From the NCBI GenBank assembly GCA_047967505.1, contig CM106538.1: a stretch of 64,000 nt of DNA; one strand, 5' to 3'. Made by a program: the position numbers and the translations under genes. The notes below the pieces were generated by a model. That model was not told where the DNA came from and ran no database searches. It saw only the letters and a list, made by a program, of their open reading frames with translations. Source of the DNA: Dipteris shenzhenensis (lineage: Eukaryota). This document shows positions 1-64,000 of the stretch, one piece after another (within the stretch, counting starts at the first letter, position 1; every line of letters begins with the position of its first letter).

Positions 1-17
1 TGCTTTGTCTTGTTGTG
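1..17. mobile_element. Right terminus (TIR) of a second CACAA-type CACTA copy that extends left of the window
   Basis: tgctttgtcttgttgtg is identical to 10743-10759. It is followed by 'tat', which is where the uninterrupted repeat copy reads aaaag|tatg at 17790/17791. Confidence 0.85.
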
Positions 18-2378
18 TATGTTTTCATGTGCCATGTGTGTCAAAGACCATTAAACATTTATTTAAAGAAATATAACCATCCATTGGTAGCACATAGATG
101 ACAAAAGCTTAAGGGATAAGTTCATATAGTTAAAGAATCCATACAAACATAGACCTAGAGAACATTAATTAGAAGCAAGAACACCATAGAAAAATGACAA
201 TTTCATAGACCTAGAGAACATTAATTAGAAGCAAGAACATCATAGAAAATTGATAATTTTTCACTAAGGGAACATTACTAGTTAATTACTCGGTAATAGA
301 TTTGAGCTAGTCATTTAACATAGACCTAAGGTACAGATTACACTAGGTTATAAGCATGGAGCATGCACTTACAACCAAGTCCTCATAAATATAAGAGTTA
401 AAGTAGGGACAAATGAACGTACCCCAGACAAGCAACCAAGAATACTAACCCGGCAACCAAGAATACTAACCCTGCTAGAAGGTGGCTATAGTCTCCCACA
501 GAGAAAACCAAAGAACACTAAGACACAAAAGGTGAAAACTTCCAAAGAACACAGACAACATACGGGTACCCACTTCACTACAACCACGTCACTCTACAAA
601 TATAACAAGCTACGTACACCTGCCCGAAACTATGTTAGAGCTAACTAGGAAGGCCACAATACTAGAATCCTAACCAAACAAGCGGAAAGCAACAAAAAAC
701 CGAGAAGCGGCTGGTAGTACGTAACCAGTGTGCCGAACACCAGCAGACCGTTGAAGTCCACTAACTCGTAACACCCAAGTACCACCGAACAAGCACACGA
801 ACTCCACTAAGAGCAAGCCACAGCGACAGACTAACTATAAGGTATCCACCCGCAATCAAAACCGTGATAGAGGAAAAGAGAAGCACGAAAAGCTACAAGG
901 TACTCAGGTAGGAGGAAGAGGCGTAGGTAAACAAGGCAACAGGATTTAGCTAACTATCCCACCCTGACTTGGATACAGAGACAATGATGACTCAGAACTA
1001 CTACCGTAACTGCAAGCAACGGACTTGTAACACGACGAATACAAGTGTAAGGGTGACCCAGTTATCGTGTACAAGGGTAGTTGCGAGCGAGAACGGGGAT
1101 CATCCGTGAAACAAAGGCAGATAAGGGCTGGTCAAGAAGTAAAGTACGTAACGCAGACCGTGCGCGGATGATGGCCTCCCCAGGTAATAAGCCCAACCAT
1201 GCAGTCAATAAGCATATACGTAAATTATCATACAAGCTAGCAGTGTTAGTGGTCGTGAGCCCGGTTAACCACTGTTGAAAAGCATCAAAGGAGCAAGAGC
1301 CACACCGCGAAGGATCATTACGCTGTGGACGGAACACACGTAATAAGTAACCACACACCTATTTTCCAAGACGGAGACATGTGGTATATTAACGCAGGAC
1401 AAGAGAGACTAACTACAGAACAACGCAAAACCTGCAGGAATAGGCAAGAGCGCAGCGAAGCTTGGGGTAGGGAAACCATTGCAAAAAAACACGTAACCAC
1501 ATTGACAGTGCGCCTTGCACACTAATTAGCCATCATCCACAATAGCCTAACAAGAGACCACGGCAAATCACCAACGGAGAACGACCAGGGGAGCAAGTGT
1601 CCTCAGCTCACGAGAAGAACCAGGAGCCATGCAATACGGTGATTCGGACGGGAGGGTGCACACATAGAAAGAACGTAAATTCTAGAAAGGTCATACTATC
1701 GAAATCCTCCAATTGCTTAGCGCAGTGTAACGCACTATCAAACGTTCTCTCCACAACATAAACGAATATAGCACTAACCAAAGAGAACACCATATTCAGG
1801 GTCGAAGTAGATCCAAGATATCCAGCGAAGAGTTATCCATAAGTGACTTACCTCTAACCCTGCCATGACGTTGTGTTGCGTGGAGGAGGAGGAAGTCGTT
1901 ATGCCAACACCACCAAGATACTAAGCAGCAGCAACCGCGAGCGAGAAGAGGAAGTAAGTCAAGTGAACTAGGCAAGGTCGGTTAGCATAGAGAAGAAGGA
2001 AGGAAGGAGACGCTCAAGGGCGGTGTAAAGGAGGTGGCTGCCACCAGCATCCAGCAAGTTTACCCATAATCATAGCCAATGTTCAGCACATTTCTAGGGG
2101 AAATCACGTGTCCATCCTAGCTCCCAATCTCAATTTAATCTCATCATAACCAGTAGTAAGACCCTAAAATAATGCAGTAAAGTCCACCAATAGATGTGTA
2201 TAACATAATTATTTATTCGACCCAACAGATTCTGCACCTAAAATACTAAGCTAAACAATGTGTGAGGAAAGCGTGTAGGGAGAGCCTTCTATTTAAGTTG
2301 TAATATTAACATTTGCTTCCATCCAAACTTTATCAGTCAAGTTGTAACAGTTACAATTGCTTGCATACACTATTACCA
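18..2378. repeat. Long direct repeat, copy A (pseudo-LTR / tandem unit of the PLE)
   Basis: Colinear with 17791-20142, with mostly transition differences. Similarity ends sharply at ...ctattacca. Both copies share an internal ~56-bp tandem duplication (about 148-260). Confidence 0.95.
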
Positions 2379-3461
2379 TGTAGAAAAGGCCATACTGACA
2401 GAGCCAAGGTATTAGATTAAAGATACGGAACGAGTAAATGTAAAACTATTCTACATACCATTATTGGAGGGATCCCCAGTTTAAATAACTTTGAAGAGTC
2501 ACACAAGATAAGTTGCACTAGTTGAATTAAAATTATGGGTGACTTTTAATAAATATGAAGTCCATCAAATAAGTAGAGAGACCATAATGATTTTATTGCT
2601 TCAATGTTCATGAGTACTATCTCATAAACTTATTACAAGCCAAGATGCACAAAAATTAAGTAAAGAAAGCAAACCACCCAGACATAGAATGTCACTGCAC
2701 TGCTGTATAAAGAAACAATCCATACTAAACCCATGCAGATGTCATAAATTCCATGTGCACAAATCATGTAGAAGGCATCCGGCCTTCTTCATGTGTGACC
2801 TCACAGTAGATCAATCTTCGAGCAAATTAGTGGTACCCTGCATTAACCATAGAATGCACAACATACTGTTAGTGTGAGCAGGAGTAATCAGTATGCAAGA
2901 GTGTGTGTAGTTATATGTGTGCGTGTAAGTGTGTATGTAAGGGTGCACATAGAACTCTGTGTGTGTGCGTGTGGCGCACCCCCAACCCAGAGGATAAGAC
3001 CACATGGTGAGGGGTAACACAACAATACAAAGCAACTATAAACGCGCTTGATAGACGCGCAAAATAGCGGGCGCGTCTATAGGCATTGCTTGAATAGAGA
3101 AATTATGGGTGCATCTAACATCGTGCCTATTTACACGTGTATCGATGCGTCTATTAGTGCATCCACACTGAGAAAATATAGGCCCATCTAACACTGCATC
3201 TGTCAACGTGTCTATTTGTGCGTGTTTTAGCGCATCTATTAGTGCATCTACACTGAGAATTAGATGCGTATTTAGATGTAAAACAGAGAATACAAAAAGT
3301 GAGATTTTGGTATACGTCACTGCTTTCCAAACATTGCCCATGATTACCAAAGCACATAATTTTAACAAAAACATCAATGCAGCTTTTTTGCAAACCTAAA
3401 TTAAGTAAGGTGAGGAGAATGAGATAATATGTAAATTAGTTTTGCCAATATCAATGATGGG

Positions 3462-6400
3462 CTACGGTTCAATTTCATCCTCAATGAGATCAACCCTTGC
3501 CAAACTATCTACTTCAAAATCCAAACAAGTGTTTAGATCTACAAATACATTCAACCCACTACTACTTGTGCTACTCATGTGCTCATCGAAATCAGCATCA
3601 CCAATGGTAGGCTCGTCCTCATGGGTAATGGCCTCAATATCTATATCTCCTATCTCATGATCATCCTCCTCTCTCGTATCACGATCATCATCACCTCCAT
3701 GGCCATGATCATCCTCCATATGCTCCATGTTAGTAAATGTACTATACATCACTTTGGAACGTGGCATAATAGGTATGACACGCCACCATCTATTATTATC
3801 CACCATTCGTTGATAGACAACCTAATTCAAACACAAATACAATCATGTTATTTTCCTTGCATTGAAGGTATCAAATATTTAAAAGCGAGTATTTTTATAT
3901 GTGTGTATAGTACCTATTCACATTGTTATGGTAGTACTAGTGTGTCCTTCTCACTTTGCCAAAACTTTGTGGAGTCAATAGTTACAAAGCCACTTGCATG
4001 GTGTTTGATTGTTGCATTAGGGCCTCTTTCCACCACATCCTTAAACCACTTTACATCCAAAACATACACAAAGAAGTGTCGAAAGTCAAGCTTAATAATA
4101 TCTTGGATTATGCCATAATAATCATCCATGGCTCCATTGGCTCCCTCAAAGCTAGCAATGATGCCACAATCTTGTGTGTTTCTCTTATCATCAATCCGTT
4201 GTGTTCAAAAATGCTTGCCCTCACACCATATCCTCGTATCTTGCCACCCATCTTTTCATCACGTCACTATTAAGCACGCAATAGAAGTTAATATTATTAA
4301 GCAACTCCGTGTCTATTACTTTGTTGCGTCCTTTCCCTTGAGGCACAATAGAGGTCATCCTTAGGTCTTCATCATCTCTCCATAGTCGTGGGAGAGAGCT
4401 ATCCACATCAACAAGAAACTCAGAAATATATACAAGTGACTCTTGTACCAACCAACCCTCGGCCATGCTACCTTTGGGTCTTGCATTTTGTCTCATGAAA
4501 CCCTTCAAGGTCTTCATGAAATGCTTAAGGAAGAACAACCATCGTGCATGTATAGTATCACATATAGTAATCTCATCCACCAAATGCACTATGAGATATA
4601 GTTGGCTTGTGAGAATAGAACGTGGAAATGTCTCCTCCACTAAACAAACCACCTCCACTGACATAACTCAAGCATTCTCAAGCATGGTGGGATCTATTTC
4701 CTTTGAGCTCACATACCTAGAAATCAAAAAGTACACCATATTAGCAATATGAACACCTTGCATGGATCATTGATACGCATCACATTTTGTATCATGTAAA
4801 GTACCTCACAAGCTCACCCATCTTGTAAATACAATCCTTCATGTCTTTCGATGCACTGCGAGAAATGCTAGTATGTAGTATGAACTAAACACACAAGGAA
4901 TGGTTGATTAGTTGCTTCTAATTCACTCACAAGTTTGAAAGGAAAAAGATTCATAAAATACTTACTTGGAGCATCTTGTGCCAATCATGAGATTTCAAGC
5001 CATATAATTGCTCTACACCTCTTTTATTGCTCTTTGTAAAGGCCCCCTTCAAACACCTCATGCATCCAGTGGGAGTACGAATTGTAGTAATAGCACACTT
5101 CATCGCCACCATCTCTAGCTTTGATAACCTCCACGGTGCACGAGGTAAAAAAACACACCCATTTGGTCTCTCTTGTGGCCAAGCTTCATGCATCCTCCCC
5201 ATGGTACGTAGATCCTCCCTTATGCCTATGGAATCTCATGTCCCATTCAAATGTTCCCAAATGGTAGATGCCACATTCTTGAAGATATGCATGGGATCAA
5301 GCAGGTGATTGATCTTGAGGTGGGACCAATATGGTAAATGATAAAAGATGGAGTATCTAAACAAAAGCTGGTGTTAGCGGGCAATCTTTATTTCTAGCCA
5401 ATATAGCACACAATAGTTACAAACCCTTACCGGCTCATGCCAAGTGGTGGAGGAGTCATGGAACCATCCCAAATTCTCATCCAATCTCCCACAGTGAGTG
5501 ATTGTGGGAGGACTTTATTCCAAGGGGCAACATATCTAGGATGATCAGGTGGGAGAAATCGATGGTGATTCTCATAGATGACCTTATTCAATGCGTCTGC
5601 CCGTGAGGCAACAAGCAAAGGACCACAAACAGGACATGCATGGTAACTCGATGTAGTGAGACCTGAATAATAGACGCAATTAAGAGTTGAAGGTGGGTTT
5701 AGGGTGCCACATTCTTTGCCTACTCATAATTAGAAGTGCAATGCTTACCTGAACACTCGCCATAGCCTGGGAAGTCATGCATCATCCACATCAAGACTAC
5801 TTTGTAGTTAAAGTCTTGTGACGAGGGAGCCTGCTCACATCATGCACCTCGATACCTCTCCAAAGTATCTCTAGCTCACCAATCAAAGGCTCCAAATAAA
5901 CATCAGGATTTTCGACTTTATGTTTCCCTGGAATTAGAAGGGATAACATAACATGTCCTTTCTTAATCGCCATAGAGGGTGGAAGATTATAATTCACCAA
6001 TATCACTGGCCATACATTGTAAGACGTGCTTTTGAGACCAAATGGGTTCACACCGTTCATACCCAATCCAAGTCTCAAGCTCCTAGGTTCTTCTTTGAAG
6101 CTTGGCCATGTGTCTTCAATATGCTTCCATGCAAGAGTGTCTGCGGGAGTTCTCCACTTGCCATCGGTTGATCGATGGGAGGAATGCCATGACATGAGCT
6201 CTGCAATGGCACTTGAACATATGTTGGATGCGAGGAATTATGGGAAAATGTCACAGAACCGTATGAGGCACGTCCAAAGTTTTAAGATCTGCTCTATATC
6301 TTGCCTCTCCACGAGTAGGACACTCTCTTGCATCCTTATGTAGTCCACGAAACAAAACACAATCGTTCACGCATGCATGGATGCGCTTGTAATCTAATCC

Positions 6401-7202
6401 TCCAAGAGAGGTCACATGCCTTGCCATATCTCTTGAGGTCGGTAATTTATTCTCCCTTGGAAGCATTTTACACAATAGCCTACACGTGAAGACCATAAAT
6501 GAGAAAAAGCATTCGAGTGATTGACCCACTAGCATAATTCATCATGTTTGCAAAATAGACTTTAAAGCTTACTTGAGTAATGCTTTCAAACTTGCATTGC
6601 TCCATCCATAGATGGTTTGCAAGTTTAGTAACTCAAGGGAGGCATAGAACAGAGAATGTGCATCCCTCAAATAGTGGAGTCGATGCTGCGGTAAAAAGAT
6701 CATCCTACTCCATGCTATCATCCCTCCCTTCGGATTGATGGACATATAAATCCCACACCATATCATCAAACACCTCCTCCTCCACGGCTTCATGAGGTAA
6801 TGGCAGAGGGCTACTATCACCATCACTCCATGCATCCATAACGGTCCCTCCTGAAGATCCCACCTCATATCATCGACGCTTCGCCTCCTCACGACGAGCA
6901 TAGGGCAACATATGCAGATGTGGCACTGCATCCTATATCAAATTAAAATGGGATCATAACTCAAACATATGAAGACCCATAGGTATCTCAATCAACCTTA
7001 ACTCTTTAAGACTTACCATGTTTATAGTCACATCCCATTCTCCATACTTTGAGATGTGATTGAGTGTAATCCTGCGTGCACGATACATGTTTCCTTGACA
7101 TCGATCACACATACATTTGATTTTTTGCTCCAACCACATTTTGCGATGGTGGATACGGAGGGATTCATCCTCACTGGAGCTACTTGTTGAAGATGAAGAC
7201 AT
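3462..7202 (-). pseudogene. CACTA transposase (Tnp2/TnpD; Transposase_21 and DUF4218-like regions), multi-exon, disrupted
   Basis: Fragments: IKCMCDRCQG; YKRIHACVNDCVLFR; AWKHIEDTWPSFKEEPRSLRLGLGMNGVNPF..WPVILVNYNLPP; YGLKSHDWHKMLQ; IVHLVDE..RWLFFLKHFMKTLKGFMRQNARPKGSMAEG; DYYGIIQDIIKLDF; WWRVIPIMPRS. GT-AG introns, frameshifts and stops are present. Confidence 0.92.
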
Positions 7203-7439
7203 CCTACAAATAAACAATCCAAAAAATTTGCTCTTGTATCAAATATTTAATCTTAAAACTCAGTGGCATGTCTAATACCGCGTCTGTCTGTTCTATGGTG
7301 CGCGTCTATAGACACATCTAAAACCACGTCTGCTCTGTGTTATAGATGCGCAATTAAACGCGCATTTAGACGTGTATATAGACACGCAATTAGACGTGCT
7401 TATAGACACGGTTTTCAAAACTACTTTTAGCGCGCTTAC

Positions 7440-7680
7440 TTTTCTTCACATACTTTTAGCATCACGTGGCTTGCTTTGCTATTAACAGACATAGTTTTGA
7501 GCATCCACACTTATCTCTAGGCACCCACACTTATCTCTAGGCTTACACAATCATCTCCAAGCACACAAGAGAAGAGGTTGGACAAGGAAGAGAAGAAAGA
7601 GAAACAAAGGGTGAACAAGGAATAGAAGAAAGAGAAGCAGCTTTGAAGAAGGACAAGAAGCCTCCATACCTCTATCCAAG
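7440..7680. promoter_or_regulatory. Putative bidirectional promoter and 5'-UTR exons of the CACTA element
   Basis: Lies between a minus-strand donor (GTAAGC from 7439; acceptor tag|G-ATG at 7204/7202) and a plus-strand donor (AAG|GTAAGT at 7681; acceptor cag at 8586). Contains G-box cacgtg at 7463 and a 20-bp tandem repeat at 7501-7540. Confidence 0.5.
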
Positions 7681-7959
7681 GTAAGTCTCTTTACGGTTGA
7701 TCTTCTTTGAAAGTTGCTCTCTTTGGATTCGTCCTTTGTCGTATCTAAGAAACGAATGTTTTTGGTACTAGTATTGTGCTTTTGTGTCAGGCGCATGTCC
7801 TTTTTGAGTTTTTAGAATAGCCCGTCTGTCGGAGCGCATCTATATATGCATCTGAGAGCACGTCTATAGATGCATCTACTCTATTTTTGGAAACAAATAG
7901 CCGTGTCTATAGATGCGCTATTATACGCAAAGATAGACGCACTTTGTTATTTTTCCCTA

Positions 7960-8585
7960 GCCTAGCCTTCCCTTCCCTTCCCTTCCCTTCCCTTCCCTTT
8001 CTCTTTCCTCTTCCCTTTCCCTTTCCACTTCCACTTCCAAGAAAAGGATTGCATATTGAATCATGGAAATAAGTGATTGCATGAATGAAGAAAGGGATTA
8101 CATGAATGATGGAAAGGGATTGCATGATTGAAGAAAGGGATTGCATGAATGATGGAAAGGGATTGCATGATTGAAGAAGGGGATTGCATGAATGATGGAA
8201 AGGGAAAGCATGATTGAAAAAAGGGATTGCACTCTATATTTTCCTCTCTTTTTCCTTCTCTCTTTTATCCTCTCTTTCCTTCTCTTTTTGTCTCTCTTTT
8301 TCTCTCTTATCTCCTCTCTTTTTCTCTCTTTTTTTCTCCTCTCTTTTCCTCTATTTTCCTCTCTCTCTCTCTCTCTCTTTTATCCTCTCTTTCCCTCTCT
8401 TTTCGTGGTAATTTTCCTCTCTTATCTCCTCTCTTTTTTTCTCCTCTCTTTTCCTCTCCTTTCTCCTCTCTTTTATCCCCACTTTTCCTCTCTTTTCTAC
8501 TCTTTTTCCTTCTCTCTTTTTCTCCTTTTTTCTCTTCTTTTTCTCTTCTCAAGTCATCAGTAATCTTCTTTTTTTCTTTTTCCCA
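7960..8585. repeat. Low-complexity tract: (CTTCC)n, about 8 units of a gaaagggattgcatgaatgatg-type minisatellite, then a CT-rich run
   Basis: Directly visible; lies inside the predicted first intron of CACTA ORF2. Confidence 0.9.
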
Positions 8586-8592
8586 GTTCATA

Positions 8593-10015
8593 ATGTGGCC
8601 AAGAAGCTCTTTAGGCTCACTTGATCTTCAGGAGACTATCTTCCGGGAGTTATCTAACCTTTTGGGACACCCTCCCAATCCTGGGGAGTTATAGGGCTAC
8701 ATGATGGGTACTCTAAACACCCCCTAAGAGTCGGCACTACAGACTCCAAACCACCCCAACCCCACACCATCTGAGATTACCCCAACAGAGTCAACATAGC
8801 CCAGCTCGCTACACAGTCGAGCCCCTTCCCCCATGCCGTCAGGAGGCCCCTCTACCTCGCAGAGCCATCGGCATACTCCTGTGTAGTCGAGACTCGGTTC
8901 TCCAGCTACGAGTGGTCCACGTAGTCTCGTGCAATCGAGAGTCACTTCTCTAGCTATGAGTGGCTAGCATACTAGCTCGACACGACATAGTAGTCGGCAT
9001 ACTAGTAGGGAGAGTGGTGGGGGATGCATGGCATAGTGCTTTGGGAGGGGTGGTGGTGGGGATGAGGATGATTCAGATGATTTAGACATGCCTCCAGGTG
9101 ATGATACAATCTACTATGACATCACTCAGACAGGAGGCATCTTGATGGATGCACGGGGGAAGGACATCATGGCCTTCATGCGCTCTGTAATTGCTAACAA
9201 TTACAGAGATTGCTTTATCCACTACAAAGACCATCCAAAGAGATTGGCTGATGAGGCCCTCACTGCTGTTCGCTCTAGGTATCCTAACCCCCCCAATGTT
9301 CAGTTCACAGATAAATGGGCCAAGTCAAAGATTGTTATGATACTTGGCAATAAGAGATCTTCGCTTAAGAGGCAGGCACTAGTGGAGCTTGCTAGGCTCG
9401 AGGGAGGTCAATTACCAAGGGGCCCATCCCACACCGCTCACAAGCATGAGTGGAAGAAAGCAATGAAGTTAGCGAGGGAGGAACCCAGTCTGCAGCACGT
9501 GGAGGCACGAAGGATCCAAATGGAGCAATATGGAAGCGTGCATTTTGGAGCAGGGGGTGTTGAATCATGGGAGGACCAATTTGTAAGTATTGATCTTAAA
9601 TTATATTGTTTATGTAGTTTATTAGGAGGTTGTTTCTTTGTACTAACCCCTCCACAAATTGTGTCATCTTACAGCTTGATATCATGGGCAGGTACCCTAC
9701 TCATGTTAAGACAGCCTACCAGTGCCACCATCGCAGAGGAGATACATGGAAGCACTTCTATAATGACGGGTTGATTACTGAGAAGCAGTATATCTGGGCT
9801 ACTGGAGCGCCCCTCGAGGTATTTGAAAGTAATTAAATAATGTCAATATTATAAGCAAAGATTTGATTTTTCATACATTGATATATGTTGTCCCTTGTTT
9901 ACAGGCCCTTGCACAAGAAGATGAAAAAGAAGACGAGGAAAAAGGAGGCGGAGAAGGGAGCGCAAAAGGGAGCGTAGAAGGGAGTGAGGACATGGAGAAC
10001 TTAGATGAATCGTAG
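8593..10015 (+). pseudogene. CACTA accessory ORF2 (TnpA-position protein), three coding exons 8593-9582, 9675-9818, 9905-10015
   Basis: ATG at 8593 is in frame with ORF 9088 (a few stops in an S/P-rich N-terminus). Canonical GT/AG junctions at 9583/9674 and 9819/9904 keep the frame to an acidic tail and TAG. The ORF lies inside the TIRs. Confidence 0.65.
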
Positions 10016-12585
10016 AAGTAGTACTAGCTACTCTTTTTTGTACTTAAAGCCATTGGCTTGGCTTCATGCCTCTTGTCAATACACTCTTTTTATTTTGGCA
10101 CTTAAAGCCACAGGACGTGGCTTAGCTTCGTGCTATATGTACATATAAGCACTTTTTGAGCTATGAATTCTTTTTATTTTTTTGGCTTTCAATTTTCTTG
10201 TGCAACGTTCTATCAATTAATGCCTTGTGAACTAAACGTTTTGGAGTTGTAATGTTTTATTTGGAATTGTAATTGTCGGCTATAGACGTGCTTGCAAGAG
10301 TGCTAATTAAAATGCGGTTGGCTGTAAGAATTGAATTACACAATGTGGAAATGGGATTCCTGTAACTACATAGCATACACAACATACACATCATTCTGTT
10401 CAAGCACACAAAATTTAAAAAATATTATGTAGCGCGTCTATCAGGGCATTTATAAATGCATCTATATATGCGTCTGTCTATTTAAGGGGCATCTATTTGT
10501 GCATCTACAAACGCATCTATAAATGCATCTATAAATGTGTTTAAGGATGTGTGTGTCTGTTTTTTGAATTTTCTAGCAGAGCATCTATTTACACATCTAT
10601 ATGCGCATCTATAGGCATGTCTATCTACTATATAGACATGCCTTTAGATGCGGGTCTCTAGACGTGCAAATAGACGTGTAAATAGACACGCCTGTAAGCT
10701 TTTTTTTAGTTGAGTAAATGCGTCTGTGTGCACGTCTGTAGGTGCTTTGTCTTGTTGTGTAAGCCCACCATGTGAAACTTATTCCTCACCTGTAAAGAGA
10801 TCAATGAGTTTTGAAATCTCAAACTGTAAGCCAGGAAAGGTATTATTTTTCAAGGACTGCACGATATTCTTGGTGATCACATGTGTATTAAAACCATTAT
10901 TCCCAAATAGACCAATTAATCACATTAAATCAATATATTGCCCATGATGTATGTGAAGCATTGTAAATAAGGGGTAACACTTGTGAGACACAAACCTTGT
11001 ATGCAATATTCTTGGGTCTAGTCTAGTTGCATGAAAAGCGAACATTAGAACAAGGTAATTTATCTTTCTTCCAAAAGGTATGTGTTTCATAGCCACCAAT
11101 AAAAGGTCTAGCAGGCATAATGAAAGTATTCAGATAAGTGGTGGGTTTGATAGTGATAATCTTCAAAGGGTAGATACATAGTGGATCATCTGGATCAAAG
11201 GACTTGTTGTCTATGAAACAATCCAAGGCAAACCTATTGTTAATAAATATAAGATCATCCATAAACCGTGCCGAGAGATAGAAGGCTTTTAGTTTCTCCA
11301 TGTCTTTCAGTCTTGATAATTTGAGAATAAATTGGATCTCAAACCAGGCAAGATACAAGTTACACCAAAGTGGTGTTCACATGAGTATCCCATAGGAATA
11401 CCTTTAGTTTGTGCATATATATCTCCACCTAGCTTAGTGAAGCAATTGTCTAGTATAAAGATGTTAAGATTTAAGAAGTCTTTGAAGTTGACTGAACACT
11501 CTTTATATCTCCTTGTCAGCACAAATTGCTTCCTGGTTTTTTTAAACCCGAGGTAGCCAGCTTTACTGAGGATATTGATAAGTTTTTGAAGTGAGTCAAT
11601 AAGGCTAAACCTACCTTGGTGGGGAATGGCTTCATAGCATGACATGATGTCAAAGGTAAATACCGAGAACACACTCGCTGGTAGATTAATAAAAAAGTCA
11701 TACTAGTTGTGGATAATCCAATATGCATTTATGCGGGTGCGGGTAAAGGTCCACAAATCTTTATGAATACTTTCAGTGTATTCTTGAATACCAATATCAA
11801 GGGCAATCAACATTTTGGTAATCAGGGCAGTGATGTTCCTAAACATACAATTGTGAGCATTAGTAAGGCATCTAAATGCTTTTTTATGAGCCTTATACAT
11901 CCCCATGAGATAAGGGAAAGCTACATTAGATGGTTGCTCTATGCCGTATGATAATGAATAGATTCCAACATTTTCTGCAACATCATTTTTTGTGACCTGA
12001 GATATTACAAATTTCGCTGATTCAATTCTTTGCTTGGCAGTAGCAAGCTGCATTAGCTTTTTACATATGAAGGTAGGGGTCTGCAAGGATTTATCTAGCC
12101 TTGAAAATAAAGATGTTGCAAAAGATATTCCACTTCATCCATAATATTTTTGTCTAAAAACCATGGCTTTTGGTTGAACCTATGATTCGAAAAAGTGCTT
12201 TGAATTTGCTTTGAACAATTGCATTAATGCAATCCATATGTTCTGGATAGACATTGATGCCCATCCAGGAGCAAAGCTTAATCCAAGCAATATTTAGCTC
12301 TTTAATAACAGGGTAGGGGTTAATAGGTACAAGGGGAATATGATTGAGGCCTTTTCTCATAAAGTCTTGCAAGGTAGGGTGTCTACAGATCAGGGGTCAG
12401 TAGACAAAACATGGATACCCAGGTTATCAAATTTTTGAGTAAAGGTGCGAAATCTATTAGATGTGGCACAAATGCAAGCTAGGGATAACACTGCTTTGTA
12501 GAAGGTGGCAGCTAAGTTTCGCAGGAATCTCCATCCAAATCCAATATTAAAGGTAGACCATGACTTCTTAATAGCAAAATTTTCA

Positions 12586-13963
12586 AATACTTCTAGAAAA
12601 ATAAATTCTCGTGAAATACGATCAAAGAGTTTGTTAAGAAAAAGCAGATGGATAAACCTTTTTTATTTCCTTTTTCTTATGTTAAGCAAAGACAAACCAT
12701 TGCTTTAGTTGAGATAAATCATATTATGTTAAGCAAAGACAAACCATTGGCTTTAGGTGAGATAAATCGTACCTGCTCATCATCATTGCTAAACTCAAGT
12801 GCCTTAGAAGATTTGCCAAAGTCAACCAAACCGCGGAAGGACCGAGGCTGCTCAGTGGAACTCTTCATAGTCAAAGGAGTCAATGTAGGTCATTTGAGGT
12901 CCCTATTTTTTGCTAGGAGGAGTATAGCTTCAATGGTGTTGGCTGTTGGAGTATTGATGAATCGAGGTAGAAGTGCAGAATTCGAAGTGAAAATAGGTAG
13001 GTTACAAGCAGCCTCAAGCATAAAGTCATGAATCCAAAAATACACTAAGAGTGCAGTTTTGATCCTTGAGGGGAAAGAGGCAACCCAGCCAATGAGCGCA
13101 TACACCAGAGCAGGTCCAGAGGCAAAAGGAAAAAAAATAAACAAGTTTTGGAACACAAACCATAGGAGATGGTCCAGCCAGATAATGGAAGAAGTACAAG
13201 CAGAATTGGGGTCGGCGGATCTCTTACATTGGCCCTTGAGAAAGGGTCTATAGGTATTCCATCAATTTTTCATGAATACTTCCAGAAAAATAAATTCTCG
13301 TGAAATAAGATCAAAGAGTTTGTTAACAAAAAGCAGATGGATAAACCTTTTTGATTTCCTTTTTCTTATGTTAAGCAAAGACAAACCATTGGCTTTAGTT
13401 GAGATAAATCATATTATGTTAAGCAAAGGCAAACCATTGGCTTTAGTTGAGATAAATCGTACCTGCTCATCATCATTGCTAAACTCAAGTGCCTTAGAAG
13501 ATTTGCCAAAGTCAACCGACCGCGAAAGGACCGAGGCTTCTCAGTGGAACTCTTCATAGTCGAAGGAGTCAATGTACGTCGTTTGAGGTCCCTATTTTTT
13601 GCTGGGAGGAGTATAGCTTCAATGGTGTTGGCTATTGGAGTATTGATGAATCGAGGTAGAAGTGCAGAATTCGAAGTGAAAACAGGTAGGTTACAAGCAG
13701 CCTCAAGCATAAAGTCATGAATCCAAAAATACACTAAGAGTGCAGTTTTGATCCTTGAGGGGAAAGAGGCAACCCAACCAATGAATGCATACACCAGAGC
13801 GGGTCCAGAGGTGAAGGGAAAAAAAATAAACAAGTTTTGGAACACAAACCATAGGAGATGGTCCAACCAGATAATGGAAGAAGTACAAGTAGAATTGGGG
13901 TCGGCAGATCTCTTACATTGGCACTTGAGAAAGGGTCTATAGGTATTCCATCAATTTTTCATG
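12586..13963. repeat. 689-bp tandem duplication inside the PLE ORF
   Basis: 12586-13274 matches 13275-13963 with 'aat' microhomology at the joint. Each copy carries an older ~47-bp internal duplication. Confidence 0.95.
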
Positions 13964-14707
13964 AATTTTTTAGGCTCCCATATTTTATCTTGATTGATAG
14001 GTCCTTTTGTTCTAGCAATGAGGGAAGTACTAGAACATTTAGAAGGATTTACATCAGAGAGTTTAATTTGTGGGATATCAAAGAAAAAGTCATTAGACAA
14101 GAGATGTTTGGATTGGAGGGCTAGTGCTTTGCAATGATCAATCACCTCCGATGAGAAGCTACAGAAGAGGGCCAAGGAAGGGATCGAGAAAGGGGCCCTA
14201 TGATTGATGACTTCGAAATCCCAAAGTTTGTGCTCTAGTCTGATAGAGTCTAGTTCTAGTTGCCGATGATAGAGGAGGGGGATAGCATTGGAAAAGGCCG
14301 TGGAAATGGACTTCTAAGGGGGAAGAGAGGCGGCAGAAGACCCAAAATTCAAGGAGGATAAGGCTTCTCTCTCACTATGATCGAGGAGGTCAAAGTCAAG
14401 TAGCAGATTAACAAGTTCTTGAATGCTCTTGATCTCTAAGGGAATAGTCGGAATACCATTAAGAAGAAAAAGTTTATTAACAATTGAAGGGTAGAGAAGT
14501 AAAAGTTCAGGTGGGAGGTATCTTAGGCATCAATCAAAGGAAGGGAAGAAAGTAGCTTATTGAAAGCTTCCAAGAATTCCACTTGGCCTTTTTTGGAGAG
14601 GACCAAAAGCTCAATCCAATCATTCATAAAAGCTATGGTAAAGGCAGACTGGGATTTATTAAGGGACGCTTGCTTTTCAAAGTCCAAGAGCTTCTAATGG
14701 AAGTCCG

Positions 14708-16987
14708 TGTTGGGATAAGTGTGATCAAGGGCTTGCTCTATGGTGCATATGTGCATCTAGGGGAGTCACATGTGTGTTTGTGTGTGTTGTAGAGGCACAT
14801 CAAGTGCTATGATGTGTCTAGTGTATGAACTAAGTGATGATGTAAGCCAAGGGCCCCCACATGGGAGGTTCCTTTGATTTAGGCCAGTCCCACTGATGTA
14901 GGGGCTGATTGCCACTGATGTAGGGAAGGTGCTACCTTCTCCCCATTTCTATAATAGAGAGTCACCTCTCTCACAATCAATAGTAAACAATATTTTGGTT
15001 ACATCTAGTGCTCTCACTCCTCTTCCAAGATGCATCTATTCTATCCCACATGAATCTACATTTGGTATCAGAGCTTTAGGTTCTAGATCTAGCCTAGCCT
15101 AGCATTAGATGCTCTCTCTAGCATGAACTACTAGTTTTTCAAAGATTTCTCATCATCTCCATTTTTCCTCTTTCCTTCCAAAATTTTGTGTGAGCTTGTT
15201 CTCTACCTACAAGCAACCATTCTCCAAGCCCTTTGTGCTGTAGAACCATCTTTGTACGTCACCCCTTCAGCTCGAAGCTTGTCATGAAATTGCGCCTCCA
15301 TCGCCTGTGCCAACAAGAATACAGTCCACTGATGTATCGCATAATGCCGCCTCTGTGGTCACTCATTTGCAAATTCCTCTGAGCACGAGTTGGGTGACAC
15401 TACAAGCAAGCTGCTGATGAAGTCTGAGCCCGTTTGGTCAAGTATTAAAGGAGCAACAGACAAAAGACCAGTCAATTTTGCCAAGCTCCTATATGGCGAC
15501 CTAGCGCAACATTGTGCCTCTTCTTGTTGGTAGCCCTGGTCTGGTATACTAGTGTTATTTTTGCATAAAAATCCCCTTGAATAGAGCTACGAGCTATGCA
15601 AATTGCACCCTCCAATCTACCTTGGTCTCTGCTGACAAAATTCTGCATATTTTGGTCAAAGGGTGTTGAGCAATCACCATAAGTTTGGGGCTTCTATTAT
15701 TTACTACAAACTTTGATTGCTTTGATTGTACTTGAGTAGTAGAACTCAGTCATGGAGCTCATAAGTGTCCTTAAACTTTGCATTTAGAATGATGAATATG
15801 TGATTCTCTTTTGATGAGTACTTGAATTGTAAACATGACTAAGCCCAAGCAAGTAGAGAAGTTTGATGGAACTAGTTTCCATACTTGGCAAACAAAAGCT
15901 AACTTTGTGCTTATGAAAAAGGGGATATGGAATGTTGTGAATGGAAAGGAAAAGAAGTATACAAAAGAAGAAGCTAATTGGTTGATCGAAGACAAGAAGG
16001 CTCTTGCTATCATTGCTTTGGGATTAAGTGACTCATACATTCACCACATTGATGGCTTTGAAACTTCACATGAAGCTTGGGATCATCTTCTCATAGTATT
16101 TGGTGCACAAGGGAAATACTTCAAATATATCTTGCTTATTAAGTTCCTTTGGCTACAATTGGAAAAGGGAATGTGTTATTCCATGAATTCAGAACAACAA
16201 CTCCAAAGAGAATCAAGCATTTCTTGTGAAGAAGGGCTACTTCAACAACAAAGAAAATCTGGCTGAAGGACGAACTCCATCAGCAAATGAAGAATCAAAC
16301 TTTGAAGATAAAGACTATGCTTTTTTAGCACTTTGTTTTTTGAATTTTTTGTTTATCATCACTTGGTCAAATTTTGAGGTTCTCTGCCTGGAATAGTACT
16401 CCAAAAAGAATGTCATATGTTTTGTCTTTTGTAAATCACCTCTGGTCAACATATGATGTAGACCATGTGATATGTGTTTTGTCTATCCCATTTTTGTGAA
16501 CCTTCACCCTTGGGAACACTTGCTAGCATGAGATCCTAGCCATAGATTTACCCTTGACCACCATGAGATGGCATGAGAAACTATGAGACTAGATGTACCC
16601 TTGACATTGCAAGAGCCAACCCCTTGAGGGGGGGTATGTTGGGATAAGTGTGATCAAGGGCTTGCTCTATGGTGCATATGTGCATCTAGGGGAGTCACAT
16701 GTGTGTTTGTGTGTGTTGTAGAGGCACATCAAAGAGTATGATGTGTCTAGTGTATGACCTAAGTGATGATGTAAGCCAAAGGCCCCCATGGGAGGTTCCT
16801 TTGATTAAGGCCAGTCCCACTGATGTAGGGGCTGATTGCCACTGATGTAGGGAAGGTGCTACCTTCTCCCCATTTCTATAATAGAGAGTCACCTCTCTCA
16901 CAATCAATAGTAAACAATATTTTGGTTACATCTTGTGCTCTCACTCCTCTTCCAAGATGCATCTATTCTATCCCACGTGAATCTACA
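14708..16987 (+). mobile_element. Non-autonomous gag-only Ty1/Copia element (2.28 kb)
   Basis: LTRs 14708-15060 and 16637-16987 (TG...CA, near-identical). PBS tggtatcagagc at 15063-15074 (tRNA-iMet). PPT gagggggg just before 16637. Degenerate 5-bp TSD gtccg/atctg. Confidence 0.93.
15835..16266 (+). pseudogene. Truncated Copia gag
   Basis: EKFDGTSFHTWQTKANFVLMKKGIWNVV..DKKALAIIALGLSDSYIHHI..TSHEAWDHL is a typical Copia gag N-terminus. No pol follows. Confidence 0.85.
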
Positions 16988-17790
16988 ATCTGATCCTTTA
17001 AAGCAGGAAGGGATACATTGTGTGCCTAAAGGCGTAATTGGGATATTAGGTGAGGTAGCTACATATCCAAGTTTGACAAGGGATGGGATGGGATGGGTAA
17101 CCAACAGTCTCTCAATACCAAATATGGATACAAAGTTAAAATGTTGAATCTTTCTAGTAATCCAAGATCCGAGGTCGGGGTCAACTTGCCTACCACCATC
17201 CAAGAGAAACTAAGTGTGAGAACACAAAAGCTTCTAATGGGTAGACAGGTAATGCTTGTGTAGCCCGGCTTGTTATCGCTCTTACCAAAGATCCAGATAA
17301 CCATCTAGATTCAAGAGTTAAAAGTGACATATGTGCCAAGTAATAGGTGAGCATGCGTAGTCAATAATAAGAATGTACACCCTTACCATTGGGGGATCAA
17401 TCCCAATTTATTCCTATCCCACTTAAATATACTTACTGAGGTAGCATCCCTAGGTTAGACAAAGACATACCATTTACCTACTAATAAAGTTAAACTATAC
17501 TTATGACATCGTATAATTATACCTTGACAACCTACAGTAAGAATTCCAAAGCAATAAGTAAAGGATAACTTTAATATAGAAGGAAAGCATTTCCTAAGAT
17601 CATAAAGAGAACACATTCTGAGAGGGCAGGACTAGTCAAGGTAAACAATTGGTTAACGAAAAATAATTCTTTAATTCACTTTCAAACAAAAGCATGAAGT
17701 GTGTGGGGTACGCCTTCCAAATTAACAACTATAAGGAGTACAAGACATTATTTTTAGAGAATATAAATTCCATAAATGCCTCCCCAAAAG

Positions 17791-20142
17791 TATGTTTCAA
17801 TGCGCCATGTGTGTCAAAGACCATCAAACATTTATTTAAAGAAATATAACCATCCATTGGTAGCACATAGATGACAAAAGCTTTAGGGATAAGTTCATAT
17901 GGTTAAAGAATCCAGACAAACATAGACCTAGAGAACATTAATTAGAAGCAAGAACACCATAGAAAAATGACAATTTCATAGACCTAGAGAACATTAATTA
18001 GAAGCAAGAACATCATAGAAAATTAACAATTTTTCAGTAAGGGAACATTACTAGTTAATTACTCTGTAACAGATTTGAGCCAGTCATTTAACATAGACCT
18101 AAGGTACAAATTACACTAGGTTATAAGCATGGAGCATGCACTTACAACCACATCCTCATAAATATAAGAGTTAAAGGAGGGACAAATAAACATACCCCAG
18201 ACAAGCAACCAAGAATACTAACCCGGCTAGAAGGTGGCTATAGTCTCGCACACAGAAAACCAAAGAACACGTAGACACAAAAGGTGCATAGCAAACCAAA
18301 ACTTCCAAAGAACACAGACAACATACAGGTACCCACTTCACTACAACCACGTCACTCTACAAATATGACAAGCTACGTATACCTGCCACAAACTATGCTA
18401 GAGCTAACCAGGAAGGCCACAATACTAGAATCCTAACCAAACAAGCCAAAAGCAACAAAAAACCGAGAAGCCGGCTAGTAGTCGTAACCAGTGTGCCAAA
18501 CACCAGTATACCGTTGAAGTCCACTAACTCCTAACACCAAAGTGCCACCAAACAAGCACACGAACTCCACTAAGAGCAAGCCACAGCAACATACTAACTA
18601 GCAAGTATCCACCCGCAATCAAAACCTTGATAGAGGAAAAGAGAAGCATGAAAAGCTACAAGGTACGTAGGTAGGAGGAAGAGGCGTAGGTAAACAAGGC
18701 AATAGGATCCAGCTAACCATCCCATTCTAGCTTGGATAAAGAGACAATGGCGACTAAGTACTACTACGGTAACTGCAAGCAACAGACTTGTAACACGACG
18801 AATGCAAGTGTAAGAGTGACCCAATGATCGTGCACAAGGGTAGTTGCAATTGAGAATGGGGATCATCTATGAAATAAACACAAACAAGGGTTGGTCAAGA
18901 AGTAAAGTACATAACACAGACCGTGCGCGAAGGATGGCCTCCATAGGTAATAAGCCCAACCATGCAATCAATAAACATATATGTGAATTATCATACAAGC
19001 TAGCAGTGTTAGTGGTCGTGATCCTGGTTAACCATTGTTGAAAAGCATCAAAGGAGCAGGAGCCACACCATGAAGGATCATTACGATGTGGATGCAACAC
19101 ACGTAATAAGTAACCACACACTTATTGTCCAAGACAGAGACATGTGGTATATTAACACAGGACAAGAGAGACTAACTACAGAACAATGCGAAACCTACAG
19201 GACTAGGCAAGAGCGCACGAAGCTTGGGGTAGGGAAACCATTGCAAAAAAACCCCTAACCATATTGACAATGGGCCTTGCACACTAATTAGCCATCATCC
19301 ACAATAGCCTAACAAGAGACCATAGCAAATCACCACAGAGAACGACCAGGGGAGCAAGTGTCCTCAGCTCACGAGAAGAACCAGAAGCCATGCAATACGG
19401 TGATTCAAACGGGAGGGTGCACACATAGAAACAATGTACATTCTAGAAAGGTCATGCAATCAAAATCCTCCAATTGCTTAGAGTAGTGTAACGCACTATC
19501 AAAGGTTCTCTCCATAGCATGAACAAATATAGCACCAACCAAAGAGAACACAATATTCAGGGTCAAAGTAGATCCAAGATATCCAGCGAAGAGTTATCCA
19601 GAATAAGTGACTTAGCTCTAACCCTGCCACATGATGTTGTGTTGCGTGGAGGAGGAGGAAGTCGTTATGCCAACACCACCAAGATACTAAGCAGAAGTAA
19701 CCGCGAGCAAGAAGAGGAAGTAAGTCAAGTGAACTAGGCAAGGTCGGTTAGCATAGAGAAGAAGGAAGGAAGGAGAAGCTCAAGGGTGGTGTAAAGGAGG
19801 TGGTTGCCACCAGCATCCACCAAACATCCATAATCATAGCCAATGTTCAGAACATTTCTAGGGGAAATCACGTGTCCATCCTACCTCCCAAGCTCAATTT
19901 AATCTCATCATAATGAGTAGTAAGACGCTAAGATAATGCAATGAAGTCCACCAATAGATGTGTATAATAGATTTATTTATTCGACTCAACAGATTATGCA
20001 CCTAAAACACTAAGCTAAACAATGTGTGTGGAACGCGTGTAGGGAGAGCTTGCTATTCAAGTTGTAATATTAACATTTGCTTCCATCCAAACTTAATCAA
20101 TCAAGTTGTAATAGTTACAATTGCTTGCATTTACTATTACCA
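17791..20142. repeat. Long direct repeat, copy B (5' pseudo-LTR of the PLE)
   Basis: Colinear with 18-2378. Confidence 0.95.
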
Positions 20143-21225
20143 AAGCTGATCTTAGAGAAATTAAAAACTAATGTTGTAATTTAAATCCAATTATGAAAAT
20201 TTTCAATTTGTTTTTTCATAAAGTTTAATTCTTTAAAATAACATAGAAGAATTATGTACCTTTACTTTCAAACCTCTACCAAGATCGGTTGTAAAACCCA
20301 TCTTGACATGATATTTCAATTAGAATTAAGGGGGATTTTCAAAGTTAGGGTAAATTCTCCAAAATTCAAAAATAGCTTAAACTATTCAGGTTACTATATT
20401 TAGCATTTTGAGAGAGAGTGAGAGACTATGCATGTGAGAGAGTGGAACAGAGGTCTCTCTATATGAGAGAAATCGAGTGAAAGCATGTGTGTGAGGAGTG
20501 TGTGAGAGGGAGGAAGATAGAGAGAGAGTTGGAGCATGAGGGAAAGAGAGGCTAGAGACAAAGAAGGATAGAGAGAGGCCTACCTCAGTTGCAAGATGGA
20601 GTCTGTCAATGGCAAGCATGAAGATCTCATGCGGCGACCTCGCAGCAGCAAAAGCAGGTGACCTTGTATAAGGAGCACAAGGCGATGGAAGGCATGAAGA
20701 CTACCATGAAGACGATGCAAAGCTTATTGCAGCCCGTGATGCAAATCATGCAAAGTTCCTTGTTGCATCCTATAACATGATGCAGACCTTCTTGCACCTC
20801 GTCACGACGAGCATTATGCAGACCTATTTGCAGCTCGTCATCGAGAACTATCCCAACGAGACCTTGCAATCGATGATTACTGCGGTGATGGCAATGACCT
20901 TTTAGATTCTGATGGCGATACTGTAGAGCGCATAGTGATGGCGAATCTCTTGTTACAGTCACTTCTTGCAATGGAGTTGCAATGGCAATGGCGAAGGCGA
21001 AGTTCTTGGTTGCAGTCTATTCTTGGTAGCCCGTGATGGCGACAAATATGGCGAAGCAATTACTGTAGATCTCGATGGGGATGGGGATGGCGACGTTGGC
21101 AGATATGGCGAAGCAGATCTCGTGGGCGGCACATATGGCGAAGCAGATCTCGATCTCGATGGCAATGGCGATGGTGGTGGCGCAAGGAAACGAGAGGTAA
21201 GTACTCACTACTCTATGTTTTCTAT

Positions 21226-22350
21226 TAGGTTAGTAACATTAGGGTTTTCTTGATGTTAGGAATGTTAGTTTGAAATGTTAGGTTAGTAACGTTAGGTTAG
21301 ATACAACTACTTAGTTTAAAACGTTAGCTTCGGTTATTAAGCTTAGTTTAGGTTAGGTATAATTACTTAGTTTAAAACGCTAGTTTAGCTAGGTTAGTAA
21401 TGTTAGTTTGGTTAGATAGTATTAGGTTAGTAACGTTAGAATGGATTTAGTAACGTTAGTTTAGGTTAGTTTAAAATGTTATTTTAGGTTTTCTCTAATG
21501 TTAGATAGGATTATGTTAGTAACGTCAATTAAAAATGTTAGCTCAAAGTATAATTTTAAACTTAGTAACGTGAAGATTAGGTTAGTTTTAAATGTTAGTT
21601 AAGAACTAGTTTAATTAAAGCTAGGGCATTAAAAAAAAATAGGGCATATTATAACTAGTTAGTTTAAACTAGTCTTAATATGGACATATTAAGACTAGGG
21701 TCTTTTTTTTTTTAAAACTAGGGCATCTTAAAACTAGTTAGTTTAAAACTAGTCTTAATATGGACATACATTTTATATATCAATAAAATAATTATTTATA
21801 TTTATATATGTTTTAGTACATATATTAGTTATTAAAATATATGATGATATGGAGAAATATCTTAAACATATTTTAGTACAATAAAATATTTTATTACAAT
21901 TTTAGTATGTACTTTAAAATAAAAAATGAAACATATAGAGTTATACAGTGAACTCTTCTAAAATCTACTACAATCTACAGTGAGTATATAAATATAGAAT
22001 ATATTTACAATATGTTTTAATATTCTATAAATATTTTATTTATTAAGATGTATTTAGTATATTTTAATTATGAAAATATATGATTATATAGAGATATATT
22101 TTAAACATATTTTAGTATGATAAAATATGTTATTATATTTTTAGTATGTACTTTAAAATAAAATATAAAGTATATATATTTATATAGTATAACTCTTCTA
22201 AGATCCATTACTAAAATATCTTTGTATAAAATATATTTTAATATATATTTCAAATTCATATTAAAATATTAATAACAAATATTTATATGTGTAAGTATAT
22301 AAAAATATTTTAGTATTGTAGATTTTAATTTAAAAAATATATGACGATAT
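21226..22350. repeat. AT-rich degenerate repeats (gttaggttagtaac units; duplicated AT blocks)
   Basis: Visible ttagg/ttagt periodicity at 21226-21620, duplicated blocks at 21620-21770, and similar AT-rich blocks at about 21830-22000 and 22070-22210. Confidence 0.8.
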
Positions 22351-22359
22351 GGAGATATA

Positions 22360-23850
22360 TGTTTTAAAACCGATCTTGAGATTTCATCCTCCATCGGGCA
22401 TGAGGGATGAAGATCGGTTTCAATACCGATCTTAGAATTTCCCATGATGATAGACAAAGATCAATTTTAAAATCGATCTTGGTTTCATCCTCCACAAGAC
22501 ATGATGGAGGCCATGATCGGATTTTAAAACTGATCTTGATTTCATCCTCCATAGGACATGATGGAGGCCATGATCGGTTTTAAAACCAATCTAGAGCTTT
22601 CATCCTTCTTTAGACATGAGAGATTAACATCGGTTTCAAAACCGATCTTGAACTTATCCTCCACCATGCATGAGAGTCCGAGATCAGTTTTTAAAGCGAT
22701 CTTAAATCGTCCCATGATGAGAGACAAAGATCGGTTTTAAACCAATCTTGGTTTCCTCCTCCACATGACATGATGGAGGCCATGATCTCAAGCTTTCATC
22801 CTTCTTCTGGGATGAGAGATCAAGATTGGTTTCAAAACCAATCTTGAACTTTTATCCTCCACCATGCAAGAGAGTCTAAGAGTGGTTTTAAAACCGATCT
22901 TAAACCGTCCCATGATGAGAGACAAAGATTGGACCTTGGCTTCATCTCCCACAGGACATGATGGAGGCCATGATCTCAAGCTTCCATCCTTCTTCCAACA
23001 TAAGAGATCAAGATTGGTTTCAAAATAGACCTTCAACTTTTATCCTTCACCACACATGAGAGTCCAAGATCGGTTTTAAAAACCTTCCCATGATGAGAGA
23101 CAAAGATCGGTTTTAAAACCAATCTTGGTTTCATGCTCCACAGGACATGATGAAGGCCATGATCTCACCCTTTCATCATTCTTCCATCATGAGAGATCAA
23201 GATCACTTTCATAACCAATCTTGAACTTTTATCCTCCACCATGCATGAGGTTCCAAGATCGGTTTTAAAACGGAAGTTGGCTTCATCCTCTAAATGACAT
23301 GATGGAGGCCAAGATTGGTTTTGAAATGATCTCAAACTTGTATAGTCTGTCAAATATGAGAGATCAAGATCAAGATCGATTTTAAATTTTCAACCTCCAT
23401 CCAGCGCTTGAGACCAAGATTGGTTTAAATCTTATCTTCAACTTTTATCCTTCAGCATGCATGGGAGTCCTAGAACCGATCTTGGCCTCTCATCCTCCAT
23501 AGGATAGGAGAGGCCAAGATCAATTTTGATACCAATCTTAAACTTTCATCCTCCATCAAGCATGAGGGACTAAGATCAGTTTGAAAACCATTCTTGAAAT
23601 TTTATCCTTCATCAAACATAAGGGACTGAAATCAGTTTTAAAACGATTATTGAACTTTTATCCTCCATGAGGTATAAGATAGCAACATCAGTTTAATCCT
23701 CCATCGGACATGAGAGATGAAGATTAGTTTTAAAACCGATCTTGAACTTTTATCATCCACCGCGCATGAGAGATCAAGATCAGCTCGATCCTAAAGCTTC
23801 ATCCTCCATCGGGAATGTAAGATAAAGATTGATTTTAAAACCACCCTTGT
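22360..23850. repeat. Minisatellite of ~55-60-bp units built on palindrome AAGATCGGTTTTAAAACCGATCTT plus a TCATCCTCCA..CATGA.GG linker
   Basis: About 25 degenerate units by eye, for example 23103 aagatcggttttaaaaccaatctt. Confidence 0.92.
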
Positions 23851-23955
23851 ACTTTTGTCCCCTGTTGAGAGAGACCCCCCCCACACACACACATAGACAC
23901 AGAGTTGAATTATATGAAAGAATGATTTTGGACACATGAACAATTTGTAGGCAAT

Positions 23956-26900
23956 ATGCTCAACAATGGTGGTATGGTGGAGCTTAGGATTAGTGGCACT
24001 ATTGTTGCACGCGGTACAGTATTCAACAATGACGTAGGTGGCTTGTATCAAGGTGTGCAAATTGGTTCTTCATGTGTATCTGTGTCAGTCGTTGTTTGTT
24101 TTAATGTGGACATTGAACTTCCATTTCCAACAATAAATACATGCAAACTTGGAGATGCAGTGGGAAGCACAATTAGGTGGGAAATGAAAGACTTAAAGCT
24201 ATATGATAAAGATAGCACTGCAGAGGAGGATGAGGTGCATGTACAAACTATCAGTATGCAATTTAGCAAATCAGATGGATATGATGTATGGGAGACATGG
24301 AGAATGTATCCTTTGCCCACAAAAAGAGCTTTTGTGGGCAAAGGATAAGACACAAACACCTAAAATAGGGGTAGTGTTTCTAGTACAACCTTATGAGGTT
24401 GTAAACTTCCAAGAGTTGGGTAAAAATGATATAGGAGTGATAGTTGAAGATAATATACCACACTCAGAGAATTTGAGTAGTGACAAGGTTAAAATTTTCT
24501 GTTCCAGTTCTAGAGACATGGCCTATAGATCAGATCACATTTGAGGATGGCTCACTGTTACAACCCATGGTCTATGAAGCGTGCATGGATGATTTGTTGG
24601 GAAATTCCAAAGCACAAGATGGGAGTGGTAGTACTTGCCTGAATGTTGAAGCACTTCGCACAAAAAGAAAATATCACATGATCAATTGCAAGCCCAGAGA
24701 GGAGATTGAATGCAATTTGAAGAAGAGGTGTATGCACGAAGATGTTCAATAGGTGGCACTTATAGATTGTTGCAAGTTGAAGTGTTGCCAGATTGTGGAT
24801 TGTGGTTTGGTTTTGCAAATGAGAGTGGAGTTTTGGAGCATGAACTTGGAGAATCGAATGACCTATATCTTCAATAGCTTCACTAATGCTGTGTGGATTG
24901 ATTCGAAAGGTGTTGTGTCACACTTGCTTAGCTTTGATGGCAGGGAAATATGTTGTAGGGCATGGTATGAATTGCACTCAATTTCTAAAACTTCATACTA
25001 TATAGGTACAAGGAACAACATAATGCTGGATGCACAAATGCCATGCATGGAAACAAAGGCATCATTAGAAAAGGATGGGATCACATGGAGATGGCAAGAG
25101 CTATGTTACATGACTTTGTGAATAACAATGCTGAAAGGATTCCCCATAAAGCTAGAACAACAATTGATGGCAAGAGAGAGACACAACTCGTCATTCCGGA
25201 TATGTACAAACAAGTGGACATAATGCATGAGATCAATTCGGCCATGAAAACTCTAGGGTACAAGGAGGTTCCAAAATCAACCTTCAATAGAATTTGGAAC
25301 ACGAACTTGAAGCATGTCTTGGTTTCTCATACAAGCACATTCTCAAAGTGTACCAAATTGGGTGCAACTAAGATACTAGCAGAACGTAAAAAGCTATTTC
25401 AAGAGACGAGGGAGCATATGAAACAGCACGTATATTATTCATGGTGTTACGAATCAGAGAAGGACCCTCAGTAAGTCTTATAAATGATACATGATAAGTT
25501 GGATCAATAGAAGATAGCCATACCGAGGCTCAAAGGTATCGATAAGTCATATCAGTTGCCAATATCATTGACTAGAATGCTAACACATGGACAAGAAGCA
25601 TACGGACATTTTCCCCTTGGTCTTTGGCCCACAAACCCAAACTTTACCGTGGGATCATTAGCATTGTGCCTTCGAAACTTGGAAAGAGAAGATATGCATG
25701 AGTATGGTGATCTTGTACATAGTGCTTTAAATACTTCAAGCCAGGTCCTAAATTGTGTAACCTCGAGGACAGCCATGGATATTCATCTATGGATGGATGA
25801 AAAGTCAAACCCTTATGCTCAAGAGATGCTTACAAGTATACATAACACATCCACTTCAGCTTTCAAAAGTCTTCCACCTTGCCTCTTGTTGCAGTTAGAC
25901 AATTGTGGATCACAGAACAAAAATAGATATGTTTTTACATATTTTATCTTCATAGGTGGTTAGGTGGGTTTTTTTAACGATAGAGATGGGTTTCTTAATA
26001 ATTGGTCATACCCATGAAGATATTGATGCATTGTTTAGTCGTTTTTTAGAGCAATTAAGGACAAGACATCTCTCACTCTAGCACGTCTTCGAGTGCACAA
26101 GCTCAAGGCCTACCCCTAAAGATGACAGAGGTTCCAGACTTCAAAGGGTTTATTGATGGTTACTTATGTGAAGGCTAGGATAAACTTATTGGACATTCAA
26201 AGCCACTACATTTTTGTTTTTTCATGCAAGACGACATTCGAGTAATGCAGTACAAAATGAATCACACACAAGATCATTGGATGCCAAAGGGTGGTAGCAT
26301 AGAGTTATGGAAAAGGGATACTCTTGGAAAACCTTTGTTGCCAGGTGGGGAACCAATAGTGCTTCCAATGTGTGAGTACTTAAAATATAGTGCTCAAGTG
26401 GTGAATGGCATAAAGGACTATATAAAATATTGGACATGCATCACATTGACAAAGGCTCACTAGATCCTTATTCGATATACATAACGCCAATGATACAATA
26501 TTGGTAAAACATGATCAAGGCATTGTCAGCACCTACAACAACTATGCAAAGTCAAAATATATGTATAGGCTTTTGGCCATGGACAACACATGTAGTAGAG
26601 CAGAACACCAACACCGACAAAGAAGGTTATGTGGGTTTAAAGGCACTAGAAGACCACTAGTGTGGTCCACAACGTAACAAGCCCAAAGATACATTTCAAC
26701 CTCTGATAGATGTAAAAAAGGGTGACTTTGTTCTTGTGAGGCCAAGTGACAATATATATCCAATTTGGTTGGGTGTACCCGAGTCGAACATTGAATCTGG
26801 TATTGATACAATATTGGGCCCCATGTTCCCATAAGAATAATGCAAGCGAGGAATAAGTGTATGCAAATTGTTGGGAGAAGTTTTGGATGTGCAATGACAA

Positions 26901-27060
26901 GGATCCTACATGTTGGGAGCAAGCAGAGTCAATAGTATGGAGCAGGACACTGAAACGGGGGAAGAAGCCCAAGAAGATCAAATTTTTGTTGACTATGTGT
27001 GAGAAAGCAAAAGCAGATCTAGTAGGGATCGATGAAGTAATCGATAAGAGTGTAAATTAA
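23956..27060 (+). pseudogene. Sola-superfamily DDD transposase with an N-terminal En/Spm Tnp1-like domain, frameshifted
   Basis: Motifs in order: DCCKLKCC, ICCRAWYELHSIS, TFNRIW..FSKC, IHDKLDQ (about 25490), LLLQLDNCGSQNKNRYVF (about 25885-25935), FLIIGHTHEDIDALFS (about 25990-26040). C-terminal KGDFVLVRP..PIWLG module. Confidence 0.8.
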
Positions 27061-28392
27061 GATAACACTCAATAGTCTTAAGGTGTTGTTGTCTTTAAAT
27101 TTTGGCTTGTATTGAGTAGTTAAGTTCATTGTCTTCCTATTGGTTGAATGTGTAACAATCGCCATTGACAATGTCATGACGAATAACAAGGTTAGCTTAA
27201 CTAAGGGCACTGCTTTAAACAAATGGCATTATACTTTTACACCATCTATTATATAAATGTGTCAACTGATAATTCAACAAAATTAACTCTCCTCTATGGC
27301 ATTGCAATATTTTTCAGGTTTTCATTGTCAAATACTAAATAATTTAAGGTGAGTAGGTGGCTTATGCAATGTTGCAACCGAGCAAAATTTTTGAGTGTAC
27401 ATAACAAATAGCTCATTCCCAAAGTTAATGAAACATCTTAATTATTTTCTCATTAAAATGACATCAATGACATAAATAAATATTATATGCATCATTCCCA
27501 AAATTAATGACACTCTAAATTAAGTTGTCTAAAACAACAAAACCAAAATTAATTGAATTCGACATTCTTAGTCTGAGGGCCTCTATAAATGCAACAAGAG
27601 ATTCCCAAAATTAATGAAACAATTTACACAAGAACAAACCAAAGATCCACAGTGACTATGTATGAAACAAGAGATCCACTGTGCTAGAGCAAAGATGAGA
27701 AGAGTATGAAGAAGGGATCCTAAGATGGGAGAGTGTAAGGCCAGAAAGACGAGACGAGTATGGGGAAGGGATCCTAAAATGGGAGAGTGTAAGGTTCTCT
27801 CTCCCAGTTTAATTTTCCCAAAATATCGAGATTTTCCCAAAATTACTAATATAGTGTGTAAAAAAAACAAAGCTATACACAATACAGCCATAATAATAAT
27901 GACAACAAAGTTGTGCAAAAATTCTCTTCGTAATGGCAAGGGATAACCATTGTGCATGAGGCACACATTGAATTTGAAATTTACAAGGTTGGGAGTGTAA
28001 TATATTCAGAGGGGGAGCAGTGCTCACATAAAACATTTTTCATAGCAACAAATCATGAAACTTGGGGTATCAAAATTTTGAAGGTTTTTCTTGAGAATTG
28101 GCACAACTAAATTGCCGAAAATCCTGCAGGCTTACAGAATTGAGAAAAGAGTTTTCAAAGGTGAAAATGAGAAATGTTGGAGGTTCGCAGTGGTCTTCAA
28201 AGGATGGATCTACAACCGTATATGGAAAAATATAAGCAAATAATTAAAACAAGTTGGGATTGGGCTTGTGGAAAATACAAATAATAATTAATTAGAACAA
28301 ATTGGTTTAATTTCCTTACGTATGTGCCAAAGGCTAGGTAGGTCTACTTATTAACCAACAAGAGGAGGATAAGCTTGGTTTACACATGAATC

Positions 28393-28716
28393 ATGTTGTC
28401 CCTGCAGCCTGTGGTAATCCACTGTCCTGCCTCAGATCTCTCCCCCAAGTTTGGAATACTGCCATCTTCTTCTAGGGTTCCCTTGCGCGTTGTCTGTAGC
28501 TCCCGGAACCCCGGCAAGCCCAGGGGTCCTCTTTGGAAGGGAAGAATCCTCTCCAATGAAGCTTTGCGAGCTGTTCGGGAGCTTAAAAGGGCAAAGGCGG
28601 ACGCCGACCGTATCGCTGCCGTATTCGACACCAAAATAACACGTCTTTTGAAGCCCGATATGGTGGCTGTTCTGGGTGAGCTGCAACGCCAAGATGAATG
28701 CGACTTAGCTCTCCAG
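28393..28716 (+). CDS. THA8: THA8-family short PPR protein, exon 1 (transit peptide and N-terminal helices)
   Basis: RGPLWKGRILSNEALRAVRELKR..TRLLKPDMVAVLGELQRQDECDLALQ is the THA8/THA8-like signature. S/P/R-rich transit-like start, CpG-rich exon, CAG|GT donor at 28716/28717 in phase 0. Exact paralog not resolved. Confidence 0.9.
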
Positions 28717-30174
28717 GTTTTTCTTGCAGTTCATAGTATTATTTTTCGCTTTTGCGTGGTATTTCTGGCATCGTCAGTAGATTACATATTTCACGATCCT
28801 GGAACAGAATTCCGCGTACTCAATGGAGTATGGGAAGTTTACTATTTCGGTTGTACTTCTACCACTTGCTTTAGTCTCAACAGTGCGGCCCTTGGGATCC
28901 TCTGGTGGGGCGGTTGGGATAAACTGCTCAGTCGGTGCCTCGCATCCTTTCCTTAAATGTTGAAACCGCTAACTAGTAAAATTCAGGCCTTAATTTGTTG
29001 GTTTCCACTCAGTGACAGGAGTTGCAAAGTGCACACCTTTCCTTGTCCTTGTTTTTTTGTGATAACTCGAGCTATTTAAGAAGTCCATAATGAACTCGTC
29101 TACTCCATATGGCTTTGGAGTTGTAGAGAAATCTTGTCCTCTTAGACCTAAATGCCATCAGAATAGTCATGGCGCCTCTTACTCTTTATGGCCAGTCTTC
29201 GTCAGAGATACTCGCAGGGAGCTGTTCCACCCATGGTTTTCAGACTAGGATGGGAGAGAATTATCGGGCTCGAACCTTGGGTACTAGAGTACTCCGACCA
29301 GGTGTGTGCAGTACTGATGTAAGTACTTTTGGATAGTTATGCTATGTACACAAGATCCCCTCCCCTCCCCTCCCCTCCCCTCCCCTCCCGTCCCCGTCCC
29401 CCAGCAAGCTCCCTTCATGTTACTCAATTTACACACTTCTCATGGTACACACATTGGGGGTGTACCTCCAAACAACTTTGCCCTGTTGCAGGCAATCCAG
29501 AAGGATTAACCCCACAACAATTGGTGTGATTAACTTCCAGTGGCAGGGCTGAGCAGTTAAGATTCCCATATGAGTTTGTTGATTAGTTACCGAAGGATCA
29601 ATGGGCATGAAGGACAGCAAATCACAACGTCCAATGCACCCATGTCCACCTACACATGTCAAAACTAACCCTTTTAGGAGGGTCTAGATTTGAATCAAAG
29701 GCCTCATAAGAGGGCTTTGGCTCTAAATACTAAGCCAACGACTGGCACAACAAACGTTAAATTTGTTTCAGTGGAGCCAATTGTTTTCTAATCTGGTCAT
29801 ATCCATTGCTGGCCAGGGATGTGCAATTTTACCCATCTTTTGCCTCTGGTGCTCATCTGTGTAGCACCGACTTTAGAAATCAAAAAGCCCTCCTAGTGTC
29901 TGAGGGTAACGACGTTGTGTGTACATTCCATGTTATTCACATATAACTGATTTTCCACAGTAGCAATAAAGCAAATAAAATGACCATGCATTACATAAAC
30001 CAAATCATAAAGTGGAGTAGGGTTTTAGGCGAGGATATGGAGTTGGAATAGGTCTCACATCCCCCATCACGGATCAATCCATGGCATACTCTTTTCTTTA
30101 TAGAAGAAATAAGAGATATAGAATGTGTAGGATCTTTTAATGGAACAAACTATGAAAACCCAATAGCCACAAGC

Positions 30175-31299
30175 TTGGAGGACAACAAAAATATCTTTAA
30201 GCTGGCGCCCTCAGTTGGGAATCCAATAGAAGTGAAATGGAATATCCAAAACTGGTCGCTGCGCCAAGTGATGGTACATACTATACCTGAGGAATACTTT
30301 CCGCCTCTGCCATTTCGAGCTCCTCTTCACCACCAACTGAAACTGCGGAATTGTCACCAATGTAAACGTGGCTTGACTTCCACCGAAGGTCTCGGAACTC
30401 CTCATGGGATGGGGTCATGTGCCTAGAAGTAGCACTATCAAGTATTCATTCACGTGTCTCACAAAGCATGAGAGCATCTCCCTCTCCTCCTGAATAAGAT
30501 GGAGCATCTATATCCACAATCTCCAAATGAACAAAGATCGGAATAGTTGCAGTTGCAGCTCCGGAACCGGTACCCTTGCCTTGACTCCTATGAGGGCACT
30601 GCCTCCAATAGTGGGAAGGGCCATAGTGATTGCACGTTCACTCCGCCTTCAAGGCCTCTCTCTCTGCATCAGACTTCTTCTGTGAGGATGAAGATCAAAC
30701 AAGAGTTCCACTTACCCTTTTCATTTGTTGGTCCACCATTTGTCGTGCGGGGCAGTTAGGGTCTTATGTTGTGGAAACGCTCGTCCTGATCAAGAACCGT
30801 AGGCCAATCTCCTCCCACGTGAAAATGAGGAGTAAAGTGCTGAATACTGGGATGATAATTGGGACAACAGGGTGATGGCTATGTCCTCCGAGGAAAGCTT
30901 CTTGCTTGCTTGGAGTACCTCCTGCTGAAGTGCCTGCAACTTGTTCATATGCTTCCGCATGGTAGATGACTTTGCGGCATGCAACACTTGCATAGACTTC
31001 GAGGGAAACTCTCTCCATCAGGGAGACCCTCTTGTGGAGGGATGCCAAATGAAAGAGCGTACACGAGAATTTACTTGATCCCATAACTGGGCGAAAGTCG
31101 TCGCCTCATGCTGTTCAAGAATGCAAAGGTGCTCTGCATTCAGATTTGGCCTTGCAACTCCCACAAGGATGAAGTCAGCCAGGTCAAAGTTTGTAGGACG
31201 GACTCCAAACCCCGTGGTTGTTAATTGATGGCCAATAGGAAATGTGGGAAGAACCTAGATTTTGACTTGCTTCTCAGCCATCTCCAACAGACTAGCCAT
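30175..31299 (-). pseudogene. Copia gag/protease remnant
   Basis: MRKHMNKLQALQQEVLQASKKLSSEDIAITLLSQLSSQYSALYSS is gag_2/UBN2-like. Heavily degraded. Confidence 0.65.
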
Positions 31300-31464
31300 C
31301 TCAAAGGAGAGGAGAACCAGCTCTTGTGAAAGGGGGGGAGTGGGTTTTTGAAGTCTTCTTTAGGGCCTCACAAAAGTTAGCCTCTTTCCGTACTAGATCT
31401 TCAAAAGCAGCTTTCTGTGGAAAAGGAGAACGACTCTGGCTCACAAAATTATCTCTGTGCTTTG

Positions 31465-31864
31465 TGTAACAGTAGTTACTTCCAGCTTAGTAGTTAGCTC
31501 TATTTTAGTAGGAAACTACTATTTCCTTTTCTAAATGCTACTTTAAATCATGTAATGCCACGTGGCAGCCCTTGGGAGTTATCCCATAAGCATTTAGTGT
31601 TGCTGGCCCACTTTCCCATAATATAAAAAGGGGCTTCAGCTGTACTTCCAGGTGCCTTTTGATCATAATACAAATTGGAGTCTACTCCCTTTGGTGATTG
31701 ACTCAATCCCAAGAAGGATCCCCTAGCAATGGCTAGCCAGCCCATGGAGCTGCAAGTCCATGCCGTCTCATGTGAGAGTGTCTCTAACCCTACCCCTCTA
31801 TCTTTTCTGTTCTTTTTACTAGTTTAAGTGACAGTTTAGTAGTCTAGTAGTTGCCCTTGTTACA
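31465..31864 (+). mobile_element. LTR (5') of a Gypsy-type element, followed by a tRNA-iMet PBS
   Basis: tgtaaca...tgttaca inverted ends, tatataaa at about 31620, tt-tggtatcagag at 31865-31877. Confidence 0.75.
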
Positions 31865-32408
31865 TTTGGTATCAGAGGGAAATTGTGGGGTAAATCATGT
31901 CCAAACTTGCTGAAACTTGGAGCATGGCATCTTGAGGCCTATCCCTAGTCAGCTACAGAGACCCTAAATTGCAGAGTGCTCAGAAGGCTGTTTCTTGCTG
32001 CTCCAAGTGACTACAGCACTCCCAAAAGAGAACACATATCCAGTGGTAGATCGTCTATACAACTGCACTACCTGTAAGCTGAATTTCGAGCAGATTTCAA
32101 GGCAAACGATCTTCAATGGACTCCAAACTTAGTTCATGTGCTCCAAAGGCTGAGGCGACTCCTTGGAAGCAGAGGTATCACTATTTGCAGCAGGGAAACC
32201 CTAATTCGAAGCAGAAATGCAGGTTCAGCTAGTCAAAAACACTGATAACTCCCCTACTTGGACTCCAATGTCTACCAAACAACTTTAGGAGCAGCCTGTA
32301 GAGCCTAGGACGACCAGCTTTGTGCAAGAAGCCCCAAATTCTGAGCAGTACTTGGCTAGATCGCAATTTAGGTCAAATTCGCCTGCGCCAGTCAGATTTT
32401 CAAGCAAT

Positions 32409-32950
32409 ATGCCCTTTGGGCTAACTAATGCCCCAGCTACCTTTCAGTATTTGATGAACCAAAATTTGGTCCTTATCTCTTCAAGTTTGCACTTGTGTTC
32501 TTTGATGATATACTCATATACAGCAGGAGTAAGGAAGAGCATTTGCAGTATGTTGCTAAGGTTTTGGAGATTCTCAGGTTGCACCAGCTATATGCCAAAC
32601 CTTCTAAGTGCTCTTTCAACAAGCAGTTTTGGGATGTGCTTTTACGTGTGAGCTCTTACAAAACAGTCCCCATCTCAGAGCAAGCTGAAAAGTATTGTTG
32701 TGGTCTTCCCAAAGAGTTGAGGGACTATTGCACCAAGACACACATTTCCAGTATGTTACAGTTGATAGAGAATGCCAACATAGCTTACTCACTCATGCAG
32801 GGCAGAGTCTCAGCAACTTCAAGGAGGAGCCAAAGAAATCACAGCAAGCTGGAAAAGTCCCTCTTAAATCAAAGTTTGTGGCAAGACAAAGGAAAAGTCC
32901 CTCTTAAATCAAAGTTTGTGAAAAAGTCTCTCTTAAATCAAAGTTTGTGC
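32409..32950 (+). pseudogene. Chimeric Gypsy RT fragment fused to a gag-like fragment
   Basis: MPFGLTNAPATFQ / FFDDILIYSRSKEEHL..LYAKPSKCSF (RT) runs into KQFWDVLLRV..EQAEKYCCGLPKELRDY (retrotransposon gag-like). Confidence 0.7.
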
Positions 32951-33325
32951 CGCCTCCCACCCGTTGCACTCCTTCTCTCCATCCTTGCTGCTCTCTCCAC
33001 CTTCTCTAAGCTCTCTCCATCCCTTCATCCTTCACTCTCGGACTCTCCATCCTGATTCCCTCGGACCTCTCCTTCTCTCTCCATCCTCTTCATCCTTCTC
33101 TCCATCTTCTCCATCCTGCAAGCTCCAGCTTAGCAACCTATTCTCCATCCCTCCATCCTCCTCCTCTCCATCCTCTCTTACCTCTCCATCCTCCTCCACT
33201 TCTACCTTTGATCCTCCAGGCTCCTTCTACCTCTCCATCCTCTTTTACCTCTGAGCTCTCCATCCTCCTTCTACCTCTCCATCCTTTCTCACCTCTCCAT
33301 CCTCCTTACCCCTCCATCCTCCTCA

Positions 33326-35255
33326 ATGCCGAGAGATCCTTATTGGGTCCATGTCTCCCTCCTGGATAGTTATAAAGGAGGCGGTGGCTCCAAGAAGTGG
33401 AGATGCAACTATTGCGGCATAAGCAAAACGGGGTCTGTCACACGGGTGAAAGACCATCTAGTAGGTGCTCCCGCAAGGATATATGACCTTGTGAGTTTGT
33501 GCTTGCTCTTGTGAAAGGTGGCTTAACAGAATGTAAGGCAACTTTGGCTGCAGAAAGTGGAGGGCAAGGGCTGCAAGATGAAGAAGAGGCTGCTAACACT
33601 GAGCCATTGGATGATGCTAGCACATTGGGCTCTGTAAAGAGAAGGAGAGGGGCATCAACTACATCGAGCGCGGGTCCTAGTGCTACAAAAACACCCTTGC
33701 CACATGTATCAATTAGTGTGGATGCTAGTGCGGGAAAAAGAGAATCACTGCAAAGGTCTAGCATTCAAGCACGCTTGCAAAAGCAAGCAGTGAAGGAGGC
33801 CGCGAGTGAGCTCACAAAGCTCTTCATACAGTGTGCAATACACTTTCATGTGGCGAAGACTACACGATGGAGCAAGGCCATGAGAGACGTGAGCCGCATT
33901 GGGTATGAATGGGAAGGGCCTACAGATGAGGCCTTGCGGATAAGAGAGCTAAGAAGAGAGAGGGAATGTGTGGAAAACCAAATGAAGCCCTTGAAAGAGA
34001 CTTGGAAAAAATATGGATGCATACTCTTATGCGATGGATGGTCGGATACACGCAGGAGGAGTGCGTACAATATTTTAGTATCTTCTTGAGAGCCATAGAC
34101 GCTTCCACTGTAGGTACAGTGATTACAGGGTTGTATATTTGGGAGCATATATGGGCAACCATTATGGAGATAGGTGCTGAGAATGTGGTGCAAGTGGTGA
34201 CAGATAATGGCAGCAATTGTGTGTTAATGGATGCTGTGTTAGAAGATGAGTTCCCTAAGATTGTGTGGACACCCTGTGTCTCACATTGCCTTGATCTTTT
34301 GATCAAGGACCTAGGGAAGATACATGCCATCTTCTCCACATCCCGCAGTATTGTGAAGTTTGTCATGAAGAGACCCAAAGTCCTTAGCATCTATCGGGCT
34401 TACAATGACCTCCAGCTACTGAAAAGCGAAGCTACAAGTTTGCTTACATGTTCATAGTGGTGGAGAGGCTTATGCGAGTGCGCCAGGGCTTGTTGCGCAC
34501 GGTTGTGTCTCGGGAGTGGGGAGATTGGGATGATAGAGGCCAAGCAAAGTCTATCAAATTTGTCTGCATGATCATGGATAAGTATTGGTGGAATTAGGCA
34601 GAGGTATTAATCAAATCGATTAATCCTATCTACATGGTGCTTCGCATCACGGACATGGAGGGAAGCACATTAGGGCTCTTGTACGAGTTTATGGACAAGA
34701 TTAGAGAGGCCCTGAATAAAAACACTTTCCTATCGCCTAATAAGTAAGACTTTTTACTTTTTGTAATATGTATAGTTATTGCAGTTACTAAATTGCAATT
34801 TGCTATCAAAGCTTATGGTTGGAGCCTGGAATTTTTAGATATGTATTATTTATGTGTTATGAATTTTGCATGCATAATTTCTTGTGGCATGATTTAGGGT
34901 TGAGTCCATCCTTGCTATATGAAATAAGCAGTGGAATTGGTTCCACCGCCCAATCCATGTGGTGGCACATGTATTGCATCGTGCTATATGAAATAAGCGG
35001 TGGAATTGGTTCCACCGCCCAATCCATGCGGTGGCACATGTATTGCATCCTTTCTGGCGCAGTCAAGAGCAATATGAGAATGATGAGTTGGAGGAGGGGA
35101 TGCAACAATATCTACAAAATTGGACGGGTGGTGACTTGGAGATGCAACGAAGAATGGATGATGAAGCTGATGGGGATCCAAATGGGTGAGTTGATCCACT
35201 TGAGGGCAGCCCATGGTAGAATAGTGCAGGCGAATGTTCCCATGGGGGTTGGTGG
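33326..35255 (+). pseudogene. hAT transposase (BED finger + DUF659-type core), truncated by a Gypsy insertion
   Basis: DPYW..KWRCNYCG..GSVTRVKDHL; WKKYGCILLCDGWSDTRRR; EIGAENVVQVVTDNGSN; WTPCVSHCLDL. Preceded by a (ctctccatc)-rich tract at 32960-33325. Confidence 0.92.
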
Positions 35256-38200
35256 TGTCACTAAGTTGTAAATATCCTAAGTCTTAATTTCTCCTTTCAA
35301 GCAGCATGATGTTGTACTTGGTACACCGTGGTTCCATCGAAAGGAAGTAAAGATAGAATACCCTGAGAGGGTACTGAATTTTATCCATAGAGGGAAAAAC
35401 CAGCGTTTAGTTGCTAGGAATAAAGGGGAAACTATTCCCATTGTATCTGATGTTACATGTGGTAAAGCAATAAAGTCTGCAATTTTCGCATACATGGTTT
35501 TTGTAAAAGAAAAAGAAAACGATATGCATGTTGAAATGAATGATGCAGACAATGATAAATTTCAGTTTCTTGTGAACTTTAAAGATTGTTCTTCAGATGC
35601 TTTTCCAGGGGAGTTACCCCCAGAGAGACTAGAAGATTGTTAGATAGAGTTAATGCATATATGCAGACTTAGCCTTGAGATTAGGGATTGAAACTAAAGA
35701 GCTAGGCAGAGCTCTTGATGCTGATCAGATGTTCCTTGGGGATCCAGTGCAAGTCACTCCTTTGCTTGGAAAGCTTCGTGTCCATGTACGGAATTATATA
35801 GATCAGGAGGACTTCTTAATTTCTCCTCTCAAGCAGCATGATGTTGTACTTGGTACACCGTGGTTCCATCGAAAGGAAGTAAAGATAGAATACCCTGAGA
35901 GGGTGCTGAGTTTTATCCATAGAGGGAAAAACCAGCGTTTAGTTGCTAGGAATAAAGGGGAAACTATTCCCATTGTATCTGATGTTACATGTGGTAAAGC
36001 AATAAAGTCTGCAATTTTTGCGTACATGGTTTTTGTAAAAGAAAAAGGAAATGATATGCATGCTGAAATGAATGATGCAAACAATGATAAATTTCAGTTT
36101 CTTGTGAACTTTAAAGATTGTTTTTCAGATGCTTTGCCAGGGGAGTTACCCCCAGAGAGACCAGAAGATCATCAGATAGAGTTAATGCCTGATAGTGAGC
36201 CACCAAATAGACCACCTTATAGAGTCAGTGCGATTCAAAGAGAGGAGATTATGGCTCAGGTACAGGACTTGCTGTCCAAAGGGTTGATTCAGCCCAGCTC
36301 ATCTCCTTTTTGCTCACCGGTACTTCTAGTACAGAAGAAAGATGATTTTTTTCGAATGTGTATTGATTACTGCGCATTAAATAAGATGACCATCAAAAAT
36401 AGATTTTCGATACCATGCATAGATGATGTGCTTGACCAGCTTAGAGAAGCAACCGTTTTCAATAAGATAGACTTGAAGAGTGGTCAGAATACAATCACAA
36501 GATGTGTATAAGACAGCTTTTCACACTACATTTGGGTTGAATGAATACTTAGTGATGCCTTTTGGATTAACAAATGCTCCAACCACATTCAATAGAATGA
36601 TGGATTGCATCTTCTGAAAGTATAAGCACTTCACAGGGACTTTCTTTGATGATATCCTAGTCTTCTCAAAGATAGAAGAGCACAGAGAACATCTTGCTTT
36701 GGTGTTTCAAGAACTTCGAAATCATCAGCTTTTTGCCAACAGCAAGAAAAGTGAATTATTTTTTGAAGAGATCCATTATCTAGGGTACATATTATCCAAG
36801 AATGGGATACAGATGTATTCTGCAAAGATCCGAGCCATCCAAGAATGGCCAGAGCTGAAAACTGTGCATGAAGTCCGTAGTTTTTTGGGACTCTGCTCCT
36901 ATTACAGGAGATTCATCAGGCATTTTGCTGATATTGCAGCTCCACTACATGATCTTACCAAGAAAAATGCAGCCTTCACATGGGAAATGTCGCAGAAGAA
37001 AGCATTCAATACACTCAAGGAGAAATTGACTACAGAGCCTATTCTTGTAGTCTCGGATCTTTATCAACCTTTTGATGTTGATTGCGATGCTTGTGGAGAG
37101 TGTGTTGGGACTGCATTGCATTAGAATGGACATGTAGTAGCATACGAAAGCTGAAGATTGCGTGATGCTGAGAGATATTTGGGAATCTAGTTCATGCTGT
37201 GAATACATGGAAGCAAAAGCATATGAAATGGGCAAACATGCTGTCAATGTATCATTTTCAGATTGTCCATACTCCGAGAGCAAGAAATAGAGTGGCTGAT
37301 GCCTTGTCCCGAAGACCTCAGGTACGTAATGTGATAATTGCACATCACATGGATCTTGAGGAAATGAGGGAGCAATATGCCAATGATGTTGATTTTGGTG
37401 AAATATTTCAGCAAATACAAGAGGGACAGTCATCCAGTCAATATTCAATGAAAGATGGGTACTTGATGAAAGATGACTATTTATGCATCACCCAAGAGAT
37501 GAGGCAAAAGATTTTGGATGAATGCCATGCACCTCCATATGCAGGACACCGAGGGATTGCAGCCACAACCTAAGCTATTGAGAGGTATTTTTATTGGCCA
37601 GGTATGCGCAAGGACATACATCAGTTTGTCACAGAATGCCTTACTTGTCAAAAAGTCAAGTATGACAGACATAAGACACTTGGTTTATTGATGCCTCTTC
37701 CCATGCCTCAAGCACCATGGGAAAGTATTGCAATGGATTTTATCTTTGACTTGCCACGGTCAAAGTCTGGAAATGGTGGAATATGGACTATTATTGATAG
37801 ATTTAGTAAGCAAGCCCATTTTATTCTAGTGCGCAAAACCATAAAGGCTGATCACATGGCCAAGCTCTTTTTGGCACATATTTTCAAGCATCATGGTATG
37901 CCTAAATCCATTGTCAGTGATAGAGACCCCAGGATGACTAGTTTATTCTGGAGAGCTTTATTTGATAATATGGGGACAAAACTGGAAATTTTCCTCTACC
38001 ATCTGTTTGAACTGGCAAATTCAACAGTTTTGGATCTGCTGAAATGCTACGTGGCTGAGCAGAAATCAGATTGGGAAAAGTATCTCCCACTAGTGGAGTT
38101 TGCTTATAATAATACAATTCACAACTCCACTGGAAAAGCTCCATTTGAGGTCATTTATGGGAAGGTGGTTCTTCCACCCATACTCAGGACCAAAGATGAG

Positions 38201-39503
38201 ATATTTGCAACTTTCAGTCAGGTTTGGACAGCCATTGAAAGATCTTAGGAAAAGCACAAGAAGGCTGCAGATAAGCACAGAAGGCAGATGGATCTCAAAG
38301 AAGGAGATTGGGTACTCCTAAAGTTTGAGAAAGCAAGGCTCAAGAAGCTCAAGGGTAAAGAAAAAGTTTATGTTAAGCTATCTCCTAGGTACTATGGACC
38401 TTTTCAGGTTACAAAAGAGAGAAATGAGGCGGCTTTTAGATTGGACTTACCAGAGCATTGCAAAATTCACAATGCTTTTCATATAAGGCTTCTCAAGAAA
38501 TTCCAGGGACTCCAGCCTTCAGAACCAATAATGGAAGATCCACCAGAGGTGGAAGAGCTGGAGGAAATCCTTCAACCATAACAGATTGTGTATCATGCGG
38601 TACGCAAAGGTCCTCATGGCAAGGAATTTTACAGATTTCTTGTAAAATTCAAGAACTATTCGGCATTCAATACCAAGTGAATGGATGAAGACATGTTGTC
38701 CAATCATCCACAGCTTTTGGATGTTTACAAGGAAGCTTTTCAGCTGAGGTCAACTGAATAGAAGCCGAGGGGATGTCACCAAGTTGTAAATATCCTAAAT
38801 TAAAGTATTGAGTTGACCATTTATTTGATCATAATTAAAGAGTTTTTCATTTGTATTAATGATGGTCAAAGAGTCCCTTTAATGGTAAAAGAATTGACTT
38901 TGGTCAAACAACCTAACTTCGGTTAGGAAGACTTGGTTTAATTAACCAAGATGTGCCAACTTCGATTGGAGAGACTTGGCATTAATTAAAGTGCTTTGAT
39001 GAATAATCAAGCCTGTAATTATTTATTGAGAGGGGTTAATCTCGATTAACTCAAGAATCTGTTTATATATATTTGTTATGTGCGTACATGTGTTTAGTGG
39101 GAATGCCCTCAGTGACTAGGATTAGTCAACAGTTTATTTTTCGCATGCAAAGCGATAACAAGTAATGGGTGCCATGGTTATGCGATTAATTTAATTGTTG
39201 CAGTATAAGAAAGGTTCTAGACTTGGGCATTGCGGAGCCCCGTGAGCGATTAGGAGCTATTCGTGTGACCAAGTGCTAAGAAGACCCCAGAAGACCTTAC
39301 CCATGGACATGGGATTAAAACTAGGCTAAAAATTAGACAAGTGGAAACTTGCCAAATGAATGAGCCACGAGCTCTTGTAAAACAATTCACGTTTTGAATT
39401 TCTGTAACACAGCTCTACGCTGAACTTTGTATTCAGATTCTCTTTCATGAATAAAGACCTTCGGGGGGGTCCAGCCTGACATGTTGTCTTGCGCCCTAAT
39501 GTT

Positions 39504-39545
<42 letters not shown>

Positions 39546-40200
39546 GTTTGAGAGATGTTTGAAACTTGGTTTCAGCTGGTCACATCGCGGCACTGTTCAG
39601 GGCCTTTGCAGGCCTGTTTGCTGCCGCGTGGCAGCCCGCTGGCCTGTGTGGGGGGGCCTGCGTGGCCACCCCTTGGTGCTGTTGCCCCATCCCCAGCAGG
39701 CCTTATATGAGGAGAGGTGGGTCAACTGTTGATTGGCCACCTAGACTTTGGTTGGCCTGGTTGGGGCAGGGGGTCAGCCCCAATATGGCTGTCTAGCCTT
39801 CCCCTTTTATAGGGCAGGAGGGGGTTGGCCCCTTGGAGCATCTCAGTCAGCCCTCGAGGCAGGGTTTCAGCCCCTTTATAGGGCTGCGTGCCAGCCCTCA
39901 TGTGCAGTAGGGGGTCAACCCTATGCAGTAGGGTGGGTCGGCCCACCTAGGTTGCTGGTTGGCTAGATAGACCAGCCGACTAGGGGAGGGTAGGCTGCCT
40001 ATATATAGGCCCTCTCCCTCACTTGTTTCGCATCTCATTGTGGAGCATCACTGTCTTTCAGTGGAGGTTTTCCCCAGCATTTCAGGGTTTTTTCCTGAGA
40101 TCCATTGCAGTCTCTGTCTCTTTCTCTCCTTTCAGTTCAGTTGGTGTGTGGCTCGGTTTGCTCTCTTCATTTCTATTCAGTTCCACTGCGCTTCTCACGT
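35256..40200 (+). mobile_element. Ty3/Gypsy chromovirus with collapsed 5' LTR; 3' LTR starts at 38774, right boundary approximate
   Basis: tgtcac(t/c)aagttgtaaatatcctaa occurs at both 35256 and 38774. A purine-rich PPT precedes 38774 and pol lies in between. Confidence 0.8.
35675..38760 (+). pseudogene. Gypsy pol: protease tail, RT, RNase H, integrase, chromodomain
   Basis: [121 protein letters not shown] (chromodomain-like). Confidence 0.93.
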
Positions 40201-40390
40201 ATATATGGTCATAAGAAGGAAGATCATCAAACGATGCATGTGGGCAATTCAAAAGAGGTGGCTGTGTTGAATTTCTCATCACAACTTGAATAGGAGCGCC
40301 TCTTCTGGAAATCAGCTTGCTGCAAGTTTCTCTCTCGTTTTGTGTCTCGTGGTCTTGGATCGTCACCGCCAAGTGAGGTGGTGGGCATGC

Positions 40391-40917
40391 GCTCTGATAC
40401 CACTGCAACCCAAGCTCAAATCTTCCAAAGAAACCTCACTTCGATTCAAGAAGAGAGAGAGAGATAGGGCACCATAAGGTGAAATTTTGACACATGCTAG
40501 CCCCCCCCGCCCCCCCCCGAAGCGCGCGCGCACACACAGGATTTTATTACAAGAAGAAAATAGCTTTTCTTGAAAGTAAATGATTTTCCTGCTTTCTTGC
40601 TTGTGGTACCTTCTTATAAGCTGGCCGCCCCATTTAACTGTGCTTTTCCCTGAAACTTACTCTCTAGTCCCCTGTCACAAATAAACAAATCCAACACGTT
40701 TCACCCATTAATGGTCAGCCAATGCATGCTTTCTTGTGCTCTTGACTAATCCTAGTCCTTTGTGGGCATCCCCACCATGTAAGTAAGACAATAATAGAAA
40801 CTTTCTCTAGTTGACCAAAGTCAACTCTCTTTGACAGGAGTCAAAATAAAATCTCTCTCTTTATTACTTGGGTTAAATACAATTCTGTGACATAGATTAC
40901 CGAGATGTTGGGTTTCA
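40391..40917 (-). mobile_element. LTR (40404-40917) plus PBS (40391-40402) of a minus-strand LTR element, mostly deleted
   Basis: gctctgatacca is the reverse complement of the iMet PBS. LTR ends tgcaacccaa / ttgggtttca form a 9/10 inverted repeat. Confidence 0.7.
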
Positions 40918-43033
40918 CAGATCTAGGAAGCTACTTGACATATAGATGCGCCCCCTTTGTCTTATTCAAATAAATTTAGCAGGGCTTTGGGATTTAGTCT
41001 TCAACACAAGCTTACATGGATGCAATACTAAAGCATGACTGCATAACACATGGTAAAGATACCTCAGTTAGATCTGATTTGATGCCATGGTGGATGCATG
41101 TTGGAATATGCCACCTCATGTGGGCTCCTAAAAGCCTCTAACCACTTAACAATGACATAAGGCCATAGGTGGTTTGCCTAAGATATAAAGTCTACCAATC
41201 TTAGAACCTTTATTAACACTAGCCATCAATCACCCTGAGGGTGAATTGATTAACTAAATCCATAATTCACCTCGAGGGTGAATTAATGAACTAAATCCAT
41301 AGTTCATCAACTAAATCCATAGTTCATCACTCACTTTTTGAAGAGGGGCTACTTGGGCTTGGGTGGGGAGCCAAGCAAAGGAGGGGAAAGGAAAACTGAG
41401 AGGAGGGGTGGAAGGGATGTAAAGGTAGGGAGGTGGATGGGACGTAAAGGTAGGGAGGGGCGAGTCAGAAGAGGAAGGGGGAGGAGGGGGGCAGTATAGA
41501 TTGATGTCGAGAAAACTTGGATCTTGGATACTTTCACATGTCTTCTTTCTTTACGAGGCATTGCTTGCTGGACAATCTTCATGTTGAAAAGCCGCTGATG
41601 TTCTGTAAGCACCAAGGTGCTCATGTTTGACGGAGGGGTTCCCTTAGTGAAAGTTATCAAAATTTAAAGCATTAAAGGGAGATGACCTGACCTGCAGGGG
41701 TGAGGGGGAGAAGCTGAGAGGAGAGTTGGAAGGGAGGTAGCAGGTCACTAGTAGAGGAGTAGGGTAGGCAAAGGAAAGAGTCAAAGTGGGGGTAGGCTAG
41801 ATGGGAGTTTGAGAGCTTGGATTTCTTTGAAACTAGAATCAATGGCATGTACCTTGCGTTTTAATGTATGGCCCCAAAACCTATACAACCGAAGTGTTAG
41901 ATTCTAGATCTGGACTCTACAAAGAGACTAGGACTGAAGTAGTGGTAACACAAGTGTAAGCTAGAGTTGGCTCATTATTAGGACTGTGGAAGGCATCATG
42001 CAATCTATTGTCGTTTTAGGTTTGGGGAGCGATCGGGGTATGATCCTTTTTGGGGAGGGTTATCCTCTGCATGCTCAGTTTCAGCTAAGCATAGCGGCCT
42101 TTGACGCAGTTTGTTGGAGCTTCACTCTCATGAGGTACCATGGACCAAGGGGAGCCCCACTTAGAAGCCATGCAAATAGTGGCTAGCCATGCGCCAGTCA
42201 ATTAGATGAAACTGTTTGTGTTTGAGGTGAGGTGCCCTAACTGCTCGGTCGGCCAAGGTTTCAGCCAGTGGGCCTATCTGTAGCTGGCCAAAAGGGGCTT
42301 TCCTCCTAAACAGTCATTGAGTAGCGCAGAGCAGCTTAGAGCGCTGTTGTACCTTGACAATTTTGGTGCAGCTGTTGTAATACCTTGGGTAGGGCAGCCT
42401 ATATGGATCTGGTTTGACCAGTGTGTTGGAGCCTTCTTGTGAATTTGGGGTAGTTTTATGGCCTCTAATTCATTTTATATCCATTAAACATTTATTTATC
42501 TTACAGATTTGCTTGATGATTGCTGAGCTGGCTCCTATCTATTTTCGTGTGCTTATCTTTATTTTAAGTTCTGGGAGTTACAATAGTTGGATCTATAGTT
42601 CAACCAAATTAGTCTTTTGATATATCGTTTCCAGATAATTTGGGCTAGCAATGTTGACCAACTGCATTATGAAATTCTAGGACTTGGTGTTGAGAATGTT
42701 GTGCGTGTGATATACTACAAAATTAGAGAGCATTTCGTACTTACATTTCAAGGCTGGGTACATTTAATGTAGGGACATACTGGAAAAGGAAAATAAAAAT
42801 TGTAGGACGTACTGGAGTAAGATGGTTTCACAGTTGCATATGTTTGAAAATATGAATTATGTGAAGCAGTCAATATATTGAACTGAACTAGCTCAGGGGG
42901 AAAATTGCTCGGGGTAGGATAGGATCTGAGTAGTCATGTTCTATAGAATTTAAACATTGTGAAATGAACAATTGACGTACTTGTAATTGATAGTGGCAGT
43001 GTTTTCTGAATTTTCCTTCTGTATTTGTTCCAG

Positions 43034-43414
43034 GTCTTTGATGTTGTTAGAAACGAAATTTGGTACAAGCCAGATGTTGCTCTTTACTCACTCATGATTG
43101 CAGCATTAGGTCGGAACAATATGGTTGAGGAAGTTGACAATTTATTTACAATCTCACAGGAAGAAGGGCTAGAGCCCCATCCACGTTTCTGTTCAGAAGT
43201 TGTATGTGCATATCTACGCACAGGAAACTCGAAGAGAGCTATGGATTTGTATGATCAATTTAAGAAAGAAGGGTTTTTACCTTGTCAGGTGACATATGGT
43301 ATTCTCCTGAAAGGCTTGCAAAGAAATGGAGAATTGGACCTAGCAGCTGCAGTTCAAAAAGAGTACAAGGAGGCCCTAGCAGCAGGTCTAGTAGAAAATG
43401 CTCTGATCTCATAA
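43034..43414 (+). CDS. THA8: THA8-family short PPR protein, exon 2 (PPR motifs; spliced product 234 aa)
   Basis: Polypyrimidine tract plus cag| acceptor at 43033. VFDVVRNEIWYKPDVALYSLMIAALGRN..FCSEVVCAYLRTG..TYGILLKGL continues exon 1 in phase 0 and is intact to TAA. Confidence 0.9.
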   Translation, partial: VFDVVRNEIWYKPDVALYSLMIAALGRNNMVEEVDNLFTISQEEGLEPHPRFCSEVVCAYLRTGNSKRAMDLYDQFKKEGFLPCQVTYGILLKGLQRNGELDLAAAVQKEYKEALAAGLVENALIS

Positions 43415-43437
43415 CATTTCGCATCTTTGTTTGCGGA

Positions 43438-43475
<38 letters not shown>

Positions 43476-46400
43476 ACTCATCCACCCATATCTTACACGA
43501 GTTCAATGGGCAAGGGAGGTGGCAACATAGCCTGCAAAGATATTTATTTACATGAACTCACACATGGCCTGGAAAGGTACTTCTGTGCTCCCACTCGAAT
43601 GCCTATAGCGGTCATGCGAATCCTGTAGCTGTGCTCGAATGAAAAGGTCACAATGTGTATTAAGATCAGCTGTTTCCTAGAGACTTCTTGTACTACGATT
43701 GTCCTATCTTGGCCTTGTCAGAGGTTCAAGAAACAAGTAGACTGTAAATGCTGGATAGTTTTGGAGTAATCTAAACCTTTCTGGTGCTTGTATTTTATAG
43801 CATTCAAGAAACAGTGTGATGAGCTACCATGTCTCATTATAGCATCCAAGAAATAGTCTGATGAGCTAAGGAAACCCATGTCTCATTGTTTCTTGTGCTC
43901 TCTCTCTCTCTCTCTCTCTACGCACACACGTGTGTGTTGTGTGCTGCTTCTTTCCCAAGTATGTATTGCTCATCAATGTAGCATTCACTTTTTTCAAGTA
44001 GGTTTTTCTTTTCAGCTAATTTTCTTCATTATGTTCCTATCAATGCCTTAGGAGTAGCTGATTTGTATGGTTGTTTTTTCAAGCATTAATAGAAAGTTCT
44101 TTTCTCTAGAAAAAATGAGATCTAGAAGAAAAGGAACGGCAGGAGGCAAAAGGCAAACTAAAATGCAATAGGCAAGAGGGTGAGAGGAAAGTGAAGGGCA
44201 AGGTAAAGTGCTCAAAGAAAATAAAGGGTGGGTTTTGGAATGGTTGCAATTGATGCATATAATGAGCCGCTTCACTATGATAAGAGTGCTAAGCATGACT
44301 ACTATTTGCTTTGTATTGCAACTTAAAATATATGACACTCATAGGGATTCTAGCCCACGACTGCAACCCGCGACGTTGTTGTGCCCTTGGCCATGCCCCG
44401 CGCACCTCCCGTCGTAGCAACCCGACGTCGCCACGCCCCCATCCCACGGTGGCGCCTCGTGCTCCCGAGTCGGGTCGGGACGCGTGGTGCCCCGAACGTT
44501 GTCGCGCCCCCGGCCACGTCTCACGCGCCCATGCCTCTGTGTTGTAAACTTTTTAAGAACATAGCTTTCAAGTTTCGCATGTGGCAAAGTACTCATTGGG
44601 TACTTGTTTGTACTATTTGAAGGCTATGTTGTCAAAAGTGGCAAGGAAGTACATTAAGTACTCTTTCTCCAGGTTTACTTGTAGAATTGTAACTGTTAAC
44701 AAAAAAATTTGCAAATGCGATTGGGGTTTCTCTCCCCTGTGTCACATGAAACTTTGAAACTTTGGCTTCCCATGCTAATTGGAAGGTTGGACATTAATGA
44801 GACTTTTGTATTTACAATGAATTCAAGAAAGAAGTGTTATCGATGGATTCCAACTTCTTTCTTGTGATGGTGATGAGGCTCCATTTTATTGTTCTTGTTG
44901 CCAAAGCTCGCTCAAATTTGCTAAAGGTGGGGTTCTTTGATCCTCTCGGTCACTCCCTTCTTCCTCTTTTTTCAACATTAGTATTGGCATATTGTTCGGC
45001 CTGCTCGCTTCCCTTGGTCAAGGATTTTTCTTCTTTAGTTATAGTCCATGAGTCTTCTTTTCAGATCTTTAATTTTGGCAATCAACTCTTCTCTTTATGA
45101 TGGTATCTTGCTTGGCATCTTGTGCTTGCATCCATTGGATCTTACATTTACCACAAGTTGCACTCCACTAGTTTCTTTAACACAAACCACTTTGTATTCA
45201 CTAGCAGGATTGCTATATCTTAACTTCGAATGGTGGTGGTGCATGATGCTAGAGGTAGTGGATTCAGTTGTACTCCACTAGCTTCTCCAACATAAACCAC
45301 TTTGTGTTCCCCAGTAGGATTGCTAAATGTCAACACTGAATGGTGATGCTGTATGAAGGTGGATCTTTGGTTTGTCCCATGGCCCTTTAATTCATACGTT
45401 TGTGATGGCCAATTTTCTTTTCTAGATGACCAGTGGGGTGTTGCCCTCACCAAGCAATGTGAATCGTCATCAAGCAAATATGTAGCATGGGGGGCAAGGG
45501 GAAATGAAAATGATGAATATTACGAGAGAGGAAAGATGTGCAAACAAATGGAATTGAAGCTTGTTCTCTTGCTCATCCAAAATGGAATTCAAGCTTGTTT
45601 TCTTGCTCATCCAAAACGGTAGTTAAATACAAACGGCCGGACTCTACGCATATGGTTTGCCTTGGTAGTAGAGATGGCCCAAACTCCTAGAACTCTAGAG
45701 CCTTATACACGCAACCTTCCCTCACACTTTTGTGGTGGGTTCTACCCATTGTGTTTACAATTGTTTGCACATCCTTGTCAGAAAAGGGGCCAAGTTCCAT
45801 TATAACATATCATTTAAAACATCTTTCTCCTTCAAAGATCCCTCGTATATTATCATGTCTCTTCCTCAACTTGGACAGCATCTTCCTTGGTTGTCACTTC
45901 TTTCAATTTTGTCTTATTCTTTTCCTCTTCTATTGTAACAATAGGCACATTACTCTAATAGTCAGGGTCCTTCGTTGACTCGCCTTGTCACATAGCATTG
46001 CCTTGCTTGTCCTTTAGCATTTGTTTGTAGGGAACTAGGCTTCCGGCACACAATGTTGACAAGACAGTATGAGCTACTCCCCATTTCACCTAGTCCTTTT
46101 CCCATTCACTCCTCAATCAGGAGCTCGGCTCATTTGCTTCACCCTTTGGCCAAAGTATTCACCTTCGACTTCAATTGAATCCCTAAAAAGTAAGTTCTAG
46201 GGTTCAACACTATGTAAGTTAAATGTATTTAAATTTTGAAATAGTAACAGTGATTTAAGAATAATTTTAAAATACATACAATCTTCATTAAGTTGAACTA
46301 TGAAAATGATTCGCACCATGATAGTTTTAGATTATGACACTACTCATCAAGTCACCACGTGCTCACTCAATGAGATGTCTATCATGTAATCCCCATAATA

Positions 46401-47680
46401 CTGCATAATATGGGGTATCTTATCTAGAAGTTGGACTTTCATGATAAGCACAACCTCCAAATGGAATGGAACTCAAGAATTGCAAGAGACTCAAGCGACT
46501 ACTAGGCAACACATGGAGAAGGTGGCCTAAGTGTGAAAGACAAGAGGCTACCATTGAGCATACAAAAGGAGGAATCTAGTCATGCTCTTAGATGCTCAAA
46601 GAGAGCAAATTCTATGGAAGAGGATTTTGTCTAAAAAGAAGGGATTGTTTGATATCAAAAAATAATTATAGTTATATGCTTAACTACAACTAAAATGAAG
46701 TTGGTCAACATTGCATACTATCTATAGAATTTTTCAGATCTGGGTCTTAATTGTGGCACTAAGTATATGAATCCACTTAGAACTAAGGGTAGAGTTTAGC
46801 CTTTCAAAATCCATGTCGTTCAATGTCAAATGTATGTATTGTGTGTAAGAGGTGTATGAACCTTAGCATAAGAGGAATGCAATTAGTTCTCATTACCTAG
46901 TCCTAACGCATTTGTGTTTTAAACGGCCAATGTATTTGCACAAAAAGCTTAATGCTTAGTCGTGTAATGTTTCTAAGTGGGTCAAACTATTGAATCAAAA
47001 TCATTTGCAATGTGAATCAGTTTGAACCAATTGGGCAAAAATTAGATAACTAAGATTAGGCTAAATTTGTTAAAATTTCCAAGCATTTTTACACCAAAAA
47101 GTTGAATTTGTCCTTGAAGCACAATGATCACCCCTTATGTGTGTAACCTCTCTCTAAAGAGACAAAACATAATGTCACTATAGTGGTCATCAAACAAAAT
47201 GGAGATATATACAATCAAGGTCAAATAATATTTTTGTTATTGAAGAAGGAAAAACATTTTAAGAATTTGAATGTTTTCAACAATTTTGGACAACTCAAAC
47301 ACTACAAGATGGTGGGTAGGTTTAGGTCCATGGCACATCATGGTAAGTGATTTCCTATTAAAAAGCCAAGGAATCTAGAAGATATATTTTCATCATGGAA
47401 ATTGATGCCCGACAATAGATTGACAAACTTGCGTTCTAATCACATGAAGGTCGGTTAGGAAGAAAGCTTGTAAACCAAATATTGCTCAAAATCTCTTTAT
47501 CAATTGGAGTAATTGTAATAAGAGAGGTTTTATCATCAAGACTTCTTACAAACCCATAAAAAGTTGCAAAGACATCAAGATTTGTTGGCAATTCAAATTG
47601 CTTTTCTTAAACCTGGGAAGTCACTGCACGGGAGGACATCCAAGAACCACAAATCCACGAAGAGTAAAACCAAGAAGAAA

Positions 47681-50600
47681 ATGCCAAAATCTAAGAAGTT
47701 GAATGACAGTGATGAAGATTCGGATGTGACCAGTTTGGACGGAAGTTCTGAAGGTATAGTTCACAGGAATCCGACTCAGAAGCAGAGATGAAGATCGGAA
47801 GAGACTCTAAAGGGGGTAAGGGTGTGCCAATGGCTTCCAGAGAAGGATCTATACCTAAAGGCTTGAAGGGTATATGGTGCACTCACTGTCGCAATCCTAG
47901 TCACTCCGCAGTCGAGTGTGCTCTTAACGCAAATTGGTGCGCGATTTGCTTGACTAATACACACAACATGGTGGGATGCCACTACAATGGGCATGGCCAG
48001 AGAGCGGTTGGTCAGCATCAAGATGAGGCTATGTCTTTTGTGTAAGAAGAGCCGCAATAGCAAGCGTTTCAGCCCCAGCAATAGATGTTCCAATGAGGTA
48101 GAGGTGGCGGTGGCCACGGAGGTGGGGGTCATGGTCAAAATCGACCGAAAACTTGTCTCTTTTGCCTAGACAAAGGCCATTGGCAGAACGAATGCGTGGA
48201 GGCTCAAGAATGGGATCGGCAATGCGTGGAGTGGCAAAAGATGTCCGAGAAAATGCTCAGCACTTCTATGGTACACATTGTTGATGATGATCCGCTGGTG
48301 TGCCCAAAGATTAGTATAATCACTCATGCTAGTACCAAGCTGTGAGGACCTACTCCCAAGAACGGTGACAAACTGTTGGATTGGCCAGCTCAAGAACACA
48401 TATGATGCTAAGTCTACAAGTTGGTGACGAAGGAGACACCATTGATGTCCTTAGCAGAGTCCGCAACGACGTCGTAAGGTGCACTTTGCGGAACCGGTTG
48501 TCCAATCAGAGGAAGAGGCTCAAGCCAAGTTTAAGCTACACTTACCAGGGAATGGTCCAAAGGTGGTCAAAGCAACTTCGTTGTTGGTCACAAACCAAGC
48601 CAAGAGGCGAGCAAATTCTCTGCAAGAGAGCCAGGGTTGGAGTGCATTTTGGAGGCACCTGCCCAAATTTCATTGGGAAGATTGCTTAACCTAGTTCCGA
48701 GATTCCACCGGCAATTGTTGCATTCCTTGCACACGGAGTTTGAACCAGAAGAGTTGGAGCTATGTCAAGCTGCAATTCCGGCAATCCCTCTGACTGACAT
48801 GAGAATTCTGGTTCTTTCCACAAAGGCACAAGGTTTGCTCAGGTGCTGGTAGATGGTGGTTTGGGGGTCAATATCATCACTTTGAAGACCTACCAAGAAA
48901 TGGGATGGATGTCCTGGGAGCCAGTACCATTCTTAGCCTGCATGGCTAATCAATGCGACCACTCGGAATCTTATGGACCATTGTTCTGGAGGTGGCGGGC
49001 ATATCATTCGTGGTGTCCTTCGTGGTGCTCAACATGGAAGCTGTGACACCATAGTATAACATCCTCTTAGGTAGGCCTTGGTTGCGGCAAGCAAAAGTCA
49101 AGCAAAATTGGGTGTAGAACGTCATTTCAGTGTGGAGAGGAAAGAAGAAAGTGCGGTCACAATGGGAGTGGTGGCACCTTTGGCGGATGCGGTACACAAC
49201 CTATGCTGGCCGAGACGGTGAACATGGCAGATGGATCAATTGGCTTTTTCAAAGCAAGTCCGGATTTAGTTTCTATCTTCACCATCGATGTGGAAGGCAT
49301 TACAGAAAGTTACATGCATCAAAGTTTCCAGGCATGTAGCCAGCACAGTTCCGAAGGAGGCGACTAAGCCCCAGCAAGTAGTAGCAGATTTAAATATATG
49401 GATCTCCTGCAGCAGCAAGAGAGAGAATTCGAAGAACGGATGAGCCAAGTCACGCGAGTTTAGGAAGATGCTCTGTATATGATTTAGGATGGAGCATCTA
49501 AGCCAGTTAAAGTCAGCACTTTGTTGATGATTGAATTCTACAATGAATTGATTGGCCTCTTGCGGGAATTTTTTGATGTGTTTGCCTGGGACTATGCGGA
49601 TATGAAGGGTATGGATCCGAAATTTTACCAGCATCAGGTCAACCTTAAACCAGATGTGACACTATGAATCCACACGTGGCCAAGCAAGTGCATGAAGAAC
49701 TGGAGCGCCTGCTGCAAGTGGGATTCATTGCACCGATTGAGAATCCAGAGTGGATTCCCCCGATTGTCATTGTGCCAATAAAAAATAGGAAATTGCAGAT
49801 TTGTGTTGACTACCGTAAGTTGAATGTGGCCATTGTACCTGATCCATTTCCCTTACCATACATGGATTCTATGGTGGATGAAGTGGCGGCGCATGAGGTG
49901 TACTCCTTGTTGGATGAATATAGCGGGTACAACCAAATTCGAATGGCTTCGGAGGACTAACCCAAAATAGTATTTATCACATCATGTCTGCACACTCATG
50001 TGGTTCGGATTGTGGAATGCTCCCTCGACTTTTCAGCAGGCAATGCAGGAGATTTTCGGCTCCTATTTGACAGATTTCATGCGGATTTTCCTAGATGACC
50101 TCAATGTGTTTGGCAGATTCGCTAAGCACCTGAAGTATTTGCGGAAGTGTTTCCAACGATGTAGGGAAGTCTCATTCAGTCTAAATCCTATGAAATGCGC
50201 ATTCACAGTCCACCGGACTGACTCCTGGGGCATGTGATCTCAGCGGAAGGAAATGGGGTGGATCCGGACAAAGTGGCAATAATTATGCAAGCCCAGTGCC
50301 AGCAATGCCTAAGGAGTGCTTGCGGTTCTTGGGCCAAATTCGATGGCATGGCAAACATCTGTGGTTCCTGGCTCACATGGCAATTCCCTTGAATGCATTG
50401 GTAGATGTGGAACCGAAGGCATTTGTGTGGACCACAGAGTGCGACCAAGCGTACCGACAACTCAAGATTCAGCTTTCTAGAGCACCGGTGCTACTGTCTC
50501 CAGATTGGGAGAAGAATTTTCATGTGTTCATGGATGCCTCAGATAGGGCTATTGGGAGTGTCTTGATGTAGGAAGATGCAAAATGGTATCGCCCAATCTA

Positions 50601-50985
50601 CTACGCAAGTCGACGACTCTCAATGGTAGAAAAGAATTATTCTCTCACGGAGCGGGAAGGACTGGGCATGATCTATTCCGTCAAGAAATTCCAGCATTAT
50701 TTGTTGGGCTGACCTTTTGTATTCCAAGTTGATCATTCCACATTTTTGTATTTGGTAAAGCAACAAAGTCTTACAGGCCGATTGGCACGATGGGTGTTGC
50801 TCTTGCAGGAATATGATTTTAATGTGATTCATCGCCCAAGCTCATAGCATGCGGTTGCAGATTACCTTTCCCTACTAGAGTCTGGAGAGCTGCTAATGGG
50901 AGTAGAGGATGAGTTTCCTGATGCGGAGCTAGTGGTGATTTTTCGGGTGGACCCGATCACGGCACAGGCTGAAGTCATCCCAGAA
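47681..50985 (+). pseudogene. Non-chromovirus Gypsy gag-pol relic (zinc knuckles, protease, RT, RNase H; integrase missing)
   Basis: CTHCRNPSHSAVEC, CAICLTNTHNMVGC, CLFCLDKGHWQNEC; LVDGGLGVNII; DVFAWDYADMKG; WIPPIVIVP..ICVDYRKLN; FLDD; FHVFMDASDRAIGSVL; ARWVLLLQEYDF. Confidence 0.9.
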
Positions 50986-50989
50986 GGAC

Positions 50990-53900
50990 CATGGTCGTGG
51001 AAAACTTCCTCAAAGCCAAATCCCCAGAACCCCCAAACCCATGTTTCCCTAGTATGGGCGTCGGAATATACCCATGCCCATATCGACGCCTCTGCTATAT
51101 ATACGGACGTCGATACCATCGGTCATATCGACGATACTAGAGGCAAAAACATGTGCCTGGCCCTTCCCATGATGCCATTCATGTTTTTGTTTCTTGTATC
51201 CTCCCTCCTCTCTTTTAGCTCGCGATTGCCCTCCATCCTTGCCTCCTCACTCCTCCCTCCTCCCTCCTCACTCCTCCCTCTTCCCTCCCCCCTCCCCCCT
51301 CTCCATTCTCTTCTATATTCTCCTCTCCACCTCCAAGACTTGCAAGAGCTCCCTTTCCACCTCAAGGTAAGAGTTTCTCTCAGCTACTTTTATTTCAAGT
51401 TCTTTTTGTTTCTTTGTCTTTCCTATATGTTTCCTTCTCCCTCTCCTCTAGTTTCCCTCCCTCTCTTATGTTTCTGTCCTCCTTTCCTTTCTTTCCCTCA
51501 AAACTATGAAAGGAAAGAACAATGTATGAAAAAAAAATCATGAAAGAGAGGAGTAGGAAAGCTCTATGCTTTGCTTTTGTTTGTAAGCTTCTCCTTATCT
51601 CCTCTCCGTTACTTTGGTGTGTTGCTTCTTCAAACTCCTCCTTTCACTAACTAGTTTTCTTAAAAATGGTAAGTTTCCTCTCTTTTAAAGGGCACAAAAC
51701 CTGAGACCCTACGTGAAATCATCCATGGTCGTACCTAAGACACATACTCTCCAGGTAAGAACGTGTTTTCTCTCCCTCTTTTTTTCCTTTTTGTGCACAC
51801 ATTGGCCTACAGCTAGCTGTAGTGATGGGCATAGGAACCCTTACACCTTTCTTTCCTCTCTTTCTTCCTTTCTCTCCACTTTTACTCTTTCCTCGTCTTC
51901 TTCCACTCTCTTTTACTTCCTTCCCTCCTCTCTTTTTTGGCTCTCTCCTTTCTTTCCCTCCTCTGTTCTTTCCTCTCTTTCTCTTTTTCTCTCCACTCTT
52001 TTACTCTCTTTCCCTATTCTTCTCCTTCTTTCTTTCCTTCCTCTTCTTTTGCCTCTCTTCTCTCTTTTACTCATTCTTTCTCTCCTTGTTTCTTTCCCTC
52101 CTCTCTTCTTTCCTCTCTTTCTCTCTCTCTCCATTCTTTTACTGTCTTTCCCTCTTCTTCTTCTACTCTCTTTTACTTTCTTTCCCTCCTCTCTTCTTTC
52201 ATTTGTTCTCTCTTTTTCTCCTCTCTTTATTTTCTCTTTTTCTCTCTTTCCCTCCTCTCTTTCTGTGTATTTCCGCTTTTCCGCGTTTTCGTCTTTCCTC
52301 TTCCTCTTACTCTCTCTCTCTTTTCCTCTCTTTCTTTCTCTTTTACTATTTTTCTCTCTCTTTCCCTATCTTTTTCTCTCTTTCTTTCTCTTTTCCTCTC
52401 TTTTTACATTATATGTGATGAGTGATTCATTTTGTAAATTGAACTTGGATGGCAATGTGTTTTATATGCCCCTACTTGCTTGTTGTTTTCCACCAAATTA
52501 ATGGACTGCTCAAATCCCTAGCAGTCTTCCCTAAACCCAAACCCTCTCCCTCATGTTGCCACCATATGGAATTTGGATTTCCTACCATCCCATGTCGCAA
52601 GAGAAAATTAAACACGATGAAGACTGGGTGAAGTTTAATGTGGAAGTGCATGCACGTGGGTGGGGTCGAGATAGAGCTTCAAGGGAGGAGCATTTCTTGC
52701 GAGTTACAAGATCCAACATGAGGACCCTCCATAGGATTTGGAGGAACCGCCAAAATTAATAAATTGGATACCCTGAAGGGGATAATGGATTGTGTTGAGA
52801 TCTTCTTACACCGTGGTCATCGTCCAAGAAGAGTACCACTATATAGAACAAGATGTGCATGATGAAGTCCCAAGTGACCCTTCTAGCCATGAGGAGGAGA
52901 GCGATGAAACGAGTGATAGTAACAAAGAGCAGTAGTATTCTTTAACAGATAGATAAGAATGTCTCTTTTGGAGACAAACTTTGTTACAGATCTAGATATA
53001 TGATAATGTCTTTTATGGAGACCAATTAAATTTAACGCAAATAGTTTCTACTTTTATATTTATTTTCTATTGTTGAGCCGATGGCGTGTATAATATAAGA
53101 TAGTTGTAGGCAATATATTTTGTAATACATAATGAGAGAGTTTTAGTAAATTGAATTGGAGTTTTAAGTAGTAAGTTATCTTTGCATTTATTCATCCTTA
53201 GATATGATGGTGGTCTCTTTTCAAAAACTAGAAGAGTAAAATTAAGTATTTATTATTTTTTCCGCTTCTTATTCGGTTTTGTGTTTGTGTTTGTTTTATT
53301 GTTTGTGTTTGTGTTCGTCCAATCCCATTAAATTAGCTGTCGTCACGTCACACTTTCGGAGGGTGGAGTCCTAGTGATTGTGGGACTCCTTGTAGGACAA
53401 GAGATCATGAACTCTATGGTCCATAGGACCCTGATCCTCTTGAGAGGTTGACTTCTCAGGGGTTGATTCCTCAGGGGCCGATCCCTTCGGGGACTCCTTT
53501 GTTAGGAGCCAATTGCTTCATCAGGAATCCTAATGAGTTTGTCATAGCCATGTGCGATACAGAGATTCTTTTCTCTTGTTTCCTGTTAGAGGAGCTCTGC
53601 AATTCTCTCTCCTACACCCCTTGGGGATAGATCGGGGAGATTGAACTACAACTATCCCCTCTTGCCCCTTCCGAGGGACCATCACCCGAACATCACTGTC
53701 ATAGGTCCAAAAAGAGTAGTAAGGGTCTAGACTTCTATGGTGGCACGAGAGATGTAGATGAGTCTGCACACTCCTAGCACTCCAGTTCTCCTCCCATTCA
53801 TGAGACATAATTCTAGTATGGTCCCTTGCCCACCCCTCTAATAGGCCGTAGCACCCCTCGCTCCGATACCACTCACTCCACACCTTGCTCTAGCTCTGCT

Positions 53901-55341
53901 ACTCCCACTCTGTGCTCTGCTTCTCCTACTCCCTCCACTACGCCTCCTTCAGACTATGTTCCGCCCGAGGACCTCCACTGCTTCGTGAACAGCATTGGGG
54001 GGATAAGGACAGGATGAAGGTCATAAACTACGTGAGGAGGTTGATGAGCACGCACTTCCCCAAGGATATCTTGAAACCTTGGAATAAGTAGGACAAGAGA
54101 GCCAAGGATGCCATCATGGATGAACTACAACAATGATCCTCTGAGAGGTATCAGTTTAAGCGAAATGCCATGCTTACACGCATCGGAGAGCTCTTAAGGT
54201 TTTGTAGATATGAGTTGAGGGAAGCTGTTAGGAAAGGTAAGAACAAGCTAGGGTGGGCAGACTTGAAAGATTGGAAGAAAGCGAACAAGGACTTCAAGGA
54301 GGATCCAGATGCGTTCACGACTCAATAGAGGGTGGCGAGGAGACACCTAGAGACCGTAGATGTTTCGCACCTCAAGAGCGGTGACATGATGCATGGGTGG
54401 TATATTTATCTTTGATTGAGTTTCTAATATGTTCAGTCATTCAAATGCTTTTCAATTCATATCTAACTCCTTGAATTTGGATCCACAGGAATCTATGATT
54501 GGTAAGCCTCTAAACGATGACGCATACAGAAGGGCGTTCAAGATTGGAGACAAGCCTTGCTTTAAGGAGAAGGAGCAAGAAGGATATAGAATCAAATGGA
54601 AAAAGGTGGTGGAGCCTCATGTGAGTATACCCTAATCATCATCGTTGTCATTTGAGTATCATCGTTGTCTTACAGTTGACGCTCTTATCTTTTTTCCTAA
54701 CTTGTTTCATTCTTAGGGAGGCAACTTCAAACCATCTAGAGATATAAAGTTGGATCTATCTCAAGAAGAAGAGGAGATTCTCGTAGAAGAGGAGGGCGAG
54801 GGATCAGGCCTACGTAGAGAGGTTGTAGATGAGGAGGGTGAGGAGGAGGAGAAGAGTTCAGAGGAGGAGGAGCAGTTATTTTGTCACTTTTGCCATTGTG
54901 TAGCACATTACTTTGGCAGATTTGCCATTTTCAAGTTCTGTACTTTTGCCATTTTGTGGCACATTACTTTGGTATATTTGCCATTTTCAACTTTGGTTGT
55001 CATTTTGTAGGCCTTTTTTGTAACATTATAACATGATTTGGTAGACCTCTTTTGTAATATCTATCATAATTCTAATGGAAAAAAAATTGTGGGGTAGGAT
55101 GGGATTGAAACAAGCACCATCCTACCCCACAATTTAAAAAAAAAATCCTGTTAAAACATCAGTATATATCAACACTACATTGTGCCCATACCAACGCCCA
55201 TGCCAACTCTGAGAACATTCACTTACTGATGCTCATACCAATGATGATACCGATGCTTTCTTTTTTACGTACACACTGATAGACATTTCGATACCTTTTA
55301 CATTGGTATCATCGTCAGAAAGCCGCCCGTGTCGTATAGTG
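50990..55341 (+). mobile_element. Right half of a second CACTA family (canonical ...TAGTG end) with a degraded ORF2-like gene; left end lost
   Basis: Ends gtgtcgtatagtg at 55341 (reverse complement cactatacgacac). gcccata(c/t)c(g/a)acgcc-type motifs at about 51070-51140 and 55180-55320. AAG|GTAAG donors at 51367 and 51755, CT-rich intron, and decayed ORF 53400-54870 resembling 9088-10015. Confidence 0.65.
51780..52405. repeat. CT-rich low-complexity tract
   Basis: Almost pure pyrimidine; produces spurious F/L/S ORFs. Confidence 0.9.
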
Positions 55342-57058
55342 CACCAAGAGAATCATAGGCTTGACAAGAAGCAGCAACTAAATCATATTATCCACACAAA
55401 ACTGAGTTTATGCATACTCTTAAAGTAGAGGAGACGGTTAATATACCTCCGACGCAAGTAGAGGAGATTCTTTCGGCATCTACACTTGAAGGAGAAATAT
55501 TGATTGTACACTAACAAAATCACAGGCTTAACAAGAGAGACCAATCGAATCACACTCTCCACATGAAGCATCAATAGAATCACATCCTCAGGATGAAGCA
55601 CCACAGTCGCCACACAAAGCATCATAGTCACTTGCCAAGCATGTAGATGGCTATGTTCTAAAGACTTAGTATCTTTGCATGGATTTATTATTGTAATATG
55701 TAGAAAATGTGTATCCATGAGGAAAATTTGCTCATGATTTTTAAGGAGGATTGGAGGTGTTTGTTAACACCATAAAAAAAGCTTTGAGAAATTAGCAAGT
55801 GCCTACTCTGTTATGTTAAGTTTCGCATTGTATAAATTTAAATCACAATTATCCTTTCCTCACATGTAAGATGTTATGTTAAATTTGACAATTTCTTTAA
55901 TTTTTTACTTTGAAAACCTTGAAATGTCACAAGTGAAGTTTAAGTCACAAGTGGAGTAAGGAGCGAATGAGTGCATGGGTTAAGAAGGGATTAGTGGAGG
56001 TATGGGAGAATTAGTATGCTTGGATGTGGGGTGGTTAAAAGAGAGTGTAAAGGGGAGATTTCACAGGGGGGGGTACATATAAGAATAATTCATAGTTGGG
56101 GAAGTATACATGTGTGTGTGTGTGTGTGTGTGTTTTGTATTCTTCAAAGCAGTAATTTCCAACCCTTAACACAAGTATAACATGCCAGCTTTTATATGCA
56201 TTTAGGTGGGTTTTCTTGAACCTTTTTGTGAACCCTATCTTTGTATGGTGCCTTCTCTTATATCTTAATTTAAACTGGTTCTATAAACCAACTCTTTACT
56301 TAAATTCTTAAAATGCATTTGCCCTTTGTTTGTTAATCAAAGATCTTCCTAAATGAACAAGCAAGCAATAATGACTAGCCTTCGCCACTAGTTACTGGGT
56401 ACTTAGTATAATTGGTAATGTGGCTTCTTTGATGACTATAATTAACAAATTAATTCCGAGTTGTAGGTCATGTGATAGGGATACTCACAATGGATGTTGT
56501 TAGAACACTATCAAAGGAAAATAGGCAATTTCTTTTGTGTATGAAAAGCTATGAAGAGATTCTAATCTTGAATATATAGGCATACTTTTCAAAGACTTTT
56601 ATTCATATGATCTTCTTTCACAAAACCTCAATTAATGAGAGCTTTTACTTTATAAAATGTGCAATCGCATCTATACTCATGCAAATACAAAACTATGTGC
56701 TTACATTTGAACGTGGAAAATCTCTGGAACTGATTTTTGTTATAATTTCATAAATGTAAGCTATCAAATGTTGTGACTATGCATATAGTTATATACCTAT
56801 TGCTCAAAAAGTTAATGGCATGGATGGTTTTTGCACATTTAAAGTTTATTAAGAAGTGAAACTTTTATAAAGTTTGTATTCAACCATAAAAATAAATCTT
56901 TAAACAGTCACAAGGATTCAAAATTTTTATGTCAAATCTTTCAAGTTTCATGAAGATTCAAATACAAGTAAAAAGGAAAATATATAAAATCATGCTATTT
57001 TATTATGAAACTCAAACTCGGAGGGTTTATTATATATAAATCCTCTATATCACGTGTG

Positions 57059-57260
57059 TTCAAGGCCTAATTTAAAACTCCCTTATCGGTGAATTTTCAT
57101 GAATAAAATACACCCTTTTTCTATTCAATATGTGAATACCCCCTTTAAATGGTACCCTTCTGTATGTAACAAATTACAACAAAATTATTTTAAAAATCCC
57201 TTCTGTTGAACCCACGTGCTATGCTTACATATTTATTAGTGACCCCCCTGAGAACTCAAA
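57059..57260 (+). repeat. Old dispersed repeat, copy 1 (related copy 61886-62090; partial copy about 63585-63640)
   Basis: Shared ttcaaggcctaatt..catgaataaaa.acaccc.ttttctattcaat..ttgaacc.acgtg..cttacatat..gtgaccc. Confidence 0.7.
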
Positions 57261-58514
57261 AAGCTAGCTCAGTAAACTTTGGCAAGCATTTTATATTAAT
57301 ATATAAGTATATTTTGTATAAAAAATCCATGGTACTTTTTCAAATATTTAAGAGGTACTTTAAGTGGAGCGTGTTATATATATAGCTACATAAGCAATCT
57401 CAAGAAGAAGGAGTACTTTATATTGTTCTTTTGTGAGGATCTTCACATTTACAAATAATTGTAGAAGATTCATATGATTAATTAGTTGTGTCTACCACAT
57501 AGTGGAAGGCATGAGGGATTCATGTCATGAATCTGTTAGATTGATCTTAGTGGAAAAAGATTCAATGGAAGGAGACGCTTATGATTCTATTGGATGTGAA
57601 AGGCAAGAGCAAACACTCATTGCATCTTTCCTTTAGATCAATAAATTATGAATGACAGAATGGCTCTCTATGATTGCAAGAGAAATGATAAACATCGATA
57701 CCCATGTGTCAATGTTTGCTCTCTATGATTGTTGTATAGTGAGGCTGACCAAAGCCTATGGATTGCGGTGGTTGCGACTATCATAAAGACCGTTCATGGT
57801 GTGATATGAACCGTGCATCACTCAAGGAAAGTTCTGCAAGCAACATGGACTGGGTACAAAGGGTATTAAAGACGTGAAGGTTATGTAGGCCCTAAGAGGA
57901 AGGGAGAAGGAGGGCTTTCAAAGTGGGAGTGATGGATCTATTGATGGTCTTTGTATTGCAATGGATTCTATATATTTCTTGTCGATTGGAAATGATGTGG
58001 ATAATTCACATGCATGCATACTATATGTTACACATACACATGGGTTGTTCAATTTGCAAGATGTATGGTGAAGTATTAATATTTTTCGTATTCAAATTTT
58101 GCCTTTTGTAAGGGCAAGGTCTTACATGTATGCATAATATCAAGTCTCTACTTTTGGGACTGTCATGAGCTACACATAGGGTGGGGGTGGGGTGGGGGTA
58201 TGCTCTAGTAAGTTTAGAGCTTAGGCTAAGAGTCATTTTCCACCATAGGGAGGACCCTATTCTTACTCGTCCGAGAAGCATGGCTTAAGTGAAGACCATG
58301 CTTTGCCAATGACCATCACAATATGGCCTAATGGAAAGGAAATTGTGTGTTTGGAAAGTAGTCGATGCCCATCCTAAGACTACGTATCATTCTTTTTTTT
58401 GCAAAGAAGCCACACTATCATTCTTACACTCTTTCCCTTGGACGCTCTGGGCACAAGTAGGAGGGCTGAAACAAAAAGCTCAAGGCTCAACTAGTTGCTT
58501 AGTTTGGAATCCCT

Positions 58515-59045
58515 GGCTGCCGGAGATGGCAATCCCGGCGGACGAACGGGAAGCAGTCGGTCAAGTTCAGGCCGAAGCTTCTTCATGCGCGAGGCGGGTG
58601 GGCGGCACCGCCCACTCGAGCTTTTCCTGACCCGCCAGCGCCAACCCAAGGCCTGCCCGCCGCCGCCGGCAGTAGTCGCGTGCGATCGCCGCCCGCCGGC
58701 CCGTCGCCTGAGTGGCCGCCATCATTGAACCCCCCAGCCTAGGCCACCTCCACGTGTGCGACCCTGTACAGGAACGCCGGTAAAGCAAATCTGCAGCCCT
58801 ATCTCGCTCACACAAGTTACCACGCGGCGGCGGTCGGCCGAGCTTCCGACATAGTGATGACAAAACCGGGGTCCACGCGTCCAGCGTAGCGGAAAATAAA
58901 TTGCCACGTGTGATACGATGATAAGCTCGGCAAGACAGGTGGCGCATGCAAGCGTGTATTGATTGCGGGGGCAATATGGGGGTGATGTCATGGGTGGGAC
59001 CCCTTCCCTGAAATGCTAAATTTTAATATGTAAAAACGTGCATGG
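58515..59045 (+). promoter_or_regulatory. CpG-rich promoter with G-box/ABRE, CE3-like, DRE-core and RY motifs
   Basis: cacgtg at 58751 and 58905; cacgcg at 58821 and 58874; ccgac at 58846; catgca at 58945. CpG is retained, unlike in the flanks. Confidence 0.55.
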
Positions 59046-59541
59046 CAGCTTTGCTCTTCTTTGTAATTTGGGCTTCGTTCTATTTGCTCTTCCTTAACCC
59101 CCACTCCTTATGTCTTCTTTTGCCTCTTACGGTTCTTTGTTTAGCTCCAATATCATTAGATATCCCTCCATCGCCAACCTCTCCAATGTACATCCACCTC
59201 TCTTATAAGCACCCTCAACGGCACAGTTTTCCAATACCCATCTCCTTTCTCTCCCTCCTCTGCAGCCCAACTCCCCTCCAGCTCTCTTTCAACTATAAGT
59301 TTCTTCACCGTCCTTTGCCTCCCATCACGTTCATTTATAGCTTCTCCACCTCTCACAATAAATGCTCCTCATTCCCTCCTTCACGCGGTACACGTTCCTG
59401 ACGCCTTCATAAAAGATACGTCACCTTTCTTCCGAGATACAAGTCTCATCGAGTCCAGTCCTAAGGTTAGTCGCAGATTCCCTTTTTCATCCCACCGTTT
59501 TTCCTTCGCAGATCTTATAATTTTTAAACATCCTGCACATT

Positions 59542-59582
59542 ATGGTATCCATGGAATCTGAAAGCTTGAGCTCCGCACCACG
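59542..59582 (+). CDS. Possible first coding micro-exon (MVSMESESLSSAP..) of an unidentified host gene
   Basis: Preceded by a cataaaa box (about 59408) and a UTR donor/acceptor pair (aag|gttagt at 59465; ttccttcgcag at about 59511). Followed by a strong CG|GTAAGT donor. No convincing downstream exon found. Confidence 0.3.
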
Positions 59583-61885
59583 GTAAGTTCAATTCTTTTT
59601 CTCCTTCGACATTACTGCCTCACATAAATTGGAGAGTCCAGTATAATCTTTGGCCACAATGGCTTCAGGCTCCTTTGTAGACATTTGATAAGCCTACCAC
59701 TGCTGCTTTTCCCATCACGTACGAAAATCTTAGTCTATCACGGACACAGTGCCAGGTTAGTCTATCACGGAAACAGTGCCAGGGAAATTACTCTATCAGG
59801 TTTTGGAGCATACGGAAACAGTAACAAAGCTGTAGCGGCAAGGAAGAAAAGACGATTGCATTCCTATGCAATTGCAGATTCTACCTTCCTTCAGAGATCA
59901 ATAGTTTTACTGACTGCAGGATGCATTTTTAGAGGATCGCCAACTTATGAAGGTATGGATGCACGATGATTCACGTAGTACTGGATAGGTGCTCTGGCCA
60001 TGCTTAGAAGGCCATGGAGCAAGTGGAAAATGGTCTGACCTTAAGCCAGTTTATTGTTCACGTTGTGAAAATGTATACAAGAACCTCCGTGAAGACCCCA
60101 ACATTAGACTAAATGCATTGATCGATTTCCACCGGGTTCCATCACTGCACAAAATAAACCTGAGGCCGCATGATAGCAAATGGCTCATGTGTGACAGACA
60201 ACGAGATAACCTTTGGCTATCTCTCTCTCTTCCTTTTATGCTTCGATAGTCACGGCGATATGTGCCTTATGCATTATGTCTGATGATTTCTACATGTCTT
60301 TTGTACTTCAACAAAAATCTCGTTAGTTCTCTTTCGCCTTAGTTATTATCTGTATAAAGGCTTTTTACAGTCTGCTAAAAGCATTCATGCTCTTTCGTTA
60401 CCACATCTTTCCAGGATAGCCAATCGCTTAGAGAAGCGATCTATGATGCAATTGGAAAAGTAGAATATCAGTTTACAATCAGTACTATCGATCTGCTGAA
60501 ATGTTAGATTACTCTATGGCAATGCATACTGGTTTGTATATAGGAAAAAGAGGTGAAGCACAGCTACATATTTTTTATTTGCTAGGACATACTAGCTTGA
60601 AAAAGAAGATATGAAGTACATTGGCTTGTAAGAACCAATTTCGTAGATAGATCTCATGTCTCTTTTGGAGGAAATCGGTAAATTTTGTGTGATCCGTGGG
60701 GTTGATGCTAGTCGCATAGGTATGTTTGAGAATCTAGCACATCTTCAAAAAAGAGATGATGGAACACCCACCCACAAAATACCTTGCATACGTATAGTAA
60801 TATCAGCTCAGTTGGCCTCTTGTTTTTTCCTAGTTCCTAGGAAACATAAAAGCCCATGTGATAACATATTTGCTATGGCTACAAGGGAGTTTGGTAGCAA
60901 AGAAATGGAAAGCCAATAGTCTCAAGCACGCTCCTCTATAGTAAAACATGTATTAAATAAACTCCTATTCTCGAGTAGGAGGGTGAAAGGGTAGCGTAAA
61001 GCTCTAAATTAATGTTATATCTTTTATAAATTAAGCAACTATGATGGACAAAAGTCACTAATGGGCTCATGTGCATTTAGTCTCTCTCTCTCTCCCCCCC
61101 CCCTTCCCTTCATGATGAGCTCTCTTAACGTGCACTCTTATGTGCACAATTGCCTTGCATACACATGTGCATGCTTGTCTCCCCCTCCCCGCTTTAGAGC
61201 CTTGCATGTGCATGCTTCGAGTTCCCCCCCCCCAAAAAAAAAACACACACATACCTATTTCTCAAGATATAATCTTGAGCCAATCGATCTATAAACATGT
61301 AAGGTATTAGGTTCTTTCATGGAATGGGATCACATTAAATTGGAGGGACTTACAGACCATTTACAGACATGAGAGAGTTAAAAACATACTATGATATGTA
61401 CCTGTAGGGAGGAGACTTCTAAATTCAAAATTAGGACATGTATAAGTGTGGAAGAGGAGTAATTTGTAAACAGTTATCTAAAAGCTGTAATTTTTTAATA
61501 TAGGGCTATTTCAAATATTTGCTTGCTCACACATGTTTGGTGGTTTTTTACACGTTAACCGCCCCGTAATTATGATTGAGGCAATATTGGCCCACAAATT
61601 TAGTTACCAATTTAGAGCCAACCAAGTCTACAAATTTCCCAACAACGTTAGTAAGGCATCCTTGGCAAACATTTAATCATCATGCCGGTAGACTCTAGAG
61701 TGTTTGATGTCAACAATGTCATGACTCTTAGCATATTTGAAATCATCATTAAGTGAGACTAGAGCTTGCAAATTATCAATGAATTGATGAAATTCTAGGT
61801 GGATGGAATGAAGGACTCTATAATAATTTATGAGAACCCAAATCTCAAGAGGTTCACTATATATAAGTGCTCTACATAACATGCA

Positions 61886-62090
61886 TTCAAGGCCTAATTA
61901 AAAATTTATTGGTCTCTGAGTTTGTTATGAATAAAAGACACCCATTTTCTATTCAATCTAGGAATAACTCCCTTAAATAGTACCCTTATGTATATAAAAG
62001 ATGTATCCAAAAAATATAAATTAATAACTAATCCCTACTCTTGAACCTACGTGTGCTTACATATGTGTGAGTGACCCACTAGAGACTCGA
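61886..62090 (+). repeat. Old dispersed repeat, copy 2
   Basis: Colinear with 57059-57260. Confidence 0.7.
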
Positions 62091-64000
62091 ATTATATGGG
62101 CATGGTGGCCTAAAATTATGTACATAACTTGCATCATACATTCTGCCCTCATAGATTAGACCCATGACCTTCCTAAAGAGCCATTTGAAAATATGAGCCA
62201 CATGCTCAAAGGACTTGTTGGCGAAAATCCCTCTATGAACCAATAATTATTAATAGAAGTAGTTTCTTTCTTGGTTTGTTTCATAAAAGTCCATATTTCA
62301 AAGGAAGAGCGAATTCTCATTTTTATCAATTTCCCCTTAGTATACAAATTAGGAAGCCTCTCAGCAATACGTTTCTCTTTGACAATATCTTCAAAGTAAC
62401 TAGCAGCATTGGATCTTGTTCATATATCGTACAAGCTTTGTGCATGCCTAAGTTCAACCTAGAAGCTTCCCTAAGGTCCTCTAGCATAAGGCTAGGTAAG
62501 GTCCATGTCAAAAGACATTCAAGGAACATCCACCACCATAATATTCTTTCACTTTTGTTTGATAATGAAATAAAGGAATCTTTGGCCTCACTACTTGATC
62601 AAATCTTTTCCATAGGAGAGTCACTATATGTAAACCATATGTATAAGCATGCACATTCTAGGCCTATAATTTTATTAAAACCATGATTTAGAACTGTCCT
62701 TCTATTGAGTGTGCGTGATAGTCACTTTTTTTCTACGTGACCCGGCCCTAAGAGCTTTTCAAGGACCTAGAATTACGATTCTAGGGGTCATCGCTTTGTC
62801 ATATATGGCAAAGGCTAGATTATACCATGGTTGAAGGCGATATGGGACTCTTCCTAAAACTACATAGCATAGGTAGCCATGTAAGGGGCATGCATGGCCT
62901 TTAGGCCATGTACACCCTATGTTGGGATTAATTCCTCATAATTATCCTTGATTTTAAGATGGTGTATGCACTCAACCTACATATAACGTGCTTTCAAGGG
63001 TAGAATTCAACTGTCTAGTTATATACGGGTCTTGCATTTCCTTCTCTCTATAAGAAATTGAACCCTATATGTTATAAATTTAAAAACCCCTTCTATATGT
63101 ATAACTTGTGATTTTATCACATTAAAGGTCCCATTACTAAAACCACATTGTTTGGTTACTTTTTTAATGGAATCTTAGTTCCTCTTATTATCATGCTTTG
63201 GCTTTTTCTTAGTGTGGGTGTAGATCATGTTTTCACTCAAAGGCTCATTCATTTGTCAACCCTATAGATCATGTCCAATCTTTGATGTTCATCACGCTCT
63301 AGCTTAACTTGCCTATACTAATTGTCTAGCTTAACTTGCCTATACTAATTGTGAAATCAAGTTTGTGTAGCTCATGTCTACTAAAAGTCTCATCTCTAGA
63401 CCATATAGTTCATGTCCAATTTCAGAGGCTCATTTGAAGGGGGTCACTAATATATCTATGAATGTTGCAGTACGATTAAAGGGCACTTTTTTTATATACA
63501 AATATGTAACCTTTTTTCAAAATGTTTTAAATGGTATTCATTTGTAAATATATTCAGGTTAAAAACATTGATTTGAAAATGTCCTTCTATTGAACTCACC
63601 TGGTATTCACATTTTTCTATATGAACCCCCCCTCAGGACTAGGCTCATCTCTCTTTTTCCTACAGTGGCTTTAAAGGTGCAATCATCCATCTTTTACAGC
63701 ACCAAATGGGTTAATCCTAGTTTTATGGCTTCTTGTTCATCACTATGAACTTGGTTTTGTTAAGTGTTACGATCATTTTGTAGCCATATATCTAGTTCAT
63801 ATGTTGGGTTAATTACCTTTTGTGCCTTCCTGGCAAGACTTAACATGACCAAAATGAGAAGACTTGCAGAGACATATCATGTCCTTATCTTTTGTGGTCA
63901 CAGGGTTATTAATACCATCCCATATCATTAAGGCATGTTTCATGAGAGCTTTTAATACTCGTTGTAAGCTCATAGTCTCATACTACAAGATGTATTCATC

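Follow-up and report, generated by a model that had tools for sequence, protein, structure and literature searches.

The locus described here is probably a single, long-dead copy of a Penelope-like element (PLE) of the PLE-X type, an endonuclease (EN)-less member of the Naiad/Chlamys clade, in a transposable element (TE)-rich nuclear genome of plant type. Elements of the PLE-X type are already in print, and the window (the whole 64-kb stretch of DNA that was analyzed) adds a new, decayed member. The broken element occupies positions 10779-14693 on the minus strand and contains a CxC linker, a reverse transcriptase (RT), and a thumb, preceded by an N-terminal extension; judging from sequence comparison, both parts are homologous to the PLE-X of Chara and Selaginella. 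Decay has left stops and frameshifts in it, along with a tandem duplication of 689 bp, and a Copia element abuts it; the copy is dead and without functional consequence. One copy of the family was seen in the 64-kb window, with no second PLE fragment within it.

Coding capacity and affiliation of the reverse transcriptase

The region encoding the CxC linker, RT, and thumb (10779..12704, minus strand) was delimited with tblastn, motif blocks, and read-through, and is interrupted by four in-frame stops and five frame breaks. In tblastn searches, residues 57-719 of database protein P0003 (719 aa) and residues 5-539 of P0002 align to 12704-10782 with 39-52% identity per segment. The window frame ends at the same point as P0003, with its final stop at 10781-10779, directly after the ..FTGEE of the thumb. 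Translation and alignment place the leader at the N-terminus of the RT protein at 12396..12662 (minus strand); it contains FxHLxFxNK..DxI, the CxC (ACICAT), and HVLSTD. The motifs quoted in an earlier note on this DNA, as well as the stop after ..FTGEE, are all found in the minus-strand translation, which contains FIHLLFLNKLFDRI, ACICAT...HVLSTD, KGLNHIP, LDKS..TFICKK, GIPMG, and RFMDD. The frame described in that note is real but heavily broken, and its supported coding span (14693-10779 less one duplicate) comes to ~1,075 codons, not the ~1,200 given there. An intact element would consist of two parts, the extension region and an RT protein of ~700 residues, the latter made up of the clade-specific CxC linker, RT, and thumb and ending right after the thumb.

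The RT profile retrieved 5,314 proteins at E<=0.001, and gave no match at E<=1 against PDB sequences. A Pfam GIY-YIG domain is present at the N-terminus in 11 of the 35 listed matches with a long N-terminus, and a local profile adds seven more. The blocks CxC, HV.T.D, GLNHIP, DK, YKxHK, motif A, GIPMG, and [FY][IM]DD align across the window, Selaginella, Chara, and the GIY-YIG-bearing relatives, the DK motif (in Chlamys, a 'DKG' motif whose third residue is not conserved) reading LDKS in the window, with DKA or DKS among the relatives. Naiad/Chlamys elements have an insertion-in-fingers domain (IFD) between RT2a and RT3(A); the distance from the YKxHK of RT2 to the Asp of motif A is 82 residues in the window and in P0002, P0003, P0004, and P0008 alike, a comparison that contains no canonical IFD-less PLE. 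In an RT tree of 63 rows (unrooted, from a quick search, and without canonical PLE, Athena, Coprina, Dryad, or TERT references), the window groups with P0002 (SH-aLRT 100) and then with P0003 (100), and this group is sister to Selaginella P0012/P0010/P0175 with an SH-aLRT of only 87. All 18 GIY-YIG rows form a separate clade on a long branch (SH-aLRT 100), and the Chara clade falls in the same unresolved region as the window group. Of the phylogenetic placement proposed in the earlier note, this tree covers the position with Selaginella PLE-X and apart from the GIY-YIG clade. Identity of the window RT to database proteins is at most 48% over aligned columns (P0002). The CxC, DK, and RT blocks, together with the tblastn relatives, bear out the earlier assignment to a Naiad/Chlamys-type PLE RT, one that appears nearest to Selaginella PLE-X and outside the GIY-YIG clade.

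Duplication, Copia insertion, and limits of the element

Self-comparison of the window resolves two tandem units (12586-13274 and 13275-13963) that were duplicated after insertion of the element and correspond to the 689-bp duplication reported earlier. The units are 96.2% identical (26 substitutions and two 1-nt indels) and take in the last part of the extension domain together with the first part of the RT protein. The Copia insertion, likewise reported earlier, was located by its LTRs and Pfam at 14708..16987 (plus strand); it is an internally deleted, gag-only Ty1/Copia element of 2.3 kb and not part of the PLE. Its LTRs (14708-15060, 353 bp; 16637-16987, 351 bp) are 97.4% identical, its primer-binding site is of the tRNA-Met type (TGGTATCAGAGC), and its gag matches Pfam Retrotran_gag_2 at 15826-16266 on the plus strand. 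No target-site duplication flanks it (5-bp flanks GTCCG versus ATCTG).

The Copia element marks the upstream limit of sequence that can be assigned to the PLE. The frame had been thought to read KGSD-FH straight across the Copia site, yet a stop follows at once after the join. The stretch beyond (16988..17354, minus strand), which was part of that frame, is closed in all frames (7, 5, and 4 stops per ~122 codons) and found no match in homology searches with the relatives; given these stops, the lack of a matching relative, and the missing Copia target-site duplication, its inclusion in the element is unsupported. At the other end, a repeat search found degenerate 12-nt tandem repeats (10434..10690; unit ~GCATCTATAAAT) beginning ~90 bp 3' of the PLE stop codon, which may be either the element's own 3' repeat or a repeat into which it inserted. 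No upstream copy of the 3' region, as expected of a pseudo-LTR, was found in the window. Fragments of TEs and genes occur to either side of the PLE.

Endonuclease, telomeric repeats, and ribozymes

A profile built from 11 GIY-YIG-bearing relatives was run against 1,222 six-frame pieces covering the whole window, and its best match (E 0.8) is located elsewhere in the window; as a positive control, the same profile recovered seven additional EN+ proteins. On the C-terminal side of the RT thumb, where the frame stops at 10779, the profile likewise detected no GIY-YIG domain, nor did it detect one at E<=0.1 in 401 pieces from four related metagenomic loci (L001-L004). The window PLE thus appears to lack an endonuclease at either end, as the earlier note had it, although the EN of Naiad, placed there at the C-terminus, is N-terminal in the account of Naiad elements given by Craig et al. 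2021 (PMC8557442). Also in agreement with that note, the plant telomeric repeat is absent from the 64 kb (0 matches to (TTTAGGG)2 with one mismatch allowed), and the element is interstitial.

The absence of GIY-YIG could in principle be secondary, the window copy being an ordinary EN+ Chlamys/Naiad element that lost the domain through decay, truncation, or the Copia insertion. The copy is indeed badly decayed, the Copia element leaves its 5' end undefined, and 5' truncation hid an N-terminal EN in earlier annotations according to the relevant section of Craig et al. (PMC8557442). However, what lies upstream of the CxC linker is the PLE-X extension and not the remnants of an EN, the closest relatives for which upstream sequence is available (L001-L003, Selaginella, and Chara) are also without GIY-YIG, and the window RT falls outside the GIY-YIG clade. 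Secondary loss is accordingly regarded as highly improbable, and an EN-less PLE-X element remains the preferred reading. Copying of such an element would proceed by target-primed reverse transcription from 3'-OH ends not cut by a GIY-YIG nuclease; these ends might be supplied by pre-existing nicks or breaks, or by the cuts of another nuclease.

The published PLE-X families described in Craig et al. (PMC8557442) have canonical hammerhead ribozymes, and it speaks against the PLE-X reading that none was detected here, either as an Rfam match (gathering threshold for the whole window; E<=5 for 9500-18500) or with a regular expression for the core motif. The metagenomic loci L001-L004 also gave no hammerhead match at E<=1. 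The window copy is decayed and shows no recognizable pseudo-LTR, the place in which a hammerhead would be expected.

Conservation of the N-terminal extension

The conserved PLE-X extension, with the motif W..RPFLKCQC-X9-C..WLDH..W, was identified with tblastn and profiles at 13513..14334 (minus strand) and contains two internal in-frame stops. The C-terminal half of the extension recurs in the downstream duplicate (12893..13261, minus strand; profile E 5.6e-12), where the first Cys of the CxC has changed to Gly. Open frames further upstream (14335..14693, minus strand; pieces 14523-14693 and 14314-14529) are candidates for the N-terminal part of the extension protein; comparison of the upstream conserved block of the Chara proteins with 14526-14693 gave only a non-significant E of 1.5. 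The frame at 13414-14529 contains 3 stops in 372 codons, versus 23 and 30 in the other two frames, and shuffles of it (n=2,000) contain a mean of 17.7 and a minimum of 6 stops. This N-terminal frame is far from chance.

The N-terminal residues had been regarded as unassigned, but they are homologous to the extension of Chara and Selaginella PLE-X. By tblastn, the window extension matches the N-termini of six Chara braunii proteins (P0054, P0143, P0083, P0038, P0127, and P0021; E 1e-7 to 4e-18), and Selaginella P0175 matches it at E 1.5e-6. A profile made from Chara alone, containing neither window nor Selaginella sequences, matches three window pieces at E 1e-12 to 1e-15 (the best at 1.2e-15 and 1.2e-13), Selaginella P0175 at 3.6e-14, and P0012 at 7e-4 to 1e-6. 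The ORF1 sequences of L001 and L003 match the window extension at E 4e-15 and 6e-16, respectively. The motif W..RP[YF]..CxC..C..WxD..W is common to the extensions of the window, Chara braunii, and Selaginella moellendorffii, with W, C, C, W, D, and W unchanged in all 12 extension sequences compared. An intact element would have an ORF1-like region of ~430 residues with a core of ~220 residues (W-x4-P-x3-C-x-C-xn-C-x5-W-x-D-x3-W). In the PLE-X account of Craig et al. 2021 (PMC8557442), an N-terminal extension with 'CxCX1-8C' is described for the EN-minus PLE-X of Chara and Selaginella, with BlastP matches in mosses; the Cys spacing of the window copy, which is dead, is KCQC-X9-C, one residue above that range.

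Possible function of the extension

The extension has no Pfam family match, and its profile found no match at E<=10 among PDB sequences. Of the structural check that had been suggested for the N-terminal region, AlphaFold2 and Foldseek were run, but the models are poor and no usable fold match resulted. Mean pLDDT was 42.5 with seven sequences and 56.6 with 12, the core of the latter model (240-330) reaching ~66-77. With this 12-sequence model, the best Foldseek E-values were 2.7 (PDB) and 0.32 (BFVD), and the best hit of a wide VIA-align search (Z 5.3) covers 55 residues of low-confidence N-terminal helices. These fold searches carry no weight against a nuclease, the models being too poor and the conserved core barely tested. 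In the ESM Atlas, residues 55-300 of P0054 matched unnamed clusters only (TM<=0.37). For the L003 ORF1, the matches were unnamed clusters (0.90-0.91) and viral coat-protein families (0.86), to be taken as no more than leads.

Three metagenomic relatives (L001, L002, and L003) encode the domain upstream of an RT frame of ~760 aa and in a frame apart from it, and in L001 and L003 this upstream frame ends in an RGG/GR-rich tail. The separate frame in all three loci and the RGG-rich tail in two, together with the presence of a single invariant acidic residue, suggest a nucleic-acid-binding, ORF1-like role for the extension; the RGG tail is absent from the window copy. The extension would act as a zinc-binding module for nucleic-acid binding, RNP assembly, or targeting, rather than as the nuclease.

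The contrary proposal is that GIY-YIG was replaced by the extension itself, as a new endonuclease or integration enzyme, which would make the element EN+ in function. It occupies the position of the EN in Naiad/Chlamys elements, it is conserved in Chara, Selaginella, the window, and the metagenomic relatives, and the 12-sequence AlphaFold2 model, poor as it is, places strand-strand-helix around C-x-C...C...W-x-D. Moreover, the PLE-X section of Craig et al. (PMC8557442) reports insertion of the Selaginella families at one precise 28S site and of the Chara families genome-wide, with no known EN. Yet the alignment contains a single invariant acidic residue, which disfavors a classical nuclease site, and the Selaginella copies have Ser or Cys in place of the His of 'DH'. 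Neither Pfam nor PDB sequences provided a match, and hhalign to GIY-YIG N-termini returned a probability of 0.1%. We therefore consider a nuclease extension improbable and retain the nucleic-acid-binding role.

A somewhat broader formulation, in which the Cys3/W-D-W domain is a new integration module (a nuclease or a sequence-specific DNA-targeting domain) that succeeded GIY-YIG and is apparently encoded as a separate ORF1 in some lineages, is also unlikely, if marginally less so. If true, such a module would account for the fact that EN-less PLEs of streptophytes insert in some cases specifically in 28S and in others at dispersed sites, and with a separate ORF1 these elements would be the first in the Naiad/Chlamys clade known to be dicistronic.

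One reading frame or two

In the window, the reading frame changes between the extension and RT parts. The two may be distinct genes, an ORF1 and an ORF2 in a dicistronic element, with the frame change near 13414-13520 native, rather than parts of one frame of ~1,100 codons; we regard this as a substantial possibility, though short of an even chance. ORF1 of L003 stops at a TAA, after which an ATG in the RT frame comes within ~25 nt, the two parts of L001 are separated by a 118-nt spacer with four stops, and RT-only ORFs of ~700 aa are common among the RT-profile matches. On the other hand, L001 has no ATG before the conserved RT-leader motif, and the gene models of Chara and Selaginella are fused, with an intron inferred in the corresponding passage of Craig et al. 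(PMC8557442). The window duplicates, moreover, lose their frame at different 1-nt indels (12830 and 13392), so that a single frame is possible as the ancestral state, being one of four equally parsimonious states.

Comparison with known elements

Athena and Coprina, which are EN-minus and telomere-associated, have additional upstream ORFs. The window element is also without an endonuclease, but it is interstitial, without telomeric repeats, and its RT has the CxC linker of Naiad/Chlamys. Canonical PLEs with a C-terminal EN (Penelope/Poseidon, Neptune, Nematis, Hydra, and the conifer Dryad) differ from the window element, which has no C-terminal GIY-YIG. With Chlamys/Naiad it has in common the CxC linker, DK motif, RT blocks, and an ORF ending after the thumb; where these elements carry an N-terminal EN, however, the domain of the window element is unrelated to it. 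Only an analogy can be drawn with LINE-type ORF1/ORF2 elements, in which an upstream nucleic-acid-binding-like protein is followed by an RT protein. The likeness includes the RGG-rich tail and short inter-ORF spacer of L001 and L003, but LINEs have no sequence relation to the window element, which has an RT of PLE type and neither an APE nor an RLE endonuclease.

The closest counterpart is the PLE-X of Selaginella spp. and Chara braunii (e.g., PLE-X1_sTam), which likewise combines a CxC linker, RT, and thumb with the homologous CxC...C extension and no GIY-YIG; exactly this architecture is set out in the PLE-X description of Craig et al. 2021 (PMC8557442). The same description places Chara PLE-X at dispersed, non-rDNA locations, as in the window, and Selaginella PLE-X in 28S rDNA, unlike the window.

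Implications

How PLE-X elements integrate without an identified EN is a question stated in the literature, in the PLE-X discussion of Craig et al. 2021 (PMC8557442), and the window adds one more host lineage to it. The nearest database relative of the window RT has only 48% identity to it, which implies a broader spread of the family in plant-type genomes than the small number of published cases would suggest. Sequence comparison reduces the conserved core of the extension to a few invariant residues, and in three uncultured relatives the domain occupies an upstream frame of its own, which in two of them carries an RGG tail. Together, the invariant residues and the separate upstream frame provide concrete constructs and mutants for the bench.

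Structure and decay of the element

The minus-strand locus is a decayed Penelope-like element (PLE). Six-frame reading, together with tblastn searches from the closest two database proteins, P0003 (719 aa) and P0002 (543 aa), locates a protein comprising a CxC linker, reverse transcriptase (RT) and thumb at 12704-10782 (-), with per-segment identities of 39-52% between the RT part and these queries. All motifs quoted in the earlier note are found in the minus-strand translation (FIHLLFLNKLFDRI, ACICAT...HVLSTD, KGLNHIP, LDKS..TFICKK, GIPMG and RFMDD), and the frame does close right after the thumb, as that note had it, at a stop codon (10781-10779) lying exactly where P0003 ends. This part carries 4 in-frame stops and 5 frame breaks. 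Two tandem 689-bp units (12586-13274 and 13275-13963), which are 96.2% identical and two 1-nt indels apart, lose the frame at separate 1-nt indels (12830 and 13392). A 47-48-bp unit lying between extension domain and RT leader occurs twice within each duplicate (12677-12768, 13366-13458); it codes for FISTKANGL.LLNII and then an in-frame stop that is common to both duplicates and thus older than the 689-bp duplication. The region upstream of the duplication, 13414-14529, was formerly coding: over 372 codons the frame read there has 3 stops and the other two have 23 and 30, and 2,000 shuffled sequences gave a mean of 17.7 and a minimum of 6.

An internally deleted or non-autonomous Copia element of 2,280 bp occupies 14708-16987 (+), with LTRs of 353 and 351 bp (97.4% identical), a tRNA-Met-type PBS and, inside, only a gag remnant. 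Its 5-bp flanks differ (GTCCG versus ATCTG), leaving no target-site duplication, and the sequences on either side may therefore not have adjoined originally. The earlier note had continued the frame across this insertion, but the sequence past it (16988-17354) contains 4-7 stops per ~122 codons in all three frames and is matched by no relative (tblastn with the collected proteins; profile search), and the 'KGSD-FH' join meets a stop immediately. Together with the lack of a target-site duplication, these results confine the element to 14693-10779, which after removal of one duplicate amounts to about 1,075 codons rather than the ~1,200 proposed.

Degenerate 12-nt tandem repeats (about GCATCTATAAAT) extend over 10434-10690, from ~90 bp past the PLE stop codon, and weak miRNA-model matches there were rejected as repeat artefacts. 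Insertion into simple repeats and internal tandem repeats are reported for Chlamys and Naiad elements, and either may apply here.

The host genome is TE-rich and of plant type, with PPR, CACTA, Copia, Gypsy and hAT fragments in the window. These include CACTA-type transposase fragments at 4221-6237 (-) (Pfam Transposase_21, E 3e-37; DUF4218, E 3e-19), Gypsy-type pol fragments at 32429-38248 (+) (RVT_1, RT_RNaseH_2, Integrase_H2C2, rve), a hAT-like DUF659 piece at 33487-34089, further RT/RNase H matches at 49673-50862 (tblastn with the collected proteins), and a pentatricopeptide-repeat (PPR) coding fragment at 43010-43414 (+) that supports a plant nuclear origin. Also present are a two-copy 56-bp tandem repeat (17921-18032, 94-95% identical) and, ~1 kb from the PLE on its 3' side, a 245-codon open frame (9037-9774, +) whose N-terminus is acidic and which matches no Pfam family.

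Affinities of the reverse transcriptase

A profile of the RT part, searched against 1.84 billion representatives, recovered 5,314 proteins at E<=0.001. Among 35 listed hits in which the match begins well away from the protein's N-terminus, 11 had Pfam GIY-YIG at the N-terminus, and a profile built from these 11 N-termini added 7 further GIY-YIG proteins. Their alignment displays a CX2-5CxxC finger as well as Cys and His residues within the GIY-YIG core, which, going by the description in PMC8557442, would be Naiad-type features. The window shares with the GIY-YIG-bearing relatives a CxC...HV.T.D linker, the DK motif and the RT blocks, placing its RT in the Naiad/Chlamys assemblage with N-terminal endonuclease (EN) as described by Craig et al. 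2021 (PMC8557442); the same source contradicts the C-terminal position that the earlier note had given the Naiad EN. In the window itself, the GIY-YIG profile run against 1,222 six-frame pieces (>=30 residues) gave a best E of 0.8, far from the element. The earlier note's main reading, a Naiad/Chlamys-type PLE that lacks an EN and has a long N-terminal region, is borne out. The window also contains no telomeric repeats and no rRNA or other Rfam family.

In a quick IQ-TREE search (63 rows, 670 columns; unrooted and without canonical PLE references), the window groups with P0002 (SH-aLRT 100) and then P0003 (100), and this trio is sister to a Selaginella clade (87) and then to P0006/P0008/P0011 (85). 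The Chara clade of PLE-X, the EN-minus Chlamys subgroup, falls within a poorly resolved region that also holds the trio, and all 18 GIY-YIG rows form one clade on a branch of length 1.49 (support 100). Additionally, many metagenomic RT-only ORFs of ~700-780 aa begin just ahead of the CxC linker (P0004, P0005, P0007), some with a hydrophobic signal-like N-terminus (e.g., MLRLLCLALLLLVCSGAPG), indicating several deep EN-less branches besides PLE-X.

Homology and arrangement of the N-terminal extension

The N-terminal region, considered unknown in the earlier note, is homologous to the published Chara/Selaginella PLE-X extension. When all collected proteins were run as tblastn queries, six RT-bearing ones aligned through their N-terminal parts with 14334-13513 (E 1e-7 to 4e-18), all six of them Chara braunii gene models, and a second, partial match lies inside the downstream 689-bp duplicate. 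A profile built from the Chara segments only finds three window pieces (E 1e-12 to 1e-15) and two Selaginella moellendorffii proteins, P0175 at 3.6e-14 and, among 1,223 targets, P0012 at 7e-4; P0175 as lone query recovers the window piece at 1.5e-6. The common core is W-x4-P-x3-C-x-C-xn-C-x5-W-x-D-x3-W (WNTYRPFLKCQC-X9-C..IWLDHLLW in the window), and 12/12 sequences agree on its W, C, C, W, D and W. Craig et al. describe a 'conserved CxCX1-8C motif' in the N-terminal extension of EN-minus PLE-X from Chara and Selaginella, with BlastP matches in mosses (PMC8557442), and the window extension is this 'unique N-terminal extension'. The element is thus a previously unreported, dead copy within an already published subgroup, and the earlier observation was largely right, save for the stretch past Copia and the ORF length. 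The copy differs from PLE-X as published in three respects: no hammerhead in the window, a Cys spacing of X9 instead of X1-8, and a site outside rDNA, the last as in Chara.

One metagenome scan gave four loci (L001-L004), of which those bearing the extension correspond to the P0006/P0008 branch, judged by eye from common N-terminal sequence. The extension lies directly upstream of a ~760-aa RT frame in L001 (E 1e-46), L002 (1e-29) and L003 (3e-38), and is continuous with it in none of these. In L001 the two are separated by a 118-nt spacer holding four stops in the same frame; in L003 the upstream frame (ORF1) stops at TAA, followed within about 25 nt by an ATG in the RT frame, and L002 is arranged similarly without the ATG. 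In L001 and L003 the upstream frame has an RGG/GR-rich tail at its end. An extension linked to the RT thus occurs in four branches, those of the window trio, Selaginella, P0006/P0008 and Chara. The window ancestor may have had a single frame, a gene split by an intron, or two ORFs. Searches of all four loci for GIY-YIG-like pieces (E<=0.1) and for hammerheads (E<=1) came back empty. In L004, a relative of the P0004/P0005 branch, a 574-aa frame at 2813-4534 (+) overlaps the RT-frame end by 8 nt; it ends in a Gly/Arg/Lys-rich tail, has no similarity to the PLE-X extension or Pfam, and may open a following tandem copy as its first ORF.

Possible role of the extension

Searches with the extension returned no Pfam family, no match in a PDB sequence profile search and no usable lead from the Atlas, and its hhalign probability against the GIY-YIG N-termini was 0.1%. 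AlphaFold modelled it poorly in both runs (mean pLDDT 42.5 and 56.6); around the motif, where pLDDT reaches about 66-77, the core shows two short strands followed by helices. Fold searches gave nothing above background, which carries little weight given so weak a model and a core that was hardly tested. Of the acidic residues just one is invariant, and the His beside it is Ser or Cys in Selaginella, a pattern that fits a helical domain with a small metal site built on Cys better than it fits a classical nuclease centre.

How PLE-X elements insert without an identified EN was posed as yet to be explained by Craig et al. (PMC8557442); our literature search found no later work on the mechanism, and one 2026 paper, in its available part, only re-uses PLE-X sequences. 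The metal-site-like residues and the RGG tails favour an ORF1-like role for the extension, probably in nucleic-acid binding or targeting, and priming would then proceed from 3'-OH ends not cut by the element itself.
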